Program-made: the position numbers and the translations under genes | Shown: in pieces, positions 1 to 64,000 of the stretch | Position numbering within the stretch: position 1 is the first letter of the stretch | How the letters are laid out: each line of letters starts with the position of its first letter | Source of the DNA: Auanema rhodensis | Taxonomy: Eukaryota > Animalia > Nematoda | Length of the DNA stretch: 64,000 nt | NCBI GenBank assembly: GCA_964057225.1 | Contig: OZ059896.1 | Span: forward strand, 10,726,001-10,790,000 | Direction: 5' to 3' | The notes under the pieces: model-generated | What the model was told of the DNA's origin: nothing | The model's database searches: none | What the model saw: only the letters and a program-made list of their open reading frames with translations

Positions 1-3000
1 TATCCAAGCTAAATTTGGTTTAAGGAATTACCAGTTGGAACAGTTTTTAATATTCCTGCTGTTGCAATTGATTGGGATCCTTCTCCATCATATAACGTTA
101 CTTATGAACTTGAAGTTAGTCAATTTACTTCTTCAGTACATTAATTTTGAAAAATTTAGGATTCTTCTATGTTTACTTTGGTTCAAACTAAGAAGAAAAT
201 CTTACCAAAACTTTCTTTGGGTATCGAAGATTGGTCTGATGATCAAAAGCCTCCAAGACTACAGCTTAAAGTTGCAGCACCCCTAGTTCTTCCAACTAAT
301 GTAACCTTAATAGCAAAAGTAATTTTCAATCTGGTTCATATGTGATTCACTATTTGCGTTTTAGGACATTGGCCAACCGCAAAAATCAACAACAGCATTC
401 ATTAGTATTACAGAACAAAAACAAAAAGAGGTTATAGAGAAAAAGTCTGAAACTAGAGATGAGCATTTCAAAGCTCATGCTTCAAAAATTCAAGTAATAA
501 TAATAATTTTAAAGAATAGAATCTCAATTTCTCTATTATTTATTTAGAAAACCCTTCCATTACGTTTACCAACTGTTGAAGAGACAGAGAACGACCAACC
601 AGTATCCTTCTCGCAATGTCATGCAGCTGTAATTCTAAATGAAAACGCTCCTAATGGAACATTTGTAACAAAATTAGAACTGATTAACAAGAATGAGGTT
701 TATATTTTAATATTAATTAAAAGAAATAATAATAATTCTAATTCAGCCTACTGAAATGGTACTGGAAGATCCAGAAGGCACATTTAGTTTGAATGAAAAT
801 GGTGAAATTTATGTTAAAGATAACAGAATAATTGATCGTGAACTATTCTCAACACTTGAGATTGTTGCTGAAATTAAGGTTTTTAAGAATAGAATTTCTT
901 TTTTTTTTAATTTAAAAATGATTATAGAATGCTCCTAAGAGATCTATGTGCAAAAGAATTCGTTTACGTATAGATATTCATGATGAAAATGATAATAGAC
1001 CAGTATTTGAAAAAGAACAGTAAGAATATTCTCATATAATATTATGTTTTAAAATATTTTAATAGATATTGGTATCATTTATCTGATACAATTGCTGATG
1101 GAACTGAATTTGCTACATTAAAGGCACGAGATATTGATGAGGAAAGTCTTAGTTTTATTATCTTCTCTTTTAAAAATTTTATTTTTTAATATTTTTTATT
1201 ATTTCAGGATGAAAATGGACATGTATCATATCGTCTTCTCAATGCTTCTTCTGTTCCATTCAGATTACATCTTCATGGTAGAGATGCAGTTCTTACAACT
1301 AATGGTTACATTGGAGATTCTGATGTATATCATTTGCAAGTTGAAGCTCATGATCATGGTGTACCACCAAGGTAATATTCAAATGTTTCAGTAATTCATT
1401 GTGTTTATTCTTTTTTAGAACATCTATTGCTCCTGTTGATGTATTTGTTTTATCTTCAAAGCCTAAAACTTCAACCCCAAGTTCACCTCAACAACACAAT
1501 TCAATTGAAATTGTTGAGAAAACTGAGATAGAAGAAGTTTCACAAGATAAAGCTGATAATGTCAAACCTAACCCAACTACAACTACCACCCCCACAACAA
1601 CAACATCGGTAACTACAACATCTAGAAAACCAGAAGTAATGATTCATGGTTCATAAGTTGTTACTTACTGACTTACTTCTAGATCCGTGTTACCCTCCCA
1701 CGTCAACAGGCTGCACCAAATTTTGTCATCAATGACGTTAATACTGGTGATGAAACAATTGAATCAGCAGAATATATTGATGAAGAAGATTTGAAGGTTT
1801 GAGAGAAAAACTGAATAAACAACTGTTTTGATAAAATTAAGACCAGTGATGATTTTGGATTTACTTCTAATCATTATTATTATGAAGTATTTGGAGATCC
1901 AAGTGAAGATGATTTAATTGGAAGAGTTCTAGCTGAGCCTAATGCTCAAATGTATGGCATTGATAAGAAGGTTTGTAATAACAGTATAAATGAATGATTA
2001 ATCGTTTATTAAATCAATTGAAGGTCAATGGAATCTTCAAAGTAGATGCTGATATAGGTGAAATTTCTGTAGGACATCGTTTATATAGTCAACCTGCTGG
2101 AAATATTAGTTTCTCAGTATCATCTACCAACGGTATTAGAACGGTAGGATTCTTAATTCTCTTTTACTTTTCTCTTTTTTCCCAAAAGCATATCCGAGAA
2201 ATACATCGTTGTCATATAATAACGTGAGTCTAAGTGTTGTTCATTCTTCAAGCAACTGGACAACGGAAACGAGACGGCCAGATGAATGGCCTAATTGCTC
2301 GAAAACTGCAATTGTAGAGAGACCTAGCGAGACCTCAGAATTGAGCAAGGAGCTAGAAAGACCATCAAGCACACCTGTACCCTACGGACTGCCCACCCAG
2401 CATAGAAATAGTCATTACTCAGGCTAGACAGACGCTCCTGGTCGATTTAATCGTACCATAGCAAGAATGACAATTGTAGCTTTCTATTGTTATTATTAAA
2501 TGGGGCTAAAAGACAAATATGAATTTAAAAGAAATTGATTGAAAATTCTATTGATTTTACCTATATTCCTTGAATATTATACATAAAGACAATGAACTTC
2601 TTTATATAATATTGGAAATATAGTATATTCACATGAGATATATAGGATATATTTACCTAACTTTCTCTCTAAATTTCATATTCTTCAACTGGATTGACCT
2701 TTCAAAAGGTGAATTACGGATTTAAGATATAGAATGATGAACAGAACATTCCAAAAGATTGATGGATCTTTTCACATCTTAGTAATCTGTATATTACTCA
2801 TAATAGACTTGGCATGTTGATGATCGCGTGTCTAAGTCCCATTATGATGATCCCTACTTCCACCTTCCCTTCTCCATCCCCTCCTTTCGTTTATGGAGAC
2901 CAAAATGTCTTTCTTACCGAAAATGTATCTCAGAATAGTCTCAGTTGTAAAGAAGACGAAATAATCATCAGATTCGTATTAGTTTCAGTTTCATTTACCA

Positions 3001-6000
3001 TATTTGTCTTTTTTTCCCAAATCATTCAAACAAAAAAAAAAAAAGAAAACCACAGCAAGTTATTTTTTTCCTAAATAATAAGTAGTTTTTTCATGTCACC
3101 TCTTCGTTTTTTGTAGCTGTCATCCTTGTAGCTAATTATAGCAGCCTTCTGATGGATGATTGTCTATTGAACTGGAAAAAAAAACAATTGTGTTTGGTTC
3201 TGAAGGCGAACAGACAATATTCATCTAAATACCTTTCGTATGTCCATCAACGGACAAGTAAAATGTTCCAAAGATTCCGGAAGGATGTCTCCGGAAATTT
3301 GCATGACATGCATTTGTGGCAAACATATAATATACAAATTTTGGGGATATGAAAGACATAATATATAAATATATATGTATATATATATATTATAACATAA
3401 TTCATGTTCATCATTTATTTTTTTTCTTCCCTTGCTTATGTCTATTTAAAAAAATAGCTCTCTTTTTGATCTCGTATTTCGTGAAAGGAATTAGGATACA
3501 TCACTTAATTTCGACTTTTTTTTTCAATTTCTTAGGATTAGAAGACTAAGAAAAATCCGGCAACAATATAGAGACATGTAGAGCAATCTCATTTAGCTCA
3601 AACTTCTTTAGTTGAAAACTTTCTTAAACAATACATCATTCTCTTATTCATTTCTTTTTTTTCCAAATTTGCTTCAAAAGAATTATAATCATTTATATAT
3701 TATTATTATATTATATTTGTAACCTTATCTCAGTAATTCTGAGTTAATAACGGACTCTGTGATCGGACCTTGGAAGGCGGGGCCATATTCACACAGTGGC
3801 ATTAGTGAGTGAACAGATCTATCGTCTGGCCACATTTGGCTTTCTAGCTTTAAGGACAGAACACTAATGACTTAGATGGGACTACACACTATTATTATTT
3901 TTTTATTTTTGGTAAGTTATCAAATAAAATATATATTTCTATTAAAAGCTCAACTATAACTAATTGAAGAGCTTTTCAGCGACACTTCCTTCGTTCTTTC
4001 TTTTTTTTTTTCATTTTTGATGTTTTAACATTATTTTTCTGGTTTCTATTTTCAATATTATCCATATTTTTCCAATATTTTCTATTAGTACAGGAAATCT
4101 CAAAAGTTGACAACTTTTTTCAAACAAATTTCTCAACAATTCCTATATTTTTTTTCTTCTAAATACGCAGATGTTATTTATTGTTAAATTAGCCAATATA
4201 AGAGGGCTTATAAGAAAATTGGGCATTGGCCCACAGTTACAGGCCTTATAAGGTTAAAAGAAACGTAGTGCCAGGTGTTTTCCTTCATAGACGTTCTTAC
4301 CTTTTATATATCCTTTTTAATATAGCCATGATGGTTGGCTAAATAGGCAACAGCCGGCTATGCCCTATTGAGTTTTCTTGAAATCAGGCACATAAATGAA
4401 TATTTATTTTGAAAGTAAAAAAAATTAAATATTTTAAATATTCTATAAAGAATAAAAACATATAATATTTAGTGTTATAATACTATTATTGAAGACTTCT
4501 TTAACTAGTATAAATTTATTTTTTCCTGTCAATACATAGTTAATTATCGGATTATTGCTGACTCTGGCTCGCGCCGGCATATTCATCTTTGAGGTCATCT
4601 GGATAGGTTCATAAAGATATATCTTACACCTATTTAGATATCCTGTATTTTTATACTATAATTAATTTCATAATATATATAAAGCTTATTATAACTAACC
4701 CTAAAGATGCATATACTATATAGTATATGGGATCAATGGTTTATACAATGGGAAGAATTTATGAAAGACTTAATGAAATAATAGATTATATACTAAATAG
4801 ATTCAATATTCTATTTGTATTGGAATTTATTCATGTATTTTCAGGCAGAAACAGTTGTCACAATCTTTTTCGATCCCAGCCAAGAACGAAATGGTGGTCT
4901 ACCAAGATTTGATCAAACATTATATAAATTCCGTATTCCTGAAAATACTCCGCCTGAAGTTATTGGCATAGTTAGGGTAAGAAATATCTATTTAATGTTT
5001 ATAAACTGATATATTTATCATTTTTTTTCCAAATTTAGGCTTATCATATATCTGCTGGTCAACGTTCAAATTCTAATTCTGTTGTAATCAAATACGATAT
5101 TGTTACTGAAAATGCTGAACTGCCTTTCTCTGTACATCAACTATCTGGAGAAGTTGCTAATGAAAAAGAATTTGACCATGAGCAGACTGCTAACTATGAG
5201 TTCAAGGTATACTTTTCATTTCAAAGTCTATGTTAACGTATTTATTCAGATTCGAGCATGCTTGTCAAGCAATGAAGAGCAATGCGGTTTTGCTAAAGTT
5301 TTAGTAACAGTTGAAGATTTGAATGATAATTCCCCTAGATACAATTCATCTTTGCAACATGTTACACTTCCATCTGATCTTCCAGTTGGATCTGATGTGA
5401 TCAAAGTGCATGCTTTTGACTTAGATTCAGGTACCAATGGCCAGGTTGCCTATGCTATTACTCCTCCTAGCAGTAAGATTTGTCATTATCATATAAAGTT
5501 ATTTTATTTCTATTTACAGCTACATTTGCTATTGATTTTGATACTGGAGCTATTGTTACAATTGCTCCATTAACAAGTTCAAGATACAGTATTCTTGTTG
5601 AAGCATTTGACCATGGGACACCACGAAGATCTGATGTGACCGAAGTTCGCATTGAAGTTCACGGAACAAATCCTTCAGCTCCAGTTTTTGAACAGGTTAA
5701 CTTGTGTTGTTGATATTATGCTTATATATGTGTTTCAATTGCAGAAATCATATGAAGCTCAATTAACATCACCGGTACGAGCAGGATCCGTAGTGGCTCA
5801 TGTCAAAGCATCCGATCCCGATCCAGGTCCAGAAGGAAAAATCAAATATCGTTTCGTACCATCCAACGATCCTCATGTAACACGATTCATATCTAAATTT
5901 GCTATAAATGAGAATGTAAGTACTTAGATAATAGTTAGATTTAAGCTGAAATACATATTGTAGACCGGAGTTGTATCAGCTATTGAGCAAATGACATCAA

Positions 6001-9000
6001 AAGAAGGACCATACGATCTTGAAATTGAAGCTTCAGATGATAGTAGAACATTCAATCGAAAAGTTTGAAATACCTTTAACTGCTTGTACACAAAATTAAT
6101 TTTTAGACAACTTGTGTACTTCATGTGGAAATCTTAGGCCAATCTTCTTTACGTTTTCTTCCATTGCCTGTAACAATCTATATTTCGACTGAAAAGGCTA
6201 TAGGAAGTGTTGTTTTAAGGTTTCAATTAATTCAATTTTGTTATTAAATTGAAAATTTATTTTCTAGAGCGTCTGCTTTGACTAATGCAGCATCGCCAAT
6301 TCAATTCAGAATTCTAGAAGACAATTCTCCATTCATAATGGATGGTGACCTTTTGCGTGTTGCTACTCATCTTGTTTCTGGTAAAACTCATTTGACTGTT
6401 AGAGCTGAATCAGAAGACGCTCATGTTGACCATCAATTAACTGTGGTTGTGATGTCTGATCGTGACAAATATCCTGTTTTCACACAGCTTACTTATGATT
6501 TCGATGTATGTAATAGATATTTTGAATTTTCTGATATAATGAACTTCAGGTCTTCCATGATGCCCACTTCCCTGTAACTATTCATCGATTCGATGCTGTA
6601 CTTCAGAATGGAACAATCAATTATGAATTTTTCCCTGAAAATCGCAGTCCTAGAGGTTTACTTCTTGATGAAGCCACAGTAAGAGCATAAAAACATTAAT
6701 ACTAAAGACAGATGACTTGATTTAGGGAGAATTAGTAGTTACTTCTGATTATATCAAAGAGGCTGAAAACCAAGAAACTGCTTTTGTTGTTGTACGTGCT
6801 CGCAATTCCAAATATCCTCAGTTTTATTCGGATGTTGGAGTAAGAATACATTCTTTTCATTATTTATAAAAGAATATTGATTCAGCTTTCTCTATCATTG
6901 GTTACTCGTCGAGCAAATCACAAATTTTCCCAGGCAGTTTATCGCATTGAAGTTACAGAAAACACACCTGTTGGAAGCATAATCGGCCAACCACTCGAAG
7001 TTTGTTCATTTTTTCTTTCTTATCCTCATTTTTCTTTTTTGAGGTTTTCCCTAAAGATGACGCTATTCGCTTCTCCTTCATACCATCATCTTGGTTTGGA
7101 ATCTTCAACAACGGTTCCACTTTTGTAGCTCAAGACCTTGATCTTGAAAAAATGCCTGTTGACCAAAATGGTATAATCACCTTTGTGGTGGCAGCCGACA
7201 CTCCTTCTGGTCGATCCACATCCAAAGTGCAATTCCGTATTCTTGATGAAAACGAGTTTTCACCAACAATTGAGCCTGAATTGCATGGTAGCGTTCGTGA
7301 AGATGCATCTCCAGGCTCTGCTATTATGAAGATTAAGGCATTTGATCGGGATTTCACTGAGGGGTCACATCTTTTATACAAAATTACTGGAGGTATATGA
7401 TGTTGTGAATCATTCACCTCATAGATGTATTATAGGAACAGGAAAAAACTTGGTATTCATTCAAGAAGATGGAACTATAATACTAGGAGAAACACTATTA
7501 GATCGTGAACAAATACCATTCTTTGATGTAAAAGTTGAAGCTATTGACCGAGGAGGAAATAAGGTTTTGATTATAAAGACAAATAGATTGTAATAATTCT
7601 ATATATTCAAGGCTGAAACTACAGCTATTATTGAAATAGAAGATGTGAATGATAATGCTCCAGTTGTTTTACATCAACCTCTTACCTGGAATGTAACTGA
7701 AGGCAGTCTCTCATCTTCGTTCCTTATTGAAGCTGTCGATAAAGATACAGGAAAAAATGGAGTAGTTCATTTCCGAATCCTTCAAGGAAACGCTGATAGC
7801 TTTTTCCAAGTTGTCGAAGAATCCATAAATAAGGTAAGTATTACCTTATCATTGACGTTTATATTGATATGATTATAACATTTGAATTCAGGTTTCTTTA
7901 CATCTTCTTCGTCCATTAGATTATGAAGATTTCCCATCTCATCAACTAACTTTGGAAGCTCGTGATGGTGGAATGCCTTCTCAATTTACTATTTTCACTG
8001 TTGCTGTTAATGTTCTAAACATTAATGATAATGCTCCTGTGTTTAAGCATACTACACACAGTCAAAAGGTTTGTGTAAACATCATTTGAATAGTTGAATA
8101 CAAAAATGATTTTCAGGTTCCTATTGATTTTCCTATCGGTTTTCCCATAATTACTGCGGCAGCTGAAGATGTTGATGGAGACAGACTCAACTATTCCCTA
8201 CATGGAATAGGATGTGAAGTATTCGCCGTTGATCCTACTGGAGTTATCAGCTTCGTTGTGCCTGTTAAGAAACGTCAGACCTCACTTCTTAAGTGTAGTG
8301 TTGAAGTTTCTGATGGTCAACACACTAGTACTACTGAAGCTCAAATAGAAATATACACCACCGAACAGCCAACAGTGTTAGTTTTAAAAGATTTTTGAAA
8401 GATTTTAACAATCTAATGAATTTTAAAATATCTTTTTCAGTCCAGCTGATCGTAATCATGCTCCAATCTTTTCCAAGCAGTCATATGATTTTGATATGAA
8501 TCCCGATGGCAAGAAAGGACATATTATTGGAAAAGTTGATGTACGAGATCCTGATGGTGATGCTATTCTGTTTTCTATTCGACCAGATGAATACCGAAAT
8601 CTATTTGATATAAATGATAATGTAAAGTTTTTACTATTATTTTCAAATAATAATTATTATTTTTCAGGGCGAAATACTTCTCAATGTTGAGCTCTCTAAG
8701 CTGACTCAGAAATTGTATAGTTTCCTTGTTCGAGCAGAGGATTGGGGACCACCAATCATGACGTCTATTGCCAATGTTCATGTTCATGTGCCTGGAAATG
8801 AAGATCACATAGTAGAAGGTGGAAAGACAACTCCTTTACCTATTCCACATCGTCCTATAACTACTTCTGCAACTGTTAGTACTCAAGCAGCTTCCACTCG
8901 TCAACGTGAAGCCTTAACAACAACAATGACCAAAGAAACTGAATCTACAACACAAACAATGAAAACAACTACACCAAAAGCTCTTGGTACAGTTTTTTGA

Positions 9001-12000
9001 AAGCATACAACTAATCATCATCTTGCTTCAGTTATTAAATTCACTCGCCCTGCTTATGTATTTTCACTACGAAGTGATTCTCCTCCTGGTACATACTTGG
9101 GATCAGCAAGATTGAACTGGAGTAAGGATGTTAAACTATCATTGGAAAGTGGAAAATACCTATCTATTGATTCTGATGGTCAAATCAAAACTTTGAATAC
9201 ATTCACAGATAGAAATATTCAAAAAATTGAAGATATTATTATTGCTACACATCAGGTATATTAAAATTATAAATTATATTTTAAGTTTTTTTTAAATTTG
9301 TAGGGTTCTCGCGTTGCTGAAGCTGCTCTCAATTTGCATTTGATTTTCACTCCAGGATCTACACCTATTAGTATGATTGACTCATCCACAGAAAATGTTG
9401 TAAGAACATCTGGATCTTCAGTTACTGCTAGAAAACCTACAACCAAGAGTGAAAACATTGAATCTGAGGCAGATAACTCAGAATTCCATTTCTCCAAAAA
9501 GGTTTATCAAGCTTTTGTAACCGAAGGAAAGTATTCAAACGGAATTAAATTGGCTTTGAAGCCAGAAGAGTTATCTACCAATTTCGTCGGACAAGTAACT
9601 TATTCTATCACCGACAAAACTGTATGTTTTACTAACATATACATATATTAAATTGAAATTTTCAGTCAATGCCATTTGTTTTAACACCTGAAGGTCAACT
9701 TGTCGTATTTGATGTCGATCGTGAAAAGCAAGATAACTATGTTATCAGCATTACTGTATATTATTCAATAGTATTCTGTTACTTATTGTTTTGTTTAGGC
9801 TAAGACAGGTGAAACTCCAGCAAGACAAGCTTTTGCTCAGATCAACGTAGTGGTATTAGACGTCAATGACAACTATCCTGAGTTTGAAAATCATCCAGAA
9901 AGTCTTGGAATATATCGTGACGCATCTGTTGGAAGCACTGTTTACCGTTTCCATGTATATTTTAATTTAATTTTGATTTTTAAAAGAAGGAAAATATAGG
10001 CTTTTGATCGTGATGACGACGCCAGTGGAACTGTTCAGTATGGAATAGATGGAGAGGATAACTACTTCAGCATTGATGCTATTGGTATACAATCTATTCG
10101 TTAAACGCCCAATAAAAGTCGTTTTCAGATGGCACAGTTATTGTTGGCAAATCCCTAGCTAATGCTCCAAGTCTATTATGGATTACTGTTGTAGCTCGTG
10201 ATCAAGGACGTCCAGCACTTCGAACCCATCACAAGGTAATATAAATATTTGAAGCTTTGAAAACTTAATTATTTTAATTTATAGGTCTCCGTTCGTATTT
10301 TTGATCCACATTATCCAGCTCCTACACTTCCTAAGACAACTGAAGTTTTGCGTGTCCCAGAAACAGCTGAAAATGGAACATTATTAACCACATTATTAGC
10401 TGGACCAAACATTATTCGCCGTGGATATGAACCTATAGAATATGATGTTGCTGATGATCAGAATGGTCTTTTCAAGGTATATTTATAATATATTTACATC
10501 TAATTACTAAATCTTTCAATTCAGATGCTCGACGGTGGACGTTTGATACTTTCTAGACCACCAAATTCAAATGAATTGGGAAAAATGTATCATCTGAATA
10601 TTACTGCTAAAAATTCCCTTGGAGTTGATAGCAAAGAAGTTACAGTCCAGATTGAAGGAGAAAAGGCAGCAACAGAAGCACCTACTTCCAGTTTAGCTAC
10701 TAAATCAAGCTCAACAACTGGAGGATGTTCCTTTGACAAACTTGTATATGAAGCTGAAATACCAGAAAATTACCGAGATCGTCATCGCTTAGCTACTGTG
10801 AAATCATCTAATTGTCCTCAGCTACTTTATGAGTTATCCGAACCTTCAGGTACTATAATCAATTTTTTTACAATTTGGTATTCGCTTTCTTTCAGATGCA
10901 TTCGAAATTGATGCTAAATCTGGAGATATATATGCAATCCGATCTCTTGATCGTGAAAGAAAATCTCTTCATCTATTAACTGTTAATTTGGTGGATGTCA
11001 ATAAGCGTTTAAAACGTGAACTTCCTGAAGTTGAAGGTATGAGAAAGTTTATTTTTTATAAATATTAATATTTACATATATAGATGCTAAAAATAGACTC
11101 TCTGCTGGACAAGCACTCATTGTTGTTCGTGTTTTGGATCAAAACGATAATGCTCCAATATTCGTTCATCTGTCCGACGAACGTTTCGTGGCTAACGTCA
11201 ATTGGCAAGCGAAGGCTCACTCCAGCGTGTTCAGACTACAAGCTAAAGATTTGGACGATTCTTCTGTACTTACATATGATATATCTGGACCATCAACCGA
11301 TCTATTCACTGTGAATCAAACAACTGGCTTAATCAGTTTGACTACGAGCATTGAAAACGATCCACGAACAAGCTTCCAGCTTACAGCCACTGTATCAGAT
11401 GGAGTTTTCAAGACCACAGCTCCTTTAGTTATTTTCAAGTTATCTCCCACATCCAATGTTATCCGTTTAACTAGTGAAATGCCAGCTCACAAGATAAAGG
11501 AATATCAAATTGAGAAAACACTGAATGAATTAACGGATAGTGATAGCAGAGTCCTAGGCAAGCAGATGTTCATTGACGAAAAAGGAAAACCTGATGAGCA
11601 AAAATCACATGTATTCGTCTACTCTGTTAATCGTGAAACCAAAGAGCCATATCGCCGAGAACAATTACTTGAGTGAGTTAAAGTTCTGAATTTCTTTCTT
11701 AAATTCATTATTTCAGTATGCTTGGTCCACATTCTTCATCACTTATGGCATCTCCAGCTAAGATATCGGAGGTGTCTTTGGTCGCTAATAATGAGCCAAT
11801 TCTTTCGGCTGTCGACATTCTTCTTCTTCTTCTAGCCCTTGTAGTAATAACTCTTCTTCTGCTTGCTTGCTGTTGGTTGGCCACTGTTTGTAAAAGGTAA
11901 ATCTATTTCAAATATTTTTAATAATCCTGATATACAGAAAACGATATGCTAGTTCATCGAAAACTGATCATGAATACATGGTAGATAGTGTTGGAGCTGG

Positions 12001-12315
12001 ACCCCGACCTTACGATGTAGAACAAATCAGTCGACACACAGCACAAACTGTTTTGGCCAGTCGAGCATTACCAGATCCTTATGAGATTAATCCAAGCTTT
12101 AATGACGGCACAGTTTGCACTAATAGAAGTAACAGTACTAAGGAATTTGCTAACAGTGTACGCGAACGACCATCATTATTGCAAAGTGCATTGGCGAAAC
12201 ACAAGGTTCTTAATCTGATTAATAATATTTGTTAATAATATATGTAATTCAGATTCATGACGGCGGATTATCAGTAACAGTTGATTATGTGGATTGCGCA
12301 AAAGATTCAAAATAG
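1..12315 (+). CDS. Large non-classical cadherin (5' end outside window): many EC repeats, Thr-rich inserts, membrane-adjacent domain, one TM, cytoplasmic tail; multi-exon
   Basis: Manual splicing gives a continuous frame with cadherin motifs (DENDNRPVF, EDLNDNSPRY, AFDLDSGTNG, LDREQ, DVNDNAP, DVNDNYPEF, LDQNDNAPIF). TM ILLLLLALVVITLLLLACCWL at ~11817-11880. Stop TAG at 12313-12315. Introns mostly ~45 nt, except 2144-4844. Confidence 0.93.
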
Positions 12316-12812
12316 AACTTCTCAGAAACAAACACATTTGTAACGTATACATATTTTAATATACATATATATATTCATACTGATCGGGTATCTCTTCGTG
12401 ATATATATGTGACATGCTATCATGAATCTCTTTCTTTAATTTTCTAGAATTATAATAATTAAATTCATGCAGAAAAAAATTGCCTTCAATATAATATATA
12501 TTCTTATATAATACTTTGATTGTCCATGATATTCGTTTAAAGGCTGATTGGAAGCCCGGTGCTCATTTTATTGTATAGCTATTACTTTGCTTCACATTGG
12601 CTTGATTTAATCTTAAACATTGAAAATTAATCAATAAATCATTATTTTAATAAAAACAATAAATGTCACATTTATAATATAATTAAAAAGCAATCTTTGA
12701 ATAGAATTTATTTAGAATCTGACGTGTAAAAAAAGATAAAACAACTATAAAAAATAAAAAATTTAAACAATCGTAAAAAATAAAAAAAAGTTCCGGAGAT
12801 CAAATATTACAT

Positions 12813-13935
12813 TTATCCATTTTTATTAGATTTAATTTGGAGCTGAAATAAATAAATAAATAAATACAAAAAAAAATACTCTTACTCGAGGAGGTAGTTT
12901 TTTCATAATTCTCTTATAATAGACTTCCACTTTTTTGATATGTCCTGCCAATCGTGCACGATATTTTTCATTTACGCATAAAGACACATGATGACTTAAA
13001 TGACAAACACGGCAGGTTTTAGTACACACACCACTGTGTTTCAGCAAACAGCATGAGCATAGGTTCAACGTTGACACCATTTCTCGACGTTGATCAGATT
13101 CAGAGATTGCGCAGCAAAACTCAGGAGAATGGGATCCGTTCATTTTACAAAAAATGCAAATATCATTAATACGATTCCGTTTAATATCTTGATTAAAGAG
13201 TTTTACCGCTTCGTGCCACATAATAGTCTTCTGCGAATTTTGCAGAGTTTCCAGCAAATCACTTTCCGATGACGTACTCGAAAGAACATCCTGTACGGTA
13301 TTAGTCTCCGATTTATCCTTTATTAAAGATTCAGATGTGTTATTATTAGCATCTGAAGAGAAAAAATAATGCTCCGCAAAAGAGTGAATCATTGTCTTGT
13401 AGTCGGTATTTTTAGAACGTATCATACGGAAAACATCTGCAGCAGACGTAGTCAGGTGCATTTCAAGAATATTAAGCTTTAGTTCTTCCGAGAACTTTGA
13501 TTGTGAATCGACCTTGACCAAGAAATCTTGCCAGAATTTTAAGAACTCTTTACGATTGCCACAGAAAATATCTAGTTGTATAACACTAGAGTCAGAATCA
13601 ACAGCAGTTACAGACGTCCCATTTTCCATGGATTCAGAAGTGATATGACTGGAACAGACGGAATCTTTCACCAATGGCTCTTCTGAAATCCGCTTTTCTT
13701 CGTTTCTCAATTCGTTCCGTTTTTCCAACAGCAGTTTGAAAAAATCTCTCCTCAATTCATTTAATCGGATCATTTTCTCAGTTTCCACAAGTTTGTTTTT
13801 AATAGCATCTATGTCGTGTGTGAAGTCACATTTTCCATTCTGGATGTGGAATAAGTTCAATAAACCTTGAGAAAAAGACTGGGATACTGATTTTATGCTT
13901 TCTGCTACTCTATTGTCGTTATCAGGAGAAGGCAT
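12813..13935 (-). CDS. Stand-alone BEL/Pao retrotransposon Gag-like protein (coiled coil, DUF1759-like segment, three Cys/His knuckles); 359 aa if spliced
   Basis: LDIFCGNRKEFLKFWQDF...KLNILEMHL...DYKTMIHSFAEHY resembles the DUF1759 pattern. Knuckles CIFC-x5-H-x4-C, CSCCLLKHSGVC and CRVCHLSHHVSLC. Predicted intron 12885-12843 (gtaaga...tttcag) gives the C-terminus LQIKSNKNG*. Predicted 5'UTR intron 13981-13936. Confidence 0.75.
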
Positions 13936-14146
13936 CTAATATTAATGAAATAAAAAATAAATAAATAAACTTCAAACACACCGTTGTCAGCCCCCGTATG
14001 TACAATGAAAATCACCAATTAAATTTGATTTGAGCTATATATAAAAAAATAGTCTTACACAGAAAAATTGCCCGGTTACAAAACAATTTGAAACTAATAA
14101 TTTTTATTGAAGATCTATGGAGAACCAAAGTTTGGTATTAGTGTCA

Positions 14147-14219
14147 GCCCGGTTAGCTCAGTCGGTAGAGCACCAGACTCTTAATCTGGCTGTCGCGGGT
14201 TCGAGCCCCGCATCGGGCT
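14147..14219 (+). tRNA. tRNA-Lys(CTT)
   Basis: GCCCGGT TAGCTCAGTCGGTAGAGC A CCAGA CT CTT AA TCTGG ... GGTTCGAGCCCCGC ATCGGGC T forms a cloverleaf with A/B boxes and a downstream T5. Confidence 0.97.
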
Positions 14220-15052
14220 TCAAGTTTTTGCATTTTGTTATGTGTATTTTCATTACTTTTAATTAAAAAAAAACTTTTAGTTATTTGAAATTTATAAAAA
14301 TCTATTCACTTTTCAATCACATGGTAAAAGCGGTTAAGCTAATCAAGTTACAAAAACAACGAAAAAACTTAATTATGATGAAACAGAAAAAACAAGAACA
14401 GGCCAGCATAGTGTACTTGTTAATGTTGAAACGAACAGAAACAAATCAGAAGCCCTGAACCGTAAGCATTATGTATAAATATAAATATAAATATATTTCT
14501 ATGAACGCCTAAATAGTTATTCAATTTATATAAAAATAAGCTTAAGAGAAAGACGAAATTGTAGCTTTTAATATAAATCTTTGACATTCAAGTTTCCAGT
14601 AAGAGGTAAGGAATTTCTATTGCAAAAGAGAAAAAGTTATGCAGCTACTTTACTGAATTTGATTTTTGCAAGAAAAGAAAGTATTGTAAAAGGGGTCCGC
14701 TTTCAATATTTTGGAGGTTAAACGAATAATGGAGCCTATTAGATACACGTAGTTCACTTTCTGGTCTCATTAAGGGTGCTTGCGTATACATTACAAAAAA
14801 AGTTTAGTATATATTTAAAATAAGAGTAATGTTTTAGACTAATTGATAAAAAAAATATTGTTTTTGGAAAATGACTGAATCTAATTGACGAGCTAACATA
14901 TGGTAGGAAGTTACTACCAAATGACACCGAATGACATTCTCTGCGGAATTTGAGTGACCAAAAAAGGCAGTTATTGAATTTTTGTGAGGAAATGATTAAG
15001 TAAAACTGATTAAGATGTTAAAAAATAGATAAACATCATGTAAACATTAAAA

Positions 15053-18000
15053 TTATTTGAAAAATGAGAAAACTTTGGAGCCAGCTCCTTCTACAAGACT
15101 GGATACATTTGAAACAGCAGCTGTAGCATTTCCAAGTGAAGATGGAAAGACAGATGATGGAGTTGAGCCATTTCCTATAAGATATAATATTAATTTTAAT
15201 TAATAGAACATGTATATATATACCTTGATCTTGTAATGCTACATTCGTCTCTTCGAGTTGAAGTCGTTTGCTGATGGATTGATAAACTCGTCCGTTAAGA
15301 CGTTCTTCATCAATACCATGCAATTCAAAATCAGAATAAACTTTCTTAACAAATTAAATAATTTTTTATGAAATAAATAAAATAAAATGAAATTACCTTA
15401 ACAATAAAACTAAGAGATTGAAATTGATATACAGATAAAGATTGTTGTAATCGTTCAGTTAGCCAATCATTGATCATTTTCATTTGACTATCATACCATT
15501 TCTAAATTTTTATATAAAAATATGTAAAATATTTACTTTATTTTACCTCAAATAAACGATTTACCCAAATTTCATCTGTTACAATTTGTCTAAGCTGTTC
15601 TGTGCATCCTCTCATAAAAGTTACATACGAGTTACCGATGTGTCCAGTGGATTTTTGTTGAGAGACAGGAGTTTTCTTAAATATAATGTGATACAATAAA
15701 TTTCTAAATTTCAAATTTATATCACAATACGATAAAAATTTCATTATAATATTAGGTTGGAAAGAATGTTCTTGCGCGTTTCTGTTTCTGATATTTTTTG
15801 AATTATCTGGCCGCTAAATAAAAAATAAACAAATTTTCGAGTTTTACAAGATAAAATATATTATTTCTGGCTTATCCCCAAGAACATTCTTTCCAAACTA
15901 ATATGTATATATATATATACATATATATATATTTGTATATTATATAGTTAAGAACAACGTACCGTAGGTGGGCCACCAGCACCACTTCCAGTAATATTCA
16001 TTCCTTGTTCGCCAACAATCGTTTTAACTTTATTGAAAATTGATGTTGGTTTTGGCTTAAGATTTTCATATTTTAATATAAATAACATTTTATATTTAAC
16101 TTACAGCCATAGATAACAATGCTCCAATAGGATTTCCTTCATCATATCGAGCTAATTTTCCCAATACAAATTCAAGAACTCCAATCATTTTATCTTGAAT
16201 GCATGAATCCATATCTCTTAACATTGTATCCAAAGTTTCATCTAATTTTGAATGATATTTATGCTGAAAATTAAAAAAAAGATTAGTTGTTGATAAATGA
16301 TTAACATACATCAGATGATTCATTTGTTACACGACTGGCTCTAGCTTTACTACTGAAGATGACGTTGATCATAACACAAATTTCTGATGGAAGTATATAA
16401 TCTGTGGTTTTTCGTGCTCTTTGCATCCATAAATCAAATTGTTGATAAGTACTGAATAGAATACTAGTTTAAATTAATTATAAACATGATACAAACCTAT
16501 TAGCTACTCTTGTTATCATGTCAGAAGTTAAGTTTCTCATTCTAATATGTAGATATCTTCGAAATTCTTCTTCTGGCCAATTTAAATCCACTACAAATCC
16601 ATGAAGAGCATCAAGCTTCCAATATATATCTTCAGATGTAGCACATCCTTCCCTATTATAACCAAGATATAAATTAAAATTTTTTGAATACTATAACATA
16701 CTTTCTTTGTTCCCATTTTTCTTTCACAAATCCTTTTTCAATCGCTTGAGCTACAGCTTGTTCCATCAGATCACAGTACCTGCTAACTAAAGGTTGGAAC
16801 TGGCATGTTAACTTCTTATGAAAAGTTCCTCCTTTAAGATACTCTGAAAACAAATTATTTCTGAATTATAAAAAAGAAATTCTAAATATACGTTCGCTCA
16901 TTAAGAAATCATTAAGCATTTGAAAAAGTGGAAAGGAATCCCATGTATCAGGCGGTTGAACTTCTAAAGCGGCATCCAGATCAACGGAATATAATGACCA
17001 AAATATTTCCGAATGATCAGCTAACAAATCAGAAAACCATGCGAAAGCCTAAAGAAAACATAAATTTCTGTTGTTATATCATTAAATAATTTAATAAGCA
17101 GTTGGTTAAACACGAATGTGACTATATTGAGATTCTAATATTATTCTCACAAATCTCAATATATTCACGTTGTTGTGAGAGGTTAATACGCTAAAAGCTT
17201 CACTCGAACAAACTCTAACAAGTACATGTTAGAAATAACACTCAAATAATTAGTATAAAATTCATATTGTATTATAATATATAAAATATTATTAATAAAA
17301 AAACTAATATATATATATATATTATATTATAATGTATGTATACACATACATATGTATTTCCATATACATATAGTTTACAGTATAAAATCTAAAAATTAGC
17401 GCGTGTAGTAACAAACACGAAATACAAGAAGCTTTAGGACAAGAACCGAAATATAGAAGAATCGATAATATTCAGATAGTTAAGAAATATTAATCGAAAT
17501 CTTTTTCGGTTATAGACATAACAATTTAGAAACTACAAACACTACTCTAAGCCATATAATAGAAAATTTTGTTTAAAACGAATAAACAAAAATAAACAAA
17601 ATATTTCTATTATTAACTATATTTAAAAAAAAAAAAGAAAAATAAATAAAAATAGATGAAATGATTGATGTTCATTTGTCTTACCCCTCGTAGCTGCTAA
17701 AAATAAAGAAGAAATAAAAAAGAAGGAAAATATAATATAACATATAACTTGTATATATTGGGAAGGAAAAGATAAACATAAAATATAGGATATTAGAGGA
17801 GAAAAGATATATTTCGTGCAATTTGAATATATATATTTGAATTTTGTTTCATAAATTTGATATTCAAACATAAAAAAATACCTCTCCGTGATGTTCTTCG
17901 TTTTCTTTTAGCAAATCTATACAGAATTCTGTCACTCGAACCATATCCTCTATTCTTTGAATGGGCGTGATGTTTTCTCCCATTCTTTCTATAAAAAAAA

Positions 18001-21000
18001 TAATTTTTGTACCATTTTAATTGAAATTTATAATGTTATTACGTTCTATTTTAGCTTCATTACATATACGAGTATAATTAACTAGAGCTGCGTCTTCAAG
18101 GCATTTTCGAATAACTCCACGAACTTCTTCAGGTGGAACTGGTGATACAACATCTTTCATTAAAACCTCAAATTTTATTTATTTATATAAAGAAATATAA
18201 TTCATGAATGTATATTACTTACCCGTTCTAGTAATGACAAAGTACCTTTCAAAGCTCCTTCTGGACGACCAAAAGGGAAGCAATATCTGAATAGCATTGA
18301 AATAACTTTAAATTATAGAAAAACAAAAATTTTACCGAAAATTAGTTATCTGCTTTTCCAGTAAAACTCGTAAACGTTCCTTAATTTCTTGGAATTTCTC
18401 TTTTTCTTCTAATGTTACAGTTCCAACACCTTCTGGCTTATATGGTTCACTTGCACTTTAATAACAAAAATTTAAATTGAATTTACAATATTAGGGAAAT
18501 ACCTATGTTCTGCCCTATTACCATGTACATGACTTGCACAAAATGCAAAAGAATAATGTATTAGAGTTGGATCAATTAAATGTCCTTCATCTGCTTTATC
18601 TAATAATGCTCGAAGCAATGCTATATGACGATAGCATCCTCGAACCATGTATCTAGCGCAATATTCATCTAATACAAAAACTTGAGCAGGAGAGAACCAT
18701 CCCTTAAATTAAATTTTGAATAATATCAACTTGAACTAGGCTGAATTTCTGCTTGTAGCGAAGCTTGAATACATTTGCTTACCAGAGAACAGATAGGCTC
18801 TCCCAACCTATGAATCAAAACTTGTGTTTGAACATGTTCAAAAGAATGCTGTTGATTCAGAGACATTGGATCAGCCTAAGAAAATGATTAATTGAAAAAC
18901 AAAAAAAATTGAAAGAAACCTGAATTATTTCATCCATTCCATGCTTTGATGCTTTATCTTGAAAACCTTGAGCTTTAGGAGTAACTGTTGACTGTTTAGG
19001 TGGAACTGGCTTATATGCTTGACCAGTAGCACGATATAAAGCCTTGAATATATTAGAAATAAAAGAAATATACGAAGAAATATTTTACCTGAACCCACAT
19101 ATGACGTTCATTTTCATCATCAGTTGCTAATTTCAGTTCATCACCTTCTTTAATGGCAGTAAAAAAGAATTTACCACCATTCGAAGAAAGTTCTATGAAA
19201 ATTTAAAATTTACAAAGAAATATCAATTATTCAATTGTATACCTTGATCAGGCTCTGGCATATAATCTATTGTAAATCCATCAAGTTGTTGAAATTCTGT
19301 TGGCTCTGATTTCTTTTCTCGGAACGAACATATGGCAAAAGTATATTGTGAAACTTGAACTAAGCAGAAAAATCGTCTTTTCCATTTTCTCCATACTGAT
19401 CGACCCATACAATAGCAATAACCACAATATTTTAAGTTAGGTGGCTTATCAACTCTAAAAAATTAATATAATTACTAATTATATATGTAATATATGTGAT
19501 TTAACCTTATAGCAATTCGTATTTTCAAACTTTGATCTTGACTATTCTTAGGTATTGTCATAGTATACCATTCAGGCGATCGAGAACAGTTTGGAGTTGG
19601 TTGAATGATAACCTATAAATAATAATATTAATTAATAAATAATAATAATAGAATATAAAAATTACTTTTCCTAGTTCTTTATCTTCAAATGATACAATAC
19701 TCTTAACTTCACTATATAGCTTGACTTTAACCACAGGAAGAACATTTTTTGTAGAAAAATCTCCTTGTGTATCCCAGCTATAAGAATAAATATAATTTTA
19801 TTTTTATTTATTCTAACTTACGATGGCTTAGATGCTTCAGCATGATCTGTTTGAAGTTTATGTCCATCAACTTCCATTGTACAGTACACAATACGATTTG
19901 GTTGTAATGACTTTAATCCTTTAACTTCCATCACAACAACCTTTAATTATAAATAAATTATATTATTATATAAATAATTTTATAAATTACTTCCATATTA
20001 AGTGTAAGACAAACATCTGACTTCGTTAATATTACTTCTTGATCTTCACTTTCTGTTTTATTCAAAGATCCAGAACTTGTCCGACGTTTCAAACTGAAAA
20101 TAAATAAATTGAATTCATATTATATATTTTATTATTTTGTTAATTTTTCAAATCATATAAGAAGCTTTAAATCATTTTGTTTCTCGCACTAAATAAGCTA
20201 TTAGATCATCTGGCAATAGACAAAAAAAAAGTTCTGTAACTATTATTGTTTGAACGCTAATTAGAATTTGAAATTTTTTTACATTCAATTATAAAAAAAG
20301 CGACAAATAGCGGCAACACTCCTTTTATGCTCAAACTTAGATATCTAAATCTTACTTCAACACTTAAAAACTGATTATTAAACCTAATAATTAACTTTTT
20401 TTTTTAATTTAAAAAAGTTGTAAATATTATACAAATAAAACAAAACAAAGAGGCATCATTCCAAGAAGGGCATATTTTTCAGAAATTTATTTCTAATCTA
20501 TAAGGTGTGAGAAGGTTAGTTCATTCCAGAAAATATTTGTCAAAACTACTTTCTTTTCTTTTTTTTTGGTTTTTTAACTATATAGTAATAAGATCAGGCA
20601 AACGGATGCTGAAATATATACACATGTATACTATATCATATATATATGTATAAAAATATAATTTTTATACATATTTATATAATTATACATATATACATAT
20701 ACATATACATATATATATGAATATAAAAAAAAAGATAACATAAAGCAGTTAGCCTACAGCACTCAATAACCTAATCTTTTAGATAAATACATATATGTAT
20801 ATTTATATCTTTATATACATATATACATATATATATATATATATTAAGATGAGGCCGAATTTAAAACTTTATCAATTTAAAGTTTTAAATTTTGGTTTTG
20901 ATTTGAAAGCATCATCCATGTTTATCAGAAGCAGCAGCCAAGAGCAGCCACGAGCAAGTTTGAAAGCAAACCTGTTAAATAGCGATAAGTCCTCTATGCT

Positions 21001-24000
21001 TCGAGATCTAGAAAAAGAAAAGAACAAACTACTTTAATATAATTAAATTGAAAAGGAAAAGTAAAAATTGAAAAGATTGTTGTTTTATTTTGTTGAAAAT
21101 AGTGCGAAAGTGTGTGATGAAATCAGGTGAAACTGCTGTGAACTAGCTGTGTATTGTGCAGTGATTATAGTCGATGATTCCCATTTAGACAGATCTTATA
21201 ACTCAGCATGCACTCTTCTATATAGCTATGTGATATTTCGTGATTATTTCCCCCTATATGTATATAGATAGATTGAAAAAAATAATAATTTTAGTAATTT
21301 GTTAAAATAGGGAAGAAATAGTCGAAAAGAATTGTGATGCAAGTTACATGCTATAAGCTGTGTCATTAAAATATCATCAACGTTTCAGCAGTATGTTGAA
21401 GAAAATATATCAAAAAATAGATTCTATTTGGAATTTTTACAAGTGAATAGTGTTTTTTAATGTTTTTTCTTGTTATTTTTAAAAATTCGTCAAATAAAAC
21501 AAAAGAAATAATTAGTATAAATGGTTTGAGTTCAGTCAGTTGACGAATTTTATGTGATTCTGGAGATAGAGACCAGAATAGGAAAAGAAAGATGTGAATT
21601 AGAAATGTTAAAAATCATTCCAAAGGACAGTTAAAGAAGACAAAACAAACATGTATATTTGTCTTTAATAGGATAGAAACACAGACAATAAATGAATGAA
21701 TTTGAAAGAAAAATAAAAGAATAGATAGGAGAAGTAGAAGAATCAGATAAATATCCGATTAACATACCGTTTGTTCTTTGTGTTGTTACTGAAAAAAATG
21801 GAAAAACGTTAGAAGAAAAGTTATTATTTGGATTAAATGAAGTTAATAACTGTATATTTGAATAGTTAAATAAAGATATTTCCTTCCAGTTAGGGAAGAT
21901 AAAGAGAAGAATACTATTTTCAGCTGAAGTATAGTTCAGCAAAAATATAATTTTAATCCTCTTTACTTGTATTTATAAGAATAGTAATTATAAAGAAAAT
22001 ATAATATAAAAGATCATACCGAGATTTATCTTTCCGTTTTCCACCTCCTGTCCCACGTGGAGCCACTGGCACTGATTCGAGATTGGAAATGAGCATTGAA
22101 ACAGATTGCCTAACTTCATCCATATATAACGTTTCCATATCTTTTACAACAAATTTTGGCATATGTCTACGCATCTTGATAAGAAATAATATTATTATTT
22201 TTCTTTTTTTGAAATATTATATTACTTTGACAATATCTTTTAAACATTCTTCTCGTAATCCAACTTCACGTCTAATTGTTGCAGCTTGTTCATCAGGATT
22301 GTCAAGCTATATAAAAATATATAATTCTAAGTTTTTAACAGCATTTCAAACCTGTAGAGCATTAAAGATAATTTGATGTTCAAATTTCTTAACAGCTAAT
22401 ATTTGTTGAAACATATCATACATTTGTTCTTTGCTGAGAACCATATCGCTTTGTGCTTCCTTTACTTGATTTCGACCTCGTAATCTTAAAAAATTAAATT
22501 TTTAAATTTAAAATTGAAAAATATATGTTCTACCTTCCTTTTTGATTATCATCATCACCCTTGCATATGGCATCATATTTTGCTAACCATGCTGATAATA
22601 CCATATCTTTTGATAATCCTTCGATTTCAGGTAATGAACGTATTCGTTTTTCAATATTTAAACGAAAAACCTATAACATTATCAAATTAAATATAATTAT
22701 ATTTTAGAAAATGATTATATATAATACCTCTCGAAAATCATGCATTGAAAAACCTCCAGCATTAACAACTTTTTGCACACGTTCAGACTTAAGAAATACT
22801 TCATGATAGCTTTGTATAGCTTTGATTAATGCTTCATCTGCTGGTATATTTGTTTCACCTTTTAAAAAGCTTGCAAATCTAAAATAAATCCATGTTTAAT
22901 CCAATATAATACTCTCTAACCTGTCTTTTAATCGTGCTAATTCTGGTTTTGTAACCTTCATCTGTCTTCTAGCCATATCTGTTGGTAATTTAGCATTGAA
23001 GTGATAAGCTATACAACGAGCAACAAAAACATAAAGTTGAAGATTTTGTTTATGATCTTCTTCTTCTTTCTCAGCTCTAAAAATATTTTTATTTTTCACA
23101 TTTTATTTAAGGAAATGAGTACAAAATACTCACCGTATCCTTTCTTGTTCTTCTTTGGTAAGTGAAGTTTCTTCATTGGCTTGTAATATCAAAGCTTCAT
23201 CCTCATCAGCTTCATTATCTGATATATCTTGAGATGATTGAAATTGTGGCCGTGATGCAGATGATGTATTCCGAATCTGAAAACAAACAAAAAAAATGTT
23301 AAAAGTCATATCCATTAATTCATTAGCAATTATAATAAACATTTCCAACAACATTTCAAATTTCAATTAACTATAATATATGGTTTAAAAAAGTAGAAAA
23401 GGAATGTTTTCATGAAACTAATGAAGTTGATTGTAGAATTTTCTTATTTTTTTTATAATTTTCTTTGTAATATTCATTTCTTCTTTCATTTATGTATGCA
23501 TTAGTATTCTTCAATGTGTTGATTCCCTTATTTGAACATCATTGTCTATTTTCATTAACTCTTCAAGTTTTACAGCTTAGTTAATTTTCTCAGTTCGTAA
23601 ATGAATGAAAAGATAGTATTATTTTCAAAAAAGGAAAGAAAAGAAAAGAAAAAGAATTGTGAACTAGTTTAATTAAAGTTCATTTAAATGATAGAACTTA
23701 CAGATCGTGCTGGTGTTTGACTATGTGAGGAACCTTTTCGTCGATAGGTGCTACTACTGTTATTTCTTTTCAATGAGTTTGTCTGAAATTTAATTAGTTT
23801 TAATGGAAAATTAGAAATGATTGGACCTGTGAAACAGAATCTGAAGGGGCTGGTGATGTAGAATGTGGAGGAGAAGTAGTACATTGATTAGTACCAGTTA
23901 GAAGTTTTTTCTTGTAACAATAATTAACTTGAAGCTGAAAATATATAATAATTTATGAAACGGAATATAAATATTTTTCATTTTTATTATTAGCTTCATT

Positions 24001-25118
24001 AACTTTTCCTATTTTCTTCATGAATTGCCTTGCTTTTCTATAAACATATGATATTCTGAGTTCTAGAACACATAGTAATGGGACCATCATTTGTTCCTAC
24101 TCTATGTATATCAAGAATCTAAAGACCATGTGGACCAAACATTTTAAAGCTGATGTGCTGAAGACTCGATAGACATAAGCAAAAATGGAAGGAAAAGCCT
24201 CAAGCCGTCAATTGGCCCGAAGAAATCGGATACTTCGCCCCTGGGCAGTCGAAAAATGCTGTGTCGGATTGTGCATGATGAATAGCCAGAATAAGAAGAT
24301 GAAGAAACAGAAGAAGAAAAGGAAAAATATGGACATTTGGGTGAGATGTGAGATGAAACTGAAGGAGACGAAGTTTGTCAAACAACCAAATGAACTTCTA
24401 AGCTTTTCCTGAGAGAAAGATTAAAACTATAACAAAATATTTTATGAATGAAAAGAAATATTATTATATATTTCAAAATTAAATATATTATATAAAAATA
24501 AATAAATATACTTGTATAAATATATATAAATATACATATATGTATTTATATAAATATATGAATAAAAAATGAAATGATGTAAATAGAAATAAAAGAAATA
24601 GAACAGATAATAAATGGGAAACCCTGCTCCCACCATCTCAACTTTCAATTTTCCAACTGTTCATTGTATCTTATTTTCTTATTACGTTTCACAAGGAATA
24701 AAATTAGTTATAACATCATTAAAAACAATTAATTTTATAAATTATAAATATAAAAAGAAAAATATTTTAAAGGAAAACTATTAATTTACAACTAAAAGCT
24801 TCTTACAGCTCTATAAATCTTAAATGAAAGCTTTTCAAATAAGTTAATATGGTTATACACTGAACCATAAATTGCTTGAGGTTAATATTATGTGGAAAAA
24901 CTGAACAACCATAGTTAGGCTAGCAGAATTTAGCATTCATAGCTTTCAACTATGTACATTAGGTTCAAAGAAAAATGCCGTACAGAAAACAATACTAAAT
25001 TTTTAAAAATTCAAATAAAATGATTTTTAAATTCATTGAAAAAGGATATATTCTAACTTACTTCATCTTCATTCACAAAATCATCATCATCATCTTCACT
25101 ACTACTGGCACCTAACAT
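15053..25118 (-). CDS. unc-31: CAPS / calcium-dependent secretion activator (dense-core vesicle priming); multi-exon
   Basis: Starts [14 protein letters not shown] at 25118, behind tttag. Motifs [41 protein letters not shown] domain [42 protein letters not shown]. Ends [13 protein letters not shown] at 15053. Confidence 0.96.
15752..15901. mobile_element. 150-bp mariner-type MITE in an unc-31 intron
   Basis: TIRs ttaggttggaaagaatgttcttg / caagaacattctttccaaactaa (23 bp, 1 mismatch), flanked by TA on both sides (15750-51, 15902-03). No coding capacity. Confidence 0.85.
17685..17696 (-). other. Predicted 12-nt microexon of unc-31 (QLRG)
   Basis: ttttag|CAGCTACGAGGG|gtaag, phase 0, between exons ending EHHGE and starting AFAWF. 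Flanking introns are unusually long. Confidence 0.7.
20972..21007 (-). other. Predicted 36-nt cassette exon of unc-31 (adds [12 protein letters not shown])
   Basis: ttttctag|ATCTCGAAGC...TTTAACAG|gtttgc is a symmetric phase-2 exon inside a ~1.9-kb intron. The frame is kept with or without it. Confidence 0.75.
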
Positions 25119-27561
25119 GCTAAAATACAAATAAATGAGTATTAAATAATAATGAATAACATATAATATAGAAAATTATATGAAATATATAAAAAAATAT
25201 GTTATTATTATAAAGAAAAGCATTGGAACTTAAAGAGAAAACGACAGAAGTTAGAAGGAGGAAGGGTGTAGATAAACATTGAAAAAAGTCCTAATAGTTG
25301 AGATCAACGAAGGCTCTAATGAGAAGATGAAAGGCAAAAAAGGGTGTGCATGGATGTGGAAAATAGGAAAAAAGCTAAAAACATGGAGAAAAGATTAGAA
25401 AGGCAAGTTTTTGAATGAATGCTTCAACGACAAATATCAAATTCAAAAATAAGGAACAGGCATGTACATGTCATTTGGAAACTAATGCTTTGTTGCTATG
25501 TTTTAAGAAAAATTAGAACGATATTTGCACGAAAATGATAATGGAGAATGACAAAAGTAATTTAAGATAAAATGGAAAAAAGAACGAATCAGATAGAAAC
25601 AAAGAAGAAGATAAAGACATAATGATGAGCATAAATAGATATTAGGTTGTAAGAGTTGGTGGGGGAGGGTAAGAGAAGTGAAAACCACCCAAGAGGTACT
25701 TCAAGAATTTCCTGCACAGCTTGTTTCCTTCTTTGGTGGATGCTGTTATGAGGATGGATAAAGGAGAAACAGAGAGAGAAACAGAGAGAGAGAGAGAGAG
25801 AGATAGAGAGAGACAGAGAGAGAGAGAGGGAACAAGGGAGAGAGAATAAGAAAATGCATAAGATGAGAAGCAATATAATAGTTATAGTGAAATAAGGAAG
25901 TGCTATAAACAAAATTTGTCATTTGAAGCGAAATTGTAAAAAAAAATAAAACAGTATCACTATAAAAGCATTATTTTGAAGATGCTTTCATCTAAAACTT
26001 AAAGAATAAAAAATGAAAAGATACTAGATAATGGATATGAAGAGAAAAATGAATTAAGATAAAGAGAGAAAAACAGAGGGAACGAAAGAAAAAGAGAGAA
26101 AAGCTTAAAAAGGATTGTGGAATCGGTGTATGAGAAACATAAGAGAATTTAACAGCATTGATGAATAAGAGAGCAAGAAAACACAGTAGAGGAAAAGAAA
26201 ATGAGACTGAGTGAAAGACAGAAATAGTATGAGAGACTGAAAAAGGAAAAGAGAGGTAGAGATATAGAGAGTTGTGGAGTGGCCAGCTGCAAATGACATA
26301 TTGACAATGAAAGCCAGAGAGAAGGAAACATGAACTGGTTAACCAGTCATACAGAGAAAACGAGAAAGTATATTTCTTCTACAATTCCTCTTGAGCCTTT
26401 GTTGCTCTAGAACAACGAAACCACTTTCTTTCTTAAAGTTATTAGAGGACAGATCATTTATATTAATTTTAAAAATAATAATTAAGAAATATTATAAATA
26501 AATAAATATAATTAATTTTAAAAAAATTCTATAATACAAATTAAAAATAAAATAAAATATTAATTTATATATACATATTCGATACAGTCATATATAAATA
26601 TATGTAAATATTTGAATTAATTGGATTTCCAAGAGATCTATCGGTGAAATTAAAATTTGCTCAAATGTATTAAGATATGAATACGCTTTAAAATTATAAT
26701 TAAATTTTGAAATTTAAAACTTAAAAAAGGAAAAAGGTTTTTGATTGAGAAATACTTTTGAAAAAATACTTAAATGAGAAAGGGAGAGAGAAAGAGAGAA
26801 AGAGAGAGAGAGATAAGGGGGGAGGTTGGAGAAGGTTAGAGATATTTAAAAAATGAAATAGTAAAGTCTAGAATTATATATATTAGATAGAGAGAGAGAG
26901 AGAAAGGGGGAGATTAAAGAGAAACGGTTCAATACCTTGTTCCGTTAATAAATGACTTAAATGGCAGTTTGAGAAAGAGGGAATGAAATATGATGTCTTT
27001 ACGTGAAACGGGCTTCACAGTCAACTAATAGTTGATGTTAAACAGCTAAAAGAATTTGAAATTGTTATAAAATCAGTAATATTATGGAATTGGTTTTTCT
27101 TGTTAAAAAAAAAGAATATTTATATAATTATACATATCTATATACATATATATGGATAGATAGAGATATATAGGTGTGCGATTTTCAAATATATTTTTTG
27201 AAAGATGAAAAAAATATTCAGATATGCATATACATATGTATAAGTACATGAATATACATGGATTTACGAAAAAAAAGAGAATAAATAGAAAAATGTACTT
27301 TAATAAGAAATAATTATTTAGTTTCAAATTATTATAATCATTTATAATATTAAATATAATTGATAAATTACATATATATATATATATGTATATATGTATA
27401 TGAAATATAATAGAATTAATTATAAAAAGCAAAATACGAAAAAGAAGAGAATTTTATTGGAAATAAATATTTGAATAACAAATATAAAGAATCACTATCT
27501 TATATGATAATAATGATATTATCATTAAGCTTAATGATATTGAAAAAGTTCAAAAATAGTT

Positions 27562-27564
<3 letters not shown>

Positions 27565-27611
<47 letters not shown>

Positions 27612-27673
27612 GAGAGAGAGAGAAACAGAGAGAGAGAGAGAAACAGAGAGAGAGAGAAACAGAGAGAGAGAGA
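27565..27673. repeat. (GA)n microsatellite with periodic aaac interruptions
   Basis: Seen directly. Similar tracts at ~25770-25830, ~30915-30945 and ~34703-34792. Confidence 0.95.
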
Positions 27674-28806
27674 ATCAGAGGTCATGAAGAGATCAGGAAG
27701 AGGAAAGATTAAGAAAGATAAGGTGAAAAAAAGAGGAACAACCTAACGAGAAGATAGAACAAGATAAAAAAGCTCATGATAGTCAAAGCAAATCGGTGTT
27801 GAGCCTCCTGAATACTAAACATCTTGGTGGCAATTTGAAGTAGATTGTTGATTTGTCATACTATAGAAAGAGAGAAAATGACTTAAGAGGACGATAATAC
27901 GAAAAATGTTCCGCAAATGTGACAACTATTCATAGAAATACAATTAAAAAGTTTTAAAACAATAGAAAATATTAAAAAAAAAACTTAAAAGTTTGTTCAA
28001 AAAATTATAATGATTTGAATTATAGTTTAAGGTTTTAAAGCTTTTAAAGCTTTTAAATCTTTAAAAGAAAATATTATAATCTACTGTATTATGACAACAA
28101 ATATTCGCAACTTTCAGCAAAGCTAAAGAATCAAAATTTTTAAAAAATATGGAACTCGACTGAGCAGTAAGAATACATATATACATATATTGTGCTCGGC
28201 ATTCCATTGCTGATATTTGTCCCAGGAGGCCGTGCAAGTTGGACCATTTTTGACCTCTTCACGTCTTTTAGTTTTTAAAAATCGTTTTGTTTAACTTCAT
28301 TTTATTCTTTATTCCAATAACTATCATCAATTATATTGAAGTTTTAAAGAAGTAATCTTCTAATATACATATTGATGAATTGTTTTTTAAGGAAAAAAGG
28401 TTAAAAGGATTGAAAATTAGTAAGAAAATTGATAATGTAAGACATGGATAGGATAAGAGATATAGAGGAATACATGTAGCTTATACATACATCATATGTA
28501 AGCATGTATGTATACATGTATGTATGTAGATAAAGTTAGTGATAAAGTAATAATATACATATTCATATACATATATCCATCCATCTATTTAACTTTTACA
28601 ATTGTTAAGAACAAAAAAACTTGAGTAGTCATCGATTATTTATTAAGAATGTTTAATCGTGTCGTCTTGTTGGCATCAGAAGTAGCTGTGAAGAGTGGTA
28701 GGAGTAGTGATGATGCTTGTTGTAGAAATAGGAGATAAAAAGAGAAAAGAGGAAAACGACGAAGAAAAAGAAGAAGAGGAAGAGCAGAGGGTAACAGATG
28801 AGCTAG

Positions 28807-28890
28807 GAAGAAGAAGAAGAAGAAGAAGAAGGAGAAGAAGAAGAAGAAGAAGAAGAAGACGAAGAAGAAGGAGGAGGAGGAGGAGAAGAA
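28807..28890. repeat. (GAA/GGA)n trinucleotide microsatellite
   Basis: Seen directly. It is the source of the spurious poly-Arg ORF 28695-28913. Confidence 0.95.
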
Positions 28891-31800
28891 TGTTGGATGT
28901 CCAACACGGATGATGCTATCTGAAAGTCTAACGGAATCTATTATGGATTATAACCGTTTATTAGTGGAAATGAGAAAAAGATGTAAGAAAAGTGTAGTAT
29001 AAATGATTCCATTAGAAGAGATCCTTTTTGAATCTTCTCAAATATAAAATGATGTTCTTAAATAATATTATGATATTTATATATTTAATGTTAAGAAACT
29101 GATGTTACATACATACATACATATATATAGATAGATAGACATATGAATGTATATCTATGCTCTAAATGGGAAATAAGATGTTCAATACAATTTCTTTCAT
29201 CAAATTTGCAGATTTTCTACTTTAAATTCAAGTATATATTCTTCTAAATTGAACTATTCTCATTAGTATCGATATCTATTTCGATTTTTAAAATTCAATC
29301 AAGATATCTGTAAGATTTTGCAACTTAACATAGTTGAAGACAAGGAAATAGAAGAATAAAATAAAAACTAAATATATATATACTATATGTATATAGTTAG
29401 ATGGATAAGCATGTATATAAAATATAATAAATGAAATGATTTATGAAGTATATTATCAAAGTATTTTCCACACAAATCTCAAAATCTTGTTGTCGATAAC
29501 GATTGTTTAAATGACTTTTTGAATTACTATATTCTTTATAAATTCTTTTCTAAAATATAATAATTTTTAAAAATATTCGAAAGTTAATATCAGAATTTTC
29601 GGAAAGTTCATAAAGATAGTTGCACTTGAAGAAAATAGGCAAAAATAGAACGGTTACTTTAAACAAGATTCAACTTGAGAGAAAACTTTTAGTTTTCCCA
29701 TCTGAATACCATCATAGTAGATTTAGATGTTAAAGTTCTTTCAAGTTTTAAAAACAGAGAAGAATAAAACAACTAAATCTTAATTCTTAAAGAATAATAT
29801 ATGAGTTCTTGAATTCAAATATATTAGAAATGAATAAGATATTTGATTAATTTTAAAATATAAAAAAATTTTTTTTCAGTACATTTACAATGCTTGCAAC
29901 TTCAAGCTTTATTCAGTCTTATAAAGACCGTAGATTGAGACAATTTGAGTGCAAAAATTGAATGAATATGAACATTTCGGGAGAAGCGAGAAGGACATTG
30001 AGATTAAAAATCTATGTCAATCAGCTTTTTCGTCGTTTTTTTCACCTTTTTCACTATTCTAAATACTGAAATAAATCATTTGAAACAATGAGAATTATTG
30101 AGATTTAATTCTTTTTTTCTCTTTTTTTTGAAGAAAAAACATCAAAATAGTTTTAAAAATTAAGTTTTATATAGTATATATATGTGTACATGTTGATTAA
30201 GAATAATCCAGTTCAACAGGAAATTAAAGAAGTTTTTCTTGAAAATGATGAGAAAGATAGCCATACTCTTCGTAAATCATGAAAGATTATGCGATATACT
30301 GAACCAAAGTATTAAGCATAATAGGTCATGTACTTTAAACAAGATCAAACTTAAAACAATTTTCTCCGAAAAGGAAGTAAGCGATGTTGTTGCATCTCAA
30401 AGAACTTTATCATGTATTTCAAGAAATATTTAAATGATTCTATTGTAATATAATATAATAAAAGTTATATTATTATATGATGAATAGGAAAAAAAAATAA
30501 AATTTAAAAAGTATATCATCGAAATAAGAGAAAAAGAATATAAAATATAGAATATATATATCCATATATACTAGATCTATGCATATATACATATACTACA
30601 TACATACATAGATACATATGTACATATATATCTGTATGATTCACTATAAAAAAATGGAATATTAGAAAAAAAAAGAGAGAGAATATGGCATTTTTATTAT
30701 ATGTTTATAAATAGCCTCATAGGATGTATGATCTGATCTGAATGAAAATTGGAAAAAAGGCAAACGTAAGCATCTTTGCAACCAGTAAACAAACATAAAT
30801 ATCAGCACAAATATCCCAAAAATTGAAATGAGAAAGAGAGTGTAAGAGAATGAGATATCCGATAAGAGAAAAATGAAAATATCTAGAGAATAGAGAAAAA
30901 ATGGTGCGACAAGACAGAGAGAGAGGGAGAGAGAGAGAGAGAATGAGAGATAAAGGAAATGTGAAGAGAGATTAAACGTTTAGAGAAGAAGAGTTCGCTG
31001 ATGCTCCGAGTAATCGAGAGCGAGGAAGAACGAAGAACGAACTGAAATTCAAACAAAACAGGAAAATTAGAAGAAGTTCTTGAATCAAACGAATCATGCT
31101 AACCATATTAGTTTTAAAATTAAAGGACATATTCAGTATTGCCAAAGCTTGTAAAGAGGTAAAATCGATTGTAATAAGGTCATCTGAATGAATTGAAAAA
31201 GAAAAAGACGACGGTGGCAAAGAAGGAGAAGAAGAGAGAAGAAGAAGAAGAAGAAGAAGCAGCAAACGAAGAAAGAGCATCTAGATAGATCTATGCCTCT
31301 AGCTCATCAGATTATCTTGCTATCACATATACATATGTATGTATGTACATATTGATTAAAATCTTTTTTTTGTTTTGTTTTTAACTATATTTTATAAATA
31401 ATTAACTATTATTTATTGTTTCATATATATATATTTCTCATCATTATTGATTATATAAAAATAAAAAGTTTTGCATAATAATAATTTTCTTTTCAATGCA
31501 AATAAATGCATTAAAATAAGAATATTTTATTATAAATATATATATCTTTTGATTTATTTGTTATAAATCATTTAGTATAACTAACAAAGAAAAATGAAAT
31601 TCAAATCTTTTTTTTTTTTTTTTTTAAGATTTCATTCTTAATATGTCATTATAATTATCTTTGTTATCAACTACTGAATCATTCTGTCATCTGTTATTCA
31701 AGCCCTGCTCCTTCTCTTCTGTCTTTCCTCCCATTCCTCCCTCCCCTATTTAATTTTATTTTCGTTTTCTTTTTAATTTTCCTCCATGCTTTGCCTTCCC

Positions 31801-33409
31801 CATCCATGCTTTCTTCAATGGCTTCCCGCAGCCACATATCTATACTATATGTATGTGTATACATATAGTATAGATATACATTATATATGTATCTCTCTAT
31901 TTATATATTTATACATATATATATATATATATATAGTTAGCATATAAAGAAATTCTTGACCACATAGTTAAAAGAACAAAAAGATGTTTTTTTAGAAAAA
32001 AAGACTTAAAGATCAACAAAATTTTTTGATTTTTTTTTATATGAAACACAAATGAATATGCAGCCTATTATTTCAGAAAAAAACGAGAAAAAGGGAGAAC
32101 GAGAACAAGGTTCTTCTATGTAAATAAATAAACAAAAAATAAGATTCTGTTCATAATCACATTGCTATGACTAATAAAGAAAAATATTTAAGTTAGAGAA
32201 TATGGAAAGGTGTGTCGTTGTCAAGGAAATTATTAGCACAATATTACTAAACAAAAATTATTGAAATTAAAATGAAGATTTTATTATAATTATTATATTT
32301 AATATAATAAATATAATAATAAAAAATAATTTATATTCTATATATACTATATGTAAATTAGGAAAAAGAACATTAATAGACATTTGGTTTGAAGAAAATG
32401 AAGCAAACAATGCCAATATGATGCTATATAACTAGAATATTCTGGTAATGAATTTTTTAATTCACGTATTTATTTCAAAAAAACATCTTGTTTTATTTTT
32501 TTTTATCGTCATATATAATATTAAATCAATATGTATATTATATTAACTATATGTAGTAAAAAGAGAATACAAATTAGTATAAATACTTCTATTTTATTGA
32601 CTTTGTAGTCTTTTTCACTTGAAATTTCAAACAAAAAAAGTTTATCCAATACTTCATAAAACAAACTTTTTGAACTAATTTTTCCAATTAGAATGTCGTA
32701 AAGAAGGGCATTCAGAATAACTTGGAGAAAATTTTTATTCTGAATACCATACTAGATAAAGCTGTTTATTATACTAAAAATTGGAACAGAAAAATTCAAT
32801 TAAAACGTAAAGATTTTTTTCTTTTCGGAGGAATCTCAAAAATTAAATAAAATGGTCAATAACTCAAAACAGAAAGAGTTTGGAGAATGCTTTTCGTAAA
32901 GTCAAAGAATAAAATGAAATTTCTAAAAAAATTGAACAAATTATATTAATAAGAAAGAAATAAAAGAAAATATAATATATACTATAGGTAGTATATATAC
33001 ATATGTGTATATGCTAGAACCTATATATTTTCTGTTACATTGATTAAGAAATATGGTTATAACAAGAGAAGTACGTATAGATGTTCATGCTAAGCCCAGG
33101 GGGCATGTTATGTGGGCCAAACTGATAGAAAACACAGAGGATTTAAAGCTGCTTTAATACTACATTTCCATGAAACTCGCTTTCCCGTTTCGTCTTTGCC
33201 TTCAATATCTGATATATATTTTTTTTTTGATTGAACGAAGACTAATATGCTAAAGGAAGTAATTTTAGACAATTAGATTTTTTTGACTTTTGACTGCTAG
33301 AATTGGATTTCACATGTTATAAACTTAAAACAATAAATAGAAATTTAAGTAGAATATGTTTGTTGGTTTCCTATTTTTGTTTTTTTTAACCAAATACCAA
33401 TTATAATTA

Positions 33410-33442
<33 letters not shown>

Positions 33443-36400
33443 TCTTCCTATTTTGTTTTTTGTTCTTAATTTTTACAAAGTACATGCGTATAATTAGAAT
33501 AATAAAAACTTAAATAATATACTAATTAATATAAAAGTAAATTGTAAAGACAAACGTTATTTGTAAAATGTCAAACCTGAAATTGGAAAAATGCCAAATA
33601 AATATCTCTTTGAGAATAGAAGTTAACAGAATATTCAAACAGAACACTTTAGGTACTTCAAATGATGAATAGAAATATGAATCGAAAAGATGTAAAACAT
33701 AGAATTAATTCATCTTTATCCTATCAACCAGATGATCCTATTTGAGTCGTAAGCAACGAATCTTCCTAATCAATGACCGAATGGAGATTTTCGATTTGTG
33801 CTCCGTTCGATGCTCACTTTTTTCATATTCATGTGTATGTCTTATACTTGATCTTCTAATATATTATCAATGAAATTATCAAAAGGCATAACCTTTCTGC
33901 TTTTCTTTTCCTTTTTTCAATTCTGTTGGAATACAACAGTTATTGGCTATTTTGGCTTTTGCAGAATTACAAATCCCCGCAAGGAGAGATTGGATGTGTG
34001 CGTGTATGGGTGTTTGTGTGCGTGAGAGAGAAAGAAAAAAGCAGATGTAAGGATAGAGAGTAAGAAAGGGAGATGGTTTTTCGAACAAGGACTGCCAGCC
34101 TAGATTGCTCTGCTATTGCTTTACGTTGCTGCTTTAGGCGAATCGCCAAACACTGCATGAAGTAGCGCATAGTATCATAAAATATAAAACAAAATCAGAG
34201 TTTGTATGATAACTATATGTATATCTTTCTGTCTATATATCTATTTCTATTTCTATATATACATATATACATATAGGTATATGTGTGTGTGTATATGAAT
34301 AGAATAGGTAAAGAAATAAGAAATAGTATTTTTAAAAAAGCTCAAGCATAACAGAAGACTACTACCGATTTAACAAAAAAATATAAGAAGAAATTTCGGG
34401 CATGAGAAATGAACCGTTATGAATTCAATAGCATCCAATATAGCGAGAAGTTGTGATCCAGAAATAATTTCAAAATAAATTTCCAATAAGAAAATATTTA
34501 TGTTTAACTTAATAAGAACTTAGAAATAAGCTTGATAAATAAGATATTAATAAATGAAGTTAAGATAAAGAAAATGAATGATTGATAGTTAGTCATAAAT
34601 AGAAATTCGAAGATTTGCCTGAAATCAGCTTATTTTGTAATACATAGATTATTCAGAAAATTAAAAGGGTATAGATAACATATAATATATTTATATTATA
34701 TAAAGAGAGAGAGAGAGAGAAAGAAAGAGAGAGAAAGAAAGAGAGAGGGAGAAAGAGAGAGAGAGAAAGAGAAAGAGAGAAAGAGAGAGAGAATAATTGA
34801 GAAAGTGAGAAAGAAAGACACACATATTATTGTGCATATAAGGATATATATACACATATATAAATACAAGAATTATCAAACTATATGAGTAAAAAATAAC
34901 AATATATATTGAATAAAGGTTTAACGTCCTTTTGAATGCAGAAAAGGATCTAATAGTGAATAGTAAAAGTCGTCGGGATGTAAGGTAAAAAAAGAGGGGA
35001 AGCATGTAAAGGTTGTATTGGAAGATTGCCTGTGGGCAAATGGCTAGCCCGTTGTACGTGTGTGGCTTGAAAGGGTGGGTAGATCGGGTAGAACCAACGT
35101 ACATATGCCATGTATAGACGGCACATAGATGCAGATGTATGGATGAGAGAAATGAGAGCAAAAGCGAGGCATATAGAGGAATGAAGTTGTTGAGACAGTA
35201 GGCTAGAAATGGAGTGAAGAAAGACACAGACAGAAAGGAATCAATAAGCTGGGAGAGCTAGAGAGATACGAAGAGTAGACTGAGATGGCTAAAATAAGAA
35301 ACTGTGAAGGAGGGTTTGAGAAAAGAAAAAGAAATAATATGGCAGTGAGAATAGTAAGAGAATGAGTTAGAATTAGGAAAAGAAGGAGAATAGATAGCAG
35401 AATAGAGTAACTTAGATACAAAGAGAGAGATGAAAGGGAGTAAAAAAAGAAATAGAAAAAGGAAACAACAGAAGGAGAGAGAGATAAAACTGGGGAATAA
35501 ACTTTATTTTGGAATTCTTAATGAGAGAGCCAAAACCTTTATATACCAATACTTCATAAAATACTCAAAAGCTTGGAAAATAGTTAGAAGAATGACATGT
35601 AAGGGTGACCATCCGGATATTGAAGAGAAAGAATACTTGACGTCAGAATAGAGGAGATTTTGGTGTTGCCGATGACAACAGCTGACAGACGAATGTGACC
35701 GCCAATGACAACGACGACATCAGGAAGAAGAGCGACGGGTACGACGATTTAGCTAGCATTACCAAGCCCATGATGGCTCTGGCGATGATGGCTTGCGATG
35801 TAACATCGCCAAATGTGCGACCAGAACGATCGTGCGGGTAAAGTGACGAAGAAGTGCTCCAAGCTGATTATGAAGTGATTTTTATGTAGATATTTAAATT
35901 AAATGATAAAGAACTAAGAATCAATAAAATGAAATTTGAATAGACATAACAATCACACATCAGTTTTTAGATAACGGCGTCTGGCTGAAACAAGTTTATA
36001 AATTATAATTAGAAAATTTCAGAATGACCTCTGACCGTTGAACTTCGACAAGAGAAATTAATGCTTAGCATCGTCGGACATATAATAATAATATTGTAAT
36101 AAAATACTAATTTATTTACTATATATATACATATACATATGTATATGTATAATTAGTAAATGCTGAGCTCAGTTACATATGTAACTACTACTTCAAGTAT
36201 ATAGGGAAAACCATGAAAAGGAAAGAATAATTTGAGTTGGAAGTAGAACCATGTGCTCTTTTTAAACTTTAATTGCTCCAATTTTAAGTAGAACTACTTC
36301 TCAGTTACGTATTATAAATAATAGTGTTAAATAAATGATTATACTATTTTCTAATTCAAACAAAAGCTATAGACAGCATCTTTCTTCTATCCAAAATGCT

Positions 36401-36581
36401 AAAATACTCATTTATCTTTTTCCCAAAATCTCAAGTAGTATCTAGATTAATAATCTCCCTGAAGCCAAAATAGAAATCGGATAAAGTTGAGAAAGGATAA
36501 GACTTTACACATTGTACTATTAATCACTTCATATCAAAAATGTTTATTTTAAATTTGCAAAAAATGACTTCCTTATTTATC

Positions 36582-36663
36582 GCACTGATGTCCGAGTGGT
36601 TAAGGAGTTTGACTCGAAATCAAATGGGCTTTGCCCGCGTAGGTTCGAATCCTGCTCAGTGCG
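36582..36663 (+). tRNA. tRNA-Ser(CGA)
   Basis: GCACTGA/TCAGTGC acceptor stem, TTTGA CT CGA AA TCAAA anticodon arm, long variable arm GGGCTTTGCCC, GGTTCGAATCC; 82 nt. Confidence 0.96.
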
Positions 36664-37283
36664 AAAATTTTACTAAATTTGGAATACATTTATATTAACT
36701 ATAACAGTTGTTTTTCTAGTAAATAACGATTAATTCTTAAAGAATGAATGAATATTGCTATTTATAAAAAAAAAAGTATGTATGAGTCTGAAAAAGTATT
36801 GAAAAGAAACTGGGTACAAATGAGAAAATAGAAGGAATGACCAGACGTTTAATTAGTCTGTTCCCTATAGCGTAAGAAATGATGTTGCTAGCTGATTGGT
36901 TCACCGACTATAATGTATATTAGGCATAGAGGGATAGAGAGAGTAAAAGACGAAAAAGAAGAAAAGTAAGGAGCAGAGAAAATTTAAAAGCAAGAAATAT
37001 ACTAAGATCATTACGAATGCACGAAAATATATTTTCAAATAAATATAATGAGAGAGGGAAAAATAAAAATCACGTAAATTCTTTTTTTTTGTTGTTATTT
37101 ATATATTTTATGTTACTTATACATTTAAATGATACATAATATTTAATAGAAACAATAAATCCATATATGTGTATATAGCATAATTAAAGAAATTATATTT
37201 AACTCATCGATACATGGTAATATTCGTCATACTTGTATAAATAATTTAAAGAACTAACTTTAAAAATAGTAAAAGAAGTATTT

Positions 37284-38570
37284 TCAAATAGATAAAACAG
37301 GATTAGATGATATAAGCGAACCATACGTCATAGGTGGAATCATATCTGGTATGATACGATATTCACAGTTGGGAACTTTACCATGTTGAATGAATGATAC
37401 GATACTTCCAGGAGGATAACTTTAGAAAATATATAATTTTGATAAAAGATTGAAGAAATCTTACCGTAAGCCAAGATCTATTGCATCCACAGGAATATTT
37501 ATTTCGGTAGGCGTAGTAGGGCCACCACAATCACTGAGCTCTTCATTAGAGTTACATAACTTCGTTGTAGCAGGTGTTTCACGAAAATGGGCTGAAAGAG
37601 TATTATGTCTTCAAACAGAATAATTATAATCATATTGCCTATTTCACACATTGAATGTTGAGCCAATGCATGAGCTACAATGAGTAAAGGGGAATTTCTT
37701 TTAATAAGAGTCAATTTTTGTAGAATATTCTTAAGCCTTCGACGTGATTCAGTTGGTTTTTCATTGCGTATTGATGATATGGTCATTAGCTGAGAGCTTA
37801 ATAATAAATTATAATCAGACATTTCGGAATATTCACCGATGATAATATGTTGCTCAATACTTACTAAGTAGTGTCAATGGGATAATGTGTAGCCAAGTCT
37901 TTCAAATAAAACTGTACTTGACTCATATCGCTATCAACCAAACCAGGTTCAACCTAAATATATATGGATATATGTATTATTTGAAAAGAATAACACATAC
38001 CGCTATTCGAACTTTGAAAAAATTAGCAAAAACTGCAGCCGTTTGAATGCAACGTAATGCCGGCGAGCAATATATCACTTCTGGTATAACTCCACGATTA
38101 TGTATAGCACGAGCAACAGCTTGAGTACGATATTTAGCTATTAAATTAACTTATAAATAACATAACTTTCTGCTTTACAATACCTAATGACGTAATCGGA
38201 CTATTCCTTAGAAAAATATCAGAGTTGAGTTTACGTAATGAAGATGGTACATTCAAATCAGTGGCGGTCAGCTATTAATTTTTGTTTTCAACTAATGATT
38301 TTCAATTAAGTTATTACAGTTCCGCATGGAATTTCTGTTCTCTGCCAATTAGAGCCAAAAACTCTATCTACTCTTTCAGCACTTCTTGCAACCATTATTA
38401 CCCGCCATGATCGTTTAGGTGTGGATACAGCTTGAGGCCACAATGACCGGATCTTCAACATTGGATTCTGAAACAAAACACTTTTGATAATGTAAATCTG
38501 TTATTTTAAAATGTACAGGCGATTTTGGAGGAGTTGGATCTTCTAACTTAACATATTGTTGTTCAGCCAT
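37284..38570 (-). CDS. Histidine phosphatase (PGM/STS-UBASH3-like) family protein, probably catalytically inactive
   Basis: Spliced motifs VARSAERVDRVFG (RHGER position), SPITSLG, IYCSPALRCIQTA, VEPGL, LLIVAHA. Requires a GC-AG intron at 37638-37592. Confidence 0.85.
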
Positions 38571-38995
38571 TTAATTACGGTATGCTACTTGGAACAACCT
38601 GCTCTAGTCAGCAGCGAAAAGAAAATAACTTCACGTAATTATTGATTGATTAAAATTAGTAAATTAGCAATTTTTTCGAAGCAACAATATTGATTGAGGT
38701 TTCTAAAGCTTATTAAAACTTTAATTTTTATGTTTTATATCTTAACTAACTATTATGAAACAGATTTATGATGGGGATATATACTGTTAATTATGCAAAT
38801 TATGCTAAACTATTTCGTAATACATTTGGCGCCAAACTTCCATTGCTTTGTACAATTGATACCTTCTATTATTCATTTACTTATTTTCCACTGTCCATGT
38901 CATTAATATACCCAAGATGGAAGTGCTTCCACCAAGCTCTTTTATTTCTGAATTGATGAATTTATATGCTGTGTATTATGTATATTTTTTCCAGA

Positions 38996-39331
38996 ATGAA
39001 TAACTCTGATATTCAATTCCTGCATGCTAAATTTTGCAACGCCAATGAACCCTTAGTCTCCATTAAAGAGAAATCGGATCTCGATACAATCTATCTTGCT
39101 GAATATCATTTTTTGATAAATATTCGCAACCGTTTGTGCCACTATCCATTTTTCCAATTGATCGTCGATAGTATTAACGATCGCTTATGCATGATATCAG
39201 CAGCTCGTAATCATCCTGGAGCCTTCCAGTGGCTTATGGACAAGAAAAGGCCCAAAAAATTCTTGAATGAAGTAAGGAAAGACAACACCGAGCTAGCAGA
39301 TTGGCTTCAAGCTGAATCAACGAAAAAATGA
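38996..39331 (+). CDS. 111-aa hypothetical protein with a single coding exon
   Basis: ATG 1 nt after a ttccag acceptor. Open frame with coding-like composition. gtaagt...ttcaag intron at 39338-39387 just after the stop. AATAAA near 39545. Confidence 0.6.
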   Translation: MNNSDIQFLHAKFCNANEPLVSIKEKSDLDTIYLAEYHFLINIRNRLCHYPFFQLIVDSINDRLCMISAARNHPGAFQWLMDKKRPKKFLNEVRKDNTELADWLQAESTKK

Positions 39332-39601
39332 TGACTGGTAAGTAATATATCCTTTATATCCTTTATATTCATATATTTGTTTTCAAGGCTTCAATCCTAC
39401 TTAGCCGTAGTTTACTTGGGATGTCGACAATTAGAAGTTTCATGCTAATCCAGAAATTATGAATCTGTACAGTGTTCTATGATCTTTTTTTTCCGCATAC
39501 ATGATTTGAGCTTTTTTTAATTATATTTAACATTTTCAAAAAAGAAATAAAGGTTTAAATTTATATAAACTGTGAAAGTTATTGACAACTAATCCAATTC
39601 T

Positions 39602-42600
39602 TTATCGAATACCCGCAATATCCCTTTTGATTCGTTTCTTATGGCTTTGTGATGTTACTTCTAGGTTAGTTACACGTTTCTTCATTTCTGATGACAATTC
39701 CTATAAATAATAAGATTTTCTTACATCTAAATTTGGCAAATTAAATAAATAAAACTTGATCGCAAATTTTTGCAAGAGAATGATAAGTTGTTGCAGCATT
39801 AAAGTTAATATAATAACTTACATTAAATGACGTATACATATTATTGAGCTGATCATCAATTTGCTCAATTTGATTTTTTAATCGAAGTAATTGTTCGTCT
39901 ACTGATAATATATTGAATGTTTCATCAATCTCTCCTGTATTTTCACGAAGTAAATTTTGTGATTCTAACCATTCGGAAGCTGTAACAAATTAATTTCATA
40001 GTTATGATATATGCATGAGTTATTAATACCATTTTTGATAATCACTTCTCTTGCTGTAGGATAATCTTGAAGTACAGCAGCTACATCATCTTGATTTAGA
40101 ATGTAGACATCCGAATATCCTTCAGATCGTAATGAGCAATCACGATATTCTCCTTCAAGGAATTATATAAAGAAAATAAGAATTAAATATTTAATTACCG
40201 TAATTACATCCTTTAAGCCTTATCATTGACATTTCTCCAAATGTTGCTCCATCAGTTAAAGTCTTTAAAAATATTTAATTATATGTATATAAATAACATA
40301 AAAAACGTACATCAATCACATTCTTTGATGAATCATCGATCACATTCAATGTTCCTCGTTTAACTATATACATTTCCTTAAGTATATTATAATAATTTCA
40401 TAATTTTATATGAATTACCTTTGCCTTCTCTCCTGTCCTACATAAATAATCATTTGGATTAAAAATCTGTTGCTTAATTTTCATAACGATTTCATATAAG
40501 AATCCTGCTTCACAATTCTAAAATAAATTATTTATTAATAATTAATATAACTATATAGTATTATTAACCCTGAATAAAGAAACTCCTTTAATAGTCTCCA
40601 TATGTAAATTAACGGCTAATTGTCCTTGTAGACGTGGAGGAAGAACTTCCAGTAATTCCTTCAATATATAATATTCTTTAATTTTAATAAAATTCATAAC
40701 TTACAGCTTCATCAGTTAACTGATTTTGCTGATTCATATACATGAAGCAACTTAATACTCTTTCTTGTATATTGATATTGACAGCTCTAAAATACGTTTA
40801 ACATATATAATATATATATTTCAAAATTATTATTATAACCTATATTTCATATAAAATTTGATTGCATCCATTTTCTGTCGAAAATCATAAACACTTTGGT
40901 TCATTTCTGTTACAACACTACCAACACTTCCAATAATTGTAGCAAACACTAGCACTCCTTGAAATAAATGAATTTGTTATTTTATTATATTTCAAAACAA
41001 ATGAATGAAATTACCTATCATTGTGTCTGCTACTTCTAACATATTCTGTCCTGAGTTTGATGGATAAGGCTATAACAACAAATAAAATATTTTAACCGAA
41101 AATCAAAAAGAAATAAAAAGAAAAGAAGATTATAATACCTGTTGACCACATGTAGTTATAGTTAAAGCTGACCAATACATACTCATACTATATTCGCGCG
41201 AAAAATTTCCCATAAGAAGAGTATAAGATCTAGAACAAACAAAAAAAATAAATTATTATGAATTATAAATTATTATATTTTACTTATTTTTCCAAAATTC
41301 ATAAAGTTTTTCTGTATAATGTGGTCTCTCGTCATCTAATTTATCTGTTTTGGGTACTTCATCCATTAGACAACCAGGTTCATTCACCTGAAAATTAAAA
41401 TTTTTTGAATACATTTGTATGAATAAGATTTACATCACAAAGTGGTAATTTTGGATCAAAAACTTTATAATATGAGAACCCAAAAGCTCCTGGATCTTCT
41501 TCTGAAAATAGAATACGAATTAATTTATGCTGAATAATGGAACAATTATAAATTAATTTTATATAAAATATAAATAATATATAATTATTTTTTTATTATT
41601 AAAAAGAATTATTTAAATTTAAAAGAAAAATGTATATAGTTAGCATTATATTCAATATACCTGATAAGCCTTCTGCTAAACTGAATAAGAAATATACACA
41701 TGCATTCCAATGAAATATAATATAACAAGCGAATATTAAAAAGAAAATTTGTGCTCCATGTGGAAATGATGTTCGTTTAAGAGCCTTTTCATAAAAATCA
41801 GCAATACGATGTGCTAAAATATAAATATTTTATAAATTTATAAATAATTATTAAAACCTTTAAATAGTCTACCAAGCCTTAATAATGATATATGTGGATT
41901 AAGTATTAAAAATAGATCAAGAGGAACTAAACTTAGTATATCGAATAGTAATCGTCCACCAATCTAATATATTATATATTTATTTATTCATTTAATTATT
42001 ATATAATATATTTATTATTTTTAAAAATATTTTAGCAAATACCTCTAATGAGCCAAGATGAATATTTCCAATAATTGGACACGGATCATGAAGATAGTTT
42101 AAGAATGTTTTACCATGATTACGAACTTCCATACCTTCATAAATATATACTAAAATATAAATAATATAATAAATATATAAAATATAATAATACATTACTT
42201 TTTCTTGTCATTAATATACTGTCAATAAAATAAACAATATCAAAAATAAAGTTTAATAGTAACCATATATAATAAAATTTAAAATAAACATCTTCAAATA
42301 TGAATATAACTATAGCTATTGCATTATACACAATACCTAAAAGATTTATATTAAATTATTTTAATAATAAACAAATAATTATAATAAATTTGACAAACCT
42401 AAAGCTACTAACGTAGACCAATAGTAATAAAATGGTCCATTTGGATCAACATAAAAATATCTTACTTTCCTTAAAATAATTAATTATAATATATATTATA
42501 AAGAAATATAATAATGTATTACATTATGCCTCTAATGAACATTTCTTTAACAAATTGAAAACCTGATAAACGTTCTACTTCTTCTTCAATTTCAACAGCC

Positions 42601-43725
42601 ACAGATGTAGCTGCCTAAAATTAGAAATGAAATTATTCAAAAAATAATAATTAATATCTAAACTATCTGACCTGTGGTTCAAATATTTCAGAAGCAAAAG
42701 CATCGGAACGACGTTCATCTGGTCCATGATTGGATGTCATCCAGCTACGTAGAAGCTAAATATATAAATTAAAACAATGATATTAAATTAATTTAATATT
42801 ATATATATAAATTTATTATAATTAAAAGATTTAAATATATTATAATAAATTATAAATATATATTAAAATTATTTTTAAATATAACATTAAATATTAAAAT
42901 ATATTAAAATAATAAAATTATTTTTCTCATATATGAAGAAAATATCTAGAAGATCTATTGTCGAATGAAGATAAGAAATATTGATACGAGTTTGAGCACT
43001 GAAAAACGGTCGGCTTGGCAACAGGGAGCTCCCTTTCCCCCCTCATTCTCTCGGATTATCTTCTTTCCATCTTTCTCCCTCTAATATTTCATTGTCCCTT
43101 TATATCAGCATTAGTCGTCCTCTTAATTCTATATCTATTATTTCCCTAGTTACATGCTTGACTACTTATCCTCATGAGTTGAAAAAAAATAGAACAAATA
43201 GATGTATGATATATGATATAAACATAAGAAATTAGTAATCTTATGAATACTGTTTCATTGCTTTTCCTATTTTCCTATTTTTTTTTCGAATTTGAGAAGA
43301 TTGAAGAAAAAAAAATAAAAAAAAGTTTTTTTTTCTAAATTAAAAAAATAAATAAATATTACCATAGTTGTTTTTACAACATCTCGAAAACTATTCTGCT
43401 GATTTGGCTTGTTTTCATTCAAGTTTATACGCTCGACCTTCGTTATATCTAATTTTGAATTACGTTGCTGTAATGTTCGAGTAACCTGAAAATCATAAAA
43501 TAAACAAAAAATGAAAATAAAACAAAAACAAAAAAACACAAAATATAAATAATATTTTCTACTTAAATTAATAATTATAATGATAAATTATAATAATTCT
43601 TGTATTTATATAAATAATATTCAAAGTATTACCTTAGTTTCATCAATTACAATATTGGTTATGATGCTTGCACCAGACTTTGAATCTTTCGAAATTTCAT
43701 TTTTTTCGAGATTTGCATCACTCAT
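39602..43725 (-). CDS. cng-2: Cyclic nucleotide-gated channel subunit (nematode cng-2-like)
   Basis: Motifs YVDPNGPFYYYW, LSLVPLDL, HWNACVYF, pore YWSALTITTCGQQPYP, GVLVFATIIGSVG, LPPRLQGQLAVNLH, FGEMS and LRSEGYSDVY. Ends KRDIAGIR*. The family is certain; the paralog name is from recalled similarity and less certain. Confidence 0.85.
43009..43022. promoter_or_regulatory. X-box-like (RFX/DAF-19) site in a CNG channel intron
   Basis: GTCGGCTTGGCAAC: strong GGCAAC half-site and an imperfect second half. Confidence 0.35.
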
Positions 43726-44444
43726 TCTAAAATATAAAAATATAAGAAATGGATATTTTATAACAGAATAGTAAAAATGATTGATCTATAACCAAAAAGA
43801 AATTATAAATACAATATAAAAATTTGAGTTCCGATATAATGCCTAGCAACAGTTTTTATACAAACCATCAATTATTGGGAATAGATAATAGTTTAAAATG
43901 AATAAAATAATCAAAAAACTGTTCAACAAAAGGAAACAAAAAGAAAAAAAAATTAAATTTTCTGTAAGAAAAATCATGTTTAGTTAGTTCTATATGAATA
44001 TATATCTATCATATAATATATCTATCTATATATCTATCTATCTATATGAATGAATATAATAATCATAACAATAGATGTTAATATTTTCATCTGCAATAAG
44101 AGAAAATACATTGATTTCATACATATATTATGTATATTATAAAGAAAAATTAAAGAACAACGTTTTTTTTTAATTAAAAAAGAAAGAAAGAAAGTATTAT
44201 AAAAATACAAAAAAAGTTTATTGTTTATAATATAAATTATCTACTTAACTATATAAATACATAAAATATACTATATTATATACATATATTTAATAAAAAT
44301 GAATGATTTTCATATAAATTTATTAAAAATGAGCAATATGGCTACCGAATGTATCTATCTATCTCTCTCATTAAAATACATAGATAAGCATAAAGGAAGT
44401 TAAATAAGAACAAATGGTTCAAATCTGATATAAAAACTTTTTGT

Positions 44445-44457
44445 GTTGCTAAGTAAC
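44445..44457. promoter_or_regulatory. 13-bp X-box-like site ~720 bp upstream of the CNG ATG
   Basis: GTTGCT-A-AGTAAC. Confidence 0.4.
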
Positions 44458-44733
44458 AGGATCATATATAATTTTACCTGTGTGTTAACAATATATCCTC
44501 TTATAATCTATTCGGGTGAATTAAAGCAAAAACGGAAATTAATTAGCTGAGCTAAATTTCATATCCATATTGTGAAAACCTTATTGAGTATTTAGATTGA
44601 ATGGAATTTAACTAAAACCATATTTATATTTCTCAAATAATAGTGAAATATTTATAAGAATAAAGAGGAAAGAATAATTAAATTAATACTTACTTTTTAC
44701 TATGTTAAGACGTTAAAAATATATTATAATATA

Positions 44734-45059
44734 TTAGGTGTGTCAATTGAAACGTGGCCATAGTGTGTTATGTCAAAAAAAATTAAAAAATCAGTTTAAA
44801 GCGAAAAAGATTTATTTTCAAAAGTATTGTCCCCACCTTTCTATTACTTTCTTCCATCTCTTCTCTAGATTTCTAATTCCATTCCTGAAAAATAACTTAG
44901 ATTTTGAATCAAAAAAAGTTTTTAAAAAAGTTTCAACTTCCCCTATAGTTTTGAAGCTTTCCCCTCTTAAACTATGTTCCATGGACCTGAACAGATGGTA
45001 ATCTGTTGGTGCAAGGTCTGGAGAATAAGGGGGATGCTTCAAAACTTCCCAATCCAGCT
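44734..45059 (-). mobile_element. 3' fragment of a mariner (DD34D) transposon: transposase C-terminus plus one TIR
   Basis: LDWEVLKHPPYSPDLAPTDYHLFRSMEHSL...GIRNLEKRWKKVIERWGQYF*. Putative TIR TA|TTAGGTGTGTCAATTGAAACG at 44734. No 5' half seen in the window. Confidence 0.9.
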
Positions 45060-45346
45060 AATATTATATTTATTCGACTAGTCTCCCTCTTTCCACCCCC
45101 CCCCCCTTCATCACCAACTACCGACTCCTCTACTCGCTCACTGGATTCGATGATTACAGATTCCCCGCTCTTCCGAACTTTTTTTTTCAAATAATTTTTT
45201 ATTTGAAAAAACATAAAGGCAAATGCCGAAAAGCACAAATTTGTAAGTTCCCCGAACTTAAAAAGTATAACTTCATAATTTGTCCATGTACAAAACAAAA
45301 ATGAATTAACAAATTTTAATGAAACGGTTGTATGACAAATGAAATT

Positions 45347-48293
45347 CAAGATTTGTTCACAAAAAAGTTCAGGCTGTTCACTAAAATCATTCACTAAAAT
45401 CAAATTAAAACACTCGAAGGTTGGGTATTCAGATGTGTAGAATCTGAGTTTCCTAGTGAGATTTGGCTAGGGCTTCTGTATTTTCCGGAAAAAGGGTTTA
45501 TGCCGAGCCTATCCACAAGATTTGTTCACAAAAAAGTTCAGGCTGTAGGCACGTTGTGCTGGGTGAATGTTCGATTTTCTCAAAGATCATTCACTAAAAT
45601 CAAATTAAAACACTCGAAGGTTGGGTATTCAGATGTGTAGAATCTGAGTTTCCTAGTGAGATTTGGCTAGGGCTTCTGTATTTTCCGGAAAAAGGGTTTA
45701 TGCCGAGCCTATCCACAAGATTTGTTCACAAAAAAGTTCAGGCTGTAGGCACGTTGTGCTGGGTGAATGTTCGATTTTCTCAAAGATCATTCACTAAAAT
45801 CAAATTAAAACACTCGAAGGTTGGGTATTCAGATGTGTAGAATCTGAGTTTCCTAGTGAGATTTGGCTAGGGCTTCTGTATTTTCCGGAAAAAGGGTTTA
45901 TGCCGAGCCTATCCACAAGATTTGTTCACAAAAAAGTTCAGGCTGTAGGCACGTTGTGCTGGGTGAATGTTCGATTTTCTCAAAGATCATTCACTAAAAT
46001 CAAATTAAAACACTCGAAGGTTGGGTATTCAGATGTGTAGAATCTGAGTTTCCTAGTGAGATTTGGCTAGGGCTTCTGTATTTTCCGGAAAAAGGGTTTA
46101 TGCCGAGCCTATCCACAAGATTTGTTCACAAAAAAGTTCAGGCTGTAGGCACGTTGTGCTGGGTGAATGTTCGATTTTCTCAAAGATCATTCACTAAAAT
46201 CAAATTAAAACACTCGAAGGTTGGGTATTCAGATGTGTAGAATCTGAGTTTCCTAGTGAGATTTGGCTAGGGCTTCTGTATTTTCCGGAAAAAGGGTTTA
46301 TGCCGAGCCTATCCACAAGATTTGTTCACAAAAAAGTTCAGGCTGTAGGCACGTTGTGCTGGGTGAATGTTCGATTTTCTCAAAGATCATTCACTAAAAT
46401 CAAATTAAAACACTCGAAGGTTGGGTATTCAGATGTGTAGAATCTGAGTTTCCTAGTGAGATTTGGCTAGGGCTTCTGTATTTTCCGGAAAAAGGGTTTA
46501 TGCCGAGCCTATCCACAAGATTTGTTCACAAAAAAGTTCAGGCTGTAGGCACGTTGTGCTGGGTGAATGTTCGATTTTCTCAAAGATCATTCACTAAAAT
46601 CAAATTACAACACTCGAAGGTTGGGTATTCAGATGTGTAGAATCTGAGTTTCCTAGTGAGATTTGGCTAGGGCTTCTGTATTTTCCGGAAAAAGGGTTTA
46701 TGCCGAGCCTATCCACAAGATTTGTTCACAAAAAAGTTCAGGCTGTAGGCACGTTGTGCTGGGTGAATGTTCGATTTTCTCAAAGATCATTCACTAAAAT
46801 CAAATTAAAACTTTCGAAGGTTGGGTATTCAGATGTGTAGAATCTGAGTTTCCTAGTGAGATTTGGCTAGGGCTTCTGTATTTTCCGGAAAAAGGGTTTA
46901 TGCCGAGCCTATCCACAAGATTTGTTCACAAAAAAGTTCAGGCTGTAGGCACGTTGTGCTGGGTGAATGTTCGATTTTCTCAAAGATCATTCACTAAAAT
47001 CAAATTAAAACACTCGAAGGTTGGGTATTCAGATGTGTAGAATCTGAGTTTCCTAGTGAGATTTGGCTAGGGCTTCTGTATTTTCCGGAAAAAGGGTTTA
47101 TGCCGAGCCTATCCACAAGATTTGTTCACAAAAAAGTTCAGGCTGTAGGCACGTTGTGCTGGGTGAATGTTCGATTTTCTCAAAGATCATTCACTAAAAT
47201 CAAATTAAAACTTTCGAAGGTTGGGTATTCAGATGTGTAGAATCTGAGTTTCCTAGTGAGATTTGGCTAGGGCTTCTGTATTTTCCGGAAAAAAGGTTTA
47301 TGCCGAGCCTATCCACAAGATTTGTTCACAAAAAAGTTCAGGCTGTAGGCACGTTGTGCTGGGTGAATGTTCGATTTTCTCAAAGATCATTCACTAAAAT
47401 CAAATTAAAACACTCGAAGGTTGGGTATTCAGATGTGTAGAATCTGAGTTTCCTAGTGAGATTTGGCTAGGGCTTCTGTATTTTCCGGAAAAAGGGTTTA
47501 TGCCGAGCCTATCCACAAGATTTGTTCACAAAAAAGTTCAGGCTGTAGGCACGTTGTGCTGGGTGAATGTTCGATTTTCTCAAAGATCATTCACTAAAAT
47601 CAAATTAAAACACTCGAAGGTTGGGTATTCAGATGTGTAGAATCTGAGTTTCCTAGTGAGATTTGGCTAGGGCTTCTGTATTTTCCGGAAAAAGGGTTTA
47701 TGCCGAGCCTATCCACAAGATTTGTTCACAAAAAAGTTCAGGCTGTAGGCACGTTGTGCTGGGTGAATGTTCGATTTTCTCAAAGATCATTCACTAAAAT
47801 CAAATTAAAACACTCGAAGGTTGGGTATTCAGATGTGTAGAATCTGAGTTTCCTAGTGAGATTTGGCTAGGGCTTCTGTATTTTCCGGAAAAAGGGTTTA
47901 TGCCGAGCCTATCCACAAGATTTGTTCACAAAAAAGTTCAGGCTGTAGGCACGTTGTGCTGGGTGAATGTTCGATTTTCTCAAAGATCATTCACTAAAAT
48001 CAAATTAAAACTTTCGAAGGTTGGGTATTCAGATGTGTAGAATCTGAGTTTCCTAGTGAGATTTGGCTAGGGCTTCTGTATTTTCCGGAAAAAGGGTTTA
48101 TGCCGAGCCTATCCACAAGATTTGTTCACAAAAAAGTTCAGGCTGTAGGCACGTTGTGCTGGGTGAATGTTCGATTTTCTCAAAGATCATTCACTAAAAT
48201 CAAATTAAAACACTCGAAGGTTGGGTATTCAGATGTGTAGAATCTGAGTTTCCTAGTGAGATTTGGCTAGGGCTTCTGTATTTTCCGGAAAAA
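45347..48293. repeat. Homogeneous tandem array of a 200-bp unit, ~14.5 copies plus a partial first unit
   Basis: Exact 200-bp period from 45387 to 48293. Few variants: cttt for cact at 46811, 47211 and 48011; single changes at 46608 and 47294. Confidence 0.98.
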
Positions 48294-51200
48294 ATCACAT
48301 TTTTAGTTATTCAAGCTAAAGTCGAATAAATATAAAGAATATTATATTAAATATTAAAATTATATAATTAAAAATAGATAATTACATATAGTATGTATGT
48401 GGATTACATGTTGTATTGTTTTATATTGGTTATATCAAATTATTTATAAAAATAAATTTAAAAAAAAACAAATAATTATAGTCTGAAACATATAGTAAAT
48501 AGAAAATATGTTTAAGTATATATATGTATATATATATTTTATTTTTTTCAAATAAAAAATTATTTGAAAAAAAAAGTTTCTGTATTCTCATAATCATTAT
48601 GTATAAATTATTTATAAAACTTTTTTTTTCATTTTTTATTCGTTAAAGTTGTATAATGTGGTAATTTGAGTACATTGTCACAACTTTTATCAATAAATTT
48701 TTTTATTTTATTTTTTTGCCACTTCACACATGGCTGTCTTCTGACTTTTGTTTGGAGGATCATACCCAAGCTTCTGAGAGGTTTTGTTAAACTTTCTCTT
48801 CCCATGGATAATCATCATCAACTCACTATAAACGATTGAACGTTGATGATGACAATCTCATTTCATGAATCTACTATTGCATTTTATTTTTATTTCCTCA
48901 ATTTTTTTCGTTTTTCTTTCTTCCTAAATCTTATTTTTCATTTAAGAATATTCTTTATTTTTGTTTAATTTTAAGCAATTTCCTATTCAATCCTTTATCA
49001 TTATCCTTAATTGGTATTGCCATTTTTAAATTTTTTTTGCAAATTTAAAGTTTTGCTTTGTTTTTCGAGTAATTTTTTTCAATAAACTTCCCTTCAAAAA
49101 ATATAAGATTTTTCTATTAAAATTTTATAATTTTGGAGTAAAAAAGGAATAAGTTAGATTATAATATATAAATAAATAATGTTTCTTTTCATTTTATAAA
49201 TCAATTTTACTATAATTTACTTGAAACATTTGAATGGCCACAGCCTATAAAGCAGCAACATTTCATTAAATGATATCTTTGTACTTTGGAAATTATTCAG
49301 AAAAATGTTACTAAAAGATGGCAATAGTGGGAAAAAGTGATAGAATGAGATGAGGGTGGAAGAGATATAGATTAAAGAAGGTGGAAGCTGACAGTGAAAC
49401 TGGATGTCAGTTGTTATATTTTGGTGGAAAAAATCTGCTCCTTCTATTTCGTTTGAGCAACTGAGCGTATCATTATCGAAAATCATTAGTTCTTCTAGCT
49501 AGTTCACGAGATGAGATAAGGTTCAAGTTGTAGAGTCCGGAAGACAAGAAGATGAGCTCTGAAGCCGATGTACGAAGTGAAGTCAAGAGTGAAAAGCGTG
49601 ACAGGAGAGATTGAGAAAGTCTTGAACAATCTGGAAAAACATTCGCTTCTCGTCACTTTATGTTGTGACGGTTTTCCTATCCTCTGACATAAAAAGAATG
49701 CAAATCTAAAATATAGAAAAGGAGAAGCAAACGCAAAAGATGCCACTAAATCCAATGAAGCAGACATTTCACGGTTTCTGCTCTTATTTTCTTTCTGCTG
49801 AAAGTAGGCTTTGAATCACGAAAAAGCAAAGAAGATAGAAAGTAGAATTAAGAGAAAAAAAGAAAAAAAATGAATCTCGATCAAGATTCAATTATGGACA
49901 TCTTCTACCTCATCATATGTTATTCTATGATACTAAAATATATTGAATAATAAATAAAGAAGACAAGAATCATTAGTTATAAAAACTAAATATACTCATC
50001 TACTTTCTTTTTCATTTTTTTTATAGTTTTACCAACTATTTTCTTCAATTTTCGCTGTATAATCCTTCAAATCTTATTTTTTTCTCTCTACTTCGTGTAG
50101 TTGCATGTTGACGGTCATTCAAATGGACAAGGTGCATTCATCAAAAATCTTTTTCAAGTTCTTTTGTATATTTCCTCTAAGTTTAACCTTATCTCTCTTA
50201 TACTTTCTTATTTTCTCTCAGTCAACCTCACAATTGGCCTCTATTCTATTTCTCTCTATCTCTCTATCTCTCGCTTTTCCTCACATTCTTGTTCTTACTC
50301 TCACTCTCCCTATCTTCTCAGCTTATCCCAAAGAGCTTTAAGCATCATTTCTCTTTTTATTCATCTCTTTCAATCTGCTCTCTCTTTAATTTTCTCTTTT
50401 TCCTTCTCTCTTACTTCCGTTCTCTTAATTTCTTCTTCTCACTCTCTCTCTTTCTCTCTTTTATTTATTTCATTCTTTTACTATCTTCTTATTCTCATTT
50501 TTTCTTATACATGTCGCTAATAGTATAGTTGTAATATCAAAAATTAAACATTTTTTCTCAAATCAGCCATGATATCCTGTTTTATATTCATAATTCTTTT
50601 ACATATCTCATTTTTTAAAATTTTTGTCAAATTTAAGGAAATGATTTTCCTGTTTTATCTCATCTCATCCTCATTAAATACTGTGTGTGTGTTTTTTTTT
50701 GATCAAATTAATATTTTATTCTAACTTAACACTTCGTTTCCGTTAAAATTTCTATAAATTTCCTTTTTTTTAATCTATTTTTACTCATCATTTCAATTTC
50801 AAAATCATTTACTTTATCTGTACAAAGAAATAAAATAAAAAAACATTCAAATCAAATTGGATTCGGATTAAAGTAATTTTTCTCTTAAATACTTCTCTTT
50901 TTCTCATGATCATGATCATGATGTTCCTAGACAAAACATGATTAGTAAGAACATTCTATTCTTCATTCTGTCTTTCTATTTCTCTCTCTCTCTCTCACAC
51001 CTCCCTCCCCCTCTCTATCTCACCTCTCCCTCTCTCTCTATTCTATACCCTTGACTTCATTATATGCTTCAAATATTTTTTTAAATATTTTTCTCTAAAC
51101 TTTTTTCAATATATATGTATGTATATATGTAATTCTCAATTCTGGCCATGCTCACGTCACTGCCATCGTTACCACGTTTTGCCGATTCTAACGTCGTCAC

Positions 51201-52924
51201 TATCAGGCCTCATCCACTCTTTCATTAGCTGCTCCGTCTGAATTCGAAAATAGAAGCGCTCATCTCATTTTGTAAAGCTTTAATCTAATCCAATCCTATT
51301 TTTAATTTTAATTGTTATATTTTTAGATTTTTAACATTCATTTTCCTTCTATATTTATCTCTTTTTTACTATCTTTTTACTTAACCCCACCTCTATCTCT
51401 CTTTTCACCACCCTCCTCTCTCTCTTTTCATCTCTCTTTCTTTTTTCTCTCATTTTTTCTTCCTATTTCAATACTTAACCCTATTTTTCCTTTGACTATG
51501 TCTGATTTTCTCTTCGTCAGTCGTTTGGTTTCAATTTTCCTAAAACTCTCTAAAAATCTTTTTCGTGTTCAGCTGTTAATATGATCTCATTTTGATTTGT
51601 TCATGCCATTCATTTCACTCGTATCATCATCCTTAGATGACGTTATCTGAATCTTACTACTTCAATTCGACTTTTTCTATTTTTAAGATAAACGCCTACT
51701 AATAACTTCTTTCATGGAATTTTAAATAAGAACATTTTCTAGCAATATGTTCATTTTCAATATATTTTTCTCGTTCCACTATTTACTAAACATTTGCAGT
51801 TTTCTTTCTTTTTTTTTCTTCTTTAATTTTTGCATGTTTTGAATTTTAATTTGAATCTAAAGAGTTGACTGCAATCTGGAAAAACCCATCTTCCTCCGTT
51901 TCGTTTTGTCTGATTTCAACATCCAAGAAAACTTGCTTCTCGTTCTGAGTACATTGAACTCCGTATATCAAAATAACTTCAGATATCACATGTTTTCTAA
52001 GTTTTTTGTTTTCACAGAAAAACAACATAATGTTGAATGTCCACGTAATTTCCATAATTTCTCATTAATTTGATCTTCATCAGAAACATTTTTCTCAGCT
52101 TAGCATCAAGTTCATTATTCTTATGCATGCCCTAAGATGATGAGCAGGCTTTTCCTTTCAATGAACTAAATGAAATTTAAATACCGATGCTTGAGAATTT
52201 TCTTTCTGCATTGGAACCTTTCTATTCCGATTCTAACCAATAGTTAATTCTATATGGAATTTTTCCTCTCGTTCTTTTCGCTTACAGCATTTCCTGAATC
52301 TTCTTCATAATCAGGTTTTCATTCATTATTAATCAGTATTATCAAAAACTAGGTAATATAGTATATAAATTATATGAAAGTATTATATATATATATATAT
52401 ATATCTTTATTTTTTTATTTATTTATTCATTCATATGAATATATATTGAAATGTTCATTTACTTCATTAATATGACGTCTAACCTTCTCTTTTCAGTTTT
52501 AATATTTTTGTTTATGTCAACACTATTTTACTTATAAATAAATAAATAAAAAATATTTTTTTTATATGAATATAGTATATTTAGTGAAATAATCTTACTT
52601 AATTAAAGTTTTTTTTTTCATTAATTATTTTGATTGTTTGTTGCTTTTATCATTATCTTTAAAGATAAATGTAATTCTTTCAATCAGTTTTATGTTCTCA
52701 AATTCTTTTTCTATTTTCTTTACTCTTCATCATCATACCTAGTTTTATTAGTTTCCATTTATCTATCTATCTATCTGTCCCTCTGTTACCCATCTCATTC
52801 GCTTTAGCTATAAATGCTTTTCCATTTAACTCGCTTTCCTTCATTTTTCAAAAAAAAAAAAAAATTCAAACTGAGGTATTACAGATCAAACGCATTCAGT
52901 ACAAGTGATGCAGATATTTTCCAA

Positions 52925-53682
52925 ATGGACTTAAATCATGAAGAAAAGAAAAAATTTCGTTGTTTATTTGGTTTTGCTCATGTATTAGTAAGTTTTAATA
53001 AATATTTCTATGTATTTTAATCAAAATAAAAAAGTTCTACTATTTCTTTCTTCATATAATATTATTTTATTATTAATTACTTTATAATATTTTTCAAAAA
53101 AATATTATAAATAATTATAAATATTTAAATATAAATAAACATTTATTTAGGTAGCTACTAAAGTGACAATAATATATTTTATAATATGGAATATTTTATT
53201 ATCCTTTCTACCTATGCCTCCTTATGCTATTTATGTTGGAATATTTGGATTAATTATGTGTATCATAGCTTTGTATGGTATTTTTATCAGGAATAAGCAT
53301 ATCTTACTGGCATTTTATTTTTATGTCGTAAGTTTTTAGTTTTAGTTTTTCATTTTATAAAAATATTTAACTTCAACTAAAAATATTCAAATTTCAGGTT
53401 GCTTCATTGTTTTTCTTATTAATTCTTGGTGGATATTTCTTTTTAGTAAATATATTTGATAAGGAGAGAGTTAAAGGTTTTTGTGCTTTATTTAAATTTA
53501 AATTTACAATTGAGTTTTCAGAAGCATTTGGACCAAAGTTCGATGATTTATCTATACTTGGCCATTTACTGGATGTTCTTCTCTTACTACTTCATTTTTA
53601 TTTGTTAAGCATTATCTGGAAATGCCGAAAATATTTTCAATTTGTTGAAACAAATCAAAACAAATGTAATCCGTTTTCCTAA
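52925..53682 (+). CDS. Small four-TM membrane protein (nematode LAPTM-like architecture)
   Basis: Four spliced exons: MDLNHEEKKKFRCLFGFAHVL|VATKVTII...ALYGIFIRNKHILLAFYFYV|VASLFFLL...|EAFGP...SIIWKCRKYFQF...*. Four hydrophobic segments. The true start may lie upstream. Confidence 0.7.
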
Positions 53683-54989
53683 TTTGATTTTATTCTTTCA
53701 ACAATTTCTTTCAATTGTTTTACGATATTTACCTTCATTCAGGTACGGAAGCTCATCCTATGCGAACAGGAAAACTACCAGATTTACCTTGATCTCTATT
53801 GCTCATATGTTTTGTAATTCAAATTTTGTATATTTTTTTGAAAAACAAAAAAAAAAAAAAAAAGATTTTGGGTATATTAGAATATGAATATAATTAAAAA
53901 TTTATAAAAGATTATATATCTATTTATATATATATAGTGTATATATTAAATATGTAAATAGTATATTTTATATATTTAAAAAAGAAAAAAATAAGATGAA
54001 AACAGTGCTTATATACACATTATTGAAAAAAAAAATTGACAATCTTTCAGTGAATTGTAGAAATTCTGCTGATTAATGTTGAATTCACAAGCTATAAAAT
54101 AAATATATAAGTAAATAAACAACACATTTTAATTATATAAATACACATATTACATTCATTTATCATATAAATATATATTTATATATTAATGAATACTTAA
54201 AAAAAATAATAATTAATGGATGTATTATCGTCTTAGTTCATGTTATAATATATAATTATAATTATATAAATGTCATAAACATTATGATAAAGTATAAAAT
54301 ATAAGCTTATATAATATATAAATAGATAAATAGATAGATAAATGGATAGATAGTAAAGGCATAACTATAATATTTATATAATTTCTTAATTACATATAAC
54401 TTATATGTTACTTTTTCTATTACATTATATGTTTCTCTATAGAAATTTAGTATTTTTGCAAATATAAACGTTGTACTATGTCAACAGAATCTGTAGAACC
54501 ATTGTTTCGAAGAAGCAAATTTGGTGATTCTGACGGTATTTAGGCTTTACGCTCGTAACGTCTTTGTCTAAACGTTATGGTCAGGACTTTTCTGTCATCT
54601 TCCTTTTCATCTTTCAGTCAATGTCGTTATCTCAGTCTATTTTAAAATATCGATATATCAAGCATTCTTTTTATTTTTATGAATCAATTATAATTATAAA
54701 ATTATATTTCTATTCTATTTTATATATAATATTATATTAAATTGTTAGTATATTTTATGTTACTTTAATTTTTAAATACAAAATCTTTAAAAATAAGGTC
54801 AAAAAGCTTGACCTTTTTTTGAATTTCTTTTACTTTTTTTCAAAATGAAATCGTCTTATCAGATCATGTTTTCTCACTAAATCGACATTAAATCTAAAAT
54901 CGATAATCGAATTGTTTGCCTATTAAAGTTTTGATAATATATCATAATTATTAAATGTTTATTATATAATATTATTATTCTTATTGTAG

Positions 54990-56166
54990 ATGACGTCATC
55001 AGCTAGAGTTCAAGGTGTTGCGCTCATTACGGGTGCTAATCGTGGGGTTGGCTTAGAGTTAACAGCATCACTATTAAATAATCCTTTAATAACAAAAGTT
55101 TATGCTGGATGTCGTAATCCTGATAAGAGCTTCGTAAGAACTTATTTAAATTTTGAAATAAAATGAATTGAATCTTATTTAGGATCTTACTTCATTACCC
55201 GATCCTTATAAAAAATTGACAATATTAGAATTAGATATATCAAAGGATTGGGGTATTCGTCTTGCTTACGAGACACTTGAAAATAATTCTGGAAAACTGA
55301 ATATTCTAATTAACAATGCTGCAACACTTGATCAAGTAAAACTTTGGGAAAAAAACTTTTTTTTTCTAAAAATCTTTGATTAGGATGGAAAAGCTGGTAT
55401 TGGCAAAGGAGAACGTGTATCATGGTTGAAACATTTTGATGTAAATATTGTCTCACATGCCATGGTTATTCAGGTAAGAGCATTTTATTTAAATTTAAGT
55501 TGTTTAAATTAAATAAAAGATAAACGGTTTTAATGAATTTTCGGAAGAAAAAGTAGAAGAAGATGAAATTTTTGCAACGTTTATGATGTTTGAATAGTTT
55601 GTGTGAATGTCTTCTTTGTCTATATTGACGAACAAAACTTCAACAAAAGTTTTCAAAATCTAAATATTTAAATAAATCTTTATGAACGGCAATTATAATA
55701 TTTATTATAGGAATTTTTACCTCTTTTAAACAAAGGATTACAAAATAATGAAAATGTTACAATTATAAATATTTCTGGTTTAAAAGGATCTATTGAAGAA
55801 GGTGGAAATAGTGAAATATGTCATGGAAATTATGCTTATATGTGTTCAAAGGTTAACTTTATATTTTTTGTTTGTTTATTTGTTTATTTAATTTGAAGGC
55901 AGCTCTTAATAAGCTAACTAAAACACTTTCATCTGAATATCCGAATATGCTTGTCGTTTCAATGTGTCCTGGTTGGAACAAAACTTCAATGGGAGGAGCT
56001 GCTGTAAGTTAATTGAAAACTTGTATAACAGTCATATTTATGTATTTGATAGGCATTAGATGATCCAAAAGATACAGCTCCGAAGTTATTAGAATCAGTG
56101 AATTCAATGAATTTATCATGTTCTGGAGGTTTTTTCAATCGCAAAGGTAATAGGATTCCATTTTGA
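54990..56166 (+). CDS. Short-chain dehydrogenase/reductase, C-factor (CsgA)-like
   Basis: Motifs ITGANRGVG, LINNAA, FDVN, YxxxK (YMCSKAALN), CPGWNKTSMGG and C-terminal SGGFFNRKGNRIPF*. Confidence 0.92.
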
Positions 56167-56543
56167 ATAATCAAATAGTAATATTGATGTGTTGATTATT
56201 TATTTGTTGTTGTTCTATTTATATATATTATAGATAATTATATGTGAGCAAAAAGAAATTTAATATAATAAATTGTTTATAAAACTATGTATATTTCATG
56301 AAATCAAACAATTTTGTGAAAAAAAAGTGAATAATACCCGCACTGGCTGATTATAGTGGCATCATAGAAAAATGAATGCACAGACAAGAAAGAAAATGTT
56401 TGAGAGCATCTAGACAACTTCTTTTTCGAAATCAACAAACTTGCAATGACAAACTTTAAAATGGAGAAAGTACATTGTGAAATTGATAATGGTGACGATG
56501 ATGATATGAGATAACTGGAGATAGTCGCAAAATGCTGATAACT

Positions 56544-57556
56544 TTATTCGGAAGACGCTGATGGCGGTGAGCTCCTATTTGCCATTTCAACTTCAACTTC
56601 AATTCTGAAAAATAATAAAAATAGTATCTTATCAATGTACCCGATAATAGCTATAATAAAGAGAAAATATGAGAGCATGTTCGAACCTTGCAGGTGCTGA
56701 TGTTCCCTGAGATGATTCGGCTGTCGGTCTCTGAGCATTCGAAGACGAAGTCATTGTGTTCTGAAGAGAAAACGAATATTTTAGGATTCAATATCAGAAA
56801 ATAGCAAACAATTACTGATTAAAAACATTTTTTTATGTTTAAAACGAAATAAAACTTACAACTGGTGATGGAGAAACGGGAGTCAATGGAGCACTTCGAA
56901 TGGCTTCATCGTAAGAAGGTGGAGCATCAAACTTTGGATCGTGAACTGCTGGAGTAATATACATCGGAAGAGGAGATGTAGATGTTGGACGGGCGAACGT
57001 TGTCCTATCATGAGAGATTCGAACACCCGTTGAAGCAGTCATATGTCTCTGAAAATATAGAATAAGTACATGTCTATACTATACTATATTATATTAAATA
57101 TATAAAATAAATAGAAGTAACACCAACCGAACTTGATTGCGTTCGATCCTGTTGTCGTCGAGATCTTCGATTACTGACGAGCATACAAAACAGAGTCACA
57201 ACTACACTGACGACAGCAATAGCAGCTTAAAATTAAAAATTATTGCAAAAATAAAAAGGAATATTTGCTCAATATCGAGAATATTGTAAATGGAACTTTC
57301 GTTATTGATAGAAAAGTGAAGTTTTTTTTTTGAGAATTAAAGGACAAAACACTTCACTTATTGAACTTATGAGTACAGCCATAGGCTATATTTAAATATT
57401 TACTATATGATATAAAACATTACAAATAACTTTTAAAGTAGTGTAAATATTAAAATTAAAAAAAAATATATCAAATTGATTACCTATAATCAAAACAGTT
57501 AGGGCTCCATTAGGAATACCTTTACTAGATCCTGAATTATTATCAACAGGTCCCAT
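56544..57556 (-). CDS. Small single-pass membrane protein with a cytoplasmic PPxY motif
   Basis: Five exons: MGPVDNNSGSSKGIPNGALTVLII|AAIAVVSVVVTLFCMLVSNRRSRR...DAPPSYDEAI...SSE*. TM is followed by a basic stop-transfer cluster. Confidence 0.8.
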
Positions 57557-60500
57557 TATGTTTATATCTTAAAATAAATATATTTATATATATAGATATA
57601 TGTATATAATTATATTCATTTATTATTATATTTATATAATATAAAGAAGAAAAAATGGTTATGTTACAAATGATTTTTTGAACTTTATATTCGATGTCAA
57701 AGAAAAAACGATATGAACTGGAGTATATGATTCAGGAAATGCCGAAGCCCCGACGGCAAGTTTTTCATCACCGTTGGGAGAAAGAGATGAGGGGGGGGGG
57801 GTAAAGGTGAAGCAGAGAGTGAAACTTAAACAAACTATGAAAGAGAGAAAGAAAGCGAAAATGAGAAATAGATTAAAATAAGAAGAGAGTGGATAGAAAG
57901 TCAATAGTAGAACGACAAGGTGATGAGAAACCATGAGAACAGTAGACATAGGATTTCAATGGCTGAAGGTAAAGTATGGTTGTGTAGAGAAAGAAAATTG
58001 AGAACGAGAATAAACTGATAGAATAGAAGAATTATGAAGTTAAAGTAATGAGTATTTGGAGAAAATATAGAATAAAGAAAAAGTAGATAAACGAAAATAT
58101 AATTAATAAGAAATGCTGACTAACAATATATATTGGTTTTTTTAAAGAAATTATGACGAAATAGAAGAGAAGAATGTTGAAAGAGAAATAATATAATTAT
58201 GTAATTTTGAAGTCTACTATGATTATTTCAATATAAATTTCCATCAAAAAATTGGAACATTTTAACGGCTTTAGATATATTTTGTACTAGAAGGTCATCT
58301 GTAAAGTAAATAGTAATGATTAAAATGAAAAATGTAGAATAAGAACTAGAAATTTTAACTATACATATAGCTAGCTGAACAAAAATCCAAGTGAATTGAA
58401 AGATGTCGATATTGAAATGGTTCTTCCCTCTGATTGATTTGCTAATCCAAAAGTCAAACCGTTCAAATTATGAAATTTTGCTCCGATCAAATGAAATGCT
58501 CTGAGAAAAAACGTGAAAAATCGACGTGTGGGGGAGGTGGCGCAGCTTTCAAGACGATGAGCATGATGAAGCAGTTGTATACACATGGGGGTGAATGTTA
58601 TCGAACAATCTATGTAGTTCTAGTTTTTAATCCAACAATGTCTACTTCTTCTAGATACACTTCTTTCAGTTTTTACATCATTTTTTCTCTCAAAGAACAA
58701 TTATTGAGATGTTAAGAGCAAGCTAGATAAAACGCATGATGAGATGCTTGTCATGATGAATAATAAGAAAATGATGAAGACGATCATGAAGATGATAGGA
58801 AGAACGGCAGCATGCCAGACGGAGCTTCTGTGTTGCCGTTAAGTTGACATCAAAGAAAACAGTAGAAGAATAAGCGTCATGAGAGAAAGTGAGAACGCAA
58901 GAGTGATGAGGTGAAGCAAAGAATGAGGAAAGGAAGAGGTCTATTTGAAAATCAAATAAAAGGTCTAATAGATTGGAAATAAGTTTGTTTAATAAACATA
59001 AACTTTCTCTCTATCCCTTTTTCTCTTTCATTCTCTCTTCACTTTGTATTAACTATTTCTGTCCTGTATCACTCTGCATACATATATTATCATAAAGATT
59101 ATGATGTTCAGAATGAGATACATATTATAAACATTATTATAATATATATATTTAAATATAATATAATAAGAATTATAATTAATTTTATTATAAATAAGAT
59201 TTTTATTTCTATTTTTTTTCAATATAATAACTCTTTTTAAATATTATATAAGATACAATCTAAATACTATATGAGCATACATATCTATCTATCTAGTATA
59301 CTATGTATATAAATACATATAGATAAATACATAGATATAAACTTATGTACTTTCAAATATATATATTGAAGAAATTTGAATAAATAAGAATATATACTCA
59401 TATCAAAATTTATTTTTAAAATTATATATATATTTAATTGTTTGAATTTATAAAATTATATTAGTTAATGAAAGTAACTCATCTTTGTCAGTTTTTACAC
59501 CAATCCCTCGTTCTGTTTTTCAAAAAAAGTTTTAAAAAGAAAAAAAGTGACAGCAAAGGAGAGGATATGAATTGAAATATGAAAATGAAATGATTTTCAT
59601 GAAAATTGATTGGAAAGAGATACTTTTTACATGAAAGAAATGAAAACAAATGAAATAGAAGACGGCATGACATACATATGATGAGTAAACTTGAACTTCT
59701 GATGTTCTAAAGATCAGAAGAGCAACGACAGAGTAACGTCAGAAGTTGGCAGCATCACCCAGTTTAAAGTAAATATACTCTTTTGGTCCAGAAATCTTTG
59801 TGTTGAACACTACTGCTTGTTTAACGATTTGAGCCCGTGAGGACCGGGTAATGGAAAGCTCCGTTTACCGATCCGTCACTGTTTCTCTTACAAACAAGAT
59901 GATGAAATGTTCTTGTTTATAATCTATTAGATTGAACTATAAAACAAGAAAAAAAAAAGAAGCAAAAAGAGAATATACAGAAACTTTATCTGAATTTATC
60001 TTCTCTATTCTCTCAAAGATTTTAATTACAGAACGTTAACAGCTTGCTTTTGAACTGGAATCATATAAATCTGATAGTGAAGTTATGGCTTTAACCGGTT
60101 AAAAATATTTGGAAAAAATTGATATTCGCATTAAGGAAAGCACACGAATCATTATTTATCTGTTTAATGGTCGAAATTTTAGTTATATATTAGAATATGA
60201 AGCTATTTTAAGTAATAATAACTATATAAAAGTCGTTGAAGTGAAATATGTATATGATAAACGAATTGATAGTCAAAGAGAAATGAATAGAAATCGAATA
60301 TTTGAATTTTGCATGTGAATACAGCACAAATATTTCCTCTTTAGTGATCTTTCTATCTCATTCTTTCGATTCAACTCTCTCTTCTCTTTCTTTCTCTCTC
60401 TCTATCTATCTATATATCTGTCTATCTATCTCTCTCTCTCTATCTATCTATCTCATTCTCTTTGGTATTCATTATATTACTCTCCATCTTTCTTTCTCTC

Positions 60501-62006
60501 TTTTTCTCCCTCTATCTGTAAGCTAGTATAAGTATGTATGTGTTCCTAAACAACGTAGTCCATTTTCTCAATTTGAAAAGAAGGATTACTAATTCAACTT
60601 TATAATCAATAAAATATCCTTTGAGAAGGTAATCGGTAGAGTTTTAATAAGAATCTAAAGAATTTCCAATGGGTGAAACATAATATCGTTACCTTGTGTG
60701 GCTTACATTTCAACATACTCATTGTATCTCTCCATTGTTTCTTCATGCTTATTAATGGAAAAATGCAATTTTTGAGAATAAAGTTCGGGTATTCCCATGA
60801 ATTTATAAAAAAAATAAAATTTCATATAAATTTTGATTATAATTATTAAAATAAATAATATATATATACATATATATATAGTAAAATATTTGTAATACAA
60901 TTAAAAGACAATGAGAATAAAGAGAGGCCATGGCATGATAGATTGTTTTCTAAAGAAATGACAATAATTCAAAAAATTCTACAACATGAATAGTTCAAAA
61001 AATCATTTATAAATATTCTATTTCAATATAATTGATAAATAGGAATTTAGTTAAAGAATAATGGTTCAACCTACCGTTCGCAAGGAGCTTCGATGTAAAG
61101 AATGATTGTATGGATGGTATTTGAAGAGAGTAAAGAAATTTTTTTCTTTTCTTTTTTTCACTACTCGCTCTATCTCTCTCTTACTATTTCTCTTAACTTC
61201 TCAACTCTTTCACCTTCTAACGTACTTCTTCAATCTCTCTTTCTCTATTTATCTCTTCCTCCATTTCTCAACCAAGAACAAATGTTTGCCATTTTCACCA
61301 TCACTTCTATCAGCAATATCTACTCATTCTAAGTACACAAAAGACTACAAGAAAGTTTAGGTTCCGATGCTGAAAGACAACATGCAAAGATTCTGTTCAA
61401 AAGATAAAGAGGTTACAAAACTTATTTTGTGATAACACTGTTCATATGATTTATGTACACTTTGTGTGAAATACTTAAACACATAATATATCTTTAAATA
61501 TATTTATTTTTTTTAATATTTTATTTTAATAATTATAATTATATTTTATTTTTTAAAATAAATATAAACCTATTTCTAATATTATTATTTTATTTTACAG
61601 AGAACTAGTTATAGAGACTCAAACAGGATTAACTTTGAAACTTGTACATTGTGCTCTTTTCTATCATCTTTATAAATTTATTCGTCACACAAAAAAAGAG
61701 CAAAAACTTTATTTGATTTGACTTCTCAACCTTTCAGAGTTGTTCTATTCATTTTTTTATTGCAATATTTAATTGTATTATAATATTTGTATTTAATTAA
61801 AAAAAAAATATATGAAATAAATAAGAATAAAATTGAAAGATATTTATGAATATTGTTTTCTTTTCTTCAACAAAAACAATCTTTTTGTTGTTTTTCTTAA
61901 AACTTATATTAAACTGATTCATAATAAATAAAAAATAATGTTTATTTAATTGAAATTATTGTTGTTTTTCTAATAGACTGTTATTATTTTTCTATTTCTT
62001 ATCATA

Positions 62007-62704
62007 TTAAGCTAAAATTCCAAAACGATCAAAATGTCTTGTTACTATATAAAGTGTTAATTGAATTTCTCCCATAGATACACAACTAAGTTTTGGACGT
62101 TCTTCCGGATCATTCAAAACTTCTAAATTTGATACTTGTAATCCTCCTCCAACAAAGCTTTGCATTAATTCATCACGAGTGCTGCCTTTTGGTCTCCAAA
62201 TAGGGGAGCTTAACTATAAAAATTCATATGAAATGTATATGTAATGAATAATAATATTAACTGTATGTGCTCCTGGAGCCGTTGGAACAAAAATGGAGCC
62301 ATACCCATATAGTTCTTGTCTATTATAGTCATCATAATGCCATATTTGAAAATGAAATTTCGGCCAACCTAAAGAATACTCTCTATAACATCATACGTCC
62401 AGCAAAAAAAAAGAATAAAAATAACTTTTAATAGAATTACCTTGAATTGTTTTAGTTGCTAAATGTAAATCTATAGGCTGAGAAAAAAAACATGGCTCAA
62501 ACGATGATGGTATATCTGTATGACTTTGACCACTTGTATGACCTTCTATAACTTTCCAACCACCACCTAGATGTTTAATTAAATATAAGAAATGTGTTTA
62601 AGCACAACTAATTAACCTATTTCTAATGACCAACAACATGATAATCGATTGCTTTTGAAGCCTGAGCCACTTTCAAGTTGGCCACAGATGTATAATTCTG
62701 CCAT
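62007..62704 (-). CDS. mksr-2: B9 domain-containing protein 2 (ciliary transition zone, MKS module)
   Basis: Four exons: [16 protein letters not shown]...GGGWKVIEG...[25 protein letters not shown]...[12 protein letters not shown]...WRPKGS...FVGGGLQ...HFDRFGILA*. Not reported by the ORF track. Confidence 0.94.
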
Positions 62705-62846
62705 GAGCTATAATGAAGATAACAAATAATTTATTAAACATAAAAAAATAAATTTAACAACATTTCTTAAAAAGAAAATAAAAACTCTATACATCAACGA
62801 AATAACATACAACTGAAACATTGACTTATAGTGGTCAATAACAACA

Positions 62847-62860
62847 GTTGCTATGGCAAC
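62847..62860. promoter_or_regulatory. X-box (RFX/DAF-19 site) of mksr-2
   Basis: GTTGCTATGGCAAC (reverse: GTTGCCATAGCAAC), a canonical 14-bp X-box ~143 bp upstream of the ATG of a ciliary gene. Confidence 0.9.
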
Positions 62861-62934
62861 AACACGGTCCTTTTCATTAACTATTTGATACCTATGTAGT
62901 TCAATTGTAAAATTTCTTATATTTATACCATTTT

Positions 62935-64000
62935 TTAACAATGATCCTATAATAATTTAAATGATTAATTAAATAATTAAAAAGTTTCATTTACTTTAGC
63001 GATTCCTGTATACATAGCCATTTGTGCTGAAGATTCAGTTATACCCTGTGAACGATTACGAAGCAATTCTCCCATGCACATAACCACGCCAAAATCAAAT
63101 CGAGGTAAAATTTTATTTGCTGAAAAAAAAGAAAAATATTGTTTTTATTTCAATATATGTATATATAAGTATATGAAAATTGTATCTTACCAACTATTTG
63201 ATGTAAGTCAGCGAGCATTTTGAAGTATTCCATTCCAAAAATACAAGTACCATGTCGACTATACTCACAAGGGAAAATCTCTGACCATTCGTTATACCTT
63301 TTTTTAAATAAAATAATACATGTAAATATATATTTATATAACTTACCTTGTTATATATTTGTCCTCTGTTTTGCATCCTCCTTTTAATTGGCCAGGTAAT
63401 TGTAAATCTGGGGATGAAAGAAGAGTAGGCCATAGTAATTCATCAGTAGCAAATCTCTAAAGTAATTCCAAATATATATAAAAGTTTAAAATATAATAAA
63501 GAAGTTTACATATGGTTGTTCAAATTCATTCAATAAATTTTCCAAATTCATGTTATGAATTACAAACTGAATAAGTTCACGAGACAGAAATACTTGATTA
63601 TACATTTGAGAAACGCTTAATTCAGCATTTGCTTGTCTTTTCGTAACCAATGATTCTAAAAAAAATAATTAAAATAAATTTATAATTTAATGATTTAGAT
63701 ACCATTTTTCCAAAGATTAATAGATTTAGCTGTACGAGTTCTTAAAAAATTATACCTTTTAAGATGAGCACGTTTATAACCCACTGAATGTGATCCATTC
63801 AAAAATTGAATAATTTGACTAATTTCTTTATTAGTTTTTAGAATAATATCATAATTCTAAAAATATATAATTCTAAAATTAGAAATATTAGTTTTTTCTG
63901 TACCTGTAACCACAGGATATAACTCCACTTATTATATGATTTAAACAATACTTTTGTACAATCCCAATGTCCAAAATTCATATAATGACCTAGTGAATCA
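62935..64000 (-). CDS. Core-2/I-branching (GT14) glycosyltransferase-like gene, 3' part (5' end outside window)
   Basis: Motifs KWSYILWLQ|NYDIILKTNKEI...LNGS, ATDELLWPTL, LPG, RHGTCIFGME, ANKILPRFDFGVVMCMGE. The exact stop is uncertain (62935 if the last intron is spliced, ~62978 if not). Confidence 0.8.

Follow-up and report, generated by a model that had tools for sequence, protein, structure and literature searches.

The locus and its gene model

The stretch of DNA analysed here, which we call the window, is 64 kb long and has a GC content of 29.2%. Between the end of a cadherin gene and the CAPS/unc-31 gene it contains an open reading frame (ORF) of gag character on the minus strand, 12832..13935, which starts with an ATG and counts 367 codons if it is read unspliced. 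It is the longest ORF of the window, the runner-up coding for 180 aa, and at 29.2% GC a run of 367 stop-free codons has a probability of about 3.5e-14 per start, so that the frame did not arise by chance. The features of the locus, in window coordinates, are as follows.

11086..12235, plus strand: last exons of the cadherin gene (cadherin domains), convergent with the gag-derived gene, with introns of 44 and 41 nt
12813..13935, minus strand: complete coding model, ATG to spliced stop (read unspliced, the frame ends at 12832)
12813..12842, minus strand: candidate exon 2 of the spliced model, nine codons and a stop (12815..12813)
12843..12885, minus strand: candidate intron of 43 nt with GT..AG ends (GTAAG...TTTCAG), phase 0, after codon 350
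12886..13935, minus strand: exon 1, read from the ORF as 350 codons with no stops and no frameshifts
13936..13981, minus strand: candidate 5' intron of 46 nt with GT..AG ends, abutting the ATG; alternatively, and no less plausibly, the last part of an outron carrying a trans-splice acceptor
14035..14043, minus strand: TATA-like run, read from the sequence, about 100 nt upstream of the ATG
14146..14221, plus strand: tRNA-Lys(CTT) gene (tRNA search, Rfam), head-to-head with the gag ORF and 210 nt from its ATG
15039..15353, minus strand: most 3' recognisable exon of CAPS/unc-31 (MUN domain), upstream of the gag ORF and on the same strand

The interval between the cadherin and the CAPS coding sequence measures 2.8 kb, and within it the gag ORF is separated from the next genes by about 210 nt upstream and 500-580 nt downstream. 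The exons of CAPS/unc-31, assigned by comparison to its C2_CAPS, PH and MUN regions, occupy the minus strand between about 23.4 and 15.04 kb. A search of the whole window with Rfam gave two tRNAs and nothing else. A scan for bacterial promoters and terminators, which is irrelevant to eukaryotic DNA, found fewer sites than in shuffled sequences. We also considered an operon with CAPS and rejected it, because about 1.1 kb and a tRNA gene on the opposite strand lie between CAPS and the gag ORF.

In the spliced model the 350 codons of exon 1 are joined to the nine codons of the candidate exon 2, giving a protein of 359 aa, and an AATAAA is present at 12827..12822 of the minus strand, at the 3' end of the gag-derived gene. 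If the 43-nt candidate intron is retained, the frame extends for 17 hydrophobic codons through a T-rich tract. This candidate has the best splice consensus in the window, and it is the one match, on both strands, of the strict pattern GTAAG-N28-50-TTTCAG, of which about one match is expected by chance. Reading the sequence places introns of 47, 44 and 41 nt at the end of the neighbouring cadherin gene (the 47-nt one ends at 11083, just upstream of the exon that begins at 11086), and both candidate introns of the gag-derived gene, 43 and 46 nt, are therefore of host size. An earlier note on this DNA, made from the sequence, had described the uninterrupted 350-codon exon, two candidate introns of host size, a TATA-like stretch near 14040 (the run occupies 14043..14035) and the neighbours cadherin, tRNA-Lys and unc-31, and all of these were found again at the positions listed above. 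The protein searches reported below used exon 1 or the unspliced ORF as the query, the nine codons of exon 2 being too few for a search of their own.

Domains and predicted fold of the protein

The predicted protein can be divided into five parts, whose coding segments are all located on the minus strand.

13606..13935, minus strand: aa 1-110, N-terminal region with two long predicted helices followed by a disordered stretch (AlphaFold2)
13309..13566, minus strand: aa 124-209, capsid-like segment corresponding to positions 1-86 of the 148 positions of DUF1759 (Pfam PF03564)
13162..13359, minus strand: aa 193-258, low-complexity linker rich in Ser, Thr, Asn and acidic residues, in the place taken by the second DUF1759 half in relatives (composition, alignment)
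12976..13158, minus strand: aa 260-320, triple Cys/His knuckle region (motif and 25 relatives)
12886..12975, minus strand: aa 321-350, basic helical tail (composition, AlphaFold2)

The match to DUF1759 is borderline. When the whole protein is scanned it scores 24.2 bits with an E-value of 3.6e-5, just below the cut-off of 25.4 bits, while aa 115-209 scanned alone reach 26.9 bits, above the same cut-off. Positions 87-148 of the family had no counterpart in the gag-derived protein in the Pfam comparison, and at aa 210-258 the fraction of Ser, Thr, Asn, Asp and Glu is 0.49. Pfam scans of the N-terminal part alone and of the knuckle part alone returned no family, and in the PDB the N-terminal region resembled a coiled-coil chain weakly and by composition (E 0.25).

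The three knuckles are located at aa 260-275, 293-304 and 308-320, with the spacings CX2CX5HX4C, CX2CX3HX3C and CX2CX3HHX3C, and the third contains an HH doublet at 315-316. In an alignment with 25 relatives C293, C296, H300, C304, C308 and C311 are invariant and conservation is 90% or higher at C260, C263, H269, C274 and C320, which together make 11 of the 12 proposed ligand columns; the protein itself has kept all 12 proposed zinc ligands. Compared with a retroviral nucleocapsid, which has one or two knuckles, there are three here and their spacings are non-canonical; the zinc-knuckle families of Pfam gave no match in the gag-derived protein. Past the knuckles the tail is markedly basic, with 9 Lys or Arg against 1 Asp or Glu at aa 326-350. 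A triple Cys-His box together with an HH doublet is a hallmark of Pao/BEL Gag (Copeland et al., PMC554778).

AlphaFold2 run on the single sequence gave an unusable model (pLDDT 39.7), while with an alignment of 26 rows (the protein and its 25 relatives) the mean pLDDT rose to 76. In this model a four-helix lobe at aa 121-192 (13360..13575) has a pLDDT of 94-97 and the knuckle region one of 85-97, aa 197-260 are poorly modelled (45-59), and long helices are placed at aa 4-32 and 39-84. The top matches of Foldseek in the PDB were nearly all capsid lobes, either of retroelements or of domesticated genes derived from these, namely PNMA2, dArc1/dArc2, the N-lobe of human Arc (TM 0.62, target-normalised), HIV-1 CA-CTD and Ty1 CA-CTD/Drt2. 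The E-values of these matches to the multi-part query are weak, 0.23 or worse, and each match spans 67-87 columns, which corresponds to one lobe. A comparison with the viral models of BFVD produced long-helix noise only. According to the model, the predicted protein carries one capsid lobe and not two.

The comparisons with Pfam, AlphaFold and Foldseek had been suggested in the earlier note, and with a borderline family match and fold matches of weak E-value they agree with most of what it had read from the letters: a DUF1759-like capsid segment at aa ~119-190, three knuckles within aa 260-320, a short basic tail, and a Ser-rich linker that suggested to it a possible loss of the C-terminal capsid half, in accordance with DUF1759 coverage of 86 of 148 positions and the single modelled lobe. 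For its proposed N-terminal coiled coil, the model has long helices in this region and the match to a coiled-coil chain is weak (E 0.25). It had also called particle formation doubtful, which follows from the missing second capsid half.

Relatives and the missing parts of the element

A search with HMMER of 1.84 billion representative proteins gave 30 matches at E-values of 0.001 or lower, all of them distant and all BEL/Pao Gag or Gag-Pol proteins. The best had an E-value of 1.1e-7, 47.9 bits and about 30% identity, which is a low similarity to known BEL/Pao members, and in the same collection there was no match at 1e-10 or better and no orthologue. All 30 matches cover the capsid-like or the knuckle region, most of them in two stretches, and among the relatives are proteins of Ptychodera flava, Mytilus edulis and the nematode Panagrolaimus superbus. 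DUF1759 is present in all ten relatives that were scanned, extending from position 1 to positions 137-147 in seven of the ten and to position 122 in an eighth, and the longer of them add DUF1758 or an aspartyl protease, RVT_1, Peptidase_A17, rve and DUF5641, which together are the BEL/Pao set. Several of the database relatives are gag-sized, with 350-470 aa. Between the beginning of DUF1759 and the first cysteine of the knuckles there are 136 aa in the gag-derived protein and 192-225 aa in 18 relatives, so its capsid-like region is about 55-90 residues shorter than theirs.

A word search with the 367-aa ORF had no match, an exact look-up showed that the ORF is not on record, and a sequence search of the PDB with the single protein gave nothing significant. 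The alignment profile, searched against the PDB, matched in its knuckle region a chain labelled 'Gag polyprotein' whose source element is not stated (6t61, E 3e-6), and it matched weakly several nucleocapsid chains and dArc1 (E 0.045). The absence of an orthologue carries little weight, because among 5.8 billion clusters nothing is more than 85% identical even to a highly conserved CAPS exon from this DNA. An exon of the cadherin gene matched no protein, and in metagenome contigs (L001-L003) it matched only unrelated cadherin repeats with 28-31% identity.

These relationships mark the predicted protein as a descendant of a BEL/Pao gag. It shares with BEL/Pao Gag the N-terminal half of DUF1759 and three knuckles with conserved ligands and the HH doublet, as well as the order of these parts, and it differs in having no second DUF1759 half and in a frame that ends about 30 residues past the third knuckle. 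It differs from BEL/Pao elements in that neither a protease, reverse transcriptase, RNase H and integrase downstream nor LTRs accompany it. Judged by its sequence it is a divergent, shortened member of the BEL/Pao Gag family and not an intact element.

The rest of the element was sought in the entire window. With all relatives as queries, including two polyproteins of about 1730-1740 aa, tblastn found nothing, pol included, better than E 0.5 outside the ORF in the 64 kb, while the same set recovered the gag ORF itself with E-values down to 2e-11 and in one copy. A repeat search for a pair of LTRs gave only AT-rich chance pairs, and for direct repeats between the two flanks 82 of 100 shuffles scored at or above the observed value. 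As for a primer binding site (PBS), the comparison covered the window's two tRNAs, and with either of them 6 of 12 nt was the best complementarity. What is left of the element is therefore a gag with one internal shortening and neither stops nor frameshifts, with pol and both LTRs gone; the gag ORF stands alone, without pol or LTRs and without a PBS matching the window's tRNAs, as the earlier note had stated for the LTR pair and the pol remnant.

Host gene or remnant

The arguments on whether this ORF has been maintained are indirect. In its frame 152 of 3150 substitutions (4.8%) create a stop, so that the chance of an unconstrained frame staying open is approximately exp(-51 d), or about 0.08 at 5% divergence with indels uncounted. 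Yet at least 4 kb of the element has had the time, or undergone the events, needed to disappear completely. Conservation is uneven along the protein. In the knuckles the identity is 39% between the protein and its relatives and 38% among the relatives, a comparison flattered by the fact that the relatives were chosen by their similarity to the query, while in the N-lobe the corresponding values are 26% and 38%, and no second capsid half can be recognised. The stronger divergence of the N-lobe could reflect relaxed constraint. The GC content of the ORF is 37%, that of host exons 38% and that of the flanks 27%, and the codon use of the ORF correlates with that of host exons with r 0.65, host exons correlating with each other with r 0.70. 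This composition fits a long-resident coding sequence, and a resident element would look the same. Taken together, survival of the ORF, uneven conservation and composition favour maintenance.

A comparison of synteny, also suggested in the earlier note, could be made with one informative contig. We compared six contigs that bear CAPS (L004-L009), and only L007 passes the 3' end of this gene. Its GC content is 41%, the identity between its CAPS exons and the window's own is 48-78%, and it belongs to a fairly distant organism. Beyond CAPS it contains no gag-like ORF and no tRNA, and a convergent gene for an RPN1/RPN2-like proteasome subunit is situated there instead, which shows only that the arrangement of gag and CAPS is not ancient.

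The explanation that we favour, with moderate confidence, is that a BEL/Pao (Belpaoviridae-type) gag lost the rest of its element and has persisted as a stand-alone host gene. Of the suggestion in the earlier note that a retroelement gag was captured as a cellular gene, the gag origin, the solitude and the intact frame are upheld, and from the open frame and the uneven conservation we infer that the capture itself is a reasonable reading of the sequence. The gag would have kept its N-terminal helices, a single capsid lobe, the complete triple-knuckle nucleocapsid module and the basic helix, and would have lost its second capsid half; the gene would be spliced, expressed and maintained by selection. 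The knuckles and the basic tail would bind nucleic acid and the protein would form no closed particles. Binding of nucleic acid is the most probable activity because the triple knuckle and the basic tail are the best kept parts, and it is suggested by the role that knuckles have in the Gag of retroviruses and retrotransposons. The most likely product is thus a nucleic-acid-binding host protein that does not form capsids. It is also conceivable that the retained lobe and the N-terminal helices would associate with the Gag of related BEL/Pao elements, so that the protein would act as a decoy, by analogy with two restriction factors made of partial Gag, yeast Ty1 p22 and the endogenised Drt2. Similarly to these two, the ORF is a partial Gag in a host genome, and Ty1 CA-CTD/Drt2 is found among its fold matches, although what makes up p22 and Drt2 is the C-terminal capsid domain, while here the first lobe is combined with nucleocapsid knuckles. 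Mouse Fv1 and sheep enJS56A1 are truncated-Gag restriction factors as well.

The strongest alternative, which we regard as possible and clearly less probable, is a decaying remnant: a fairly recent BEL/Pao insertion beside the tRNA gene that lost its LTRs and pol in a few large deletions and whose gag frame is open only for want of time to decay, with no host function. Compact genomes lose DNA quickly, which supports such a course of events. It would also be in accordance with the absence of an orthologue among the 1.84 billion representatives, with a capsid-like domain about 55-90 residues shorter than in 18 relatives, and with an N-lobe diverged beyond the level seen among relatives; furthermore, the signals for splicing and for a promoter consist of short motifs and the DNA is AT-rich, with about one chance match of the strict intron pattern expected per window. 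However, such a history requires that both LTRs were erased without a trace, together with at least 3-4 kb of pol, while 1050 nt were kept without stops or frameshifts, and the shortening of the capsid-like domain would have had to preserve the frame, as it did. All 12 proposed knuckle ligands are kept and 11 of their columns are near-invariant across 25 relatives, and the flanks are already of ordinary intergenic composition.

An improbable alternative is that the ORF belongs to a gag-only family, non-autonomous or multi-copy, which is moved in trans by BEL/Pao elements or has spread as a gag retrocopy, and whose ends are unrecognisable. The gag size of several relatives (350-470 aa) would be in accordance with it, as would the expansion of DUF1759 gene families in some nematodes (PMC7846577; PMC7181701). 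In the first of these studies DUF1759 genes were numerous in some nematodes (PMC7846577), and in the second one DUF1759 gene was the sole Y-specific gene common to two filarial species (PMC7181701); the DUF1759 genes of neither study are detectable close relatives of the gag-derived protein. Against such a family, the window has no terminal repeats, no PBS to its two tRNAs and no second copy in 64 kb, and the collections searched contained no close relative. A candidate intron in the coding region should not, moreover, survive repeated passage through spliced RNA.

The least probable alternative is that the product of a host gene can still assemble into capsid-like particles and carry RNA from cell to cell, like Arc or PNMA2, since, in spite of intact knuckles, a modelled lobe resembling those of Arc, dArc1 and PNMA2 and a family profile that weakly reaches dArc1 (E 0.045), there is only one lobe, which makes closed capsids of the Arc or PNMA2 type unlikely, DUF1759 positions 87-148 are without a counterpart, 136 aa separate the domain start from knuckle 1 where relatives have 192-225 aa, the intervening region is of low complexity and poorly modelled, and capsid-forming Gag proteins (retroviral CA, Arc) have, to our knowledge, two lobes.

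Returning to the favoured reading of a persisting host gene, a candidate co-opted gag is a known kind of event, and the BEL/Pao source is what is undocumented for it in animals. The ORF resembles the co-opted gag genes of animals (Arc, dArc1, PNMA, RTL/SIRH and SCAN) in being a stand-alone frame amid host genes, and its predicted lobe fold, by Foldseek, resembles Arc and PNMA2. Those genes are of Ty3/Gypsy (Metaviridae) origin, unlike the BEL/Pao origin proposed here, most co-opted genes of the Arc/PNMA type keep two capsid lobes while one is modelled here, and genes of that type are documented by orthologues, expression and selection, whereas the present candidate is known from its sequence. 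Well-documented gag co-options in animals are all of Ty3/Gypsy origin, and in a eukaryote-wide survey of gag co-option seven of seven animal cases were Ty3/Gypsy, the single Bel-Pao case being fungal (PMC8321522). That the locus would represent the first animal host gene from a BEL/Pao gag, with one lobe and a triple knuckle, host introns and selection acting on it in a nematode lineage, and with the function of a Gag decoy or of a new RNA-binding protein, is a tentative and rather unlikely proposal when all of its parts are taken together. Should the ORF prove to be no more than a remnant, it would be a common fossil that deserves a repeat annotation at most. If it is truly maintained, it would mean that the third major superfamily of LTR retrotransposons also supplies host genes to animals, and it would do so in an unusual form, in which nucleocapsid knuckles are combined with only one capsid lobe.

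The CAPS/unc-31 gene and its counterparts in other contigs

Upstream of the BEL/Pao gag-derived gene, exons of CAPS/unc-31 can be traced over about 8 kb (window about 15039-23366, minus strand), with the 3' end of the gene near 15.04 kb and with introns that are tiny as well as kilobase-sized. Within this gene lies an inverted repeat with 26-nt arms (15749-15774 and 15879-15904, 96% complementary, spacing 104 nt), adjoined by an (AT)n array at 15901-15946.

For one very conserved CAPS exon (18475-18708, minus strand) the best matches, in the fetched contigs L005 and L006, were only 82-85% identical, which indicates that the source species is without representation in the protein collection. 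Both are short JGI metagenome contigs; the label of one, which has 27% GC, names a root sample. Another CAPS-bearing contig, L007:1-13276 (Logan SRR19201377, GC 41%), carries a compact CAPS gene followed by a convergent gene for an RPN1/RPN2-like proteasome subunit, and neither a gag-like ORF nor a tRNA was found between these two genes in that contig.

The cadherin 3' end and the low-complexity tracts

Past the apparent last exon of the convergent cadherin gene there is a candidate additional GT..AG intron of 46 nt (about 12207-12252, plus strand). If it is used, the cadherin would have a different C-terminus, encoded by the segment 12253-12315 (plus strand), and the convergent gap to the gag-derived gene would thus be shortened to about 500 nt.

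Long CT/GA-type low-complexity tracts, which when translated read as Ser-Leu runs in several frames, were observed at about 24000-35300 and about 50100-50530. Convincing exons are very few in the second half of the window.

tRNA genes and the position of the gag-derived ORF

Two tRNA genes are present in the window:

14146-14221, plus strand, tRNA-Lys(CTT)
36581-36664, plus strand, tRNA-Ser(CGA)

The first stands head-to-head with the gag-derived ORF, 210 nt from its ATG at 13935 (minus strand). Some LTR retrotransposons, of other superfamilies than BEL/Pao, insert upstream of tRNA genes. Such insertion might explain the position of the gag-derived ORF beside tRNA-Lys(CTT).
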